A stretch of 64,000 bases of DNA, the filler included, from Globobulimina sp. (Eukaryota): the NCBI GenBank assembly GCA_003354225.1. It is 10 parts of 10 records of this genome, joined end to end, with 100 filler letters (N's around TTAATTAATTAA, not from the genome) between each part and the next. Parts side by side here need not be neighbours in the genome. Positions count along the whole stretch, not along the records: positions 51,671 to 58,014 come from PIVH01000309.1; 9 more parts are not named here. The stretch is one strand, 5' to 3'. Made by a program: the position numbers and the translations under genes. This document shows, piece by piece, positions 1-64,000 of the stretch. Each line of letters starts with the position of its first letter. Within the stretch, counting starts at the first letter, position 1. Below the pieces are notes generated by a model. It made no database searches. It had not been told where the DNA came from and saw only the letters and a list, made by a program, of their open reading frames with translations.

Positions 1-413
1 TTTCAAGTATGAGAGAGTTTGAATAACTTTTTATTTAAACGAGCTAACGGGAGAAAGGAATTGTAATTTAAATTAAAATTAATTTGGAATAATGTTATTA
101 TGTTTGAAAGAAACAACAAATTGAAAACAATAATAACATATATATATAACCCGTTTCCCGTAGGCTCAAATTTGGTGTTTTAAAGTTATTCGTTGCCGCA
201 AAGAATAAATGTAAACAAAGGAATAAATGTAAATGTAAGGAATGGAATGCGAGAACGAAAGACAAAATTTGAAAAACATATAAGATAACTATAGAAAGAG
301 GAAAAAAGAGAAAGTGTGTGTCAAGTTTTTTTGTTTTCTTTTCTTAAATTCGGAGAGTCAGTCACAACACAAAAGAATGGCAACTTTAGAGAGAAAGGAA
401 GAAGACAGAGAGA

Positions 414-1630
414 TTAAAGCCATGTATATTCATAATTTGATGCCCATGGATCAAGAACTTCGGTGGTAATATGGAAAGAAGTCAAAGGAGGGGCATTTGG
501 ACGCTCCTCAGAACCATGGATCAATTCAAAGATAAAAATGCGAAAATCATCTTCACGATAACGCATATATCGCATACATACATGGGGTAAATTCGATGGT
601 TTCCAGCCGACAAACTTCAACAATTTTGGCTGTGGAATCAACTGCATATTGGACAATGTGGCACCGCCAATACGAAAGGAATAAGCGGTGAAACGTGGAA
701 TGTCGCATTGCGGGGAATTGGAGATGATGGCAATTTTCTTTGCAATTTTGGATAAATGGGCAGTAGTTAACGAAGTACCATTGGAATATCTAAAGACATA
801 GTCATTTGGACCGGTGACATAATCATTGGATCGATGACAACGATCAAGAAACACAGAGAGCAAAAGATATGGATCAATGACAGAGCATGGACAAACTATG
901 GAGGTGCCTGGGATAAATTTGTTGCCACATTTGGAGGATCCGACAAATATGCGTTTATAAATTTTTTTGGATGATTGGTTTTTGAAGGACGCAATGGATA
1001 AAATGAAGTAATACTCCTTGCGATTTAAAGTATGGTCTTTGATTAATTGGATATGTTTGAATCGGAGGCCCTTTTTCTGACAACTCCGAGTGCCGCGGAG
1101 TAACTCGCCAGGACGGGGCATGGTGCAAAAGTACAATTGGGCCAACAGGACATGCAACAAATTATTAATATTGATGGTAAGGAGATGTTTGGCGTAGGCT
1201 TTATAATGCATTGTATAGGCAATAATTTGATTCAATTGGAATGGTAAACGCGTATCGGATTCCTCGGCATATTGTTTTCGGAGATCCTTCTTAAAGCGAC
1301 GATAGTCGCCATTGGTTTTATAGTCAGGTGAATAACCTTTCAACTCACAAATCCAAGTTAAAGTTGACTGCCACGTACAAATGGATTTGATATTGCCAGC
1401 TTGGAGCGTACGTTCGGAGATCCAATACATGGCAACCAATGGATCGAGCGGCATAAGAAAAGGATCTTCGTCCATCATAATACAATATTTGGCAAAATGT
1501 CGTAAACTTGAGACATAATGTTCCTTTGTAGATAATTCTTTATTTGAAAGAATTACTTTATTGATATGGTTTGCATTTTTCTTGTCTTTTCTGGCCATGC
1601 GATTGTTATTCAACCGCACACACATATAAT
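414..1630 (-). CDS. Tyrosine recombinase of element A (predicted exon from CAG acceptor at 1631; ATG at 1625)
   Basis: Motifs MPRPGELL (catalytic R), AYSFRIGGAT (HxxR box with Y), VGW, MRY (nucleophile Y); aligns with ORF 52059-53323. Confidence 0.92.
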
Positions 1631-2056
1631 CTGAATATGTATAAAAGTTGTATACAATTTAGAACACTCTGAAAAGTGCGGTCAGTGTTTCCACAAATCA
1701 AACAAAATGAAAGGAGAGTTGAAATAAAGGAAAAGACAAACAGTTTTTACTTGTCCTCAATTATGTATACAAAGAGGGAAAGAAAGCTGACCATAAAAAT
1801 TATTGACGGCTGGCCTTCCCGAAATTGAGAGGGTTTAAGGTCAGTTTCAGCCAATTTAGAACTGCATAACGACAGCAGAAGACAACAGGAATTTAAAAGT
1901 TACACAGAAGAGAGAGAAGTTTTTTTCAGACTTCAAAGTTTATTTTGCATCAAAGTTTTGAATGTAGGAGGAGAGAGAGAGGAGAGGAAGCAATTGCAAA
2001 TTGGGTGAAATTGAATAAGTTGTAAGGAATTTGTGTCGAAATTGGTTTGGAAACGC

Positions 2057-3861
2057 TTAGTAATCCATATAGAATGGATATGGTGAATGGTGACGTTGGC
2101 GTATTGGCAGACGAAGCCAAGTCACAAATTTCTTATATTCATCCATGTCGCGTTGATGAAATTGTGTTTTTGATTCCATAAATGAGAAATCAGAGAAATA
2201 GGACGGTGATACTTCAGTTAAATGGAGATTATATTGGGAATGCAAGCGATTGAAAGCAGGCATATCATATCGAGAGAGTAAATCAGCAAAGTCATTAAAT
2301 TCGGATGGAATCCATTCGAAGAATATATAGATTTTATATTTGATTAACAACAAACATAATTCGTAAATAAACATCATCACTGAATAGCGACTGGACCATT
2401 TTCGCGTCATTGCATAAAAGCAAATGGAATTATCAATATATAAATGGACAGATTTACCAGTTAAGACATGTTTGTATGTCTCAACCAAAGAAAGGACACA
2501 GTGAGCCTCCTTTTGATGGATCTTCCACTGTAAATGCTGTTGTCTGAATTTATATTTAGCAAACACAGAATCAACGACAAAGCCAGCGCCCATATTGCAG
2601 GCATCTGAGGCCGCATAGATATTTATGGAGGGTTTTTGGATCAAATTCATTATAGGAACAGAGCGAAGATAAAATGCATATTTTAACCAGAATTTGAGGT
2701 CATTTATGATCGAAAGCGGGAGGATTATCCAATCAGATTTACGTATGACACCATTGCGGATATTCTGATGGATATAATACATGGAATTGTAAACCAAGGC
2801 CTTCGTATTGGGGTTCAACTGACTCCAATGCATAATTTTGCCAGTCAAGGATTCCAAGGCCCGACCAGACACAACGCGATATTGGATAACCCAAGTTATG
2901 AACTTCTTTAATTGGAGGAAAGCTTTATGTGGAATCTGCGCAGTTTGATCACGAAGGTTCCATTGGACACCGTGGACAATGGATTCCTGGCAGGAATGGA
3001 CAGATTTGCCGTGAGAAATGGTGACATTTAACTCTTTGAATAAATCATCAAAGATAGCTTCCATTAATTGGCAATCTTGTTTGGTATTGGCAGCCATGGT
3101 GAAATCATCAACATGGACACGGATAGAATTTAATAAATGGGGATATTTATCGGCTAATTTGCAATTATTGACGATCCAAATAAGCAAAGTGGCAAAATAT
3201 TGACAGTTTGCAGGAGCAGACGATACGCCATAAGGCTGCTTTCTGTCTCTAAAGCGGAGGCCAAAGAGGGAATAACCGAGGAAATTGGAATCGATCTCAG
3301 GCAAACCGATTTGCCTAAAAAAGTCAGCCAAATCACGTAAGGCAAAATATTTCTTATCATGGAGCAATTTGGCATAATCCTTCAAATTTGGGAGATCTTT
3401 CATGGCACATTTTTCTTTACGAATCCATTGGTTGATAGCGGTGGTATTTATTGTATGGAAGGAGCCATTGCGAATCACTCGGACTTTCGTATAAAACCCC
3501 AAATGATCTTTCTTGGGGACACAAAAGATCATAATTACATAATGAGGATCATGGTTAATAGGTTCAATTTGGCCGTTTTCACATTCGGCAACAATTTTAT
3601 CGACGATGGCAATTGCTTCATTTATGGAATTTGCTCTGTTATAAATATATTGAGATAAATTGGACGGATTCTCCTTTTTATTGAACGTTTTCAACCAAAG
3701 CGGGAAACCGTTTTTGATAAATTGTAACTCGACTTTCCCATTTTTCTTTGTTTTCAAATATTTTTCGAAGGCGGCAATATTTAAAGAATTCTTATATTTC
3801 GAACCTTCGCTGTGTAGGGTCTGTAACCGAGCGACTTTGGTGGCGAGTTCCGGAGATATTT
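2057..3861 (-). CDS. Reverse transcriptase-RNase H of element A (predicted exon from TAG acceptor at 3862)
   Basis: RT motifs FCVPKK, RDLADFFRQI, QPYGVSSAP, HVDDF; DIRS-type RNase H ASDAC, HQKEAH, YIDNS, WIPSEFNDFADLLSR. Confidence 0.95.
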
Positions 3862-4293
3862 CTAATACAATATAACAGAGGCAATGTACAGAAAGAGAAA
3901 CGTTTCTGATAAGTTGCGGTATACACAAAGGGAGACCGAAGTTAAAGGGACAGTGAATCTGCAAAGTTTGATTCAATTTTGAAGGAGAAACTGGAGAAAA
4001 ATTGAAATTGAAAAATTAAATAAGTTAATGCGAGCAGACTTTGGCTCAACACATAAGTTTGACCAATACATATAAATACAACATAGAAAAGTCAACACAG
4101 CACAAGAAATTGTTTGTGACTGAGAAAACTATAAAATTGGTAGTTTCGAACGATTGAATGTGATAAAAATATATAAAAAAACCCATTCCCAAATAAATTG
4201 ACAGTAATAATGGTATATAATGTGACCAAAACATAAAATATAATGTGATACATATTATGAATAAAATTAATTTGAAAGAGATTAATATTGAAT

Positions 4294-5288
4294 TTAAGAT
4301 GATTTTGAGGCCAATTCACAATTACATAATGGATGCTTTTCACCTGAATGTAATACACATTCATGTTTCTTGGGACAATCATCACCTTTTCTACATTCCC
4401 CAGTGGCGTTATAGAAAGCACATTTATCGCTTTTCCTAAAATCAAAAGACGTACCTGAGTCGCGCAATAAATGTGTGATTTTCTTCGAATTTAATATCAT
4501 CGGATTTCCTTGCCAGCGTTGGGCAAAATTCTCATGATGTGGACGATCATTCGGCGTCGGATTGGACGCTCTGTCATGATTTTTATTCCTCCGATTGTTA
4601 TATGGCTTCTTTTTATCAAATTGCTTCTTTTCTTTTGGTTTCTTAGGTTTCTCGGAAAAATGCACGTCGTCGGGCTTGAACGAGGAAAAATTGTCAGATA
4701 AGAACGAGATAAACGACATATTCGAGTTGCGACAGTTCGTATTTTGGAGCCAATTTGAGGAGAATGTGGAGTATAATGATTTGTTTTGATTGATGGCAAT
4801 TTGGACGCCTTTTTGGAACCAAATCCATAAATCTTGTGGTTGAAAGGATAAATCTTTCATTAATGGATGCAATAAATTGATTGTTTTATTTAAATCAAAG
4901 CTTTTATAATCCAAATAAACGCGAATTTCACGGTATAATAATTGCTGTGTTTCTGAATTTGGTAATAATTTATTTAAACGCGAGGATAAATCAAAAATAA
5001 AATCACGCACAAAATTGAGTGTATGAATAAGATTCCACTTTGATTTGAACAGCGAGGTTAATTCCGAGGTTGGTGATAATTTATCAATGTATTTCATTGA
5101 TTTGTTCGCATATTTACAAATCCGATATGTCAATGCAATGAAGGAAAAGTTAGGTTGAACGACGCCATTAATAAATTTAATAATTTGTATGTAACATAAT
5201 ATAATGTCAGACTGCTTGATTGATGATTGCAATTTGGCGGAATTGGACGGAGCATTTAAATTTAATATTTGTTTGAGAGTGATAGGAT
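4294..5288 (-). CDS. Gag-like zinc-finger protein of element A (predicted exon from TAG acceptor at 5289)
   Basis: C-terminal CAFYNATGECRKGDDCPKKH (CCCH) followed by CVLHSGEKHPLCNC knuckle; basic/Asn-rich linker; lies upstream of RT. Confidence 0.82.
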
Positions 5289-5608
5289 CTATTAATTGGT
5301 GGTCAAATTTGTATAAAAAATTGTGTTTCTCATTGAAAAGTTGGGTTTGCATAAAAATTGTATACAAATTGAAACGTTTGGAGAGAAATAAAAACGTACA
5401 GAAAAGGGTAGTTACAGATCACAACTCCATTTTTTCGAAGTACGAAGGAGAGCAAAAAAGACAGAAAAGACATAAATTTTCGTGGTATCAATAGAAAGAA
5501 GGGGTCAATCCAAGCAAACTAAAGAAGAAAAAGAATGACTTACAATGAGATTTCAACTCAACTGAAGAAAAAGAGAAAGTATATAATAGAGAAATGTATA
5601 CAAATTAC

Positions 5609-6366
5609 CTTCTAAATCCTGAACGATATCACGGCCAGTAATTTTGCGACCATTTTCGGTTAATTTGGAATTAATTAATTTATTGATAATGGAAACCTCG
5701 GCATCAACGACCTGATTGATTGCCAAGTCAACCATCGTCAAGGTACAATCTTGTTTTTTCTTTTTATCCACACCGGGAGCACACAATAAATATTTATCCA
5801 TAGTAATAAGGCGCTGTAAGTTGTTGGTATTGGGGTTAAATTGAAAGATGGGTTTGTTGGAATACTGCTTTCTATCCAACTCACGCCGTAATTGATGGTG
5901 TTGCTGTCGTACTTGCTCAGAAATGGAGGATCTGAACGAGGCCAAATCTTCTTTGGTGAGAGCATCCGGATTTTGCTTTGTTTCCGGAGGAGCGATAAAT
6001 TCTGGAAATCGAAAACGTGAATGAACGGCAGTGGTCGAAACAGGTTTTTCCTGCTTTTCTTCGGAACGACCGATGGTGGTGACTTTGTTGCGTTTGGTGG
6101 AGCGGATTGGCGATGGAGAACGACGACGTTTGTTTCGATTTGAATGCGGGGAGTATTTATCAACTAAAATTTGAGGGATTTCTCTGTTTTTCAGGATTGT
6201 GGGGAATTTACTTAAATTGACAACATTCACTTTTTTGTCAATGACACCTCGTTTTAATAATCGATGCTGAATAGTCGGTGAAATTTGGGCAACAAATTGG
6301 TGAGCCTGCGCTGAATTTGATACTTTTGCAATGGACTCAATACTTTTAACGATGGGAGAATTGGTT
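5609..6366 (-). CDS. Leader ORF/exon of element A (open to the contig end; ends at GAAG|GT donor at 5608)
   Basis: Frame is open from 6365. The block RLITMDKYLLCAPGVDKK...IVQDLE resembles KLVTLQSHAISALTVDRS...LVTKVE in element B, and the similarity stops at the GT. Confidence 0.72.
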
Positions 6367-6466
6367 NNNNNNNNNNNNNNNNNNNNNNNNNNNNNNNNNN
6401 NNNNNNNNNNTTAATTAATTAANNNNNNNNNNNNNNNNNNNNNNNNNNNNNNNNNNNNNNNNNNNN
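6367..6466. other. Artificial contig spacer N44-TTAATTAATTAA-N44; repeated at 12831, 19295, 25756, 32217, 38676, 45125, 51571 and 58015
   Basis: Identical 100-nt cassette with stops in all frames; flanking contigs are non-increasing in length (6364, 6364, 6361, 6361, 6359, 6349, 6346, 6344). Confidence 0.99.
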
Positions 6467-6791
6467 AACAAGATATTCAACATAGAATCAGTGCATTTAA
6501 ACATTGGATATTACAAAGGGAAGAGAATAATATTTTAGTTATTGGACATTCTCGATGGTTTCGCCAATTCGTAGCATCCATGTTTAAATTAAATAATTGC
6601 GGAATGATAAAAGTTGAATTGCATGGATATAAAATACATAAATGGGAATACATTGATTTTGAGCAAATTCTACAAAATAAAACCAAAATCAACAAAATTA
6701 TTCAACAAAATATTTAAATATCAGTGCAAGGATAAATAATAAAGTCAAGTCAAGTCAAGACATATCTGCTAACTGCTGTTGTCTGCTGAGG

Positions 6792-7961
6792 ATGGCCTCA
6801 AGACAACAATATTCGAAAGGTTTAGCTGGGATAATTGCGGGAGAAACAGCGATAGCTACAGTTGGTAAAAAAGGTCATGGATTAATGTATCGTGGATATT
6901 CAATAAATGATTTGACCAAAAATTGTATATTTGAAGAAATTGCATTTTTGTTAACGCGCGGATACTTACCAAATGTGGATGAATTAAAAAAATATAGATC
7001 GAAAATAAATTCATTATTTGAATTGCCAGGAACAATTCGAAGAATTCTAGAGTTAACACCAAAAGATTGCCATCCAATGGATGTGTTAAAAACATGTTGT
7101 TGTGTTTTGGGTACATTATATCCAGAAAAAGATATAAATTCAAAAAATGAAACATTAAATATTGCCGACAGATTATTGGCCACATTTCCATCAGCAATTG
7201 CGTATCATTATAATTATCATTTTAATCAACTTATTATTGATACGGCAGCAATATCGGATGATGATAGCATTGCAAATCATTTTATATGTTTATTGCATAA
7301 GGCGTCGACAAAGGGAGCTCGAGTTACCATCACCGATGATATGAGGTCCTGTGTGGATATGTCATTGATATGTTATGCGGAACACGGATTTGCTGCATCA
7401 ACCTTTGCGTCCCGCGTAACAACATCGACTTTATCTGACTCATATTCAGCAATTTGCAGTGCCATTGGCACTTTGCGTGGGCCATTACATGGCGGGGCAA
7501 ACGAGAAAGCATTTTATTTAATAAATTCATATCAAAATGTGGTGGAAGCAAAACAAGGGATTGCAAATAAATTAAAATCAAAAGAAAAGATAATGGGATT
7601 TGGACATCGTATTTATAAAAAATGTGATCCGCGAAGTGAAATAATGCAATCGTGGGCCGATAAATTATCCAAAGATAAATCAAATATATTTTCAAGAAAA
7701 GATTTATGTGAAATTGCAAATATTATACAAGACACAATGTGGAAAGAAAAGAAATTATTTCCAAATGTAGATTTTCCAGCGGCAATGGCTTATCACCAAT
7801 GTGGAATACCAACAAAATTGTTTACGCCGTTATTTGTTTGTGCACGGACTGCCGGTTGGTTTGCTCATATTATTGAACAAAGATCAAGCAACAGATTAAT
7901 AAGACCCTCTTCAATATATATTGGACCACATTTAAAAAAATTTAAGACTTCAAAATTATAA
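6792..7961 (+). CDS. prpC: 2-methylcitrate/citrate synthase, short bacterial PrpC-type, with C-terminal PTS1 (SKL)
   Basis: GLAGIIAGETAI, LMYRGY, HPMDVL, YAEHGFAASTFASRV, GPLHGGANE, IMGFGHRIY, DPR, FPNVDF, RLIRP; ends TSKL; intronless. Confidence 0.9.
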   Translation: MASRQQYSKGLAGIIAGETAIATVGKKGHGLMYRGYSINDLTKNCIFEEIAFLLTRGYLPNVDELKKYRSKINSLFELPGTIRRILELTPKDCHPMDVLKTCCCVLGTLYPEKDINSKNETLNIADRLLATFPSAIAYHYNYHFNQLIIDTAAISDDDSIANHFICLLHKASTKGARVTITDDMRSCVDMSLICYAEHGFAASTFASRVTTSTLSDSYSAICSAIGTLRGPLHGGANEKAFYLINSYQNVVEAKQGIANKLKSKEKIMGFGHRIYKKCDPRSEIMQSWADKLSKDKSNIFSRKDLCEIANIIQDTMWKEKKLFPNVDFPAAMAYHQCGIPTKLFTPLFVCARTAGWFAHIIEQRSSNRLIRPSSIYIGPHLKKFKTSKL

Positions 7962-8062
7962 AGACTTGCAATTGAAAAATACATTTTGATATGCGAATTT
8001 GCCTAATTTTATCATTGAAACAAATAATCCTTGCACATCAGCATGACTTTAACAATTTATTT

Positions 8063-8359
8063 TTAATCATCATATGAAGGTATTTGGTCGTATCTATATC
8101 CTTTTTTGCCCAGCCATGTGAAAAAAATAATTGTCGATGCATAAGACCCGGGAATAAATGTAATACCACCAAGTGTCCAAAATGGTATTGCTTCATATGT
8201 CCCCCATTCTAACCATGTTATAAATCCAGCCAAAAGAAAACAACATCCAAAGATTAACAAAAATGTTGCCATTAATGTAGTTTTAGGCGGTAATGCTTTT
8301 TTTCCAAATGTTTGTTCATATGTAACTGGCCTGAATTTACGCTTGGTTTCCCAACACAT
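8063..8359 (-). CDS. TMEM230/TMEM134-family small membrane protein
   Basis: Two TM segments, then FIPGSY...GKKGYRYDQIPSYDD, typical of the family; ATG at 8359. Confidence 0.8.
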   Translation of the reverse strand: MCWETKRKFRPVTYEQTFGKKALPPKTTLMATFLLIFGCCFLLAGFITWLEWGTYEAIPFWTLGGITFIPGSYASTIIFFTWLGKKGYRYDQIPSYDD

Positions 8360-8650
8360 TTCTATTTTTAAATTCCTGATTTCTGAGTAAATAATAGTTA
8401 AACGTTTTTGTGGTGGTGTAGTTAAAGTAACTCTCATGCACAACACGTTGGAGCTAAATGGAAATGACAGAAGTTACGATAGTCAGTGTTTGTTGTTTTT
8501 GCTTATAAACGATTATGTCATATGTTTTTTATACGCATTAATTAACAACAAACTGTGTCCGCAAATTAAAAATCTACAAATATTTTAATAAAATATATAA
8601 TACAGATTCCTACATTAATATCATATAAAAAAGAATCATATTTTGATAAT

Positions 8651-11365
8651 ATGGCAACGACCGAACATAGTGAAGAAAAGCACGAAGTAACAGTTTGTTC
8701 ACAATATAGAAAAGAATATGTTTATAATAAGAAAAATAAAGACAGCAATGATGATGTTGAGTTAGAGATAAAATCAGAGACTGAATATATGGAAGATGAT
8801 GAACATCAGGCAACGATGGAAAAATTATATCACCCAACAAGTCAAAAACAAGTAAACCATAATCATAGTGATAGTGATAGTAATGTGGATAAGTCGATAT
8901 CTGCGCAGTTGTTTAGTACAAATAAGAATGTCTCCCTTGAGTATGGGGTGAGACCACATATAATTGACAATGGAACAGAAATATCATTCAATGTTCAAGA
9001 CAAACAACAACAACAACAACAAACAGCGCACCAACAACAACAAGAAGAAGAAGAAGAAGAAGTTGATACTTCATCTGATAAGTTTGCGGCTGGATTTATT
9101 AATGATGATATCACAAACATTACAAATACGCGTTCCATTACTTCACGAAATGATATTAATTATAAAACAAATACAAATACTCATACAAATATTGATGACG
9201 ATACAACAAATATTACAAATATCACAAATCTAACCAATACAGACGATGATTTTGCCACAATTAATCATAATCAGAGTAATAGTCATAGTTATAAAACAAA
9301 ATCAAAATCAAAGTCAAAATCAAAAAAAAAGAAAAACTCAAAGAAAAAGAAAAAAGCAAAAAAACCGAAGAAAAATAGCATTAAAGATACTGCAGATACA
9401 AAATCAATAAAATCTATACGAATATGGCCAACAAATAGTGATAACAGCGGTGAGTATACAACAACGACAACGCACACAAAACTATTAATTGATCATTGGA
9501 GAGGCAAATCTGTTCAAGTTAACACTGATTATATTTCAAGGCCGGTACCAGTCATTACAAGGACTAACAATGAACCACGATATTTATCCATTTCTCTATC
9601 GCAATCTACGCGATCCACACAATCCCAATCACAGCAGACGCCGCCCAATGACATGAAGCAAATGCAAATCAATGACATTAACCATCGCTTATTGCATATC
9701 CCACAGCCACGCGCTTCAAAAATCGAAAAACTTGAATTTGCCACATTTAACGCAAAAACAATCAAAAAAACAAAGCAAGAAAAAGCACAAATACCAGAGA
9801 GAGGAAGCAGAGGATCAAGAAAATTGGGCCATAAACACAAAAAACATAAACATCGGACAAAAACAAAGCATTTACATCTAACCAGAGCCTATTCACATAA
9901 TCCACCAATACATAATTATAACCATTATGCGCCTTCGCCTTCAGCTGCAGCTCCAGCTCCACCTTCACCGCCACCTCCACCTCAACAGCCGCATAGGTCT
10001 CGCACTCGCACTAAGCACAGAAATAACAAACATAAACATAAACATCGACAGAAACATAAACAGAAACATCTAAATGAGAATATCTGTTTAGATGCCGTAA
10101 TTAATCATTTTTGGCGGGTAATTGATATCGCATCGACCAGAAAAATACCATTTGAAATTTTAAAAATATCCTTGCGAGTCAAATCTATTGATATTAAAGA
10201 AAATAATTGGGATATTTTATTAAATCAATTAACAAATTTTCAACCCTCAAAAAGCATCACGTTGACTATGTTTAAAGATTTTATATTCAATAAAAAAAAC
10301 TATAATAATTCACATATTGTTAAATCATTACGGAAACATTTAATCATTGGACTGCTACAAACGCATAGAACACCAAAACAAAAACAAAAACAAAAACACT
10401 CAAAAAGGAAACATCAACGCAGTTTTTCGGGCGATACTACCTCTATTAATATAACACCATCATCCTCATCATCATCATGTACTTCATCATCAACAACATC
10501 AACATCATATTCCTCCTCATCTTCATCATCTTCCTCAGGTATAGCAAATGAGAAATATTTGGTACAACAAAGTCTAATTAATTCATTATTAGAATGTTAT
10601 GAGAATTCATTATTATATAAGTTAAATAAATTACGTTTTAACTCATATTTACATGATAATGAATGGCGAAAAGCATTAAAATATCTGTTACGGTGTCATT
10701 TTTCATATATATCGGATAATGAAAATGTTTTCACTTTGCAACAATTTAAATTTGCATTATTTGATCAATGTAATATTCGATATTCGTATTCGTATAAAAT
10801 ATTACCGATTTTAAGACTAAATACTGATGATTGCAAACAAGAATATGTTATTACTCAACATTCGTATATTGAGTGGATGTTAAAATATATTGATGAAAGA
10901 ATTAATTTTCGACATAATCAATTACAGTCTTTTAAGCATACCCAAATAGGCAAATTATTAAATATTATTGGATTTGTTACTAGAAAAAGAAAAAAATATA
11001 ATCCATTTTTTGCAGTGTCACAGTCACCGCAATCACCACATTCACGTGATATTAAATTAAAATTATTAAAAGCAAAAAGTATGAATGCAATGAATTATTA
11101 CAATCATTCGCATTCACATTCAGCTACTACGGATAGTACGGCTACCACCAATAATACAAATAACACAAATAATACAAATACAAATACAGACTCAACAATG
11201 GATCACATTTATATACGAAGACCCTACAAAAAGAAAAAGAAATATCTGGCGGTTGGTGATGACTATCACAATTTGAGTAAATCTCATAATACACAACAAT
11301 CACAACACAGATATCACCAAAATAATGTAACACCGAGTCATAAATATATGTATCAATATAAATGA
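8651..11365 (+). CDS. Low-complexity hypothetical protein (poly-Q/E/K/S/H tracts)
   Basis: 904-aa uninterrupted ORF; two ordered segments with faint EF-hand-like character; no confident family. Confidence 0.7.
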   Translation: MATTEHSEEKHEVTVCSQYRKEYVYNKKNKDSNDDVELEIKSETEYMEDDEHQATMEKLYHPTSQKQVNHNHSDSDSNVDKSISAQLFSTNKNVSLEYGVRPHIIDNGTEISFNVQDKQQQQQQTAHQQQQEEEEEEVDTSSDKFAAGFINDDITNITNTRSITSRNDINYKTNTNTHTNIDDDTTNITNITNLTNTDDDFATINHNQSNSHSYKTKSKSKSKSKKKKNSKKKKKAKKPKKNSIKDTADTKSIKSIRIWPTNSDNSGEYTTTTTHTKLLIDHWRGKSVQVNTDYISRPVPVITRTNNEPRYLSISLSQSTRSTQSQSQQTPPNDMKQMQINDINHRLLHIPQPRASKIEKLEFATFNAKTIKKTKQEKAQIPERGSRGSRKLGHKHKKHKHRTKTKHLHLTRAYSHNPPIHNYNHYAPSPSAAAPAPPSPPPPPQQPHRSRTRTKHRNNKHKHKHRQKHKQKHLNENICLDAVINHFWRVIDIASTRKIPFEILKISLRVKSIDIKENNWDILLNQLTNFQPSKSITLTMFKDFIFNKKNYNNSHIVKSLRKHLIIGLLQTHRTPKQKQKQKHSKRKHQRSFSGDTTSINITPSSSSSSCTSSSTTSTSYSSSSSSSSSGIANEKYLVQQSLINSLLECYENSLLYKLNKLRFNSYLHDNEWRKALKYLLRCHFSYISDNENVFTLQQFKFALFDQCNIRYSYSYKILPILRLNTDDCKQEYVITQHSYIEWMLKYIDERINFRHNQLQSFKHTQIGKLLNIIGFVTRKRKKYNPFFAVSQSPQSPHSRDIKLKLLKAKSMNAMNYYNHSHSHSATTDSTATTNNTNNTNNTNTNTDSTMDHIYIRRPYKKKKKYLAVGDDYHNLSKSHNTQQSQHRYHQNNVTPSHKYMYQYK

Positions 11366-11751
11366 ATGAATGAATGAATTTTTGTTATTTTCTTTTTGTG
11401 GATTGTTGTGTTGTATATAATATATTTTTGAAATCGAATGTTTGTTTATAGATTTTTCTTCCTTTCACCATTTTTTTCACCCATTTTTTTTACCATTTTT
11501 CAACCTTTTTTTTTGTGTTTTTTTATTAGTGTATTGTTAATATGTAATTTCGAAATATATATTTTTTATTTTGTTTTCTGTTTTTTTGAACATTTTTTTT
11601 TTCTGTTTGTATTATGTTGTAAAGCATTGAATTGTGAGTGCATATCCAGTGTAATTGTTTTTTTTCTCTCTAATATTCGGTTTTGTTGTTTTTGTTTTTG
11701 TGCTGCTCTCAATTAAACCACAATTCGTTGTATTTACATATGATTTATCTG

Positions 11752-11799
11752 TCTAATTTATGATATTACGTTTTTCTAATTTATGATATTACGTTTTTT
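11752..11799. repeat. 24-bp tandem duplication (TCTAATTTATGATATTACGTTTTT-like, x2)
   Basis: Read directly from the sequence. Confidence 0.85.
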
Positions 11800-12304
11800 G
11801 AAAGGGGTTAAATGATCTTTAAATTGCCTGGGTAATTCAACTATCTTGTCCCATTACTACCCTTACCACGTTTATTTGCAGCAAATCTCAAACGCATAGT
11901 CGACTTATTACATATTTTTTTTCACTTGCAAAAACCTCTTGTTTTGTATTTATTTTGAACAATGTGTGCGTTCTAGTTAGTAGTTGGTGCGTGTTAACAA
12001 ACATTCGTCTTGAATGTGTGTGTGTTATATATTGTCCTCGTGTGTGAGTCAATTGTTTCTTGTGTGCGGTTCATTTGTTGCTGATGTGTGTGTCACTATT
12101 TTCTTGTGTGTGCGCGTTTTATTTTTATCAGTAAATTGTTTCTTTCTTATTATAGGTTTGTTTTTCATAAATATCATTTGTTTTTTTATGGCTACGATTT
12201 GGCGCAAAATTAGTTGCTTGTTTGGTGTTTCTGTGGCTTGGATTACCACCAAAATTTATCATTTTCAATAGCATTTTTGTGTTGTGTTATGTGATGGATT
12301 GCAA

Positions 12305-12410
12305 TACAGGGGTGTTCCCGATAAGATAATATATGATCCCTTGACAGGTCCACCATTTATTTAATATATGACTGGATCATATATGTATATCTTATCTGGT
12401 ATACCCTATG
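12305..12410. mobile_element. MITE-like element with imperfect terminal inverted repeats (Tc1/mariner-like end TACAGGGGTG)
   Basis: Left CAGGGGTGTTCCCGATAAGATAATATATGATCC versus reverse complement of the right end TAGGGTATACCAGATAAGATATACATATATGATCC. Confidence 0.55.
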
Positions 12411-12545
12411 CAAAAGAGCATCATATTTCACCACGAATTTTCACTCTTCAATAAAACTATTCATCCATCCCTAATCCATTTGTGGAGCTATGCATGGAAT
12501 AGTTCATATAAATGACATATAAATGGATGTGTTTTATAAATATGT

Positions 12546-12744
12546 CAGCGTAGATTGCACTTTTGAGTCAATTATATAAAGTAAAACCATATAAATGCTA
12601 TATAAATGATCAAAACATTTTGTCAAATTTGTAGTTTGTCAAAATGTTATTTCATATAAATCACTATAGAAATAAAATTTTGCCATTTACATGCTATTTA
12701 TATTTTATACAACATATAATTGACTCAAAAGTGCAAATATGCTG
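12546..12744. repeat. Inverted-repeat pair bounding about 200 bp (MITE-like)
   Basis: TTGCACTTTTGAGTCAATTATAT (12555-12577) is the exact reverse complement of 12714-12736; the match extends outward imperfectly. Confidence 0.8.
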
Positions 12745-12828
12745 AAATTCCAGCACTTGGATATTCACGAAAAGTACTTTTCGAGTTTTCGTGAAATTTT
12801 CGTGAATATCCAAGTGCTGGAATTTCAG
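12742..12828. repeat. Perfect 32-bp inverted repeat with 23-nt spacer (hairpin) at the contig end
   Basis: CTGAAATTCCAGCACTTGGATATTCACGAAAA (12742-12773) / TTTTCGTGAATATCCAAGTGCTGGAATTTCAG (12797-12828). Confidence 0.9.
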
Positions 12829-13255
12829 AANNNNNNNNNNNNNNNNNNNNNNNNNNNNNNNNNNNNNNNNNNNNTTAATTAATTAANNNNNNNNNNNNNN
12901 NNNNNNNNNNNNNNNNNNNNNNNNNNNNNNATAAATAATGAAACAATTTGTATTTTGTTTTTTCTAATTACTCATGGAATTGTTTCTTATTTCTTCTCTT
13001 TTTTTTTTCTTATTTTATATTTTTTTTCTTATTTTGTATTGAATTATTAATTTTTTTTTCTTATTAATTATTGCATTGCTTCTTAGCTTAAATTTATTAC
13101 ATTTACTTATTTTGATATGATATTAAACGAATAGGTGTTTGCGATGAGATCGTCCAGCAACGGTTTCAAGTACACCAAAAAAACTTTAGTGTAGTTGACG
13201 GATCTGAGCAAGAACAACGTTTTCTAGATCTGAAGGTTAACTGCAAAACTGAGCC

Positions 13256-14554
13256 ATGTCAACGCAGACAGCAACTAGTCAAATGGATGTAGATTCACCT
13301 CGTGATTGGCAGTCTGAATTTCAACATCATTACCACACCTTTGAAAATTTAATAGTTTTATTGGAAGAATTTGTTGAAAACATGGATCAAAACAATAACG
13401 AAGATCATAAATTATTGTATCGTATGGCAACGCGGATCATAATGGATTTGGGTGTCGATTTTGAACATTTAAGTGAAATGGTTATTGTATTTTGGATACT
13501 TTCTAATGCTGAAAAGCAAACACTTCTCATCGATAAAATTGATGCATTTTACACCAAAATTATAAACTTATGCAGTTCATTACAAACACACTATGTTCGA
13601 ACACCAAAATTATCATTGATCGAAATGAATGAATTTTTGCAAATCGAGAGATGTAAATTTTCGGTGAATGAGAATTTATCCAAAACGTATGCGGTGAAAT
13701 TAAAATTAAATGAATCATTAAAAACAATTGAATCAACATTAAATTTAGCAAAGAAATACAATAAAACAGTTGAAATATTTAACAATAAAATGGATATTGA
13801 TAATAACGAGATCGATACTGGTTTTTTACAGAAATTGCCATTGAAAAATATCTCAAAACTGTACAGTTTTGAGTCAAAAATACATTTAAGAAGAAATAAT
13901 TTTGAATCCGCATTACAATCAATTAACGCAGCCATTGATGAAAATTTTAATTTTTATAATTTGCAGTACAAAAACGGTATTGGTCTCACTAAGTTTAGTA
14001 ATAAAGCAGAATTACTTGAATTTATCGAAAAAGAATGTTTTGAATACTATATTGAGCGTGGTTTGGCATATTCAAACTTAGGAAATCATCTACGAGCTTT
14101 TGACAATGATTATAAAGCAACAAAAATCAATCCCTCATCCATTGAAGCATGGAATAACAGAGCTTTCTCGCAATATGAACTTGGAAAATATGAAGAATGT
14201 ATCAATGATTGCAATTTTGCGATAAATAGCTTAAATCCATATGAATTCGACAGAGGTTTGTTAATTGGAAATCGGGGTTTGGCGGAGTATAAATTAAAAC
14301 TATTTACGCAGGCAATAAATGATTTGAATCAATGTATATTGTTATGTCCACAGAGTAGAATCGCGAGGGAGACATTAAAAAAGATCTGGGATGAAATTGT
14401 CGAATCAATACATGTTTCAGCAAACTTATTAGGCAATGTACCCTTTGGCGTTGCAATTATTATTGCAAATTATGGGGTGGGCATTGATTTTAATATTTTA
14501 GATTCGTGTAATAAAGACAGTAATATTGTGTACCACGACATCAATGACTTTTAA
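13256..14554 (+). CDS. Tetratricopeptide-repeat protein
   Basis: TPR consensus repeats YIERGLAYSNLGNHLRA, AWNNRAFSQYELGKYEECINDC, GNRGLAEYKLKLFTQAINDLNQCILLCP. Confidence 0.88.
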   Translation: MSTQTATSQMDVDSPRDWQSEFQHHYHTFENLIVLLEEFVENMDQNNNEDHKLLYRMATRIIMDLGVDFEHLSEMVIVFWILSNAEKQTLLIDKIDAFYTKIINLCSSLQTHYVRTPKLSLIEMNEFLQIERCKFSVNENLSKTYAVKLKLNESLKTIESTLNLAKKYNKTVEIFNNKMDIDNNEIDTGFLQKLPLKNISKLYSFESKIHLRRNNFESALQSINAAIDENFNFYNLQYKNGIGLTKFSNKAELLEFIEKECFEYYIERGLAYSNLGNHLRAFDNDYKATKINPSSIEAWNNRAFSQYELGKYEECINDCNFAINSLNPYEFDRGLLIGNRGLAEYKLKLFTQAINDLNQCILLCPQSRIARETLKKIWDEIVESIHVSANLLGNVPFGVAIIIANYGVGIDFNILDSCNKDSNIVYHDINDF

Positions 14555-14664
14555 CTTAAATTTGCTAACTATTTTTCAATATTTGTACGTAGCAACGAAT
14601 TCAAATAAGGTCACAACTCCGAAGTTGTGTGACAAAAATTAATTCACGCGATACAAAGTAATGT

Positions 14665-15489
14665 TTATTGTTGAGCATCTTTAATCATTTTATGTGAAGA
14701 TTGAAAAAATGCATTTTCATCAAAGATTTGCTTGCGATCACCACATTTAACACAAAAGATACCAGAATCAACATCTTTACATTCTATTTTGGCTGATCTG
14801 TTATCAGAAGAGGATGAGGATGATGATGTAGTGCGGTTATATTTACCTCCAATAAATCCGAAACCGACTTTAGCTGAATATATTAGCACGTATATACACA
14901 TAACATTTGCTATCACATAACATGTAATCATACCGCTGGTGTCACTGTTGCTTGATTGTTGGTGGGATTTCTTTCTTTCAAATGAGTGTGACATCTGACC
15001 TGATTTTGAGACTGTATATTGATGTCCATGTTTGCTGCAATAATCATTATTCATATCCATATTCATATGTTGTTGTTGTGGTGGTTTGTTATGTTGATGT
15101 CTAACGTTTGTTTCTTGAGTATATTTATATTGATCTTTGACATATGTCCTTTTATTTGAATAACTTTTACGATGCACTGGTGAATAACTAGCAGTCTCCT
15201 CTCGTTTTGCATTGCAATGTTCACAATAATGTCGCATTAATGGATGATTCGAAAATTTGCAATTTGAACATTTCCAATTACGATTACCATGTCCATTGCC
15301 ATTATGTTGGGCGAAGCGTTGATGTTCATAAGTTACTGTTGCTTGGAAATGCGAATTTCTTCCTCCTAATAAATGTCTGGTTTTTGCTTCATTATAACCA
15401 CAATCTTTGTAAACATCAGCAACCACTGCTCTATCATAACTAGGAAATGCTAAATATAGCCTGTAAAGTGGATTGCTTCTTGCTGCCAT
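14665..15489 (-). CDS. CUE-like plus RanBP2-type zinc-finger protein; probable 60-nt intron 14933-14874
   Basis: N-terminal LYLAFPSYDRAVVADVYKDCGYNEAKTRHLL (CUE-like); WKCSNCKFSNHPLMRHYCEHC; GTATGA...TTCAG in-frame intron; C-terminal CVKCG. Confidence 0.7.
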   Translation of the reverse strand: MAARSNPLYRLYLAFPSYDRAVVADVYKDCGYNEAKTRHLLGGRNSHFQATVTYEHQRFAQHNGNGHGNRNWKCSNCKFSNHPLMRHYCEHCNAKREETASYSPVHRKSYSNKRTYVKDQYKYTQETNVRHQHNKPPQQQHMNMDMNNDYCSKHGHQYTVSKSGQMSHSFERKKSHQQSSNSDTSGMITCYVIANVMCIYVLIYSAKVGFGFIGGKYNRTTSSSSSSSDNRSAKIECKDVDSGIFCVKCGDRKQIFDENAFFQSSHKMIKDAQQ

Positions 15490-15542
15490 GTTGAAAAATG
15501 TGAGTTGTTATTTTTAACTTTCAACCTCATCTCAACTCAGTC

Positions 15543-16351
15543 ATGTCACACAAGAATATTAATTGGATCTGCTCTGAATGCCAGTATTCAAACCATCCGT
15601 GTTTACCGTATTGTGAAAAATGTGAAACAGATTTGGAACAAAAAACGTATAACACAGAAGTCAAAAACACAGAAGTGACAAATTATAATTATAATGGCTG
15701 GAACTGTTATCGTTGTCATTTTAGAAATCATTCAGCATTGCGACGCTGTGAAATGTGTTCATCATCAAATAATATGCAAATGATGAAAATTGAACAATTA
15801 ATGGAAAGGAAATTAGCTACTTTCCATGATGAATTTGAAAAAAAATTATCAGCAGCCCCAGCAAATTGTGTTTTAGAAATTAAAGTAAAATATGTTTAGT
15901 TTCTATCAAAAATTGAATTATTATTAATGTTTTTAGCCTAATTCAAGATGGAATTGTTGGACATGCGGCTGTAGAAAATCAGTACAAATATTTAAAATGG
16001 GTGAATTGGGAGTGACTTTAAAAAGAGATGAATATAAAAAACAGGTAATTGTGGAGAGAACACAGAAAAAAAAGAAAGTATTGTTTTTTACAGTTAGCTC
16101 TTCAGATGAAACACATACGAAAATTATTGAGAGTCATCGTTGGAAAGATGCTGAATTAACAATATATAATTTACCAGTTAAACAAATTTAAATTAATCTC
16201 TATTCCAATCATGATCAAATCGATTAATTTTAATTATATAAAATTAATGTTTTTATAGATTGCCATCGGATGTATGAAATGTGGTTATCTTATGAAATTT
16301 GCACACGGTCAAAAGGTCACTGAATTGTTGGTTAACTATATGCTCAAATAA
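15543..16351 (+). CDS. Double RanBP2-type zinc-finger protein; exons 15543-15884, 15937-16176, 16259-16351
   Basis: WICSECQYSNHPCLPYCEKC and WNCYRCHFRNHSALRRCEMC; two phase-0 GT-AG introns join the ORFs in frame; last exon encodes IGCMKCG. Confidence 0.75.
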
Positions 16352-16364
16352 AATTAAAGTCAAT

Positions 16365-17656
16365 AACAAATAAAAGACTCACACAAAATACAAATAAAAC
16401 CAATAAATGACAACAAAATAGTAACATAAATTTACAAAAACGAAGGACCATTATCAACTTTACGCTTTGTAATCATATAAGCTGTGTTTCTAAGAAGAAT
16501 ACAACTTATCTCCGATGATATAATATTTATAATGATATTTGAATTGATATTAAATTTTGATCCATATTGCTTAGCAATTCGCTTAACAAATAACTGGGCG
16601 GGTAAACTCCACCCCCCACTTCTCTCGAAAGCAATCGGTTGAAATTTCCATTGAACTGATTTAATATCCTCTTCATATTTCTTATACTTATTCCGAATAG
16701 CAATATCGGCCGAAATACCGGGAAAACGGATAGTTTCGGCCAACTGATTCAATTTATACGGTGACACTACAGTCACATCAAATGCATAATCTCTTCCTTT
16801 TAAATAATTATATAAATATAAATCCGCCGGTTTCGCACCGGAATCCAATAAACCAGGTTTCTCCTTCTCCACCAAAAATCCAGCTCGCTTCGAATAATTA
16901 ACGAGACAATCTCTAATTTTATTATGTGTATATGTAAATATACCATCCCGACTCCCACAATTAATACAATGAGCGCCATAAGCGTCCATTTCAGTATCGC
17001 AATCAACGCAATTTTTCTCGTCAACATTCCAATCAAATATTTTCCATCCATATCGTGAATATGTTGCAAATTTATATGATATAGGCGGTAATATTGTTGC
17101 TGGCCTTGTCGGTTTCGCTCGAATCCAAGCTCCAGCATTTGTTGCTTTTGCCGTTGAATGTCTACTTTTATCAATGGCTGACTCCAAATGAGATTCATAT
17201 TGAGCCAACCTATAATCTTTAATATAATCCGATAAAGTCTCCTGACTAAGTAATGAATTATTATCTAATTTTGACGGATTAATTTCATATCTCTCACAAA
17301 ATAGTTTCTTCAATGAAATAAAATCATTATAAATATGATTTGAAAATAAATCACATTCAATCTTATCACCAATTATTTGTAGAAATGGAATTGTTTGTGC
17401 ATAGGAACCCAGATAGGCCGCGAATGAAATGTCTTCAATGGTGCGAACCCCATGACCGCCTTCCTTGATACCCAAACAAAATTCCATAAATTCCAAATCG
17501 GTAAATGTCCGACCGAATATGCGTTCAAATGACTCCTTCAAAGAAAAATCAAAATCCTTTAATGCCTCAATAATAATCAATGGATGCGTTGTACGAATAA
17601 TATGGTTCAATCGACACGCATCAAAGCAATTTGATATTATGGTTCAATCGACACGC
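16365..17656 (-). mobile_element. 5'-truncated non-LTR retrotransposon with restriction-like endonuclease (CRE-like), flanked by 12-bp TSD ATTAAAGTCAAT
   Basis: ORF 16432-17610 has post-RT GGHGVR, CVDC...HCINC...HNKIRD knuckle and KPADLY...AFDVTV...KYKKY...PIAFERSGGW (RLE); identical 12-mers at 16353-16364 and 17657-17668; RT core absent. Confidence 0.88.
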
Positions 17657-17735
17657 ATTAAAGTCAATGCTCGTTGTAAACTAACTATTTTTGTAAAAAA
17701 GAAGTTTTTTTGAGTCAACAACCTGCCAAAATTAA

Positions 17736-18485
17736 ATGACGTGTATTCCTTGTATTATTTTGCCAATTTTATTCTGTATATCATTTACATGCATGTTTTT
17801 TGCAACATATTACTTGGCAGTGTATAAATACAAATTCTTTGATCACAAAACACCAACAATTTGCGGAATGGGTGCAAAAAAACCTGGTCCATACTATGCA
17901 TTTACCATCGGATTAACTATTTCTTCATTTATATTGTTACCATTGATAGTTATTCAATATCTAAAAAGAGTTGAATGCAATACGGATAATACAATGTTTA
18001 TGGTTTATAATTTAATTTCTTTAATTACTGGGATATCATCGAGTGTCTCTTTAATTGGAATGGGTTTTTTTGATTTGGATCAATATCATGCAGTACACAT
18101 TGGATTTACATCACTTTTACTGGGAAGTTCAAACATTTATATGGTGTTTAGCACATTGTGTACATCAAAAGCAACATCCAAAAATATTAATTGTTTGAAT
18201 AATGTGAAAGGTATAATTATTGTGAGGTGGTTGTTGTTATCGGTTATTATTGTATTAAATTGTGCAGTTTCTGCAGTATGGATGCATGCAATAGAACTCA
18301 GTAAGAAACACAAAGCAAATGTTGCCAATGACAACAATGATATATATAACAAGAATAATGAGGACAATGATGAAGAAATGAGAAACATTAAGTTTTTGTT
18401 GACATGTTCAGCGATTGGGGAATATGTATATTTCATTGGGTTCATTGCATTTGTTTTATTGCTGATTCCGACAGATTTGTTGTGA
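17736..18485 (+). CDS. Frag1/DRAM/Sfk1 (TMEM150-like) membrane protein
   Basis: Six TM segments, PTI..G...P motif, GMGFFD...AVH, terminal AIGEY. Confidence 0.75.
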   Translation: MTCIPCIILPILFCISFTCMFFATYYLAVYKYKFFDHKTPTICGMGAKKPGPYYAFTIGLTISSFILLPLIVIQYLKRVECNTDNTMFMVYNLISLITGISSSVSLIGMGFFDLDQYHAVHIGFTSLLLGSSNIYMVFSTLCTSKATSKNINCLNNVKGIIIVRWLLLSVIIVLNCAVSAVWMHAIELSKKHKANVANDNNDIYNKNNEDNDEEMRNIKFLLTCSAIGEYVYFIGFIAFVLLLIPTDLL

Positions 18486-18529
18486 TCAATAATGTTTAAA
18501 TAAGAAATCGTATGCAATCAACTGCTGTT

Positions 18530-19294
18530 TCATGCATCAGATCTTGTTCTTGTTGCAATTGAAGTCATTTCCGTTGTTTTATGACGAGCTGTTACTGTAT
18601 CATTTGATTGTATATTCTGAATCTTTGCAAAACCTTTTAATTTCGTTTCCACACTGTATGCATATTGTATTTGGATACAATTATGCAAACATGCACATAA
18701 TCCAAAGTATATTGCTTCACTGAATTTGAAATTTAACAATAACACCATACAATTCACAATCGCATCCAATGGAAACACAATAAGAACAATAATGTTGGTT
18801 AATATGACATAATATTCACACATTAAGTGTATTACGCCAAGAAACAGAAACGAAATAAAAACTGATTGACTGACAAATATCGATGCTATATTCAATATGG
18901 TATATTTGGTCATGGCATCAATAATTATAATGTCATTCTCGTTGAGCACAGATGAAATCTGAGGGTTGCTATTTTTGTTAAATTCTAAGCTCTCAATCAA
19001 AAGATTTTTATGTTCTGAAGTTGGGACACTTGCTTTTTCATCATCTATTTCTGTTGAATTTGTTGAACTAATTTTTGATCTTTCAATTATTGTTCTTCTT
19101 TGCTGTGTAATTAATAGAAACAATTTTTTTAAAAATAGAAACACCAAAATGATACTTATCATCATGTCCGAAAACACAAATAAACCCAAAACGATAATCA
19201 ATTGAATTTGAAATGGCTCGGTTTGAATATAAAATAAAGTATTCAACCAAATAACTGTTAATATAAACAAGATTAATAAAAATAGCATAAATCG
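18530..19294 (-). CDS. 7TM/GPCR-like membrane protein, C-terminal part (5' cut by the contig end)
   Basis: TM5-long loop-TM6-TM7 pattern with LDAIVNCMVLLLNF and Y..LC..LH..C tail. Confidence 0.55.
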   Translation of the reverse strand, partial: RFMLFLLILFILTVIWLNTLFYIQTEPFQIQLIIVLGLFVFSDMMISIILVFLFLKKLFLLITQQRRTIIERSKISSTNSTEIDDEKASVPTSEHKNLLIESLEFNKNSNPQISSVLNENDIIIIDAMTKYTILNIASIFVSQSVFISFLFLGVIHLMCEYYVILTNIIVLIVFPLDAIVNCMVLLLNFKFSEAIYFGLCACLHNCIQIQYAYSVETKLKGFAKIQNIQSNDTVTARHKTTEMTSIATRTRSDA

Positions 19295-19740
19295 NNNNNN
19301 NNNNNNNNNNNNNNNNNNNNNNNNNNNNNNNNNNNNNNTTAATTAATTAANNNNNNNNNNNNNNNNNNNNNNNNNNNNNNNNNNNNNNNNNNNNTGTGAA
19401 GCTTCTTTAATATGGGCTGATGGCAAAACCAACTGGAGCTTGAACTGAATAGTCAGTTATCACGAGATATCGACAAAATAAATAATAATTTCAATTCAAA
19501 ATCCACCAGAAAAGCATTTTTACATATTATTTTTGGTTGTTTTATATTTATTGTTTACTTTATATGGTCGTGATTGCCAAAACGAAACATGAGGTAAATG
19601 TGTATGTGTTTGTTTGTTAAATATGTATGTACGACACCTTCATTCCGAACACCTTCAATTTTAGCTAGATTCTGACTAAAGTTTTCACTGAGAATCAAAT
19701 CACTTACTGTAATCAAAGAAGGTATTCGAAGTTTTCAAAT

Positions 19741-22700
19741 ATGGCACTTAAGTTAAATCCAACTGTAATCAAAGAAGGTCGATTAATTGGATACAGCAGC
19801 ATTAGCTGTAATCAAAACTGTATAACATTAGCTGTTATCAAAAGTATTAATTTTGCTCAGTTAAGTCCAAAAACAGAATCAATTGAAACGAGTCGAATGC
19901 TAAATATATATATATATATATATAGACATTCCGCAGAAGTTATCGATATTGATAAGATTAATTGTAATCCTGAATGTATACAACGCAAATCATTGTGTGA
20001 TCTATTTGTGATCGCTCCTGTTATTACAACGGGATTACATGAATCCTGGTCTGAATTTAATATATATACATTAAAAGGATGTATACCAGTGTCACACTAT
20101 GAGAGAAATTGCTTGTATTACTCTTTATTAGTTCGCGATGATAATTCTTTCTCCACTGTGTATTATCCATCAAATTATATCAAACATACACAACAAACAA
20201 TAACCGTACAATTTATGAAACCCCAACAACAAATATCAATACCAAATAACATTATATTGTCATACTTTCATATTCCTACTATTATTACTAAGCTCGCATT
20301 GGTTGATAGCACTCCGTACAGATTACATATATCGTCAATACCACAACAATCTGTTTTGAACAACACGTATGAGCCTGACGGTGAAGAAGGTTTTTGTCGA
20401 GACTTTAAAGAACAAAAAGGTAGATTTGGTAATTCGGTGTCTGCAGCGAGTTTGGTGGCAGAGTTAGAAGAAAAGAATGAACATTTACCTGGTGGTGGTG
20501 GTGGTGGTGGTGACGACGATATAATAGAGTACAGCGGCACATGGCGGGACGGCAGACAGTGGGAATATAAAGAAATATTGATTTCAATGAAATCTGATTG
20601 GTTGAAAGAAAATGTTTTTGATGTGACAGAATTTGATGACGACGAATATGAATGTGCATGGCAGGAAGATACAAAAGCAGTACAAATGTTATTGGTTGAA
20701 ATACAAAAAGCATCAATATTTCAAGAAATGTATCCTCAGATACCATTAGCATTGCAACAAAAAGATATTTTGACCTCAAATAATAGTCCATATGACATTA
20801 AATTATATCTTTATTGTATGCATCGTCGCGACGGTTGTCCAGTGACGTTTTGTGCGAAAATTATATCAGAAGAAATAGTTGATGATGATTTCGTCGACAT
20901 TGTATTGGTTCCATCTGGTTTTCCATGCAAGCATGTAAGAAGTAGAATTGCCGGATGTATTCGCCAAATTGAAAGACTTGGTTTTACCACACATCATACT
21001 CCAAGGATGCAATTTAATGAATCGTTATTTGATAATATTGGTAATGAAAATCATATGTATGGCAATTACAATGGTGCATTGAAATCCATACAGCAAACTC
21101 GATCCATTAAAAATTATAATAAGAAATCTTCATTTGTTCCATATAAGAAGCAAAAATTAGGACTTGGCAAGAAAATTGTTCCGCGAGCTGTTGCAGAAAT
21201 AGTGGCTTTACAGCGTAACTGGCAGCAGGACGATTTAAATCGGTTGGGAGATAAGGCAGCAGGCGTCGCGTTCGATGATTTAGGATGGGTGCATGAATTT
21301 ATTTTAAATGTTCCATCACTTGCACTATATCATTTTTCGGCACTTGCAATATACAGAAAATTATCATCGCATAAATCTGTTATATTATATATTGACGATA
21401 TTAGTAATTTGGTGAGGGATATAGAAGGTCAACGAATGTTGCATTCTATTATTTGGATGCGTGACCCTTCGGGAGGTCCTCCAGTTTCATTGGCTGAGTT
21501 TATTTGTGGGAATTGGCAAAGTAAGCATTTTATTACTTCATTAAAAGGGTATGCAACTTTTGTTTTGTAACTGTAACATGCTGCACTGTGTAGTGAACTT
21601 TTTTTGAAGACTTGAAACATGTCTGCTCTTTTTACATTTTCAGATTTAATTCTAATTTGGAGGCTAATGGGCCGGTGAAAATAGATTGCGTGGTAATTGA
21701 CAATTATGCAGGTTTTATTAAAGCTATTATTGAAGTTAGGAATGGTATGACTACCAAACAATATTATGAAAGATGTGTTGATGTAATTACAGGGAAAGCA
21801 AATAGATTACCAAGAACATTGGTTGCCCGTTGTCAGAATCATACAATGCATGATATTTGTGAACATTATAAACATGAACCGAATTGTAAATCAATTACAC
21901 GAAATTTATGGATTACTCTGAAGACGACTACATCCCATAGACATTGGTTGGAAGCTATAACATTTTATTTTTATATTTCAAACAATAAACCAATTGAAGT
22001 TAAATCAAATATTGTAAGTATCATTGATCCATTTGTTAAGGAGGAATTTGATATGAATGAATTATTTGAAGCCCATAGGGCAAAATGGGAGAAAAAAAAG
22101 AAAAAAAAGAAAAAAAATAAACAAAATGATGATGAGAAAATATCAGATTTATCGTTTGATAATGATATTGATAATGATATTGATATGGCGAGTATGAGTA
22201 TTTTGAGTAATGACACAATAACCATTTATCCGGTTGTTGCATCAAGAGCAATTTCCATGGTAATTGATAAATGTCCTGTCAATGATATTAAATATGTCAC
22301 AATTAATTTTGGATTATCAACGGCATGTGTATCATATACAACATCTGATGATTTCAAAACAATTAAATTGGTTTTGAAAAAACCAAATCTTAAAAGTTAT
22401 GGATGGAATTACCATTTTAAATGGTTAGGTTCGTATTCGTCAATCTTATTTGGCGCATTCAACGAGAATTGGAGAGATAATGGGAGATCTGAAAAAGGAA
22501 ATGGTTTTCGAAGATTTCAAATTCAGAAAAAAAACTCAACGCCATCACTTAGCTCATATGTACGTGATATTAAAGACATTATGGAGAAATCATTGGTAAT
22601 TTTAGTACCATTATCAAAATGTAAAAATAGCCAGAACATTGGGCACAAGTTGGCGATCTCAGCGGGATATAAACAAAAACCAGGATGGAAACCAATGGAT

Positions 22701-23015
22701 GAGGCTGAGAAATTGATAAATAAACAAATGATTGCTACTCTTGAGTATTTGGCAGAATTAATAAAAAACGAAGAAGCGTTGACCCCTAAAATATTGAGAC
22801 AAAGTATGAAGCGTTATTCAAAAAAGAAAAATTTGAATTTATTTTCAAAATGCAATGACAATACAACTGAGAAACATATACGTAATATGATATCAAGGGA
22901 CAAACCCAGACATTGGAGTTATAAATATGATTGTCAACAATCAGTGGTGAAATGGATGAATAAGGCAATGTCGTTGAACAAAAAGAAGAAGGCTAGAAAA
23001 TTTTTATGTATTTAA
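19741..23015 (+). CDS. Mutator-superfamily (NOF/FB-like) DDE transposase-related protein; intron 21549-21643, start uncertain
   Basis: WRKY/FLYWCH-like CMHRRDGCP...CKH; LYIDD (D1), PVSLAEFI, VVIDNY (D2), RCQNH (CxxH), NGRSE (candidate E); GG|GTATGC...TTTCAG|A joins ORFs 19741-21570 and 21612-23015 in frame. Confidence 0.68.
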
Positions 23016-23164
23016 TTTTTCGAAATCCGTAATTGTTGCATTTGTTGTGAGATTGTAATTGTTGGTTTTTGATTGTTGTGGTATTTGATGCATTTGTGGT
23101 GGGGTCGGCGAATTCTGACATTGTTTTTAAGTTAAACTTTTTTTTACTGCATCCTGAGTCCATC

Positions 23165-25409
23165 ATGCCATCAAAGAAAGATAATATTTGTTTTGTCTGC
23201 AACGATTGGTGTCGACCAGTTCATGATGGAGATGAAGATCTAGGTTATGCATGTGCAGATTGCCCGCATGTATATCATGACAGATGTATTACAAAAGCAT
23301 TTAAAAATGGACAATTTGACACTTGCTTTGATTTAGGGCATGCATGTGATCATTGTGATAAAACACCACTATATTTTGAATTGGGTACGGAAATTGATCA
23401 TATTGCGCAGCGAAAAAAGAAACTAATCAAGGGTAGATCCACTTACATGCGTAAAACCGATAAAAAAAGAAGAAAATCCGCTATTGGTGGCATACATAAA
23501 AAAACATATAAATATTTTAAATTTATGCAAAGTGAATATAAACTTGGTGATGATGTTGTATTTGAATTAAAAGAACGAGAACAAGTTGCACGCATTCGTG
23601 AAATATATGCATATGATGATGATACAATGCCAAAAATGGACATTATATGGTTCTGGACTGCTGATGAAGTTAAGCTTGATTTTGCTTCTATTTATATTTG
23701 ATTTCAATGTTGTAAATGCTATATATTTTGTAGGCATTGAGAGATATGAATGGATCAAACGTTTAGTACCTAATTAAAAGTTGTTTGCATGTTTCTGTTT
23801 TTATTTTTTTTTCTGAAAACAGGATAAACAAAATACAAACAATGCCAACAAAGATGATACAAGAATAGAAAATGAATTACATATCGATGATACTTATTCG
23901 CAGAATGATTTGAATGTAGAATATTTGGTTAAAAACGAAAATTCCTCCAAAGCCTTGGTGTTGCCATCGCCGTCGCAATATTTAAAAGCCATAGATAATC
24001 AGGAAAATAATGATAAATATTATGATATATATTGGTGTACGCATGCATACAATGGTAAAACGCAAAAAAAATCCTTAGTGTCTTCAGATGCAATATCGTC
24101 GCATCAAATTGTGGGAATAACACCTGCGAAAGATAGAAAATCACGAAAACGCGATCGTAAATCAAAAATTTGTGATGTATTGTCAGACGCCAGTAAATCA
24201 TTGATGTTATCTTCTGTGCCATTACGATTACCTTGTCGAGAAAGGGAACATGATGAAATATTTAATTATATGAAAATGCAAATATCACAGAAAGGGCAAG
24301 GAAGTGGTTTATATATTTCTGGCATGCCAGGAACAGGGAAAACTGCGACGGTGCGACAAATTGCAATCGAATTGAAAAAATTAACAATTGGTACATTACC
24401 AGATTTTGAATTTCATGAAATAAATGCAATGAAATTACCAACACCGCAGCATATTTATTCAGAATTAACAAAAATATTAATGAATAAAGATTTTTCGCAT
24501 AACAACGCAGTTAACAAATTGGTACAATATTTTAGCACCGCTGATGTGAATCGAGTGTTATGTGTATTATTGGTCGATGAATTGGATTATTTATTAACAC
24601 GACAACAAAAAGTTATCTATAATATATTTGATTGGCCAACGAAAACTAATGGCAAGTTGGTAGTAATTGGTATTGCAAATACAATGGATTTGCCAGAGAG
24701 GTTATTACCGCGTGTTTCAAGTAGAATGGGTACCTCGAGAGTTGTATTTAAAGCATATCGGAGACATCAGTTAACGCGCATAATTCAAGAGAGGTTACAT
24801 TCAACTAAAGTGTTTTCAGAAGATGCCATCCGTTTTTGTGCCTCAGCAGTTGCAGGTGTTTCTGGTGACTGTCGGACGGCATTACAAATTTGTAGGAGAG
24901 CTGTTGAAATTGCACAGAAAGATATTTTGATTAGTAATAATAATAGCAATAATAAAATAGATAAAACAACCAACAATCAAAAAATGAGAAAAAATAATAA
25001 TAATATGATGCAAGTTGTGACATTACAACATTTAAAAAGTGCGAAAGCAGTATTTGAACAAAGTAATGATATTCATATTGTGTGTTCTTTATCAATTTAT
25101 GAGAAATTATTTTTAACGGCGATTGTAATGTACAACACAAGGAATTGTTCATTTGCTGGAATAACTTTTAAATATAGACAAAAATTTGATAGTTTTATTG
25201 AAACGAGATTAGGTGAGACAAAAATGAATAATGTTCATTTCAGGAATATGATGAATAGATTAAAAGATATGGATATTATCAAAGTAACATTTGATAAGGA
25301 AGAATGGAAAGAATTTATTACTTTTAATATTAAAATCGAGGAAGCTGCGCATGCATTGAAAGAAAATGACATTTGTGCCAAAGTGCTATCTACGCTTCAA
25401 GCTGCTTGA
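23165..25409 (+). CDS. ORC1: Origin recognition complex subunit 1 (PHD-BAH-AAA+-winged helix); exons 23165-23668, 23734-23760, 23823-25409
   Basis: LPCRERE, YISGMPGTGKT (Walker A), LLVDELD (Walker B), GIANTMDLPERL, SGDCRTAL; BAH-like LGDDVVF...VARIREIY...WFW; two phase-0 GT-AG introns. Confidence 0.92.
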
Positions 25410-25855
25410 ATATGTCAATATGTTTTTGTTTGAACTGAACCGTACCGTACACATGACCCAATTTTTGGTTATTTAATCGTTCATATTTTTTGCGTATTTG
25501 ATTGGTTATATCACTTTGCCGCAAACTAAAAAGTTTTTCCAATAACAATTGTGAAATCAATCACTGTTTGTAAGTCATGAATAACCGCATAGAATAGTCA
25601 ATTAGTCATATATGAAGGATGATTTCTTAGTATTTTGAAGACTTTAATACTAAGAAAAACCAGTTGTATCCTTGCACTTAATGTTTCAAGAGATCTCAAG
25701 TTTTAAAAGCACGAATTAGTTAATACAGGGGAATATTAATAAAAATATTATCAAANNNNNNNNNNNNNNNNNNNNNNNNNNNNNNNNNNNNNNNNNNNNT
25801 TAATTAATTAANNNNNNNNNNNNNNNNNNNNNNNNNNNNNNNNNNNNNNNNNNNN

Positions 25856-27780
25856 TGCAAATCGCTTAAAACGAGTTTACCATCGGACCCAATGCCGGTT
25901 ACCGATCTGTCACATTTTATGTCATTCATACTTTGGGTCTCCGTCGCTGCATTCAATTTGCTTAAAGTATGACATCCATAGTACATTCACAGTATACTCC
26001 ATCACAAATCGTGAAAAAAAAGAATTGTTTGTCACGATTTGTGATATATAAAGGCATGGAATACCTTAGCGGTGTAACGGTCTCTTCATCCTCCTTAATT
26101 TCACCAAATGGATTGACTGGGTCAAAAGTCATTGTATGCGCACTATTCCTCGTGGAATGCGGCGTGAATGTTGTATGTAAAACAGATTTAAAATCGTTAT
26201 CTGTCAATGTAAAATGAAATACATTCGTCATGGATTGCCATTGCATGACTTTTTTCTGCGAATCGTGCAACAATACATCCAATGTATTATCACTGTCATT
26301 GTCGGTCACGATGGTCTCGAACGTGTCCTGTGATGTATAGGTTGACTCAGTTCCACTGTCAGAAAAATATGAAGTATCGATATGATACTGAGACTCCATA
26401 GTCACTGGTTTTAATAATTGGGACGGTGTAAACAATGAGGTTCCTAATGACGTTTTGAACTCCGATGCAAATTTTAAAATTGTATTCTTTCTTTTTACTT
26501 TTTTAAGTTTCTTTTTGATTTGTTGGGCTTTTTTACGTTTTCCAAATGGATTTAAAAAGGTTTTCTTATGTCTTTCAGTGACTCGTTTTGCAGCTAATTG
26601 TGCTCTTTGTTGCTGACTTAATCGTCGATCGCCAATATCCGGACTAGCTTCTTTTACTTCTTCTGAATCATCAGTCACATTTATGATTATATCTGTGGCA
26701 TCAATGGATGTTTTTGTTTTTTTTAAGTTTTTTCGTTTTTCTCTTCGTTTTTGTAGTTCAATGTCGGATTCGTCTTTGACTTTCTTTACGATTGAATCTG
26801 TGGCACTGCGCAGTATAACGTCGGCTACCTGTTTTGCAACTAAATGTTCTTCGTTATTGTCAGAAGTTGGTGTGGCAACCTCGTCAGTCATAAACCGAAC
26901 TGATTTTGAAGACTTACTCTGTTTTTTAAGTAAATCTTTTTTCTTACCATCGTCCAATGCCTCCTCTAAGTAGGACACAAAATGATTTTGCGTTGACGTT
27001 CGCTTTAACATATTGGGTAATGTTTTGCTGCGTGCACTATCTCGCTTGCCTGATTTCCCTCCGCTACTATCAGTGAGTTGTAGGGATGTTAACCGCGCAG
27101 TCACTCCTTCAGATTTCTCCATATCATCTTCAGAGACTGCAATCTCGTCGCGAATACTCTCCATTTTTAACATTTTTTCTAATGGTACTCCTGCTTTGCC
27201 TTGTTTTGTTAAATTGTGATAATCAAATGACGCATTTGCAATATGTTCCAATCTGTCGTCCCTATGTTCAGAATGCTTCCTATCCATTTTTAGTAACATT
27301 TCGGTTTGCTCATCAACGCTAAAATGTATATGTAAATATATTGCATGCATGAAAATAAGATATTGGACAGAATTTATATAAATAACTACCTCAATGCACT
27401 ATTTTGTAACGCTTCCTGCCGTGATATTTGGCGGTCATATTCTTCAAAATCTGTTAGATTCTCGCTATCATTCACTGTTTTGGATTCTGTTGGATGCCGC
27501 ACCACTGTATTACTGTCATTAAATTGTGGCAAATCAGCGCCTGGCGTAGGTGTTGGTGTATCATTTGGAAATGACAAATTAGTGTCGGTTGGCTCGGTTG
27601 GGTTATATTGTACAATGCCAATTTCCTCTACAGAATTATTACTATTTTGTGGTGAATGTTTTACTTTGATTGATAAAGGTCGCTGTATGTTGCTGTCATT
27701 ATCTTTATCCTCAGAATCATGAGGTGTTTGCCGACCATCTCCTTTTAATGCCACTGTAGATCCACCCAACACATTACCTG
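25856..27780 (-). CDS. Multi-exon hypothetical protein (charged, low complexity); ends not resolved
   Basis: ORFs 27386-27772 and 25962-27350 on one strand with short AT-rich GT-AG gaps; continues toward the contig end. Confidence 0.55.
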
Positions 27781-28127
27781 CAGTGAATAATATATGTTAC
27801 AATATATTTTTGTTATGCTTCATATTAATGTTATACAAAGGTATCGTAACTGCTTTGAATGAGGGGTTTAAGTTTAATTAGAGATTCTTGAGGGTCCTTT
27901 GAATGACATTTAAGAAAGTTAAGAAATGATATTAATGAAATTCCAGCTCTTCTCCATCGATCAACTTGTCGTCTGTGACAAGTTAACATTATGATTCCTA
28001 TGTTACTATTTTTGTATGTATATAGATATTTAATTATGATATGATATTACACGGATACATTACGTATATATTACACTCAAAAAAACGAACATTTTTCCCA
28101 CTATTTCGCATTTTATATATCTCAATA

Positions 28128-28670
28128 ATGTCTGAAATGGATAAAATTTCGAACATTTTAGAAAAGAATGAAACAAATGAAAAACGAAATATTGCATTAA
28201 CAGACTATTTTGATTTGACGACAACATGCAAAGCCAAAACAATAATAATGTGTAAATTATATGATCAAATAATACAATTTGGACACACAAATTCGTTATT
28301 ACACAATCCGAAAATTGCATGTTTGTTATTAATAACCACAGAAATGCAACGAAAAATATGCAGTCGAGAATATATAGCACCTATGGATGCGTTTGAAATA
28401 TTTAAACAATCACTCATCAAATACAGTGTACAACGACCACCATTTTCAACGGCAATCTTTGCGTTTCAAGATTTAGAACCAATCACACAATTCATGTTAC
28501 AAACCTATTTCAAACATTACAAAGCGTATCAAGTTGCATTTGGTTTGAATATCAATGCGTCAAACCAATGCTTGCCATTTACAGAAGTGGAAGCCATTGC
28601 CATTGTCGGTGATGCAAAAAAAACTTTTGAAGAACAAACCTCAGTAAAGCAGCTATCGGAAATGCAATGA
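28128..28670 (+). CDS. Flagellar C1a-32/CLAMP family protein (CFAP119/CCDC189-like)
   Basis: SVQRPPFSTAIF...ITQFMLQTYFKHYKAYQVAF matches the family signature; ATG at 28128. Confidence 0.8.
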   Translation: MSEMDKISNILEKNETNEKRNIALTDYFDLTTTCKAKTIIMCKLYDQIIQFGHTNSLLHNPKIACLLLITTEMQRKICSREYIAPMDAFEIFKQSLIKYSVQRPPFSTAIFAFQDLEPITQFMLQTYFKHYKAYQVAFGLNINASNQCLPFTEVEAIAIVGDAKKTFEEQTSVKQLSEMQ

Positions 28671-29874
28671 AAAACATTTCATTTGGAAACACGTTTCCGT
28701 CTTTTTTTAATTCAAATATACATTCATCGCCATATTCATACTTCCATCCCCCATACATGAACACTTTCTGTTGTGCGCAGCGAATCCATTCCATCACAGA
28801 TTCATTGTACGCAGTCGCAAAACCTAACCATATAATTTCTGTCAACACAATAAACGCAGAACTCAGCAGTGCCATAATTAAGAATGCAGTCATTCGATGG
28901 ATCAAATTCACCAAATCACCAGTCACCAAATCCGCCTGTTGTATGATTTCCAATTCCATTTTTATTTGTTTTGTAGCATGAACGACACAGACGGTTGATA
29001 TTATAATAAACAATATATTTGGAATAATATCCATAATTAATAATAAAACAGTATCATTGTGTGAGATATAGCACATTCCATTGGACGCATTCGCGTCAAT
29101 ACCACCGAATGCTAACATAAATATTGCAAATATAAACACAATGCAAAATGCAGCACCATGGAGATATTTTTTTTTCATTCCAACGTCGACCATGGGTTTC
29201 CATAATCGATACCATATATTTACGCATAATATTCCTGTATAAACTAATATGATTTTAAAGCCACAAAATATAAATAAACCAAAGATGGTGCACAGTGCAT
29301 TGGATCCGTTTCTTGGATTGTTAATGGACAATGTTGCTTCATTGTGGTTGCAGATATAGGCGGAAGACACTGTGTTTCCACCGTCAAAATACGAGAAATG
29401 TGGAATGATTAAACATATAATAACCAGTAAATAGGCAACATCTATAACCTATGTATATATGTATATAGATGTACAGATATATATATTTCTGTTTTTATGC
29501 GCAAGGATGTGTACTTAAACAAATAGGGCATCGTATGTGATTGGCGTGGTATCAAATGTTTCTTCATTCTCTCGATGTTCGCTGATATTGTTAATTGTGA
29601 ATATTAGATTACATAAAAACGCAACAATTAAAAATGCTAAAAATAGTATGCTTATATTTTGGTTTGTTGTCCGATCTGTCCATGGTGTTGCTGCATCGTT
29701 AGAATTACAAAATAACGCACAACCATTGTGATCAGCACTTGATTCGTATTTAGTTGCAGTTAATGGTAATGTACAATGGTTTTCTTGCGACAATATTGGA
29801 ATGATAGAGTATAAACACAATATACAAAATATCCACTGGTAGCGACACAGCACCAGAGTTCGCGTGGTCATCAT
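28579..29874 (-). CDS. Frizzled/Smoothened-like 7TM receptor lacking an obvious CRD; short intron near 29450-29520
   Basis: Signal peptide, CTLPL...GCALFC linker, YLHGAAF...IDANASNGMCYI (class F-like TM4/ECL2), WIRC...C in the last loop. Confidence 0.6.
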
Positions 29875-29924
29875 CCAAGACCAAAGAGAGGTTTTTTGTT
29901 CAAAACAATTGATTATTATAAAGC

Positions 29925-31624
29925 ATGTCAGACCGTGACAAGTTTGCCAAGCATGAAAAGGCAGATTTAATTAAATTCTGCAGACTCAATGGGATAAATT
30001 CAGGACATTGCTTTGCCAAAATTGATTTCGTCAATGCTATCGTAGATAAGGGATATGTATATACAGATTTTAATCTAAAAAAGAAAAAAACAAAGAAAGA
30101 GTCACCTCAGACCGTTTCGTCAAAAGGAGCAACAAATAAATTGCTATCAATGCCACCTATTCCACCAAGGGCCAGATTAAAAAAAACAGCAACACGCTTT
30201 TGTGTTGACGCCGATATCGATGAAAAAGGCGAATTGGATGTTGCTGAATTTATTTTAGCTGCGAAGTACTTGGGCTCAGAGGTGAACAATGATGAATTAA
30301 TGGATGTATTCATGGAACATATGGAGGATTCTGTAGAGACCAACGAAAAGGATGGCAACAATGCAAAACAAGCCATCAAAGATTTAATGAAAAAAGTAGA
30401 AGATAAATACGGTAAATATGATGCCGATGATGACGACGATGGAATGATTACCTCCCAAAACACATCTGTTTATACAGATGTTTATGCAGCAAACACCGAC
30501 CAATCAACGGAAAACGAAATGGACGATTTTCTATATAAACAGCAAAAAGAACAACAATTAGAAATAGCACGCAACTTATTACAAATCACAGCGTTAACAC
30601 GGCAAGAAATAGCGGCAATGACTGGCGTGGATCCCAATGATCTAAAACAATATGAATCTGATGACTACGACACCGAATCTGACAGTGACTATGAAACAGA
30701 AAGCGATGACCTTGACCATGACGACGAGGACCAAAACGAAGAAAAAGAAGTAGATATTTTCGACGGCATAAAGATTGTTGGCGGCAAAGGCAAACAAATA
30801 TTAATAGAGAAGAAATATTGTGATAAATTACAAGAGATTATTACTGGCGGAATGGCTGAAATTGAATCGCGATCTGAAGAATGCGTTTATTTATTACAGA
30901 TCCTAAGCGATGCCATTAACTTAGCTCCGGGTGCCATGAAACGGGCGAAGACGATGGCAAAGTTGAATTTGCATCCGGTGCAAGAACAGGAACAGCAGCA
31001 AGAACAGAAAACGTTTCCGGCACAATTCAGGGTCGTTATTTCTCCAGGTTTGTAAACAAAAAACACAAATCCAGAAACGTTTTATATTATATATTTGAAA
31101 TAGGCGCATTATGCAAAAGTGATAAAGACTTAAATGCCGCAACGAGTACGATTGTGGCTCGATTGTATGAAGGAACCGCAGTGACCGTGGAAGAAATCGA
31201 GGGAAATCGGGCACGGATTTCATCGCCAAATGATGGATGGTGTTCTTTGGTGTCCACAAAGAATGGCGCCGTGATTATTGAACGTATTGACAATAAAAGC
31301 AAACAGTCAAAAGAAATGGCACAAGCGGTAAAAAAAGATAAATTGAGAAAAACACAGGTTGAAATAGTAAAAAATGTAACTACATTGAATGAGGTGACTG
31401 TGGTGAAAATATTGGAGAAAAGTGACTGGAATATGCGGATTGCGTTGGATTCTTTTTTCATCGCTAAATTTAAAACGCAAGAATATGAAAAAAATCAGCA
31501 ACAAAAAAGATCCGTTACAACGTCAGAGATGTTTAAAGATATTGGCAATGATGATAAGAAAAAAAAAGGATGGTTTAAATCATGGAAAGCGTTTGCAAAT
31601 GATAAGAAAATTGATGCCAATTAA
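29925..31624 (+). CDS. Multidomain hypothetical protein (EF-hand-like, acidic, SH3b-like, UBA-like); intron 31048-31103
   Basis: DIDEKGELDVAEF loop; VARLYEGTAVTVEEIEGNRARISSPNDGWCSL (SH3-like); VKILEKSDWNMRIALDSFF (UBA-like); a phase-1 intron joins the ORFs. Confidence 0.72.
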
Positions 31625-31918
31625 ATCAATGCAATGCAATCCGTTATGTTGATATTATTTTGTATATAATGAGTGAGTGCCAGGATAGTAAATTGTTCTG
31701 AGACTTCTGACTATAAAAAATGTTTTTGGACCGTTTTCAGATTTTTGTTTGTTTTGTTACTTTTGTGATCCTTTTGTATGCATTTTTTTGTTGAATTAAA
31801 TATATTTTGCAGTGAAAGGTTTTTTTCTTCATTTTTCCAATCATTGAATCACAAACTATCAACGTTGCATCAGGCAATTTTGTAAACAATACCTATACAT
31901 AAACTAATATAATTTATA

Positions 31919-32216
31919 ATGGCCGAACAAGAGGAACCAGAAAATGAGAAAGTATCAGATGAAGAACAACCAGAACAAGAACAAGAAGAAGAAGCACCAA
32001 AAGATGAAAATATTGAAGAACCACCAAAAGAAGATGAACCACCACAGGAAGACGAGCCACCACAAGAAGACGAACCGGAACCACCAAAAAAAGCAGAGGT
32101 AGAAGCAAAAGAAATTGAACCGGAGCCCGAGGCAGAGGCAGAGCCAGAACCGGAGCCAGAGCCTGAGGGGGAGCCCGAACCAGAGCCAAAAGCGGAGCAA
32201 AAGGCAGAGCTTGAAC
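31919..32216 (+). CDS. Glu/Pro-rich low-complexity protein, N-terminal fragment
   Basis: ATG followed by EPPQED/EPEPE repeats, open to the contig end. Confidence 0.6.
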
Positions 32217-32930
32217 NNNNNNNNNNNNNNNNNNNNNNNNNNNNNNNNNNNNNNNNNNNNTTAATTAATTAANNNNNNNNNNNNNNNNNNNNNNNNNNNN
32301 NNNNNNNNNNNNNNNNTCAAATTCAATATAGTTGTGCATAATATATCTTATGATATATGTAGTTTATGGTAAGATGATTCATTAATCAGGCAACTGAGTA
32401 AATATTGATGAATTCTATATATTAGTAATATATTAGTAATATATTATGCTTTAGTGTATATTCAATTGTCATTTATTCATGACTATATTCAATTGTATTT
32501 TTTTTCAAGAGGAAGGACGGACCCAAGAGAAAGATGAATTTAATTAAATCACTTATCTTCATAATATGTTACATACAAATCAATAGAAACGCTCTCAAAG
32601 GAAAACCTAAAGAGTGCGGTTTAAAGCGTGCAAACTCATAACTCCTTATAAGTTTGAGATCTAACACATATGCAAAAGAGATAAAACAAATCCAAACAGA
32701 CTCACACAAAATAATCAAAGTAAAAAATCCAAACTTCTGTAAAAACTTTGGTAAACAAAACTCGTTTTTAAAAGTAAGTCATGGCAAAAAGAGCCTAACA
32801 AAGGGCAAACTAAAAGAATTAAAGCAAAGAGTTTAAAGTAAAGAAATATAAATGCAAATGAAATATAAATAATATGATTAACAGAAACAGAAACGATTGG
32901 ATCAAAGTAAATTAATTAATAAATAAATAA

Positions 32931-35900
32931 CTATTTAGAATACCTCAAACGTCCCGTCTTTGTCACAAAGATGACTATCGATTGCAAGATTAATTTACGG
33001 TGCTTCCATCGTATATCAGTCGGCGGAAATAATAACGTTTTTAATTCAATTTCCCATTGAGCGATTTTATAATATTCAGAGATTGTATTCATTAAAATAT
33101 TTCGCGGGGCACTATATTGCGGGCAAAATAATAAAAAGTGATCAACATCTTCTACATCACCACAAAATTGGCACCTTCCACTACAATTTGTCGTACAGCA
33201 TTGCAATTTACACCGAATATATTCAATATGCCCTTTGTTACGGCGATTTTGACGATCATAGAATGCTCGGTGTTGTCTGATATGATTATACAAATTTAGA
33301 GCAATATGACCCGAGCGTAGTTGTAGCAGAATCATCGATTGATATTGAATTAGATGCAATTCCTGTTTTGCATTGAAATGCCGTAATATGTGCCATCGCC
33401 ATTTGTATATATTATGAGAAATCAAATGGGAATCTTTCAATGTATGAATATCATTAAATTGGAGTGTTTTAGTTATCGTTTTTCGTATCAGTTTCTTGGC
33501 AGTTTTCTCAGAAACGGGTAAAGAGCGATATTTATTTTTATTATATTTATTATTATAACAATTTCGGGCTGCTTTCTTTGCAAAAAGATCTGCGATGCGA
33601 ATTCCGTGATTGGTGTCGCGTTTACATTTTTGTAAACGTATAGTTATTTTATATTTTGTATACAAATAATGAATATCGTGGTGAATGCGTTTAATATATT
33701 TTATCAAAACATAATCGTGCGTTGTTTGCAATTTTGCCACCCATAATAACGCATTTATATTGTCTGAGATTATGTGAATGAATCGATAATTTACAAGAAA
33801 GTCATCTGGCATCTTTATGATTTGCTGGATTATAGTCATAATTCCTATCAATTCCACCACGTTAATGTCAGTTGCAAAGCCAATTGATAATAGATCCTGA
33901 TGTATGGCAACAACATCATATTGTAAACAAACATGTATTTGTGAATGAATGTCAATGTCTGTATCAACACAGACATTCTGTATGTGAATATTTTCATTAT
34001 TTTGCAAATCATCCTGATATTTATTACCGTGCAAATGATTATGTATTTTATGGGTTTCTATTAACATACCAATTCCTGCACAATTTTTAAAAATAGATCC
34101 ATCGGTAAAGGCAAATAATGCATTATGTGTATTATTATTTAATTGCGTTTCTGTATACAAATTATTTATATATTCAATATATTGGCATTTGGTAATAAAG
34201 GATGGAACAAATTTCATTTTACGACCATTCTCATTCATATTAAATCTCCAGTTATAATTTACAAAATGCATTATTTTATATTGTTTTGCAACTAAAAATA
34301 TCCGAAATAATGGGTTTCTGCGGTCGTACGTCTTCATATATTGCAATTTTGCCTTTTGTGTCTTTATATGTACAGATGATAACAAATGATTATTCCAAAT
34401 AGGCATCCAATGATTGGCAATTATGTTAAACAGAATATTACGATCGTGTATATATAACAAACCAATCCAATTTTTAATCAATTTAATATCAATATAATTG
34501 TCATAATGTACGAATGGAGAGAGTATGATCAATATATCCAAAGGTATGGTATGTAACGCATTAAATAATAGCCTTATAATGCGATAATACATTTGTTTTA
34601 AAGATTTACTGTCTTTTTTAGCAGATGAACACGCAAATAATATCACTGGGTATTCGATTTTGGACAGTATCACAGACGAAAGATAATGGAATAATTTCTT
34701 TGTACGAAATTGCTGAGTATAAAAGCGAATGTTTTTTATGTCCTTAAAATCCAAATATATGCGTTGTACGATATGATTTATGTGGGTCCGTGGCGATAAA
34801 TTGTACGTTAAATAATATCCAACGTACTTTACATATGCGGCAGGTTTTGTTTTCACGACATCATTAATAGTTATTTTTGGTGTAGGTACATAATGATTTC
34901 TTTTCATGTGATTTGTATAGAAAATAATATATTTTGTTTTATTTTCAGATAGCTGCATCCCATTAAAATATAGCCAATTTACAATATTATTAATTGCATA
35001 TTGCAAATTTGTCTCAATATCATATGTAAATATCGTTTTTAGCACCGTCCAAATTACTAAGTCATCAACGTATATATATAATTTTATAGGCAAATATTGT
35101 GGAATTGCATAGTACAAAGGGTCTAAATACAACATATTTAGAAATGGACTCAATGGCCGACCCTGTGCTAATCCGATAAGCTGTAATAACCATTTTGAGC
35201 GTGTGCCATTTACAATAACTGCGCACCAACAATTAATAAATAAATCGTATATAACTCGTACATATTTTAAGGAGAAACCAAAATATCGATGCAATCGTTG
35301 TATAATAATATCATAACACACCGAGGGAAAATCTTGAGATATATCTGAGAAGATAGCATATGTTGGAATGTGTTTATTCCATCCAATATGAATATCATTT
35401 ATCATCAATGCCACGATATCCCGCGTGGATTTTCCCTTCATATTAGTAGTATTATTTGGATGTATCGAGTCACAAACAACTACAAATTCAATGCCTTTAT
35501 GTAATAGGCACAATTCATATATCTTTTTAATACATCCATTAAGAGAGATCTCTCGATAATTATTTATAAGATGAGGATCACGTTTTGGTTTAGGTATAGC
35601 TGTAATATATGTAATTTTGTGTATGCGTGGAAAGTATCCCATGTTATAGAATAAATTTAAATATGTTACCATGAAATCGATAATAAATGGATCAAGAAAC
35701 AAAAGTAATTGTACATGTATGCCGATACCGTGATTGCATTTTTTGTTTACAATTTTGAATATATAGCGAACCAAATATGCATTTATCGGACTATTCAAAG
35801 TATTTTTTGCATTATGATAATGTGCATCGTGTTGGATTAAACGTGGATTTCTCGGTTGATTTGCATATAAAATATCAGTGGAAATATTATCCATTATTGC

Positions 35901-36308
35901 CGTACATGGATAAATATCATCTTTCAATGGAATTGTTTTAAATCTAAGTCTATCCATACTGTTATAATTAGTATTTTGTATTTTGCGATGACAGAATTTG
36001 TTTGCAAATAGATTGGCTTTAATATGATTATCATGGACAATCGAATCGGTATCGTTCTCATCATTATGGATAATATATGGTATACAGTGTTTGCGTGAAC
36101 TACTTTTGCCAATTTTGCGTAGATAACGCATTGATTTATATATATTACGATGTCCTGCGATTGTTAAGTTTATATTTTGTTGCAGTTTTTTCTTTTTTGC
36201 TTTTGTACATAAACGTTTTAATGCATTTTTATGTTGTTTATATAGGGCAAATTTCGCATTTTTTGTATTATCAACACAAGACAACCAGTCACGTTTTAAC
36301 TCTCTCAA
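32931..36308 (-). CDS. LINE ORF2: RT-RNase H-zinc knuckle portion
   Basis: 1125-codon ORF with the motifs listed above; no ATG of its own, out of frame with the endonuclease fragment. Confidence 0.88.
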   Translation of the reverse strand: MRELKRDWLSCVDNTKNAKFALYKQHKNALKRLCTKAKKKKLQQNINLTIAGHRNIYKSMRYLRKIGKSSSRKHCIPYIIHNDENDTDSIVHDNHIKANLFANKFCHRKIQNTNYNSMDRLRFKTIPLKDDIYPCTAIMDNISTDILYANQPRNPRLIQHDAHYHNAKNTLNSPINAYLVRYIFKIVNKKCNHGIGIHVQLLLFLDPFIIDFMVTYLNLFYNMGYFPRIHKITYITAIPKPKRDPHLINNYREISLNGCIKKIYELCLLHKGIEFVVVCDSIHPNNTTNMKGKSTRDIVALMINDIHIGWNKHIPTYAIFSDISQDFPSVCYDIIIQRLHRYFGFSLKYVRVIYDLFINCWCAVIVNGTRSKWLLQLIGLAQGRPLSPFLNMLYLDPLYYAIPQYLPIKLYIYVDDLVIWTVLKTIFTYDIETNLQYAINNIVNWLYFNGMQLSENKTKYIIFYTNHMKRNHYVPTPKITINDVVKTKPAAYVKYVGYYLTYNLSPRTHINHIVQRIYLDFKDIKNIRFYTQQFRTKKLFHYLSSVILSKIEYPVILFACSSAKKDSKSLKQMYYRIIRLLFNALHTIPLDILIILSPFVHYDNYIDIKLIKNWIGLLYIHDRNILFNIIANHWMPIWNNHLLSSVHIKTQKAKLQYMKTYDRRNPLFRIFLVAKQYKIMHFVNYNWRFNMNENGRKMKFVPSFITKCQYIEYINNLYTETQLNNNTHNALFAFTDGSIFKNCAGIGMLIETHKIHNHLHGNKYQDDLQNNENIHIQNVCVDTDIDIHSQIHVCLQYDVVAIHQDLLSIGFATDINVVELIGIMTIIQQIIKMPDDFLVNYRFIHIISDNINALLWVAKLQTTHDYVLIKYIKRIHHDIHYLYTKYKITIRLQKCKRDTNHGIRIADLFAKKAARNCYNNKYNKNKYRSLPVSEKTAKKLIRKTITKTLQFNDIHTLKDSHLISHNIYKWRWHILRHFNAKQELHLIQYQSMILLQLRSGHIALNLYNHIRQHRAFYDRQNRRNKGHIEYIRCKLQCCTTNCSGRCQFCGDVEDVDHFLLFCPQYSAPRNILMNTISEYYKIAQWEIELKTLLFPPTDIRWKHRKLILQSIVIFVTKTGRLRYSK

Positions 36309-36782
36309 TTTATTGCTCGTCTCAATGCTTTGGATAAGAGATCAATATCAATAAAGGTACCAAGGATTTGATGTTGTTGCTGTAAATCAATATGAATGAT
36401 ATCAATATACTCTTCGTAGCCATTTTTTATGTATACAACATTTTTGAGGCATGGATCAAACATTTGAATGCCATTTTTTGTATGAAAATATCCATCGATA
36501 TCTGGCGGAGTTAAAGGTGATGCATAACGTACAGAAACCTCTTGCAATGCAACAATAACTGGCTCTAACTCGTCAACAACATCCTGTAATGTATCCAATT
36601 TAGATTTATTATATCCATTTTTGCCATTATCGATTAACAAACCATTAATATTGAAGGATAATATGGGCAGAGAAGTATCATAATAATCTCTGTTGATATA
36701 TCGCAAAATACTATGACTATCAATTATATCTGGATGCGAATGCCGACGTTTCCATTGTTTATCGCTATTCTGTGTCAATGTC
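36305..36782 (-). pseudogene. Truncated AP-endonuclease domain of LINE ORF2
   Basis: Has the NxNGL and LQE motifs but lacks the later GDxN and SDH motifs before the frame change near 36345. Confidence 0.72.
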
Positions 36783-37441
36783 ATAATTATAATTAATAAA
36801 TAAAACAATTTCATTTCGCATCCAAGATAATATAAATAAAGGAATATCATCATAGGCAATAATTTGATACGTATCGCAAATGCATAATAAATATACTTCA
36901 AATCGAAAAACAACGAGATTTATTTGATTGGGTGGAGAATAATCAATATTTATTTGATTGTATGGAAAATAATATATATGTACATAGATTGGATATAAAT
37001 AATTAATAAAAACGATTTGTATCAATTCAGATGCTATACAAATAAAAGCCGAATGAGAATTGATATCAAATTCATGTAAATACAAAATAAAAATTATATT
37101 ATAAAAAATCTCAAATCTAGAGACTAATCCATAGAGGAATTGAGAATGAAAAATCAAAAACAAAACATAGATCAAAGCAAAACTGGGATTTCTATATTTA
37201 TTAAGTATATAATTACAAAAATTAAATTTATTGATAAAAAGAACAAAAAACAAAGCAATATCATCAATATCAAAAACCAAATGCCAATATCGATGAAAGT
37301 AAAGTTTAATTAAATAATAAGAGACAAAAATAACTAATTTAAAAATGAAATAAACATTCCATAGCGAGCTAATTGTATGCAATGAAAATGTCAGCCATAC
37401 AAAATGAATATGGCCAGATCTCTTATTATGGTTTAAAATGA

Positions 37442-38557
37442 TTACGATCGGGTCGAGCGGTCTTTATTTTGTCGCTCTTTATAATTTGTATGTTTTTGTT
37501 TGATGCGCATGCTACGAATCCATTTATTTTGCGTATTTGTACCGGGTTGAAATATTCGTTTAATATTTAAATCTTTATTATCTGTTTTATTTTTATCTGT
37601 ATTGGAATTTTCTGGCGGGTCCATATATTGTTCATCGTTATAATCATCATACTTTTGTTGATTATTATTATTTAAAAAATCTTTTCTGTTTTTTACTGTT
37701 TTTGTAAATAATTCCAATTTATAACGAGTGCGTTTTGATTTGTTTGCTAATTTATTATTATTATTTGATTGGTTTTTATTCAGTTTTTGTTGTTTATTTT
37801 TATTTGCTAATTTAGTCTGAATATTATTATAATTGATATCGCTGTCTGTTGCACTTGAAACGCCGTAAGGTTTTTCACTCAAACTTCGTTTTCGCGTACT
37901 TTTATCATCAACATCAGGGCTCTCTAATAGTGAGTGACTGGATAACTGAGTTTGCGTATCAATAATAGGCGTATTCTGCGATGAATCTACGTCGTCAATG
38001 TCCATAGATGCGATATCGCGTATGGCCGTCACTAATAAGTCGTTGCTATCACGTAATGTAACTATGCCATCGGGCAATGTATTATATACCATGCCAGATC
38101 GTGTGCGACGTCGTGAGTCATTGATATCTAATTTAAGGGATGAAGAGAATAAAAGATTAATATCAACAGATTTCTCCCGCTCATTATTAGAGGGTCCTCG
38201 ATCATCATCGCGCTCATTATCCGAATTATTTACTTTATTATAATCATTTTTATCAACAACACTCGATTTTGCGTCATCAACAACACTCGATTTTGCGTCA
38301 TCATCACTGGGGATTTCCGGCGGTAAATTGCCGGTAAAATGACTCGATTCATCAATAGTTAATTCTGAATAAATTAATTGCGTATCATCCAAGGCTGTAT
38401 CATTTAATTGGGTGTCATCTAATTCTGTAGGGGATAATTGCGTATTTGATAGGGCCGTTTGTAGCATCGCTGCAAAATGAGGTGAGTTTGATGAGTCAAC
38501 CTCATGTTTATCGCTATGAACGTTTTTAGGCACAAAGGCTGCAGCATTAATATTCAA
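37442..38557 (-). CDS. Putative LINE ORF1 (low complexity, basic C-terminus); may extend to the contig end
   Basis: Same strand, upstream of ORF2; contains a 24-bp tandem repeat (DDAKSSVV x2); no zinc knuckle seen. Confidence 0.5.
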   Translation of the reverse strand: MNINAAAFVPKNVHSDKHEVDSSNSPHFAAMLQTALSNTQLSPTELDDTQLNDTALDDTQLIYSELTIDESSHFTGNLPPEIPSDDDAKSSVVDDAKSSVVDKNDYNKVNNSDNERDDDRGPSNNEREKSVDINLLFSSSLKLDINDSRRRTRSGMVYNTLPDGIVTLRDSNDLLVTAIRDIASMDIDDVDSSQNTPIIDTQTQLSSHSLLESPDVDDKSTRKRSLSEKPYGVSSATDSDINYNNIQTKLANKNKQQKLNKNQSNNNNKLANKSKRTRYKLELFTKTVKNRKDFLNNNNQQKYDDYNDEQYMDPPENSNTDKNKTDNKDLNIKRIFQPGTNTQNKWIRSMRIKQKHTNYKERQNKDRSTRS

Positions 38558-38775
38558 TGTATGGTATGAAGATAATTCATCTTTTTCATCGTTTTTATCG
38601 TTTTCAGGGTCCGAATCATTATCATTTACATCGTTGTGCGACGCGTCAGCATTATCATTTGTATCATTATCTGGTNNNNNNNNNNNNNNNNNNNNNNNNN
38701 NNNNNNNNNNNNNNNNNNNTTAATTAATTAANNNNNNNNNNNNNNNNNNNNNNNNNNNNNNNNNNNNNNNNNNNN

Positions 38776-41411
38776 GCACGGTTAATTTGTTCATTAATTA
38801 TTTCATTATCAAATGGACATTGTTTATTAATCACAGCAGATGTAACATATTGAATGAATCTAGTTAGTGTGGGACAATCTATATGTTGCCAATGTTTAAC
38901 ATATTGTTTCAGCAGATTTTGCTGCATAACATTGAGAGTAATCAATAGTAAAATAAAAATAAATGTAGTATTTTCAAAGCGATGTGTATGTTTAATATTT
39001 TTTTGTTTGATAAATTGCATTCCTGTCGGTCTGTTACCGATTAATCTATGTGATGATAATATATGTGTTGGAGTGGTGATAGATTTATTGCCAGCATTAA
39101 TATTGAATTTATTGAAAAACTGTTTTCTCGAATTTGTTATCGGACATACGTTTTCGTAATGTGAATAGGCTGCATTTCTGGCAATAACAATAGGTTCAGC
39201 ATTGAACTGGGATGAATTTGCTGCTTTTGGACCCACCACTAAAGTCGGAGGAGATTGTACATAACTGTTGATAATAAGAATTGGGCGATCAAATAAGTCT
39301 GAAATAATATATGGTAACAAATCAAATAATTTGCTGTTCCAGTATCCAGAATGTCTATATTTGAAATTAGTATAATCAGAAGTATAATGACGAAGCGAGC
39401 CACCTTTAAAATCACCAATATACATAGCAATATATTGTTTTGCTGCTGGATTTGTTGGGTCAATCAAAATGTGTAATTGTTGGCGCACAATACTTCCATC
39501 TCGAGCTAATAATTGTGAATGTGCACGCGATGCAGATATTAGTAAGGAATCACCATTTTTATCAACACGATCATTGGATATTTTCATCCCAATGGAGAGG
39601 AGACTATCATTCAAATATGCAGTGTGCGAATCAGTTTCATATTTGGATATTTCAATACGAGGAAAGAATACAGGACTCGCGAAACTAATATGGGAATGAA
39701 TTCTTTTCTGTTTTAATATACAATTTGTAAAATAAATATTTTTAGAAGCTTGAATGAGTGGATCTGCATATGTTCTCAAATTGGATTGGATAAAATTGGT
39801 ATTGAGTTTTGGTGTTTTTAATGAAAACTGTAAATAAGAAATATCCCAGATCGATGGAATAGGCCTCAAAAGAGTTGGATTAATTTTATGTGTTTTCATC
39901 AAATTTTTAAATTGATTGTATGTTGGAATATGTTTCTTATTCGCACCGTAATTTAATATCCATGGAATGAATAAAGCTTTAGCGAGAATCGGAGATATAT
40001 CACTGATATGTGAAAATGTATATTTTATATGCTTATGACATCCTTCGTTGCCGCTGGTTGTTTCATACGGAGGTATATTGGATAAACAACCATTTTCAAT
40101 ATGCTTTTTAATCAAATTTTTAATCTCGGTATCAAAAGTAGTTTGTTTTCCAGAATCCGCACTAAGTAACACTGGGCCCTCTCGAATTAAAAACCCTTTC
40201 TCAGCATGTTTTTTCGTCGACCATGTTTTGCGCCAAGTGATTAAATTTGATTTGATTGTTCCAGGATCTGCAGTATTATGTTCATGACGAGCACCATTGT
40301 AATAAAATATATTACTGAGATCGTTTACAGCTGGTGAATAATACGGATGATTTTTGCGTAAACAAGATGCTATTCGCTTTATGGCATGCCAAAGATCTAA
40401 CTTTATCAAAGCAAATGGATGAACAGAGGACCAAAATACTTTGTCTGTGCAGCATCTATCTGATATAACCATTTTAACTGATTTTATTGATTCGATCGCT
40501 TCATGCATATCACGAACATTTTCCATATGGGTGGTATTGCAAAATCTGAATAATAATGGTGTCTTACTATTCATTATCATATAACAGCCGGAAGCAATAT
40601 TAACTTGTTTGCCATCGATGCTAAGTTTTATTTTGGATGCAATTTTGAACGTGTGATCGACCGTTAGTATTTCGCAATGATCCATAGTATTAAAGCAATA
40701 GTTCCAATATGGCGTTTGATTTGTAAATTCATCCGTATACAAATTGGTAAAATAATTGTTGTGAGATTGATATTGTGGAATAAATGGTGGAAATAGTTTT
40801 ATTTGATTTACCGGTGTATTATGAAACATTTGCCAATCAATATACAATGTTTCCTGCATATAATATTGTTCTTTATGTGATTTAATAAGCATATCTGATA
40901 AAGTATTAATACCCACTCCGCGAATAACTGAATTTTGTATCTTAGATAAAATATCGGTATGTATACTATTGCGTCCTGTTAAAATAAATGGAAACTTATT
41001 TCTGATTAATGATGGTAACGAATTCATGTATTGGACACTTGTGGATGTAACCGCTGCATGTCGTGAAGGGCAAGCATATGAAGCGCTAATCAATAGCAGA
41101 TTGCCATGTTCATCTATAACGGAACGAGGAGCATTTGTTTTGTATGTTGAAAAGGATTTGGTTGTGAATGTTTGAGAACATTGATTGCATGTTGGATATG
41201 ATTGAGAATATTGTTTAATGGGATCCCAAATAAATAAATGAGGTAATGTAAATTGTCTAAAATCTGGAGATGTAATAACTTGTGGACCAAATATTTGTTC
41301 TAATTGTCCGATATCCGGTGTAATAATGGCAGCTTTATATGGATTTGCTTTATGTAAACATATAACGTGGCTGATCCATAAATCATCGTATTTGTTTGTG
41401 TTAGCGTGCAT
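38776..41411 (-). CDS. Zisupton-like DDE transposase with a C-terminal OTU-like domain; 3' end cut by the contig end
   Basis: LFIWDP..CNQC..PRSVID..YAC..H..FPFILT N-domain; LTVDHTFK, ISDRCCTD, IKLDLWHAIKRI, TSGNEGCHKHI core; DKNGDSLL...DLLPYIISDLFDRPILII...SHYE OTU-like fold. Confidence 0.72.
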
Positions 41412-41442
41412 CCAACAAAATGCCAACAAAATCCCAATATTT

Positions 41443-41862
41443 GTGAATATAATATTGATGTAACTGATTATGACAATATTTGTGATTATGACAATATAAT
41501 ATTGATGTAACTGATTATGATAATATTGATGTAACAATTTATGCCAACAATTGATGTAGCAATTATTATGTAAGAATTATGTTGGAATTATGCAGAAATT
41601 ATGTTGGAATTATGCAGAAATTATGTTATCTCATTATAACTTGTCTTTTTTTTTTGTGTTGTAACTTGACTACTAACTTGACTAATTCACATATAGCATA
41701 TATATAATTTACATTTATTAAGTCAAACTTTTAGTAGTCAAGTAGTCAAGTAGTCAAGTTTGATCGTGACTTGAATATTAACTTTTAGTAGTCAAGTAGT
41801 CAAGTAGTCAAGTAGTCAACTTATTATTAACAATCATGAGTAGTCAAGTAGTCAAGTAGTCA
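41443..41862. repeat. Repeat-rich block: ATATTGATGTAACTGATTATGA x2-3, AATTATGTTGGAATTATGCAGA x2, and arrays of TAGTCAAG in both orientations
   Basis: CTTGACTA copies at 41664-41683; TAGTCAAG arrays at about 41735-41759, 41789-41819 and 41841-41862. Confidence 0.85.
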
Positions 41863-41887
41863 TCTGTTATTATATGGAACACCTAAG

Positions 41888-42661
41888 TATTTTGTGACCA
41901 GTTCAGATTCGGCCTCGTATGTTATTGATCTGATCACCACGAATGGCGAGGAGAATGGACCGAAGTTGCAACGGACCTTTTGGGCGTTGACGGAGGGTGC
42001 CACTGCTTGCGTTGTCTTAGTGGCGGGCGGTTCCGATGCATTGTATGCGTTGCAAACGGTGTCGATTGTGAGCGCATTGCCATTTTGTTTTGTTTTATTG
42101 TTGATGATACATTCATTGCTTACCGTGTTTCGACAGGATGTCGCAAATATGCATCGGGCACAATTGCAACCGGGAATGGCTGCGAAAACAATAATTTCTG
42201 AAGACGTTGAAGAGAAAGAGAAGGCATATCAGGAAAGTGAGGGTGAGGGTGATGAGGATTATTTTGGTGAAGAATGGCATGTTGATTTCTTGGATGCGGC
42301 TTTTAATTCTTTTGAAATGTGTCTATGTTCGTTTGTGTTTCCATGTTACTTACAATATAAAAATGGTGCAAAAATTAAATTACATAATAATTGCCGGTTT
42401 GGGTGGAAAATTATTTATTTTGTACCGCCAGTGGCATTTGTTGTACTTTTATTTTGTGGCATTATTGATATGGGATTTTTTTATATCGCGTGGACAATTT
42501 ACGTATTTATTGCATTTTTTGGTGTTTATCAAAGATTGAAAATAAGGGCATATTACAAAATCAGAGGGAATGCGTGTTGTGATGTATTTGCACATTTATG
42601 TTGCTATTTTTTTGCTGTGTCACAAGAGTCTATGCAGTGTGATTATGAAGTGTTGATTTGA
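41888..42661 (+). CDS. BCCT (betaine/choline/carnitine) transporter C-terminal part fused to a PLAC8-like domain; 5' part missing
   Basis: YFVTSSDSASYVID, QRTFWALTEGA, ALQTVSIVSALPF (BCCT); CLCSFVFPCYL...RLKIRAYYKIRGNACCDVFAHLCCYFFAVSQE (PLAC8). Confidence 0.8.
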   Translation, partial: YFVTSSDSASYVIDLITTNGEENGPKLQRTFWALTEGATACVVLVAGGSDALYALQTVSIVSALPFCFVLLLMIHSLLTVFRQDVANMHRAQLQPGMAAKTIISEDVEEKEKAYQESEGEGDEDYFGEEWHVDFLDAAFNSFEMCLCSFVFPCYLQYKNGAKIKLHNNCRFGWKIIYFVPPVAFVVLLFCGIIDMGFFYIAWTIYVFIAFFGVYQRLKIRAYYKIRGNACCDVFAHLCCYFFAVSQESMQCDYEVLI

Positions 42662-42732
42662 TTTGATTAATTATTCTGTTCACAGCATAAATCCGAGAAA
42701 CTGCGCTTGAGTACACATTAAAGCTCAGCACC

Positions 42733-44118
42733 ATGTCACGCTCAACCAGCCCAAGCGACGAAGACGAAAAACAACACGATCCTGATCCAAACTACGTGGA
42801 CTGGAAAAATATGCAAAACATCCATGTTGTTTGTCGTTTCCGTCCCATTAATCACCGTGAACGTAGAGAAGAAAAACACGCCAAATTAAGCGACATCCCG
42901 CCAACAACCACAAACCACGGCCAATGTGTCAACATCCATCGCCATCGCCACAGCCACGACTCTATCAAACATGGCAGCTCTCCGTTACGATTCCATCTCG
43001 ATCGAGTATTACCTTCCACCACCTCTCAAAAAGCAATGTATAAAATAGCAGCCAAACCAATGGTGGACGCCTGTCTCGCTGGTTACAATGCCACCATACT
43101 CGCGTATGGCCAGACTGGCTCCGGCAAAACTTACACAATGTTCGGCCCTAAAAAGCCGAAATCTGACCAAATCGGCTGCGTCCAACGCAGCTTATCGTAC
43201 CTATTCGCACAGTTAAACCGCAGAAAGAAGAAGAAACGCGTTACGAAATGGAAAGTACTTCTCCATTTTGTGCAGTTATACCGAGAGCAATGGATGGATT
43301 TATTGGAGCCGGCGCACGCCGACAAGAAGCACATTCGCTTCGACCCCGTCACCAATTCTCCATACGTACCCAATTTGAAATCCGTGGACGTGCGTGGCAT
43401 GGATGAAGTGAATGCGTTCTTAGCCGTGGCGCAGCAAAACCGCGTGACTGAGAAGACTGCGATCAACGCAGCGTCGTCGCGCTCGCATATGATACTGACC
43501 TTGCAAATGGAGCAGACGCTCTGCGATGGCACGCTCAAGAAATCCAAGTTGCACTTCGCAGACTTGGCGGACAGCGAATCGTATGACTCCAACGACGCCA
43601 ATCAGAAGAAAATGGCGGAAATGGCCAACATCAACTTGTCATTGACCAACTTGACGACGTGCATAAACTATCTGAGTAAAGGCCGCAAAGCCTCCCATCG
43701 TTCGGCGCAATTAACCTTTTACTTAATGGACGGTTTGGGCGGTAACAGCAAGACTACCTTGGCAGTGTTGGCCTCGCCGCATATATGTAATCGCAACGAG
43801 ACCATTCGAGCGTTGCGCTTCGCAAAGACTGCCAAAGCGGTGAGGAATAAGGCCAAAGTGAACAAGGCGATGAGCAGAGCCAAGTTGGTGGCGTTGGTCA
43901 AGAAGTTGCAGCGAGAAAACAAGCAATTAAAGGCGAGGCTGGCGCTGTTCGACGAGCACTGCGCTGTGGACACGGACAAAAAGAGCAGTTTGCGGACACG
44001 CGGCCGTTCGAAGAGTATGCAGTCGTTGACACGTACAGCGACAACGCCGCGATTAATAGTGGAAAAGTACAGATCGGTTGATTTGCAAACAAGCGTTGCT
44101 GACCATATTCATTTGTAG
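42733..44118 (+). CDS. Divergent kinesin motor-domain protein
   Basis: IHVVCRFRP, AYGQTGSGKTYTM, SSRSH, DLADSE (variant switch II), INLSL, LGGNSKT, ETIRALRFA, then a short coiled coil. Confidence 0.93.
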   Translation: MSRSTSPSDEDEKQHDPDPNYVDWKNMQNIHVVCRFRPINHRERREEKHAKLSDIPPTTTNHGQCVNIHRHRHSHDSIKHGSSPLRFHLDRVLPSTTSQKAMYKIAAKPMVDACLAGYNATILAYGQTGSGKTYTMFGPKKPKSDQIGCVQRSLSYLFAQLNRRKKKKRVTKWKVLLHFVQLYREQWMDLLEPAHADKKHIRFDPVTNSPYVPNLKSVDVRGMDEVNAFLAVAQQNRVTEKTAINAASSRSHMILTLQMEQTLCDGTLKKSKLHFADLADSESYDSNDANQKKMAEMANINLSLTNLTTCINYLSKGRKASHRSAQLTFYLMDGLGGNSKTTLAVLASPHICNRNETIRALRFAKTAKAVRNKAKVNKAMSRAKLVALVKKLQRENKQLKARLALFDEHCAVDTDKKSSLRTRGRSKSMQSLTRTATTPRLIVEKYRSVDLQTSVADHIHL

Positions 44119-45486
44119 AGCGACGCTCAGTCCATTCCGTTGTCGATGAGTGCGCGTATAAAGCCCCAGGCATATATGGCATTGTTGCATATGTTGTCTC
44201 GACTTTGACTTTCTATTCTGAGTAAATTAACATTATTATAATTATTTTACGCACTTATACTTATATATATTTTATAGGTATTTCTATTATGTGTATTTTG
44301 TTGAGATTGTTGTATTGTGTTTTGTATTATATTAATTATTGCTATTAAAGAGTTTTTACGCTGACTGAATAATCAAATTCGAAACAATATTATTCCAATA
44401 ATACTCATAAATAAATTCTAAGCCAGAAAAAGAAAGGATATACATTTCAAATTATAAAAATGCCAACGTCGAGCGAAGCGAGGTGTTGTCCGAGCGCAGC
44501 GAGGTGAGTCGGGATTAGTTTTTTCAAACTTTCTAAACAAGAATAAAATACCACAGACATCAATAACTTTATAAAGTTCAAACACACAAATTCGCAAAAA
44601 AATAATTGTAACAAACACAGTTCACACAGATATTGATTGTTGATATTTATAATATATGTTTTATTTTTCATTGATTGTTGAGCTTTCTTTTTTTGAGTAT
44701 TTTTCTCTTTGTAATTTGAAGCAATATATGAATATTTCTCGATTAGTTTTATTCAATTTCAATTCATGATTATAAATATTGATATCGATTCCATTTTTAA
44801 TTAAATATTATTGCTGAATTTGTAATTTTGAATCATGTCTGAGCAGGAAAGAGTTGATCAACAAATACTTGGAATAGCAATGATCGGTGTTGAAATACTA
44901 TATTTCCAACCATACACTGTCTGCATCTAACACATTATTTCCACTAAAACTTTACTTTTTTTTTTCTTCTCTCAAATGTTTGAATGTTTGCCATGGATAT
45001 TTGGCTTTTGGAGATAATAAACACAAAAAGTGCCGCTATAGAGGAAGCAACGTTGTTGACCCATCTGTCGCGATCCAATACGTCCATTGGTCAACTCCTA
45101 AAATAGGTTCAGCATTATTTACGGNNNNNNNNNNNNNNNNNNNNNNNNNNNNNNNNNNNNNNNNNNNNTTAATTAATTAANNNNNNNNNNNNNNNNNNNN
45201 NNNNNNNNNNNNNNNNNNNNNNNNCAGCAAATTTAGTTATCGCGAACAAATTTTTTGGAAATTTTGTTTGAGCTTCACAATAAACAAGAAGTTTAGTGGC
45301 GAGAAAACTATATTTGTATTGAAATAATGAGCACATTTGGAAAGAGAACCAAAAACAAGGAATTTAACCTAAATAATTTGACGACTTGCAGCCAGTTCTG
45401 GGCAAATCACTCTCCTGTAGTCGCCCTTCGAGCATTGCAGCTCACTTCAAGAAAACTTCAAAGAAATTAACAGAAACGAATCGACC

Positions 45487-47091
45487 ATGTCAGCACGATT
45501 CATTATCTTTATTATATCCATGGCCATGTTCTTGTTGCGATGCATTGCCGCAAAGCCAAACTATTGTCTTCCGGCAGACATTTGCTGGCCTTCTCCGACA
45601 GAGACCAATGCATTATCATCCTCGTTAGATGGCCAATTAGTCACTGCATTATCAAATCCGAGCTTATACGCATCATATGTAGACATGACAAGAGATAAAT
45701 TATTCTTAGCATATCCCGCATTCGTTGTGGTTTGTTTATCAGCACAAGATATTCAAAGAGCTGTGACATTTGCCTCATGGCATAATATTCAAATATCAAT
45801 ATGTTCCACAGGACATTCGTACAGTGGCCGCAATACAGCAAATTACAGTGTTCAGATTAATTTATCCAAAATGGCAAAATATAAAGTTGCTGCTGATGCA
45901 AGTACAATAACAGTGGAAACAGGAATGCATTGGGCTGAGATTTATGAAATTGTAGATTCTGTAAATCGTATCGTTGTTGGTGGCAGTGATCCTGATGTTG
46001 GCCCGGCTGGTTTTTCTTTGGGTGGTGGCCATTCGCCAATCAGCCCACACTACGGATTATCCTCTGATTTTACCACCGGATATTATCTGGTCGATGCACA
46101 TTCGAATATAGTTGATGTGTATAATACATCTGGCAAAAATCAAACGATTGATGACTTATTTTGGTCTTTAAAAGGTACAGTACAGTGTGTATTTTTTTAA
46201 TTTGTTTTATATGCACAGCAAACAGGTGGCGGCGGATCAACATTTGGAGTGGTTATAAATATAACATTTGCGTTGCATATTCCTCAACAACCACTCTCTG
46301 CGAATAAGTTTACGCACGTGACTTGTTTGTATAATTTTTATCAACATCCGTTGAGTAAACAAGGTTTTATGGCAGATTATATATTGCAAAACTATTTTGA
46401 TTTGGTGCGAACAAATGAATTGGATGCTAATTGGGGTGGATATCTCCTTTCGTATTTTGATGATGAATTTGTACTTTCTGTCTTATTTTATGGCAACGTA
46501 AGTTATGCAAAGCAAAACGGGCAACTTGTCACTATGTTAAGTTATCCGTATAATAATTCGGTGAATACCATATGCAGTATGGACGTATATGATACTTTTT
46601 GGGGCTATGAGTCTACAGTTCCGCCTATGGCACCATCTGTGGTGTGGGTATTTAATAGCTTGGTAGCAAAGAATAACTTAACCAATGAGTATGTGCAGGA
46701 TTTGACCGCGTTTTTAAACTCTTCCATTAATTCTACAGAGTTTGGCTGTGGAATAACTTTAATATTACAAGGCGGCAAAGTAAACGAAAGAGATGACGAT
46801 TTTACAGCGGTTACGCCTGCTTTCAGACATAATTGGTTTGAAGCATCGGGTGGCTGTGGATGGAGCAATCAAACATACGCTCAAATGGCAATTGACAATG
46901 CGAATAAATATGAAACAAAGTTAAGAGAATATGGATTAGGAATATATTCAAACGAGGAAGCTCCAGAATGTTTTGATGCTGATTGGAAACAACAATTTTG
47001 GGGCAATCATTACGAGAAATTATTGAATGTTAAAAAGAAATGGGATCCAAACCAAGTCTTTTGGTGTAACCATTGTGTTGGCAGTGATTAG
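45487..47091 (+). CDS. Secreted FAD-linked oxidase (berberine-bridge-enzyme-like); intron 46175-46225
   Basis: Signal peptide, CWP, TGHSYSGR, GFSLGGGHSP, DLFWSLK|GGGGSTFGVV, YSNE, FWGNHYEKLLNVKKKWDPNQVFWCNHCVG. Confidence 0.92.
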
Positions 47092-47177
47092 TGATTAGTA
47101 TACTTGTATTTTAATTAATATTTTAAATATATACGGTTTTTGAACTAAGATTAAAAACAGCTTAAATAATCTTAAAA

Positions 47178-48329
47178 ATGGCACTACGAAAAATGAAAAC
47201 ATTGAAATTCAAAATAGTTATTTTGTTGTTGATTACATTGGTTCTGATGATTTACTTGAAATACATCCACGATTACGAACCATTTGAATCTATTTCCTCT
47301 CTGCAGAAACTACAAATAATTGAAGGGTTCGATATCGATTGTAATCAATGGAATGACATTAAAAATATAATAACAATTAGCGATGTAACCAATGCAACAA
47401 TGGTTGACACCATTAATTATTTAAATAAACTGTATTGCCACAGAATCAATCAGCACCCTGAACAATACATTGATGATTACACAAAGCAGAAAACATTTGA
47501 TATTGCACACGTTTTCAACATATACAAAACTGACATTCACGATTATTCATATTTGTTGATTGCAGCTCCAGTGACATTTGTATCTATGCTCCGAGCAAAA
47601 GAACAAGCGTTGAAATATAACATATCCGTTGGTATATACTCTGCAAATTATGTGCAAGACAATGCTGTGGTACCTATATTTATTAATAAATTGCCCGCCT
47701 TACAACGCTCATTAAAGGACAGCATTTGGGCACAAAATTTAAGTGTCAAACCGAAAAAATTGCCGTTTATCTCAGATATTATGGATTCTTTGTATGATAA
47801 TGTCAATTCAAAATATATTATTTATACAAATGCGGACATTGGATTGCAACCTAATTTCTATGTCGATGTGATGAAGTTATTAAAAAATAATTCGTTTGAA
47901 AATGGTGTATCAATCACAAGAAAGACTATCGATTATATATCTGATCGGAATGGAGAGTTATTGACATTTTTAAATCTCAATGATATTTATAAAATGGGTT
48001 TGCATGGAACTGCTCATGGAGGACATGACTGTTTTGTGATGAAAAGAGAGATTTGGAAACTGATAAGAATGGAAAATATATTTTTAGGATATCCCACCAT
48101 CGGCAAAACATTGATGAAACAGTTAATGAGGTTCCCACGAACAGATATACTTCGCTCTGAATATTTAACATTTCATATTGGTGCTACGAGAAGAATGTCA
48201 AAATGGTTTACAAAGAATGGATGGAAAACAGAAAATCAATCTGTTAAATACGATAATGTGCATCATCAACATAGTCAGTTAAATAGGATGTTTTGTGATA
48301 TTATTTTGAAGCGATATCATCTAAAGTAA
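47178..48329 (+). CDS. Type II membrane glycosyltransferase-like protein
   Basis: N-terminal signal anchor; KLPFISDI, IIYTNADIGLQPNFY, HGGHDCFV, TFHIG. Confidence 0.6.
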   Translation: MALRKMKTLKFKIVILLLITLVLMIYLKYIHDYEPFESISSLQKLQIIEGFDIDCNQWNDIKNIITISDVTNATMVDTINYLNKLYCHRINQHPEQYIDDYTKQKTFDIAHVFNIYKTDIHDYSYLLIAAPVTFVSMLRAKEQALKYNISVGIYSANYVQDNAVVPIFINKLPALQRSLKDSIWAQNLSVKPKKLPFISDIMDSLYDNVNSKYIIYTNADIGLQPNFYVDVMKLLKNNSFENGVSITRKTIDYISDRNGELLTFLNLNDIYKMGLHGTAHGGHDCFVMKREIWKLIRMENIFLGYPTIGKTLMKQLMRFPRTDILRSEYLTFHIGATRRMSKWFTKNGWKTENQSVKYDNVHHQHSQLNRMFCDIILKRYHLK

Positions 48330-48432
48330 TTATAACACACTGTAACTTAGTAATTAGTAGATGTTATTTCAGTGTTCAGTGTTCAGTGTTCAGTGTTCGG
48401 TGTTTTGTTATCCAGCTGAAAACATGCAAAGA

Positions 48433-49753
48433 ATGTCAAACACAAAACACAAAGTATGTAACTGTTTATTTTCACTATGAAAATACGTTACGTCTCTTGC
48501 TGCTTCATCGTTACAGAAAGCTCAATTATGGAAGGATATGCAACCGATCTTGGCACAACATCCTAATGTTAATTCGTTTTTGTTTTTTTTGCAATTTTAC
48601 ATTTGATTGCTTATACATTACTGATTAGGGAATCGAAATGAAAGCATTGTATAAAAAATTAAATGCCTACAAATATTCACATCAATTCGTTTGTGATTTT
48701 ATAGGTGAAATGCATAAAACGCATTGCCTGATTAGTTATTTATGTTCGGCGCCATTAATAATCGCAATGCGGCGAGCCAGTGTTGCAAATAAATTAAAAA
48801 AACTAACAACTGAACAATATAATGTTTACAATCAAATTGAAAAGACGCAATCTGACGGCATTCTAATTACCAAATTATCACAAAATGCCAGTATGCCCGG
48901 TTCAAAATGTAGCAATATAATAAATAAAGTGTTGGAAAAGGAAGGCTTAGTGTTAAAAAATACAAATTCTAGCACATTTCAAAAATTTTATTATGCGGCA
49001 ACATTCAAACTGCCACCACATTTAACTGGAAATGGCTCCATTTTTTTTACCCCAAAAGGGACCATTGATGAGATTTTTTTTCTTAATATTTTAGAAGCAG
49101 TGGAGAAAAAAATAAAAGAACAATCACAATCGGGCGGCACTGGCATTTCAACGTTTGAGTTGCAGCCAATCTGTGATGCGTTGATCAAAGACGAGGCCGG
49201 GATCCCTTTGAGTGACATCGAATTGATTTTGCAAATGTTATTATATGAAAATAAAATAAGTATCGTTGCCTCCACAGTACCGACTCACGAATTGGATAAA
49301 TTTATAACTCACTCAAAGAACACATACTATCACTTAATGGAATCTATACAAAATATCAGAAACAAAGAAGCGAAGCAAGAAAATCAAAGTAATAAAAGGA
49401 AAATAAGTCAAACAAATACGTCAAATAAAAGAAGGAAATTAAATAATTCAAATTCAATCACAATTGCGTACGATGTAATTGATGAGAAACCGATTAAAAA
49501 TGAGAAAGGTGATGGGAAATTGAAATGGAATCAGGATAAGAATAATACAAATAACTCGCAAACCGATGTGGGGAATGTAGGAATAGGAAAATACGCACAT
49601 ATTAAATTTAGGTACAATAACTATAGCTATTCAGATGCGTCACCTTTTGCAGACATACCGTGTCAATCATGTCCTGTGGCGAGTACTTGCTCTGATGATG
49701 GGATTATAAATCCCGTTGAATGCATTTATTTGAATGCATGGCTGGATCTGTAA
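48433..49753 (+). CDS. POLR3F: RNA polymerase III subunit RPC6 (C34/C39); probable introns 48454-48516 and 48568-48628
   Basis: Winged-helix repeats (LKKLTTEQYNVYNQI, LSDIELILQMLLYENKI) and C-terminal Fe-S motif PCQSCPVASTCSDDGIINPVECIYLNAWL. Confidence 0.88.
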
Positions 49754-49808
49754 TCTGTTCATTTAAATATAAGTTGTTACAGTTACGTTGAGTGCAAGGA
49801 TAATGTCA

Positions 49809-50292
49809 TCAAAACCTCAAATTTTCAGATACGGCGGACATATTTTGTCTATTCATGGACGACATGTTCATTGCAGAATATCCTGAAAAATTATTCCAAG
49901 TTCGGCTTCTGTTGCTGCTGATGGCCTCACTCTGACTCATTGTATTAGTCGCAGTCGTTGTGACTGTGTTACTTATTGTGTTAAAATTCTGTTTTGTCTT
50001 TACATTTTGATTATTTCTTGCATATTGTTGCAATAATGTTCCTTTTTGAAGGTTTATTTTAATCTGAATTGGTCTGTCATAATCTGATTGTGTATCAAAT
50101 GGTTGTCTTTGCCGTTTGCTACCATATTCAATCGTTGATTCATCCTAAATATAGCCAGTTACAGTATAAATAATATTTATTTACATAATAAAGTAACGTT
50201 CAAACTTTAGATCTATTGATCCGTCGATAAGATGGATTTTTCGTCGGTTGTGGATCCAATAACTGTTGAAACACGCTTTGAGTTGTTGCCAT
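49809..50292 (-). CDS. Small spliced hypothetical protein
   Basis: ATG at 50292, a short AT-rich intron near 50145-50205, then an open frame to 49809. Confidence 0.4.
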
Positions 50293-50361
50293 GTTGAAAA
50301 ACAGCAAAAAAAACTTCTGAAGACTGAAGCACTAAAGTTACGAAGTTAAGTGATTCATAAT

Positions 50362-51213
50362 TCATATCACGAAACCACACTCTTTAACAGTGATTCTTTG
50401 TTCGTATAAAGCACTTGCTTCAAATGATATAACTATCGCAATATACTCAGATAATTTTACCTTGAACAATGGATATTTTTCATTATTGGACATATAAACT
50501 GCTCCAATTTGTGCTTTCATATCAACCACGACAGTCACACAGTTTCCAGATACAAATTGAGTTGATTCCACATCCATTTTATGATTTTTATCATTGTCTG
50601 GCGACTCTGGCTCAAACTCATGCGTTACAAATCCAAACCGAATTTGTTTTCGACTTACTTGCAACAATTCAAATACAACACGAAATTTTCTTTCATCTTT
50701 GGCATATAAAAAATCACCAAATAAAACAGATATTTCCCCATCAAATAATACAATTACATTAACAGTGAATCCATTGTCTGCAATAACTATTTTATCACTC
50801 ATACCAATGATACCATAAAAACTAAACTCCGCACAAAATGATGCAATAAAACGGAAAACCGCATCATCGATTTTATTGTAGGTTGATAAACCAGCATAAT
50901 ATCGACATTCTGCACAACTTATCCAATAATATTGATCTTGAGTTGCAAACGATAATTGCAAAGCGAATGGAGCTTCAAAACTGGATAAAACTTCATATTC
51001 TTCAGACATTTCATTCATTGCATATAGATCAAGTTGTAATGAATAATGTTTATTAGATTTCAAAGTAGTTACTTTCAAAGTATACTCCATTTTGTCTGCT
51101 GTTAAAGGAATTAACTCCTCCTCCCGAGCAAAAACAGAGAATGAAGTATCCTTAGCATGCATTTCAACACATTTCGGATGAATAAAAAATTCAGTCTTAT
51201 TAGTTACTGCCAT
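50362..51213 (-). CDS. Hypothetical protein with SPRY-like C-terminal beta domain; further 5' exons likely
   Basis: IRFGFV...GNCVTVVVDMK...IAIVI beta-strand pattern. Confidence 0.5.
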   Translation of the reverse strand: MAVTNKTEFFIHPKCVEMHAKDTSFSVFAREEELIPLTADKMEYTLKVTTLKSNKHYSLQLDLYAMNEMSEEYEVLSSFEAPFALQLSFATQDQYYWISCAECRYYAGLSTYNKIDDAVFRFIASFCAEFSFYGIIGMSDKIVIADNGFTVNVIVLFDGEISVLFGDFLYAKDERKFRVVFELLQVSRKQIRFGFVTHEFEPESPDNDKNHKMDVESTQFVSGNCVTVVVDMKAQIGAVYMSNNEKYPLFKVKLSEYIAIVISFEASALYEQRITVKECGFVI

Positions 51214-52058
51214 TTCTGCTTTGAATGATATCTAAAACGTACATTTTTATGGGTAATGTTGGAATATATGGTATATGGAGAATTTACATAACAATTGGTC
51301 CATTAGGCCGAACAGAAATGATTTCCAAGTCGTAAACATTTGGAAATTGTTCACAACTGTCCATCATCATCATCGCGGCTGTCCAGAATAGACCAAAAGA
51401 ATTCGAATTTGGGAGTGAAGTGGTTTTGTGTACATAGTACGTGTTTTTGAATGTGAACCTTCCAAAGAAGATTCATTTGCATAAATTGAAATAAATTGCA
51501 TTCGCGAGGCCAATCCACGGTAACCTTTAGTAAAAGGCGAAAGATTAGTTCGTTTTGAATTAACCTCTGCNNNNNNNNNNNNNNNNNNNNNNNNNNNNNN
51601 NNNNNNNNNNNNNNTTAATTAATTAANNNNNNNNNNNNNNNNNNNNNNNNNNNNNNNNNNNNNNNNNNNNAAAATAAAGTTTGTTGAAGAAAACTCGTAA
51701 GTAAAATGCAAGTAAGGATACAACACAATTTTCAACACAAATCATAACACTGCGTTTTATTTATACTACGTAGAAATAAAACTCCGTATTATAATTTAGT
51801 TTAGAAAAAGGACAAGGAATAAGAAAATAATTAATTTAAAATAATAATGGGTCATACACGACATTGTAAACAATCGGGAAAATATAGAATAATAAAAAAG
51901 TAATATAATAGAAAGAAATAGAATTTATTTTAATAAATACTATTTCATAAACCCCGATTGCCCGCGTGTAACGTGAAAAAATTTTAATGTTGCCTAGAAT
52001 GTTAAAAAATTTTTAGAGGCAAACCTATTTCACGAATAAAAGGAAACTAGCATTAAAT

Positions 52059-53323
52059 TTATTTTTTGTTTTTGATTTGTTGGTAACAAAATTTACGGTC
52101 TTCACATTTTGCCCAAGGATCAAAAACAACGCTTGTTTGTAAGAATTGTTTATTTTTTGTATTTAAATCATTATTGGGACCATGAATCATATGATGGACG
52201 AAACGACTAAGACAAATAGCATCTGGTCTAATATATCTCATGCTGATGTCTGGTAATTTTGCATCGCTCCATCCAACATATTTTAAAATAAGTCCGTGTG
52301 CAATGCCTACTTGGGACGCTCTTGTTGTTCCCCCAATACGTGAACTATAGGCAGCATATCTATGAGGTTCAACAATATAATTATTATTTGCTGCAACCAC
52401 TTCTTTGATTATTTTAGATAAATGTGTTGTTCTTACATTTTTTCCTGAAGTCCACACAAAAACATTATTGTTAGTAGACAGGATAAGGTTCTGTTGTCTT
52501 CTTGTTTTTGGTAAAGTTGATACCAAAGTTTGTCTACGTTGTAAATAAACTTTTAAGAGACGCAAAGGATTTAATAATTTGCAAGGACAGGAATGGTTGG
52601 AATTTAACGCATTGGAACAATATGAATGTCCAACATATAGAAGTTTGGAATCATTCAAGGATTTCATGGATTTGTGGGATACCACTTGAATTTGAGCAAA
52701 ATGTGTGATTGGATTGGATGGATTTGGTTTTATAAAGGATAGATGTTTAAATTTTAATCCTTGTTTTGTGATGGAATAATGGGATGATAATAATTCTGAT
52801 GGTCTAGACATGGTAAAAAAGTATAATTGTATTATTAAAACACGCAGGAGATCATCTAAAGGAATTGTAAAATAATGATTAATGACACACTTTAATTTCA
52901 ATGTATAACGGATTATGTGTTTAATTTTTAAAGGAAGTCTGGAATCAGAGGGCTTATCGAAACGTTTTATTGCTGCGGATTTGAAGGTTGTATATTCTGA
53001 ATCGGTGTTAAAGGTTGGATCAATTGCAGCTGCTTTGTGAAGCCAAAGAAGCATAGCTTGCGATTGTCGAACGCAATTTGTATTATTTGCTTGTTGTATT
53101 CTATCTGCAATCCAAAATAAAGCCAGGGATGGATTAGTTGGTAGTTTGAAAGGATTCTCTTTCAAAGTAACGCAATAAAATACCCAATTTCTTAATTGTG
53201 AAATGTATTGTATTTTAGTGCCGATACAATTTTTTAAATTATTAGTTTCTACAATGAAATTTGCTGTGTCTGGTTTCTTTTTTGAGAGCGAGTGTGTTTT
53301 AAAGAAACGTTTTTTGTACCAAG
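52059..53323 (-). CDS. Tyrosine recombinase of element B (predicted exon from TAG acceptor at 53324)
   Basis: MSRPSELL, AYSSRIGGTT, VGW, SMRY, FDPW; the frame opens just upstream of the acceptor and has no ATG until well inside the conserved region. Confidence 0.92.
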
Positions 53324-53401
53324 CTATATAAAATTAAACAAAGTTAGTCTTTTACAATGGAAACTTTGTAAAGAGAATATAAAGAATAAATAAAGGCATA
53401 G

Positions 53402-55269
53402 TTATAAAGTAAAGTTGTTTGCATAATTTGGATAAGGAGTATTTGCTCTAATTTTTAAAGGTAATTGCAAGTAATCTATGAATTTATTATATTCAATTTC
53501 GTCATAATTATGATCATGGATCTGATCATTTGATATTGAAATTTGGTTATTTAAGAATTTAAAATTTGTATAATAGATTGTTTTTGTTTTGGTATTGGAT
53601 ACATTGAGATTAAAATCATTGATTATGCTCCAAAATTTGTTTAAATCATTTCTTGATAATGCATCGGATAAACCATTGGTTGTGGAAGGAATCCAATCGA
53701 TGTAAGCAATGAATTTATATTCGAGCATCAAAAAGCATAATTCATAAATGAATAACATTAGATTGAAGGAGGAGGACCATTTATTTTTAACTGCGTAGAA
53801 ACATGATTCGTTATCAACAAATAAATGGATTTTTTTTCCTGTCAAGTAATGACGGAAAGTAAAGAGGGCTGAAAGTATAACATGGGCTTCTTTTTGGTTA
53901 ATGTGCCAATTTTTGGTATGGTTATCATTAAAATAATAAGAGGACCAATACCCAGCAATGATATAACCGCCCTGTGATTGTGATGCATCTGTTGATGCTG
54001 AAATATCTGTATTATAATTCATTATTATTTCGGACATTGGTATATTTAAAATTTGATCAGCAAAATAATACCAATATCGTAAATCATTTATGATGGAAAG
54101 AGGTAAAATAAAATCATGGCTTTTTGGAAATATACCGGATCGAATATTTTGATAAATAAATTGTAACAAATTCCAACATAATGCTTTTGTTGGTTGTTTT
54201 AATTGGGCCCAATGCATAATGGTTCCACAGAGGGATTCAAGGGCAGCACCTGAAATGACTCTATATTTCATGGTATAATGGATTAATTGTTTGATATTTT
54301 TATATTTGATTGGAGGAATACCAATGGTTTTGTTTTTTAAATCAAATAATATGCCATAAAGAACTGATTGTTGGCAAGTTTTTATAAAACCAGTTTCTTT
54401 TAAGGAAACCTGGACATTTAATTCTTTCATTAACGAATCAAATCTCCGTTCCATTTCAATACAGTCTGTTTCTTTTATGGCTCCTAATACAAAATCATCG
54501 ATATGTACTAAGGTTTTATTTCGCCAATTATCTTCAAATACTTTGTTGTCTAAAATCCAAATTAAAACTTGTGCAAAATACTGGCAATTTGCCGGGGCGG
54601 AGGATATACCGTATGGTTGTTTTCTATCTCTCCATAGTAAACCAAAAAGAGAGTAACAAATATAGTTAGAATCTTCTTCGCAAAGACCAATTTGGCGAAA
54701 GAAGTCAGATAAATCGCGAATTGCAAAAAAATTACAATCAATCAAAGTTTTAATATATTGTTTTAAATTTGGAAGGGATGGAATTTTGCATTTAATTGGA
54801 CGAATCCATTCATTTATGGAAGATGTAGATTTTGTTTTAAAGGAACCGTTTCTGATTATACGGAATTTGGTATATCTTCCTTGTCCATCTTTTTTAGGCA
54901 CACAAAATATCATAACTATATACTCAGGATTGCCGAAAAATGGTTCAATTTGTCCATCTTCAGCTTCCTTAATCATTTTATCTAAAATTGCCAATGCTTC
55001 TTCAGGCGTATTGGCAATATTTGATATTTTTGTGCAAAGATTATTGGGTTTAGTTAATGGTTGTTTCTTTGCTTTAAAATGTGTTTTTAACCATAATGGG
55101 AAACCAACCGTTATCCATTTGATATCGGATTTATATTTAGGTTTGCCTTGTAAATATTTTTCAAAGGCTGGGAGATTAAGTTGATTTACAAATTTCGATG
55201 GTTGGTTATGGAGATCCGTGAATTTTTTGAGTCTTGGTTTTAGCTCTTTTGCAAAGTTAGTGTCATATT
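53402..55269 (-). CDS. Reverse transcriptase-RNase H of element B (predicted exon from CAG acceptor at 55270)
   Basis: The frame extends upstream of the ORF call through LNLPAFEKYL...GFPLWLKT (shared with element A); RDLSDFFRQI, QPYGISSAP, HIDDF, STDAS, NQKEAH, FVDNE, SDALSR. Confidence 0.95.
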
Positions 55270-55473
55270 CTGTATATTTAACAAAAACCTCTTTTAGTTC
55301 ACAATGTAGGATCTTTTAATGTCGTCGAGAGGGACGGTGTGTTGTAGAGGGTTGGTATTAGACATAATTGCTACGAAATAGTCAAAAAAGTTCATTGGTA
55401 AATGAAATTGGCAAATTACTATTAAATTATCCCACACACACAGGTAAAGAGTAAAAATATATTAATATATAAA

Positions 55474-56618
55474 TTAAAAGGAGAATTCGCTGAATTTCTT
55501 AATATATGATTTCTGAATGTTTGGTTTCGATTTTGCAGTCTCACAATTTTTGAACGTATGATTCTGATCCGGATGGAATGCACAGATATGTTTAAATTGA
55601 TCATTATTAGTTCCACATTGGTTTCGTGGATTGGAGCATGATCCGAGAAAGAAGCGCCACATACAACAATCTGAAGGACATGGCACACCATATTCACTCA
55701 TACATTCATGGCAACATCGACGGAAATTTCTTGTTTTTTCTTTCGACGCATAATAACTGTTTTGGCTCTGATTATTGTTTTGATTTCGATTATTTTGATT
55801 GCGATTATTGGGAAATCGATTATTGCTGTTGTTTGGATATCGGTTGTTTGGATTATTATTATTCTGAGTGTTATTGTTGTTATTTCTGTTATTATTGTCA
55901 TTGGGATATCGATTATTGTTATTATTCGAATAATTGTTGTGATTGTTGCGATTATTGCGATTTCTATTTGGTTTATTACCGTGATAATTGTTCGGATATT
56001 CATTGGAATGGACAGGTTTTTGATTATCAATAAAAATGTTGAATTTTTTCCCTTTTTCAAATTCATCCATTTTGAAATCAGTGAATGTACTCAAAAGGAA
56101 TTGGATTACATTATTTCGCGCGGCAACATTATTAAATTGGTCAGTATAATAATTATTATCTATCAAGAGACTAAATGGAGCATTGTGATCTAAATAATAT
56201 TCAAAAATCTCAATGGTGGCTGCCCAGAAATTCACAACATTAAAATATGGTTTTTTACAGTATGGAGTTATTTTCTCTTTGAATAAGAAAATGCTGGCTT
56301 TACAAATTTGAATCCAATCGACCAAGATATTGTTAATGACGGGGTTTGGTTTTGCGTAATTATTTAGCGCTGACAATACGAAATCCAATGTATGTGTCCA
56401 TGCATCGAGAATGAAGAATAATGCATGTTTGGATTTAAACGATGAATATATTTCTTTTGTGGTGGAACTAATATCGGACATGTTATAATTCTCAGATAAA
56501 TGTTTAAGTGTTGAATGCAACAATTTAGGAATGCTAAAATCTTCTCTTGTTGCAAATCCCGTGAAAAATTGAATTACATCATCTCTTGCTTGTCGTTTTT
56601 GTTTGATTTGTGTGGGGA
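55474..56618 (-). CDS. Gag-like zinc-finger protein of element B (predicted exon from CAG acceptor at 56619)
   Basis: Asn/Arg-rich linker, then CMWRFFLGSCSNPRNQC...KH and CAFHPDQNHTFKNC, matching the element A fingers. Confidence 0.82.
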
Positions 56619-57080
56619 CTGTAAATTGTGTTATTTAAATTGAATTATATTGTAAACAATTTCGCAGGGTTTACTTTGGTAAAAGCAACTTAGTTGACTT
56701 AGGTAAAAGTGTTTTTATTCGCAGCTACAGGTACTTTGGTAAAAGTAGTTAGTAGGAATAAAAGTGTTTTCATAGATAATGTATACAAAAAGGCAGAATA
56801 AACATAATCGGAAAGATGAAAAACGGAATGTACACAATATAAAGCACCGTACAATGGAGATTAATCCAAGAATGAGAAAGGCGGTATCATTCTATGCGTG
56901 TACAGAGACCCAGCTGCAGTACAGTGACATATTGTGAATAGCCAACCAAAAACACCTCAAACAGTAAGCCAAAGGCAGGTAAGTTATAAAGCAAAGATAG
57001 GAAAATAGAGAGTTTTCAATTTAATTTTGTGAGCACAATAATTAAACGAGAACAATAAAAGTTATATTATAAATATAAAC

Positions 57081-58014
57081 CTTCAACTTTTGTAACTAAT
57101 TCATCATTCGAGGCGGTATTAGCTCGCTTATTTCCATTCATCTTTCTTTTCATGATATCCATCATAATTTCGTTATGCGATTGGTTTTCTTCGTTGGTGA
57201 CAGCAGCAGATAACAATAATACTGCTTCTTTGTCTTGCGATCGATCGACAGTGAGGGCTGAAATTGCATGCGATTGCAATGTAACTAATTTCGTTTTTGG
57301 TGTATCATGTCTTGAATAAGAATATCTATTTCTTGATTTGTTTAAACTATGCGATAATGTATCAATTTTCGCATTGAGATTGTTGGATAATTCTTTAAAT
57401 TGCTTATTTAACTGTGTATTATTATTGTTATTTGATGAACGAACATGTTTTTGTTCATCAACAACATCGCGGATATATGGATTTGTAGCGAAGTCAAATG
57501 GTGATTTTGGTACTGGTGATGGTCGAGGCGTGCTAAATACGTGAGATCGTGACTCCTTTTGTCGTTTTGAGCCGTGCGGATTGTCACTATGAAGGCGCGT
57601 ACGAGGCGACATTTTGTCGGCTTTGCGTTTCTTGACAAATTTGATTTGATTATAAATCACTCGTTTCTTAAAAAATGGATAGTTCCATGCTTTGACTTGA
57701 TTGCCTTTTGAATCTAAAAATCGATTTTTTTGTAATGCCAAGAATCGATCCAAGATCTTTGGCAAAAACCATCGCCACCAATACTTCATTCGTTTGCTTT
57801 GTACATAATGTCCATAAAAACATAAATCAAAAATAAAATCGAATACAGATCGATGATCTTTTGATTGCTGAATATCAATAAATCGGTCATGGAAACACAT
57901 GGAATAAACCATATTTAAAGTAATACCGGTCATTATAATATGATCTATGAATGCAACGACTGCAATACGTCGTTCTTCATTATAACGGCGCATAATTTCA
58001 TTGATTTCATGCCC
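57081..58014 (-). CDS. Leader ORF/exon of element B (open to the contig end; ends at GAAG|GT donor at 57080)
   Basis: Frame is open from 58014; the C-terminal block resembles the element A leader up to the donor. Confidence 0.72.
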
Positions 58015-58340
58015 NNNNNNNNNNNNNNNNNNNNNNNNNNNNNNNNNNNNNNNNNNNNTTAATTAATTAANNNNNNNNNNNNNNNNNNNNNNNNNNNNNN
58101 NNNNNNNNNNNNNNTTCTCATCTGCTTCGGCTTGTGCCTGATCTGCGGCGGATGCTTCCCCCTCAACGGGTAGTAAGCAACCCATTTGCCAGAATAGTAT
58201 TGTTTGGACTCGCTTTAATAGGCGAACGGCGGCATGATCAGGAGCGAGGTTTAATTTTTAGCATACAAAAACGTTTTTATTTCACTTTTTATATACACTG
58301 CATAACAATTTATAGACACATAGATAATATTAGTATGATT

Positions 58341-58688
58341 TTACTTGCGTTCATCAAACGCCCATTCATAAATACTTTTACCATTTTTTGAAAACACAAC
58401 CATCAAATTGGCGTTTTTTTTTCCTAAATAACACTCAAATTCAACAGTCTCATCATTGATTACTTTAATCATTTTATCATATTCCTTTGAAGGATTCGCA
58501 TAATGCATCTTTCCTAATTCTTTTTGCCATTTTCGTTTTGTAATGGTGTCATTGACGGTTAATATTATTTTTTTTGTGTTTTCTTTCCAATCTGAATCAA
58601 ATTCCCAATCATGTTTTTTTGCATTTTCTGTATCAGAATAATCATCTTCATCCGATTGAGTTTCTTTAAATTTCGACTCATATGCCAT
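58341..58688 (-). CDS. Small hypothetical protein
   Basis: 115-aa ATG-initiated ORF with protein-like composition, divergent from the next gene. Confidence 0.55.
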   Translation of the reverse strand: MAYESKFKETQSDEDDYSDTENAKKHDWEFDSDWKENTKKIILTVNDTITKRKWQKELGKMHYANPSKEYDKMIKVINDETVEFECYLGKKNANLMVVFSKNGKSIYEWAFDERK

Positions 58689-58771
58689 TGCAATGAGTTG
58701 TTATGATCAAACACTAAACATAAATTAAGCTACAACAATTATCACCATACACACTAGACCCACTGTTAAAA

Positions 58772-61124
58772 ATGCACCACGTTGTAGCCTCCATGCACCA
58801 CGTTGTAGCCTCCATGCATGTTGTAAGCAATTTGACCAATCCAGTCACGACCTACCTATCCAAGCACAAAACCGAAATAAAACTATTGGTCTTATTCGCT
58901 GTGGCACGATATGTCCATAAAAAAACACCCAAAATAAAAGAGAAATGGCAAAGTACAGCACCAATAAGAAGCATTGGCCGATTTGCGATGAATCAATATT
59001 TTTCAACACCTTCATCAGCCGAATTAATGCAAGAACAACAGGCAAAATACGATAACTTATACACCAAACATTATTCACGCAATGCCACCACAATTGCATG
59101 CAAATTCTCGTTGAACTCCATTGAATCATTAATCTCAAACATATTCAATCCCAAAATGAAAATAATCCGCAATCGATTACAAACATTGCCCAAAAACGGT
59201 AACACGAAAGAGAAGAAATACGCGCTATTCAAGGAATTATTTTGTATCGGTGTTTGTCGCTCCATTTGTTTGATTTTTATGAACACATTATATCATATTT
59301 TATTACATATTGTCTTTGCTATGTTTGCGCGAAGGAATTTGTATAAAAAGAAAAACAAAAAACAAACACACAATAACTCCGAAAATATAATGCAATTACA
59401 ATATAAGAATGAATCTGAAGATAAACGCAAATTGTTTGAGATTATAAATATTTTCCATCGCAATGTGACAGGTATTTTGTCAGTCTGTTATTATATTCAA
59501 TGTTTGTTTGAGTGCAAGGATATATTTATAAGCATACCGTAATTAAATTAATTATAAACAGAGAATTACGCGGAAATCCTATGCGATAAAATGAATAATA
59601 TCTTAATAAAACGCAACGATTATAAGTTAACGCGTGTTTTTGATACGATCGATGACTTAAAATCCATGCTATTTGAAGATATAATATCTGCCTCTTTGGA
59701 CGCCTACAACTTATTGCATCTACGCTCTATGATTGACATTCAGCGCGTATTAACGCAGAAAAAATATAAAACCATGACCAAAGAGGATGACTTTTCTTTT
59801 TTTGAAATGTTTTTTGAATTGAATAACATCACAAAATGCAGTGATTTTAATGTCTTATTCACGCAATGTTTCCGCCAATATATTCAATTTTGGCTGAATG
59901 ATTTATTAAATAATGACATCTTAAAAAATATGCAAACAACGGATATGAAAATGTTGAAGAAAAAATTGCGATATTTAAATATTATGAACTGTATCATTGC
60001 CAATTTTGATGCTTTGATAAAGTTTAAAACGGATGTTGAAAATGGCAAAATTACGCAGTCAAACAATGCAAATGAGGCAGGACCAACTTATGAGAATACA
60101 TCGGGTGATATTTTGCTATGGGATACACAGAAAATATGTGAGTTTGTCAATCAGTTTAATCCGTTGCTTGCAAATATTTTGTGTAAATTGGAGATAACTG
60201 GCGCTGAATTGGCAAACTATGATTATTACGATGTGCTACATATTACTCAGTTGCATGAATATTATTTGCCGATGCAATTATGGCAAAGTATTGCATTCCA
60301 ACTGCAGTTACCCTGTGTGGTGGATACTAAATTTATTAAAAATAAATATAAACAAAGGAAAACATTACGGAAACGACAGGAAAATATATTGCAAGATATT
60401 GAGCGTTTAACTCGAAAAACACAGGTTTTTGTATTTTTTTTGTTCGAAACTATAAATTATTTTTTGTTGTTTTGTGTAGTTGTTGCAAAATGGTTTGTGT
60501 TTGGATGGCATTGATGATAAATATAAGGAATTGTCATTGGAATTGGTGCAAAGGGATATCGATGATGAGAGTGATGAGAGTGATGAAGATGTGTTGGGTG
60601 ATACCATTGGAAATGATGTGAATGGATTTGATAAATTCGGAATTTTATTTGAGAAATGGGCAAAGTATGTGTTGCGATGTAATGAGTTTGCAGCGTTGAA
60701 AGAGTTTTTGAATATTATCAGTGGATTTGATTTGGTGTCATCGAAGGCGGATTATTTTATGAATGTGGGTGGTGAGGAGGATACGTTCGGAATGTTATCA
60801 AATATGATGGATGTTATGGGCGACTTTGATTCGGATGAAAAGAAAAATGAAATGCAACAACATGGAAATCCATTGTTTAAAGCCTGGGAAAATGTGCAGA
60901 AGTTTGATTTGAAAAATAGTGTAAATAATAAATGGAAGTCGTTTACGTCATATTTAAATGGCGAGGAAGATAATGCAGATAATGTAGATGAGGATATTGA
61001 GAATGGAGATCGTCAAAATAATAATATTCGACCCAATGGGAATGAAAAGCAAAGTTTTAGGGATAAGATGAAGACTACATTGACAAAGAATGTATCTAAT
61101 TTGACCTCTTGGTGGAATAAATAG
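58772..61124 (+). CDS. Peroxin-3-like protein with a SAM-like domain; exons 58772-59471, 59562-60424, 60480-61124
   Basis: N-terminal anchor, then KEKKYALFKELFCIGVCRSICLIFMNTLYHILLHIVFAMFARRNL resembling the Pex3 core; LLWDTQKICEFV...EITGAEL is SAM-like; both introns are GT-AG and in frame; 21-bp tandem repeat (MHHVVAS) at the start. Confidence 0.6.
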
Positions 61125-61245
61125 CACTCATGATTTCTGAGCTTTTGTTTTCAAATCAAAAACAAGTGTTTCCTGCGAGTGTAGCACAAAAATCCGCTCA
61201 GTGAATTTTGAAAAAACTTTGCCCTGATATCAGAATTAAGTGAAC

Positions 61246-62301
61246 ATGACCAGCTTCTTTGGTTGGGAGATAGCGCCGAAAGCACCTTATAGCAATATTT
61301 TATCAATAACTAAAGTGAATGATAATGAATTTATGGTTGTATCTTACAGTAGCAACTTTAATGAAACTGCAGGAATATACACATACAACATCAACAACAG
61401 ATTTTGGACATTATTTGACAAAGATGTCGATGGTAAATCAAAAAGAAGTTTATTAACAATGGATAGAATGAGCAATAAAGTTTATATGTTACAACCGCAA
61501 TGGAACAAATGCTACGATGCCTACACAATATGGAATAAAGCGCGTTTACATATAATTGATACAAATCAAGAAAGAATAATCAAGTCATTTGATACAGACT
61601 TGGATTTAGGGACTAATCCGGCTTGTTTGTGTGTCAATGGTATACTGCATGTTATATCTGGCTTAGCCGGCGATTATCATTATATATGGAACAATAAAAC
61701 ATGCAAATTCATCGAGATTGGTAATAATAAGCATTGGGATGGTCTACAATGCACTGGATTTGCTCACATTTCTTCACAAAACACATTATTATCATTTGGT
61801 GGCTATTATAATGATGATACAATTTGTAAGACCTTAATCGATGCCATTAATTGGGAGAAACTTGCTATTAAATTACCGATATCAATGGCCCAAAATGGTA
61901 TTATTGTGACAGAAGATGATAAATTTATTATTTTCTTTGGCAACGGATTCAATGATACGCAACTAACTGACGAATCTACGAATGACAGCAAGCAAATATA
62001 CATTTTGAATTGGGACACAATGACATTTATGAAAAGTTGGTGTGTAATGCCGGATAAGTTTAATAAAGGCGGTAGCTGTGCGGTGTTAATGTGCAATTTT
62101 AAACAGAATTCACTGCTCATTCCTGGATATGTTCGAAGGATAAATCGTTTTATCCCAAATGATATCATACAAGAATTGATATTATGGGCCACTTATAATG
62201 AGATTCATTTATTTGAATATGATACTGGATGTCATTGGAAAATAAATGTTACTGATATTCTAGCGGCGTGCATCACCATTCCACGCGATACGTATACTTA
62301 G
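61246..62301 (+). CDS. Kelch-like beta-propeller protein
   Basis: ILHVISG, LLSFGGY, FIIFFGNG repeats followed by W; YVRR...FIPNDIIQELI tail. Confidence 0.75.
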   Translation: MTSFFGWEIAPKAPYSNILSITKVNDNEFMVVSYSSNFNETAGIYTYNINNRFWTLFDKDVDGKSKRSLLTMDRMSNKVYMLQPQWNKCYDAYTIWNKARLHIIDTNQERIIKSFDTDLDLGTNPACLCVNGILHVISGLAGDYHYIWNNKTCKFIEIGNNKHWDGLQCTGFAHISSQNTLLSFGGYYNDDTICKTLIDAINWEKLAIKLPISMAQNGIIVTEDDKFIIFFGNGFNDTQLTDESTNDSKQIYILNWDTMTFMKSWCVMPDKFNKGGSCAVLMCNFKQNSLLIPGYVRRINRFIPNDIIQELILWATYNEIHLFEYDTGCHWKINVTDILAACITIPRDTYT

Positions 62302-62561
62302 ACAGTCTCTAAAACCTAAATTGTAATTTGAAAATCTTGAAGATATATAGTACTGTACAACTACGCGAGCAAGAACACTTTTAAATTTTTATATATTAAT
62401 TTTATATTTTTTATCGATATCTCCAGCAAGTTACAATTAATTGGTCTGTAATATATTGGCATATCTGAATGAAAGAAAATAAATTTATTTGCATCTTTTT
62501 GTTGCCGTCTCGTTTGAGAAGAATAGTAAGTATTTAAGTATAGATTTTTTTCTGACAAACA

Positions 62562-63249
62562 ATGGCATCCCATTTGCGACCGCCTGATGAAAAGTTACAC
62601 ACTCCAGACACGGCACAGTTAGACAAAGTGAACCGTGGTGACGAGGTTAAATACAAATTGCATTGACATATTGATATATGTGATTGATTGACCTATTTGA
62701 CAGAAATGGATGAGAGATACAGAAACTGATAATTGCAAACGGTGTGATGTCGAATTCAAAACAGTGAAACGGCGGAAACATCATTGCAGAATGTGTGGCT
62801 TTATAGTTTGTGACAACTGTTCGAGAAATCGTGTGCAATTAAAAAAAAACGGAAAAAAGTCAAGAGTTTGCAATGAATGTTTCAATCAAATAGCTCCCAG
62901 ACACATGAGGTCATATTCTGCGCGAACGCAGTCTGAGCCTATACTCAAAGACAAATTGAAAGACAAAGAGCATAAATCAATAGTTTATCAATCCACGATC
63001 TCTGAACATATGTACCTCGATAGAAATGACATAAATATTACTGATCATGACCATAATGATGATATATTTGATAATATCACCTTTGATAAAAATGGAAACA
63101 ATGATAATTTAAACTATAATGGGGAGAAAGTTAGCAATGCAGAAAATGGTTCAAATATAGGAGACACTGAGACATATCCATTTGAATCACCTACACAGCC
63201 TTTACTCAGCAACCAGGAATCGAGATGCTGTGTATGCAACATTTTGTAG
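62562..63249 (+). CDS. FYVE zinc-finger protein with C-terminal CaaX; intron 62646-62703
   Basis: WMRD..CKRC..F...RRKHHCRMCGFIVCDNCS...RVCNEC; ends CCVCNIL. Confidence 0.9.
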
Positions 63250-63401
63250 ATATATTTATAAATTCTACAGACTTTATAGTTTTATATGTTGTCTAATGTC
63301 GATTAATATATCCTTGCACAACATATATATATAATGAAGATATTCTCAAGTAAAGTTTTCGAATTCAGAGTTTTCTATACATACTGAATCACTGTAGCAT
63401 A

Positions 63402-64000
63402 ATGACAGTCAATTTAGTGTTAGATACAAAGGGAGCATTGCCGTCTGATTTGATAGATAATGATAAACTGTCAATGAACAACAAACGACTGCATATTAAG
63501 TTTAATTCAAGCACATTCCGTACATTACAAGCAAGAGAATTTACAAAGCAACTTGGTTTCGTTGATAACGACTCAGAGAACAAGAATGAAAGTGATGATG
63601 AACCAGAATTTGATTTTTTTGCCACAAGATCTGACAATCACACATTCCGTGCAAACCATTCACTGCGTGCAATATCTGACGATGCGAGTGTTCAAAGTGA
63701 TACATCTGAATTATATCTGAAAGCAGTCAGTTTATATGAAAACAAACATTATGAAGAAAGTGAACGTGTTTTAAAATCCATTTTAAAACATGATGGTCGT
63801 CATGAACAAGCTCTGAAATTATTGGACGGATTATTGGTGCAAAAAAGGCAGAACAATGCAGAGGATTTGTTCAAAAAAACTGTAAATAAAAAATATTCAA
63901 AAAAGTCAAAACGAAAATTTAATTTCAGAGTCGAAACAAAAAAAAAGGGTCATGCTGAAAAAGAGGTTTTTGCACTTGAGCCATGTCAGTTAGAATTTAG
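63402..64000 (+). CDS. TPR-like protein, N-terminal part (runs off the window)
   Basis: Open frame from ATG 63402 encoding ELYLKAVSLYENKHYEESERVLKSILKHDGRHEQALKLL. Confidence 0.6.
   Translation, partial: MTVNLVLDTKGALPSDLIDNDKLSMNNKRLHIKFNSSTFRTLQAREFTKQLGFVDNDSENKNESDDEPEFDFFATRSDNHTFRANHSLRAISDDASVQSDTSELYLKAVSLYENKHYEESERVLKSILKHDGRHEQALKLLDGLLVQKRQNNAEDLFKKTVNKKYSKKSKRKFNFRVETKKKGHAEKEVFALEPCQLEF

Follow-up and report, generated by a model that had tools for sequence, protein, structure and literature searches.

A Ngaro-like tyrosine-recombinase retrotransposon that probably joins one ORF1 splice donor to three alternative acceptors

The window, a stretch of 64,000 nucleotides from Globobulimina sp. 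(GCA_003354225.1), is a chain of 10 contigs linked by N-TTAATTAATTAA-N. On the minus strand of positions 153-6366 lies a retrotransposon, hereafter element A, with four ORFs: ORF1, a zinc-knuckle gag-like ORF, an RT/RNase H ORF and a tyrosine recombinase (YR) ORF. The N run at 6367 is a contig end that cuts ORF1 at its 5' side and leaves its 3' part as an open frame (5609..6366). Downstream follow intron 1 (5289..5608; 320 nt, phase 1, GTAATT...TAATAG), whose removal fuses ORF1 to gag, the gag-like exon (4294..5288; stop 4294-4296), spacer 2 (3862..4293; 432 nt), the RT/RNase H exon (2057..3861; stop 2057-2059), spacer 3 (1631..2056; 426 nt) and the YR exon (414..1630; stop 414-416). Spacer 2 ends in the RT acceptor GTATTAG and spacer 3 in the YR acceptor TATTCAG, and both exons behind them start in phase 1. 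A 3' non-coding end (153..413) completes the element; its boundary near 152/153 is provisional and is based on contigs from the X1, X2 and X3 runs that cover 104-152 and pass into unlike sequence at 152. Pyrimidines make up 62-64% of the sense strand in the three spacers (63% in spacer 2, 62% in spacer 3) versus 50-54% in the exons, in agreement with an earlier note that had described pyrimidine-rich, intron-like spacers. The RT and YR ORFs are intact, with 601 and 405 codons, respectively.

ORF1 of element A ends in a conserved motif, ..RDIVQDLE, plus one base. Its full length in complete relatives is 778 aa (L002) or, counted from the first Met, 730 aa (L005), and it gave neither a Pfam family nor an Atlas match. 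In the gag-like protein, a basic linker follows the helical N-terminal half and leads to a Cys/His knuckle at the C-terminus, in which C290, C299, H309, C311, H319 and C324 are invariant among seven relatives; its zf-CCCH match is weak (E 0.0035, under Pfam's cut-off). The RT ORF matches RVT_1 (E 3.6e-8) and RT_RNaseH (E 3.1e-5), and by our reading of the alignment RT ORFs continue for about 90-100 residues beyond the RNase H block. No Pfam family besides RVT_1 and RNase H-like families, and specifically no methyltransferase family, was found in the RT ORFs, and the rve and RVP families were absent from all ORFs scanned. For the YR ORF, Pfam returned no family and a profile search only a weak integrase match (E 0.026). 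Its AlphaFold2 model (pLDDT 76) matched 38 PDB structures at E<=1e-3, including Cre, XerH and lambda Int, with Cre recombinase as the best (E 5.4e-8, probability 1.0). Conserved columns include an R (..SRPxEL), ..Y/H-S-x-R-I-G-G.. and a C-terminal ..RY... By this predicted structure, the last ORF has a Cre-like fold and is a tyrosine recombinase, which together with the two Pfam domains bears out the note's identification of a tyrosine-recombinase retrotransposon.

A second element, B, similar to element A, lies on the minus strand of 52059-58014. Given the linkers, the two lie on separate contigs, and contig ends deprive both of their 5' ends. The 3' part of ORF1 in element B (57081..58014) ends in ..DELVTKVE plus G, directly before a donor, GTTTAT; a predicted intron (56619-57080) separates it from the gag exon (55474-56618), and the gag, RT (53402-55269) and YR (52059-53323) exons each stand directly after a phase-1 YAG. 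Its RT ORF also matches RVT_1 (E 3.6e-8) and RT_RNaseH (E 9.6e-7). In a blastp comparison of the two leaders (E 9e-4), the alignment stops at ..LEG/..VEG. Similarity between the elements resumes 2-12 residues past each of the three AGs in A, close to the acceptors as the note had it.

The earlier note had proposed that a single leader exon is spliced to three alternative acceptors, giving Gag, RT and recombinase. We recovered its donor, GAAG|GTAATT, with 5609 as the last exon base in phase 1, and its phase-1 YAGs ending at 5289 (gag), 3862 (RT) and 1631 (YR). Each of these joins keeps the reading frame and gives a product that runs to the stop of its own ORF. The note's leader turned out to be the last 252 codons of the large ORF1. 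The claim that RT has no Met before its conserved block held: the first Met in the RT ORF of element A is residue 162, downstream of the AFEKYL block at residue 82. In element B the first Met is residue 114 of the RT ORF and residue 94 of the YR ORF. From the PYP codons to the RT stop there is indeed no GT, either in A or in B.

The splice between ORF1 and gag was observed directly. One contig each in X2, X3 and X4, three runs from two studies, carries the joint 5288|5609, in which 320 nt with GT..AG ends (CT..AC on the plus strand) are skipped; this is the leader-to-gag junction that the note had predicted. Depths of these contigs were 35.8, 11.9 and 18.3, respectively. In contrast, the joint is absent from X1, a run of DNA-like character from the same sample whose contigs span the entire element. 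The type of the X2-X4 runs is unrecorded, and we took them as RNA from their cover, which within the element is limited to 3996-5288 and 5609-6366, that is, ORF1 and gag, ending about 300 nt past the gag stop; upstream the contigs extend about 995 nt past 6366. They end inside spacer 2 at 3996 (X2, X3) or 4034 (X4), and an end common to two studies hints, if weakly, that a 3' end follows gag. Compared with the window copy they show four base differences and one inserted A, so the expressed copy is another one. Depth was zero over 214-3834 (RT and YR) except for one chance 19-nt match, in contigs whose assembly drops rare forms. X2-X4 thus hold no RT or YR cover and gave no junction from 5609 to 3861 or 1630, so we infer the donor for these two acceptors.

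For this comparison we used 20 related metagenome loci together with elements A and B. A phase-1 AG was found at the N-terminal edge of homology in 37/37 scripted acceptor sites (RT in 16 elements, YR in 15, gag in 6), with a pyrimidine at -3 in 35/37; two more loci inspected by eye, L020 for the RT acceptor and L007 for the YR acceptor, agree. Because phase-1 YAGs occur at 374 of 15,576 codon boundaries (2.4%) as background, a lone one in a single copy is weak evidence, whereas the conserved positions exceed chance. Products counted from the junction codon align flush in 15/15 YRs, and those of RT split into 7 that are flush and 9 that deviate by no more than one residue. The A|G across the codon boundary is invariant though the residue varies (E, V, A, G, D). 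At 34/37 sites the stretch from the preceding stop to the junction codon holds no in-frame ATG; a stop directly adjoins the junction codon in L016 (YR) and L006 (gag), and in 12/16 RTs the first ATG lies at least 89 codons downstream. The contigs that host the elements range from 26 to 62% GC, which probably reflects many hosts. On the donor side, a phase-1 GT directly follows the conserved end motif of ORF1 in all six elements that reach there (A, B, L002, L005, L006, L012), while outside this motif ORF1 is barely alignable. Joining donor to acceptors kept the frame in 12/12 cases (A, B, L002 and L005). Diverged relatives thus retain the leader donor as well as the RT and YR acceptors with their phase, as expected from the note, and this comparative, sequence-based support for predicted splice sites is strong.

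The ORF1 donor named in the note is shared by 6/6 elements. L012 has a further phase-1 donor, CAAG|GTTAAG, inside gag, ahead of its 61-nt intron, so a single donor may fail to hold for every lineage. The best-surviving alternative, which we consider unlikely, builds on such sites: the ORF1 donor would serve gag alone, and RT and YR would be reached serially from lineage-specific donors in gag and RT, yielding Gag-RT type fusions. Besides L012, two sites speak for it: G|GTGAT, common to A and L005, which falls in a Gly codon some 30 codons ahead of the stop of gag, and the candidate CAG|GTGAAA in A alone. With a single exception the introns are phase 1, which means that the frame would hold with any donor, and there is no phase covariation to pair a given donor with a given acceptor. 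Yet no donor is conserved family-wide in the aligned columns at the end of gag or RT, whose C-termini are conserved right to their stops. The phase-1 GTs kept in aligned gag and RT columns fall in Cys or Gly codons only; B-like elements offer only Cys codons and one mixed-residue column, of a kind expected by chance about 0.06 times (a rough estimate with an assumed codon frequency). The last gag Cys codon is TGC in L002 and L016, and an exon ending in T would create TAA or TAG at 8/16 RT acceptors. Splicing from the A/L005 site would cost the product its conserved Cys/His knuckle. In B and L002 only 78-87 nt separate the RT stop from the YR acceptor, and the tail of RT offers no usable donor.

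Restriction of the transcript-like contigs to ORF1 and gag, together with their differences from the window copy, would also suit a family whose expression is confined to an ORF1-gag unit, such as a domesticated host gene, with RT and recombinase as silent relics in this organism. We regard this as improbable: the RT and YR ORFs are intact in A, B, L002 and others, the acceptor signals are kept family-wide, and it would leave the expression of RT by active copies unexplained. Slightly less credible still is that the RT and YR acceptors take a separate 5' exon, either a short one driven by an internal promoter or a host spliced leader added by trans-splicing, that supplies AUG plus one base. 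Acceptors directly before each ORF do resemble the resolution of a polycistron by trans-splicing, and RT and YR lie outside the cover of the transcript-like contigs. However, joining in cis to ORF1 has been demonstrated for the gag acceptor, and the elements themselves hold a matching phase-1 donor in 6/6 cases. An exon ending in AUG plus one base would be needed in all of the probably many hosts across the GC range over which phase 1 is kept, and the 78-87 nt RT-YR spacers of B-like elements are too small for a promoter and an exon. Direct translation of RT and YR off the unspliced RNA (through an internal entry site, reinitiation or a non-AUG start), with the conserved AGs being no splice sites at all, accords with the lack of junction reads at the RT and YR sites, but we deem it very improbable, as it explains neither the invariant A|G over a varying residue nor the -3 pyrimidine with its pyrimidine-rich, branch-site-like upstream sequence, and the gag site of the same anatomy is a proven acceptor.

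Taken together, element A is probably a Ngaro-like tyrosine-recombinase retrotransposon that splices one ORF1 donor to three alternative acceptors, as observed for gag and as we infer for RT and YR. ORF1 closes with a phase-1 5' splice site, and the gag, RT and YR blocks, each closed by its own stop with no donor after it, would each open with a phase-1 3' splice site; with one donor and three such blocks, splicing of the primary transcript would pick one acceptor out of three. An ORF1-gag mRNA, formed by the splice seen in the contigs and ending shortly after gag, would be the common product. Rarer splicing to the RT acceptor would remove gag and the gag-proximal 3' end to give an ORF1-RT protein, and splicing to the YR acceptor, also rarer, would remove gag, RT and the same 3' end to give an ORF1-recombinase protein. 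Neither fusion protein appears among the protein-database matches. Unspliced RNA with all introns would be the template for new copies, judging by the genomic copies, which keep every spacer.

We extend this one-donor design only tentatively to a whole clade. Such a reading would make these elements an ancient clade of YR retroelements in many marine eukaryotes, sharing an "all phase 1" splicing programme of one donor and three cassettes. It would involve neither frameshifting nor a polyprotein, and the three stop-terminated gene cassettes would fuse Gag, RT and recombinase to the same large ORF1 module, gathering them on the RNA. Co-assembly of the proteins through this common N-terminus, as the note suggested, is conceivable. 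The choice of acceptor, coupled to the 3' end after gag, would determine dosage, and copying signals in the first intron would ensure that only unspliced RNA is copied.

The gene order (gag-like, RT/RNase H, tyrosine recombinase) is that of Ngaro elements, as are the absence of a methyltransferase after RNase H, of any detected protease, DDE integrase or methyltransferase domain in the element ORFs, and the Cre-like recombinase. Unlike Ngaro, the present elements have a large extra ORF1 (~730-780 aa) and intron-like spacers with conserved splice signals between all ORFs; PMC3783388 and PMC6681497 describe DIRS/Ngaro ORFs as frameshifted or overlapping, and the word "intron" occurs in neither. 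DIRS1-like and PAT-like assignments were rejected, there being no methyltransferase family downstream of RT/RH; against DIRS1-like there are also no long inverted repeats in A (whose termini are incomplete), L002, L005 or L006. A VIPER-like order (gag, YR, RT/RH) was rejected too, with YR after RT in 15/15 elements holding both. The L002 contig carries 119 identical bases at both ends and closes on itself as an 8014-bp unit, which fits a tandem array as well as split direct repeats (an A-internal-B cycle in collapsed form). By splicing design, with one conserved donor upstream of all the downstream genes (6/6), the elements would belong with retroelements that use a single major donor with several acceptors, a functional class and no taxon.

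Known systems offer partial parallels. Foamy-virus Pol, retroviral Env and the pararetroviruses CaMV and RTBV are expressed by joining one major 5' donor, close to the beginning of the genomic RNA, to internal acceptors that serve downstream genes; the unspliced RNA of foamy virus, retroviruses, CaMV and RTBV is the genome, and their leaders are for the most part non-coding or consist of a short ORF. The scheme would be the same here, but a long ORF runs in frame up to the donor, so that ORF1 would form part of every product. The adenovirus major late unit has one promoter and one leader donor for several acceptors, each with its own 3' end, and splicing to a distal acceptor removes proximal 3' ends. 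Here the one-donor logic would be shared, whereas adenovirus is a DNA virus with a non-coding leader and no reverse transcription. In plant Ty1/Copia "shGAG", according to PMC5580714, splicing coupled to early termination gives an abundant subgenomic mRNA for the structural protein; the splice removes the protease region, and Pol comes as a polyprotein from full-length unspliced RNA. A splice with an early end yielding the structural-protein mRNA, and an unspliced full-length RNA, would be common to both; unlike shGAG, RT and recombinase here are without a start codon and each has its own acceptor.

The way in which tyrosine-recombinase retrotransposons express RT and recombinase, and the proportion of these to the structural protein, are poorly understood, and the RT ORF of this clade is without any start codon. 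If the one-donor design is true, it would explain the headless RT proteins that ORF callers predict in metagenomes; the best 150 of 15,578 protein-database matches are all at most 761 aa. The design would also supply exact junctions for testing. Annotation of such elements requires spliced gene models. The elements are a natural case of introns retained within a retroelement, and, if true, the design would bring a splicing programme like those of retroviruses and adenovirus to yet another, third class of retroelements.

Four open frames run along the minus strand of element A (window 153-6366): an open-ended frame (5553-6366) that contains the leader, the 3' end of ORF1 (5609-6366); a gag-like ORF with a Cys/His knuckle at its C-terminus (4294-5418); an ORF with the Pfam domains RVT_1 and RT_RNaseH (2057-4015); and a last ORF (414-1658) without a match to any Pfam family. 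An AlphaFold2 model of the last ORF, built from an alignment of ten relatives (pLDDT 76), retrieved Cre recombinase as the top PDB match (E 5.4e-8), with XerH, lambda integrase and Flp next, and a profile of the ORF matched an integrase weakly (E 0.026). Together, the reverse transcriptase/RNase H (RT/RH) domains and the Cre-like last ORF identify element A as a tyrosine-recombinase (YR) retrotransposon, as the earlier note had claimed. Element B, a diverged copy (52059-58014, minus strand), is 47% identical to A in RT and 34% in YR. The gag-like ORF gave a model with a pLDDT of 48.9, too low for a fold search. In structure the element is Ngaro-like, with the order gag, RT/RH, YR and no methyltransferase, protease or DDE integrase detected by Pfam.

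The window consists of ten contigs in falling order of length, from 6366 down to 6344 bp, the tenth being clipped at the window end. Linkers of the form N44-TTAATTAATTAA-N44 connect them at window 6367-6466, 12831-12930 and seven more sites, every ~6.4 kb. Stretches flanking a linker are not neighbours, and elements A and B thus lie on separate contigs, whose ends truncate both elements at the 5' side. Other contigs carry an unrelated 1136-aa ORF with RVT_1 (E 1.4e-14; 32934-36341, minus strand), a 950-aa ORF with DUF6729 (38727-41576, minus strand), and kinesin, ORC/Cdc6-like AAA and TPR genes, which indicates that the assembly is eukaryotic and repeat-rich. At the other end of element A, contigs from three sequencing runs (X1, X2 and X3) that cover window 104-152 pass at 152 into dissimilar sequence. 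On this evidence the 3' boundary probably lies near 153, and 1-152 is also present in another, expressed context. The related metagenome locus L002 is an 8133-bp contig that starts and ends with the same 119 bases (1-119 and 8015-8133), so that one unit measures 8014 bp; an assembler that closed a cycle, either across terminal repeats or across a tandem array, would be expected to produce this.

We re-examined the proposal that a single ORF1 donor is spliced to three alternative acceptors to yield Gag, Pol and recombinase, and all of the coordinates on which it had been built proved correct. The donor reads GAAG/GTAATT, with 5609 as the last exon base and in phase 1, and the phase-1 YAGs end at 5289 (gag), 3862 (RT) and 1631 (YR). 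All three joins are in frame and reach proper stops. The spacers, 320, 432 and 426 nt long, have a pyrimidine content of 62-64%, compared with 50-54% in exons. No Met precedes the conserved RT block, which is at residue 82 of the RT ORF while the first Met is residue 162; in both A and B, the stretch from the PYP codons to the RT stop is free of GT. The palindrome GTATAC is found in element A only within the three spacers (five of five copies, with minus-strand starts at 5601, 5365, 3924, 1770 and 1655; none in exons), where about two copies would be expected over the whole contig. Near-identical modules of ~20 nt surround it 25 nt ahead of the YR acceptor and 77 nt ahead of the gag acceptor, and in locus L006 it stands 10-12 nt upstream of those for gag and RT; the palindrome may be a shared splicing signal.

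We then compared contigs from four runs with window 1-6366. X1, X2 and X4 share one sample, and X3 belongs to another study; the run type is unrecorded, none being recorded as RNA. X1 covers all 30 bins without a splice-like joint. X2, X3 and X4 each yielded one contig covering only 3996 (or 4034)-5288 and 5609-6366 and extending ~1 kb past the contig end at 6366. The skipped segment, exactly 5289-5608, is the predicted leader-to-gag intron, and its ends are CT..AC on the plus strand, that is, GT..AG on the sense strand. In these three runs the intron bin has zero depth, and 214-3834, and hence RT and YR, is without cover. Since cover is confined to exons, with the intron bin at zero and RT and YR absent, while the sister run X1 covers everything, we read X2-X4 as RNA-derived despite their unrecorded type. 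Had they instead been made from DNA, the joint would mark a processed copy derived from spliced RNA. Contigs from the two studies end at 3996, ~298 nt past the gag stop and 134 nt short of the RT acceptor, a weak hint of a 3' end near this position. As RT and YR are uncovered, junctions to 3861 or 1630 fall outside the reach of X2-X4, and rare forms stay hidden in contigs; the absent cover is compatible with low abundance but is not evidence for it. The spliced contigs of all three runs share one inserted A and four substitutions relative to the window copy (difference sites at window 4174, 4483, 5742, 6032 and 6080), so that the expressed copy is a near-identical sister rather than the window contig itself.

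The acceptors are conserved well beyond element A. An RT search returned 46 relatives (31-59% identity, maximum 651 aa), and their alignment, used to scan metagenome contigs, yielded 20 loci of 26-62% GC, several holding most of an element; no relatives were found in the viral contigs searched. A phase-1 AG sits at the N-terminal edge of homology at all 37 scripted sites (16 RT, 15 YR, 6 gag), with a pyrimidine at -3 in 35, against a background of phase-1 YAGs at 374 of 15,576 codon boundaries (2.4%). Near-identical L009 and L010 are appropriately counted as one. Two sites were set aside, the RT of L020 for weak alignment and the YR of L007 for two candidate AGs three codons apart, and by eye these are phase-1 YAGs too. 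Started at the junction codon, YR proteins align flush in 15 of 15 cases, and RT proteins form two sets (7 flush, 9 within one residue) with acceptors 8 codons apart. The junction residue varies (E, V, A, G, D), with its codon always beginning in G and the previous codon ending in A; a variable residue with a fixed A/G indicates that the constraint acts on nucleotides, not on protein. At 34 of 37 sites the stretch from the preceding stop to the junction codon holds no in-frame ATG; in two cases a stop directly adjoins the junction codon, and the first ATG is at least 89 codons downstream in 12 of 16 RTs.

The ORF1 donor is conserved as well. All six elements that reach upstream of gag (A, B, L002, L005, L006 and L012) have a phase-1 GT directly after a conserved motif, ..D-[ILV]-[VL]-x-x-[LV]-[EQ] plus one base. 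Outside this end motif ORF1 is scarcely alignable among elements, L002 and L005 being barely alike, and it gave no Pfam family above the cut-off and no Atlas match. In complete relatives the motif exon closes a long ORF1 (L002, 778 aa; L005, 730 aa counted from its first Met), and in L006 and L012 ORF1 is linked to it via short canonical introns of 68 nt (L006:1941-2008, phase 0) and 64 nt (L012:1098-1161, phase 1). L012 has another such intron within gag (2020-2080, 61 nt, phase 1), and one of these introns reads GTATGT...ACTAAC...CAG; with introns inside coding regions, the element family evidently tolerates several of them. Right after the ORF1 donor, the intron is conserved at the nucleotide level between L006:2091-2200 and L012:1261-1370, elements otherwise diverged. 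Within the conserved part lies GTGAGT, a second sequence like a consensus 5' splice site, 30 nt (L006) and 33 nt (L012) past the donor, and element A has CATTGTAAGTC 65 nt past its donor. This part could be a U1-binding or packaging element kept by the unspliced RNA only.

For RT and YR, strong conservation of position, phase and sequence, together with the lack of any other conserved donor, argues for the junctions proposed in the earlier note, of which only that to gag is seen in contigs. We are highly confident that expression of both depends on their conserved acceptors and on a coding exon of some kind upstream, and we consider it fairly probable that this exon is ORF1. The ORF1 donor preserves the reading frame in 12 of 12 joins across A, B, L002 and L005, although phase cannot pair donor with acceptor, because every intron but one is in phase 1. 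Neither the leader nor RT, used as queries, found a fusion among longer database proteins. An RT profile search of 1.84 billion representatives gave best 150 matches all of at most 761 aa, and long N-extensions occurred only in distant matches (P0157, P0162) with their own Met. Lineage-specific gag-to-RT splices are possible: L012 has the further phase-1 donor within its gag, and A and L005 share G/GTGAT in a codon for Gly close to the end of gag. A donor at the gag end as a family feature can be rejected: phase-1 GTs kept in aligned gag or RT columns fall solely in codons for Cys or Gly, and L002 and L016 encode the last gag Cys with TGC. Conservation of gag and RT reaches their stops, and if an exon stopped at the T of a Cys codon, its joining would create TAA or TAG at 8 of 16 RT acceptors. 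In B and L002, 78-87 nt separate the RT stop from the YR acceptor, which has a pyrimidine tract and a branch site resembling CTAAC, and the RT tail holds no donor. With no other donor kept in gag or RT, the ORF1 donor is the sole donor conserved across the family.

Retroviruses make spliced pol or env mRNAs, and pararetroviruses also use spliced RNAs, to which the proposed scheme would be functionally analogous. Also among the nearest functional cases is plant Ty1/Copia, described as producing a spliced gag mRNA with early termination (PMC5580714). Unlike in all of these, the shared exon here is a long in-frame coding ORF, followed by three stop-terminated cassettes, each with its own acceptor. 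Splicing in DIRS, Ngaro, PAT or VIPER elements was not reported in the parts of the literature searched, and the word "intron" is absent from two dedicated surveys; Goodwin and Poulter 2004, the Poulter and Butler review and the Repbase notes were outside this scope and may hold an earlier mention.

In the expression mechanism that we propose, a single transcript would begin upstream of ORF1. Unspliced, it would code for ORF1 alone, since stops occur within 1-18 codons past the donor, and would act as the copy template. Splicing to the first acceptor, the step seen in X2-X4, with an end after gag, would give an abundant ORF1-gag mRNA. Splicing to the second or third acceptor would remove gag together with the proximal 3' end, and may thereby yield ORF1-RT or ORF1-YR at a low level.

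Follow-up and report, generated by a model that had tools for sequence, protein, structure and literature searches.

Gene content and classification of element B

Element B occupies positions 51671–58014 (contig PIVH01000309.1) of the 64,000-nt stretch of DNA analysed here (the window), taken from the Globobulimina sp. assembly GCA_003354225.1, with its genes on the minus strand (Table 1). It contains four non-overlapping ORFs, namely, ORF0, a zinc-finger gag-like ORF, an RT/RNase H ORF and an ORF for a Cre-like tyrosine recombinase (YR). The spacers between ORFs are 68–462 nt long and contain stop codons. Element A, a diverged member found in the same window, follows the same plan. In addition to elements A and B, the comparison set included 19 related metagenome loci with GC contents of ~30 to 62%. 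An RT tree, built from members of this family only, contains eight lineages on long branches. In element B, element A and L001, all ORFs lying wholly inside the contig are open over 360–650 codons, and the ORF0 part is open up to the contig limit. Some other copies show damage: the RT is frameshifted in L003 and L016, and in L005 a frameshift lies close to the end of ORF0.

Table 1. Features of element B and the corresponding sites of element A (window coordinates; splice sites are predicted, with a slash marking the exon boundary)
Feature	Position	Strand	Basis and remarks
ORF0, 3' part (exon 1)	57081–58014	-	ORF listing; 5' side cut by contig end
Splice donor GT, phase 1, GTTGAAG/gtttat	57079–57080	-	direct reading and homologous site in relatives
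Spacer 1, shortest predicted intron, 462 nt	56619–57080	-	stops throughout in the ORF0/gag frame
Conserved non-coding island within spacer 1	56845–56934	-	~80% identity to L001
Gag-like ORF, from acceptor TTTACAG/ (AG 56619–56620)	55477–56618	-	stop 55474–55476
RT/RNase H ORF, from acceptor TATACAG/ (AG 55270–55271)	53405–55269	-	Pfam; stop 53402–53404
Tyrosine recombinase ORF, from acceptor TATATAG/ (AG 53324–53325)	52062–53323	-	structural model; stop 52059–52061
3' non-coding region with palindrome	51671–52058	-	homology to L001 5' start
Element A	1–6366	-	exon 1 end 5609 (GAAG/gtaatt); acceptor G at 5289 (gag), 3862 (RT) and 1631 (YR)

The RT ORF of element B matches the Pfam families RVT_1 (E 3.6e-08, 33.8 bits, cut-off 29.6) and RT_RNaseH (E 9.6e-07, 29.4 bits, cut-off 24.8). 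In element A, RVT_1 is likewise above the cut-off (E 3.6e-08, 33.8 bits), and RT_RNaseH scores 24.5 bits, slightly below 24.8. The gag-like ORF of element B has a Cys/His-rich C-terminus, and the gag-like homologues of the A group match zf-CCCH. The recombinase ORF of element B has no sequence match in Pfam or PDB. The best match of its AlphaFold2 model, built from a 9-sequence alignment (pLDDT 69.2), is Cre recombinase (E 8.5e-06), with 29 chains at E <= 0.001 and weaker matches to Xer, Tn1549 integrase and Flp. R174, K218, W352 and Y364 are invariant in the nine sequences, and the second arginine position is occupied by R in 6/9 and by K in 3/9. A Pfam profile search found no integrase or protease families, and no methyltransferase family matched the RT ORFs at E <= 0.1. 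The element B family thus belongs to the DIRS order, in which RT/RNase H is combined with a tyrosine recombinase that replaces the DDE integrase. In the Ngaro arrangement, the genes are ordered gag, RT/RH, YR, and there is no methyltransferase domain; the gene order found here and the absence of a methyltransferase match agree with it. A DIRS1-like assignment was considered as well and rejected because of the stop-holding spacers between the ORFs and the lack of a methyltransferase match.

The 3' region of element B contains an 80-nt imperfect palindrome (~51729–51808), and the final ~95 nt share homology with the 5' start of L001. The latter locus carries the same 119 nt at both ends (unit length, 8014 nt), with a palindrome similar to that of element B, of 26-nt arms, at the 3'/5' junction. 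On contigs that end at these points, the termini are compatible with a circular or tandem arrangement, with split repeats (A1...A2) and with short inverted ends.

Splice-site motifs at the ORF boundaries

The upstream ORF, described in the initial annotation as a leader, is in fact not short: it is the 3' part of a long orphan ORF of ~780 aa, which in element B is cut off by the contig limit at 58014. In the full-length relative L001, ORF0 is 784 aa long and starts with ATG; the element B part shares 46–47% identity with its residues 446–784. By direct reading, the proposed phase-1 donor at 57080 was confirmed to the base: the exon, AAAGTTGAAG, ends at 57081, which is codon position 1 of the stop-to-stop frame 57067–58062, and is followed by GTTTAT. 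Exon 1 ends with the conserved peptide ...NDELVTKVE and then a G that opens the junction codon, and if the intron is retained, ORF0 terminates 3 codons past the donor (57067–57069). Six sequences hold the 3' end of ORF0 (elements A and B, L001, L005, L010 and L016), and in all of them a phase-1 GT directly follows the conserved peptide D-[LIVC]-[VL]-x-x-[LV]-[EQ]. The exon ends in AAG/GT in five and in AAA/GT in one, and a stop lies 0–23 codons past the donor. A regex scan of 21 sequences found the peptide motif with GT a single time per locus in the five matchable loci and nowhere else. The donors depart from GTAAGT in 4/6 elements (GTTTAT twice, GTAATT and GTTAAT). No conserved phase-1 GT is present at the ends of the gag and RT ORFs, and in L001 the final 40 codons of both lack any phase-1 GT, which favours a single donor used with alternative acceptors over a series of introns.

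The three phase-1 acceptors placed at 56619, 55270 and 53324 also stood to the base, since the nucleotide after each is codon position 2 of the ORFs 55474–56634, 53402–55315 and 52059–53333, respectively. Across the family, a phase-1 AG is found where homology starts at 37/37 ORF starts (gag 8, RT 15, YR 14) from eight RT lineages, the sites having been picked via homology and by eye rather than blind. Position -3 holds C at 21 sites, T at 14 and A at 2, and never G; both AAG sites belong to frameshift-carrying copies. The extended pattern is T-A-Y-A-Y-A-G, with a deficit of G between -23 and -3. The acceptors have weak polypyrimidine tracts, and 9 of the 37 are accompanied by a branch-like motif versus a background of 13%. 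In the recombinase alignment, all 12 sequences have a phase-1 AG at one column, compared with 0.066 per codon overall. The residue at this column is variable (A, D, G or E), which places the conservation at the nucleotide level. The YR acceptor lies a constant 15 residues ahead of a conserved K-[DN], also in relatives of 54–62% GC. In two copies, the acceptor AG overlaps an in-frame TAA, so that no coding start can lie farther upstream there. The check laid down beforehand, whether homology runs on beyond the sites, found none upstream of the acceptors and none past the donor, except for a few bases common to the close pair of element B and L001.

Start codons are scarce at these ORFs. In element B, the residues between the upstream stop and the acceptor are ITQFT, KILHCELKEVFVKYT and FYI for gag, RT and YR, respectively, with no methionine; of the distances of about 5, 14 and 3 codons given initially, the outer two hold and the middle one measures 15. 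The absence of ATG in this interval holds for element B and fails for the gag ORF of element A, which has an in-frame ATG 21 codons upstream of the acceptor. The first in-frame ATG of element B comes 46, 98 and 90 codons past the gag, RT and YR acceptors, and in 11/14 RT ORFs it lies at least 89 codons past the acceptor, inside conserved sequence. The claim that the ORFs can be reached only by splicing is too broad for a few relatives in which an ATG follows 1–2 codons past the acceptor (RT of L011/L012; YR of element A, L006 and L010). At the latter ORFs and at the element A gag, independent initiation is possible. Database proteins of these elements have arbitrary internal or alternative starts.

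All 17 donor–acceptor joins tested in six elements are in frame and open. The relative frames of the four ORFs are (0,0,2,1) in element B versus (0,2,0,2) in its close relative L001, and the splice phase is unchanged, which excludes read-through or a fixed frameshift. The kept phase at two donors and six acceptors of elements A and B was verified by direct reading, and selection on these sites, as proposed initially, is supported across relatives by the 6/6 donors, 37/37 acceptors and 17/17 joins.

Candidate splicing programme and its alternatives

One 5' and several 3' splice sites are thus present at the sequence level, and we consider it likely that, in this DIRS-order element, the single donor at the end of ORF0 is spliced alternatively to the three phase-1 acceptors, yielding in-frame ORF0 fusions. 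The full-length transcript would serve as genomic RNA and as the mRNA of ORF0, presumably the sole ORF with its own ATG. The single 5' splice site, a few codons ahead of the ORF0 stop, would be joined to one of the 3' splice sites at the coding starts of the gag-like, RT/RNase H and recombinase proteins. Since the donor and the acceptors are all in phase 1, each spliced mRNA would encode one downstream protein as an in-frame extension of ORF0. Splicing would then do for these elements what frameshifting or read-through does for Gag-Pol elsewhere, every element protein would gain a common N-terminal module, and spacer 1 would be confined to unspliced RNA. Fusion to the entire ORF0, and the role of ORF0 itself, are inferred. 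A ~780-aa protein fused to every enzyme, with no protease detected, is unusual.

The use of the donor and acceptors in splicing is predicted from the motifs described above. Contigs from four runs align colinearly with the DNA, and no element-carrying run is recorded as RNA. No ORF0 fusion was found among 66 RT homologues, nor did a protein search, a weak test, return longer fusion proteins. The sole well-supported host intron in the window is 51 nt long, and the predicted element introns are 0.2–4 kb.

An unlikely alternative holds that the acceptors are real and that AUG plus one base comes from another 5' exon, whether a trans-spliced leader or a short exon from the 5' UTR or the ORF0 start, in which case the GT ending ORF0 would have no part in these joins or would share it with another donor. 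Acceptor conservation is silent on which donor is used, complete 5' ends come from L001 and L016 only, so that the comparison leaves room for an upstream donor, and the unusual fusion to a whole 780-aa protein would be avoided. However, the phase-1 GT behind a conserved peptide in 6/6 elements, in an AAG/GT or AAA/GT context with a stop soon after, would be left unexplained, and hosts of ~30% to 62% GC would all need trans-splicing of a leader whose 3' end is AUG and one further base. The first ~48 codons of L001 ORF0 contain no phase-1 GT.

Less probable still is expression without any splicing, by non-AUG internal initiation, reinitiation or shunting on full-length or subgenomic RNA, with YAG/G acting as a translational or transcriptional signal. 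The ATG at +1 or +2 after the motif in a minority of ORFs would suit such a mechanism, T-A-Y-A-Y-A-G could be a different signal, and a spliced form is missing from the contigs of the four runs, the 66 homologues and the (weak) search for longer proteins. Against this, most ORFs are ATG-free for tens to >100 codons, and the RT-to-YR spacer, at ~70–80 nt and poorly conserved, is too small for known IRESs. The invariant AG, with a pyrimidine at -3 and no upstream G, is the signature of a 3' splice site, and neither the conserved GT at the ORF0 end nor its phase match to the acceptors would be accounted for. The frameshifts in L003, L016 and L005 could indicate dead copies, in which spacers and missing starts are damage and the GT/AG pattern is a coincidence picked by eye, but we find this very hard to reconcile with whole ORFs of 360–650 open codons in elements A and B and L001, with a plan repeated across eight RT lineages, and with a phase-1 AG in 12/12 sequences at one column when chance predicts ~0.07 per codon.

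Relation to known expression strategies

From a single RNA that doubles as the genome, retroelements have to produce several proteins at defined ratios. Known solutions include frameshifting, read-through and overlapping ORFs, with splicing serving accessory or envelope genes in retroviruses and pararetroviruses. In retroviruses, unspliced RNA is both genome and gag mRNA, Pol is made by frameshifting or read-through, and packaging signals are located just downstream of the donor. The element B family resembles them in having a single donor near the 5' part, several acceptors before the downstream genes and a sequence just 3' of the donor that would be confined to unspliced RNA. In contrast to retroviruses, the donor here ends a long coding ORF, every join is in frame and would produce fusions, RT itself would need splicing, and a tyrosine recombinase is encoded instead of an integrase. 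The island in spacer 1 has a core of ~70 nt that recurs in L003 and shows depth peaks in runs X1 and X3. A role of the island in packaging or export of the genomic RNA is no more than a speculation. It is part of a wider scenario that we regard as rather doubtful, namely, a widespread undescribed lineage of marine protists' tyrosine-recombinase elements in which a retrovirus-like splicing programme replaces Gag-Pol recoding and the nucleocapsid-like, RT/RNase H and recombinase proteins enter one particle or complex as fusions to the fast-evolving ORF0.

In rice tungro bacilliform virus (RTBV), splicing of the pregenomic RNA fuses a short ORF of the leader to the distal ORF IV for translation of P4, as described in the available excerpt of PMC5902531. 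There, too, an upstream ORF is joined to a distal one to enable translation, but RTBV is a plant pararetrovirus rather than a retrotransposon, and in that excerpt a short uORF and one distal ORF are involved, versus ORF0 of ~780 aa and three ORFs in the element B family. Host splicing alongside retained unspliced genomic RNA also sets product ratios in Cer1 of C. elegans, Ty1/Copia of Arabidopsis and CaMV (PMC10309623, PMC5580714 and PMC4498817, in the portions accessible). Unlike in the element B family, splicing in these systems, as far as the same portions go, gives gag-only or accessory mRNAs, and the enzymatic ORFs have start codons and need no in-frame upstream fusion.

With Ngaro-like/DIRS elements, the family shares RT and RNase H, a tyrosine recombinase in place of an integrase, the absence of a protease, a zinc-finger gag-like ORF, the gene order and perhaps a head-to-tail terminal repeat structure. 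According to the excerpted text of PMC6681497, Ngaro-like/DIRS elements have three long ORFs, often extensively overlapping, and DIRS1-like elements have overlapping ORFs with a methyltransferase domain in some. Compared with that description, the element B family differs in its four non-overlapping ORFs and stop-filled spacers; it also adds the orphan ORF0, and its ORFs 2–4 mostly have no start codon and are preceded by conserved acceptors. The literature on tyrosine-recombinase retrotransposons, as searched, contained no description of a splicing-fusion strategy.

In the element B family, host splicing and in-frame fusion to ORF0 appear to be required to make even the polymerase and the recombinase. 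If true, this would be a new expression strategy within the DIRS order and a case of convergence with retroviral RNA processing, and it would account for gene callers splitting these elements into ATG-less fragments. It would also make these elements a natural model for how a genomic RNA with introns avoids being spliced in protists whose own introns are tiny.

Protein content and relatives of the elements

Element B (contig 51671–58014, minus strand) carries, in order, ORF0, a gag-like ORF, a reverse transcriptase (RT)/RNase H ORF and a tyrosine recombinase (YR) ORF. The 637-aa product of the third ORF matches the Pfam domains RVT_1 and RT_RNaseH. The second ORF has a Cys/His-rich end and its A-type copies match zf-CCCH, which makes the designation 'gag-like' reasonable. 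The last ORF has no match in Pfam or among PDB sequences, either alone or as a nine-sequence profile. The best match of its AlphaFold2 model (pLDDT 69) is Cre recombinase (29 chains at E ≤ 0.001), with other tyrosine recombinases scoring more weakly, and the alignment contains Arg, Lys, Trp and Tyr in the expected catalytic order, the second Arg being replaced by Lys in 3/9 sequences. By its content, the element is placed in the DIRS order. Its gene order and the lack of a methyltransferase domain are reminiscent of Ngaro-like elements. In contrast to the three long, often overlapping ORFs described for tyrosine-recombinase retrotransposons in the part of PMC6681497 covered, the four ORFs found here are separated and include the extra ORF0.

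What the initial annotation described as a leader does end at the proposed donor, but it is the 3′ end of the long ORF0, as is evident from L001, a full-length metagenomic relative of element B (RT 76% identical). ORF0 of L001 comprises 784 codons from stop to stop, with an ATG at position 214, preceded by some 210 nt of 5′ UTR. Judged by its divergence, ORF0 is fast-evolving: identity is 46% between element B and L001, versus 76% for RT, and 28% between element A (positions 1–6366 of the window, minus strand) and the related locus L016. No search made returned ORF0 relatives beyond this retrotransposon family. Pfam yielded only coiled-coil-like matches, all sub-threshold, a word-indexed search gave no match and ESM Atlas no usable one, and the three matches among 1.84 billion representatives were two fragments of other copies and one unrelated repeat protein. 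The AlphaFold2 model of ORF0 (pLDDT 32) was unusable. When the ORF0 profiles of A-type and B-type copies were compared, only the C-terminal parts matched, weakly and in collinear order (E 0.027).

Public metagenome and assembly data contain 66 RT homologues, none of them named, and a scan of JGI metagenome contigs recovered 19 related loci; no relatives were found in prokaryote genomes or viral contigs. The RT tree of 20 rows, from which L012 was omitted as a near-duplicate of L011, comprises eight lineages separated by long branches. Contig GC content is 54–62% in one lineage versus about 31–36% for the elements of the window. Some copies are damaged, with frameshifts inside the RT of L003 (1552–3496) and L016 (4359–6201) and near the ORF0 end of L005 (about 1950–1980).

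Putative splice sites and their conservation

The initial annotation proposed that elements A and B keep one donor and three phase-1 acceptors. When the minus strand of 51671–58014 was read again, all of its coordinates proved correct, and checking against stop-to-stop ORFs gave phase 1 for the donor and all three acceptors of element B. In-frame stops precede the gag, RT and YR acceptors by 5, 15 and 3 codons, the middle distance having been put at about 14, and none of the three intervals contains a Met. The first in-frame ATGs follow 46, 98 and 90 codons downstream of the respective acceptors. Related loci now provide comparative evidence that backs the initial interpretation, namely that these sites are under selection.

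A phase-1 AG is present at the point where homology begins in 37/37 ORF starts (8 gag, 15 RT and 14 recombinase), counting every such ORF with its start inside the contig and not counting L012 separately. That homology starts at the acceptors, as the initial annotation expected, was borne out: the sequence upstream is unalignable and stops are soon reached. At −3, C is found 21 times among the 37 acceptors, T 14 times, A twice and G never; the sequence from −7 to −3 is T-A-Y-A-Y, and few G residues occur between −23 and −3. The two AAG acceptors (L003 recombinase and L005 gag) overlap an in-frame TAA, and both copies are also frameshifted. The acceptors have weak polypyrimidine tracts and weak branch-like motifs. 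Acceptors were chosen by homology and by eye, and phase 1 is also where YAG falls most often in these AT-rich ORFs, so that for RT alone a match within some 12 codons would be unsurprising. The weight is carried by the exact positional conservation of the putative acceptors. In the YR alignment, a single column has a phase-1 AG in 12/12 sequences, whereas the background is 0.066 per codon and the runner-up column reaches 9/11. The encoded residue is variable (A, D, G or E), indicating that it is the nucleotide pair that is conserved. This acceptor lies a constant 15 residues ahead of a conserved Lys-Asp/Asn, also in the GC-rich relatives, where it reads CACACAG/. The RT acceptor keeps a constant distance to the first conserved motif inside each of three subgroups.

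The 3′ end of ORF0 is included in six sequences only (elements A and B, L001, L005, L010 and L016), and in all six a phase-1 GT stands right behind the conserved peptide D-[LIVC]-[VL]-x-x-[LV]-[EQ]. The donor contexts are GAAG/gtttat (element B, L001), GAAG/gtaatt (element A), GAAA/gttaat (L016), CAAG/gtaagt (L005) and CAAG/gtacgt (L010), and a stop codon follows 0–23 codons past the donor. A regular-expression search of all 21 sequences in three forward frames had a single hit for the peptide motif followed by GT in each of five loci and none elsewhere; the L010 donor was found by reading, because its second motif position is Cys. The motif of L005 is in a frame shifted relative to the main ORF0, and this copy is thus frameshifted. 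Just past the donor, L005 and L010 have a stretch of ~80 nt in common (73% identity), with extra 5′-splice-site-like strings (GTGAGTC, GTAAAT/GTAAGT) behind the stop codon, which may be decoy or enhancer sites.

Coordinates of putative splice sites and other features (elements A and B and host features in window positions, L-numbered loci in their own)
Feature	Sequence	Position	Strand	Remarks
Donor	Element B	57081	−	Exon 1 ends …AAAGTTGAAG, then GTTTAT
gag acceptor	Element B	56619	−	TTTACAG; direct reading
RT acceptor	Element B	55270	−	TATACAG; direct reading
YR acceptor	Element B	53324	−	TATATAG; direct reading
Donor	Element A	5609/5608	−	Sequence reading
gag acceptor	Element A	5289	−	Sequence reading
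RT acceptor	Element A	3862	−	Sequence reading
YR acceptor	Element A	1631	−	Sequence reading
Spacer-1 island	Element B	56845–56934	−	Core of about 70 nt
Spacer-1 island	L001	2655–2745
Spacer-1 island	L003	1–85
Terminal palindrome	Element B	about 51729–51808	−	80 nt
Junction palindrome	L001	7990–8044		26-nt arms
Terminal repeat	L001	1–119 and 8015–8133		Same 119 nt
Common stretch	L005	2091–2170		Just past donor
Common stretch	L010	about 1260–1345		Just past donor
U5 snRNA gene	Host	51456–51573	−	Rfam RF00020, 80.4 bits
Intron	Host	46175–46225	+	51 nt, phase 1, AAAG/gtacag...aaacag/GT
Mobile-element-like ORF	Window	32931–36341	−	1136 aa, RVT_1 domain
Mobile-element-like ORF	Window	38724–41576	−	950 aa, DUF6729

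Non-coding regions and host sequence

No other non-coding part of B-type elements is as well conserved as an island in spacer 1, the gap between ORF0 and gag (about 80% identity between element B and L001). The island has two small hairpins without covariation in three sequences, coincides with depth peaks in runs from two studies, and lies inside the sole segment absent from all three predicted spliced RNAs. Rfam searches of L001, L016 and L005 returned nothing but a chance miRNA-like match. The same 119 nt occur at both ends of L001, giving a unit of 8014 nt, and a palindrome spans its 3′/5′ junction. A similar palindrome occurs in element B, whose 3′ end continues into sequence homologous to the 5′ start of L001. 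These features point to a circular or tandem form or, alternatively, to terminal repeats that are split or inverted.

The window consists of ten contigs in descending order of length (6366 to 5886 nt) joined by N44-TTAATTAATTAA-N44 linkers, and genes flanking a linker are thus not genomic neighbours. The remaining contigs carry eukaryotic genes of ordinary kinds, with reading frames open in the standard genetic code, including those for citrate synthase, kinesin and a Cdc6/ORC-type ATPase, as well as two mobile-element-like ORFs; the end of the contig adjoining element B carries a gene for U5 spliceosomal snRNA. An automatic consensus scan for host introns was too noisy, and the sole reliable example is backed by a conserved protein motif, since its removal restores a Gly-rich FAD-binding-type motif. 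From this example, host introns seem to be very short, with loose donor sequences. The introns predicted in element B (462, 1811 and 3757 nt) are far longer.

Proposed expression of the downstream ORFs

In the simplest reading, a single 5′ splice site at the end of ORF0 would be joined to three alternative 3′ splice sites, and each downstream gene would be translated from a spliced RNA in which it is fused in frame to the large orphan ORF0. Each of the 17 donor–acceptor joins possible in six elements keeps the frame, which then stays open for at least 180 codons. Furthermore, in 11/14 RT ORFs the first 89 or more codons past the acceptor contain no in-frame ATG, and this stretch is nonetheless conserved. 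The ORF frames are 0, 0, 2, 1 in element B versus 0, 2, 0, 2 in L001, while splice phase is invariant, so that neither a fixed frameshift nor read-through can link the ORFs; stop-codon reassignment or read-through is likewise rejected, because reading by the standard code yields long host ORFs. Serial introns yielding one polyprotein are unlikely and were also discarded, because a phase-1 GT is not conserved at the ends of gag and RT: in L001 the last 40 codons of both ORFs lack one, as do 6/13 RT ends.

There are two rival explanations. The acceptors could receive a spliced leader or a different 5′ exon, which we regard as unlikely, or the downstream ORFs could be initiated internally at non-AUG codons, which appears quite improbable; neither accounts for a GT that is conserved where ORF0 ends and matches the acceptors in phase. 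The claim that the ORFs are reachable only by splicing does not extend to a few relatives with an ATG one or two codons past the acceptor; there, and at an ATG upstream of the gag acceptor in element A, independent initiation may occur. A search for longer RT relatives, a weak test, returned none, no fused ORF0-X protein came to light, and the ORF0 C-terminal motif precedes the RT start in 0/66 RT homologues. Contig pieces with parts of the element from four runs, none recorded as RNA, are colinear with the DNA, with three non-splice-like joints. On the comparative evidence, the donor and the three acceptors are probably used as proposed.

Retroviruses, which splice a single donor to several acceptors, are among the closest functional analogues of the predicted arrangement. 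So is rice tungro bacilliform virus, in which, according to the part of PMC5902531 covered, splicing fuses a leader ORF to the distal ORF IV. In the full-text literature covered, no account was found of conserved splicing as a natural feature of tyrosine-recombinase retrotransposons; a prior mention elsewhere, such as in the first papers on DIRS and Ngaro, is possible. The splicing in the covered part of PMC7192593 concerns an artificial marker intron only. Taken from their sequences, the elements described here appear to represent a family of tyrosine-recombinase retrotransposons in which the downstream genes would be expressed as in-frame fusions to ORF0.
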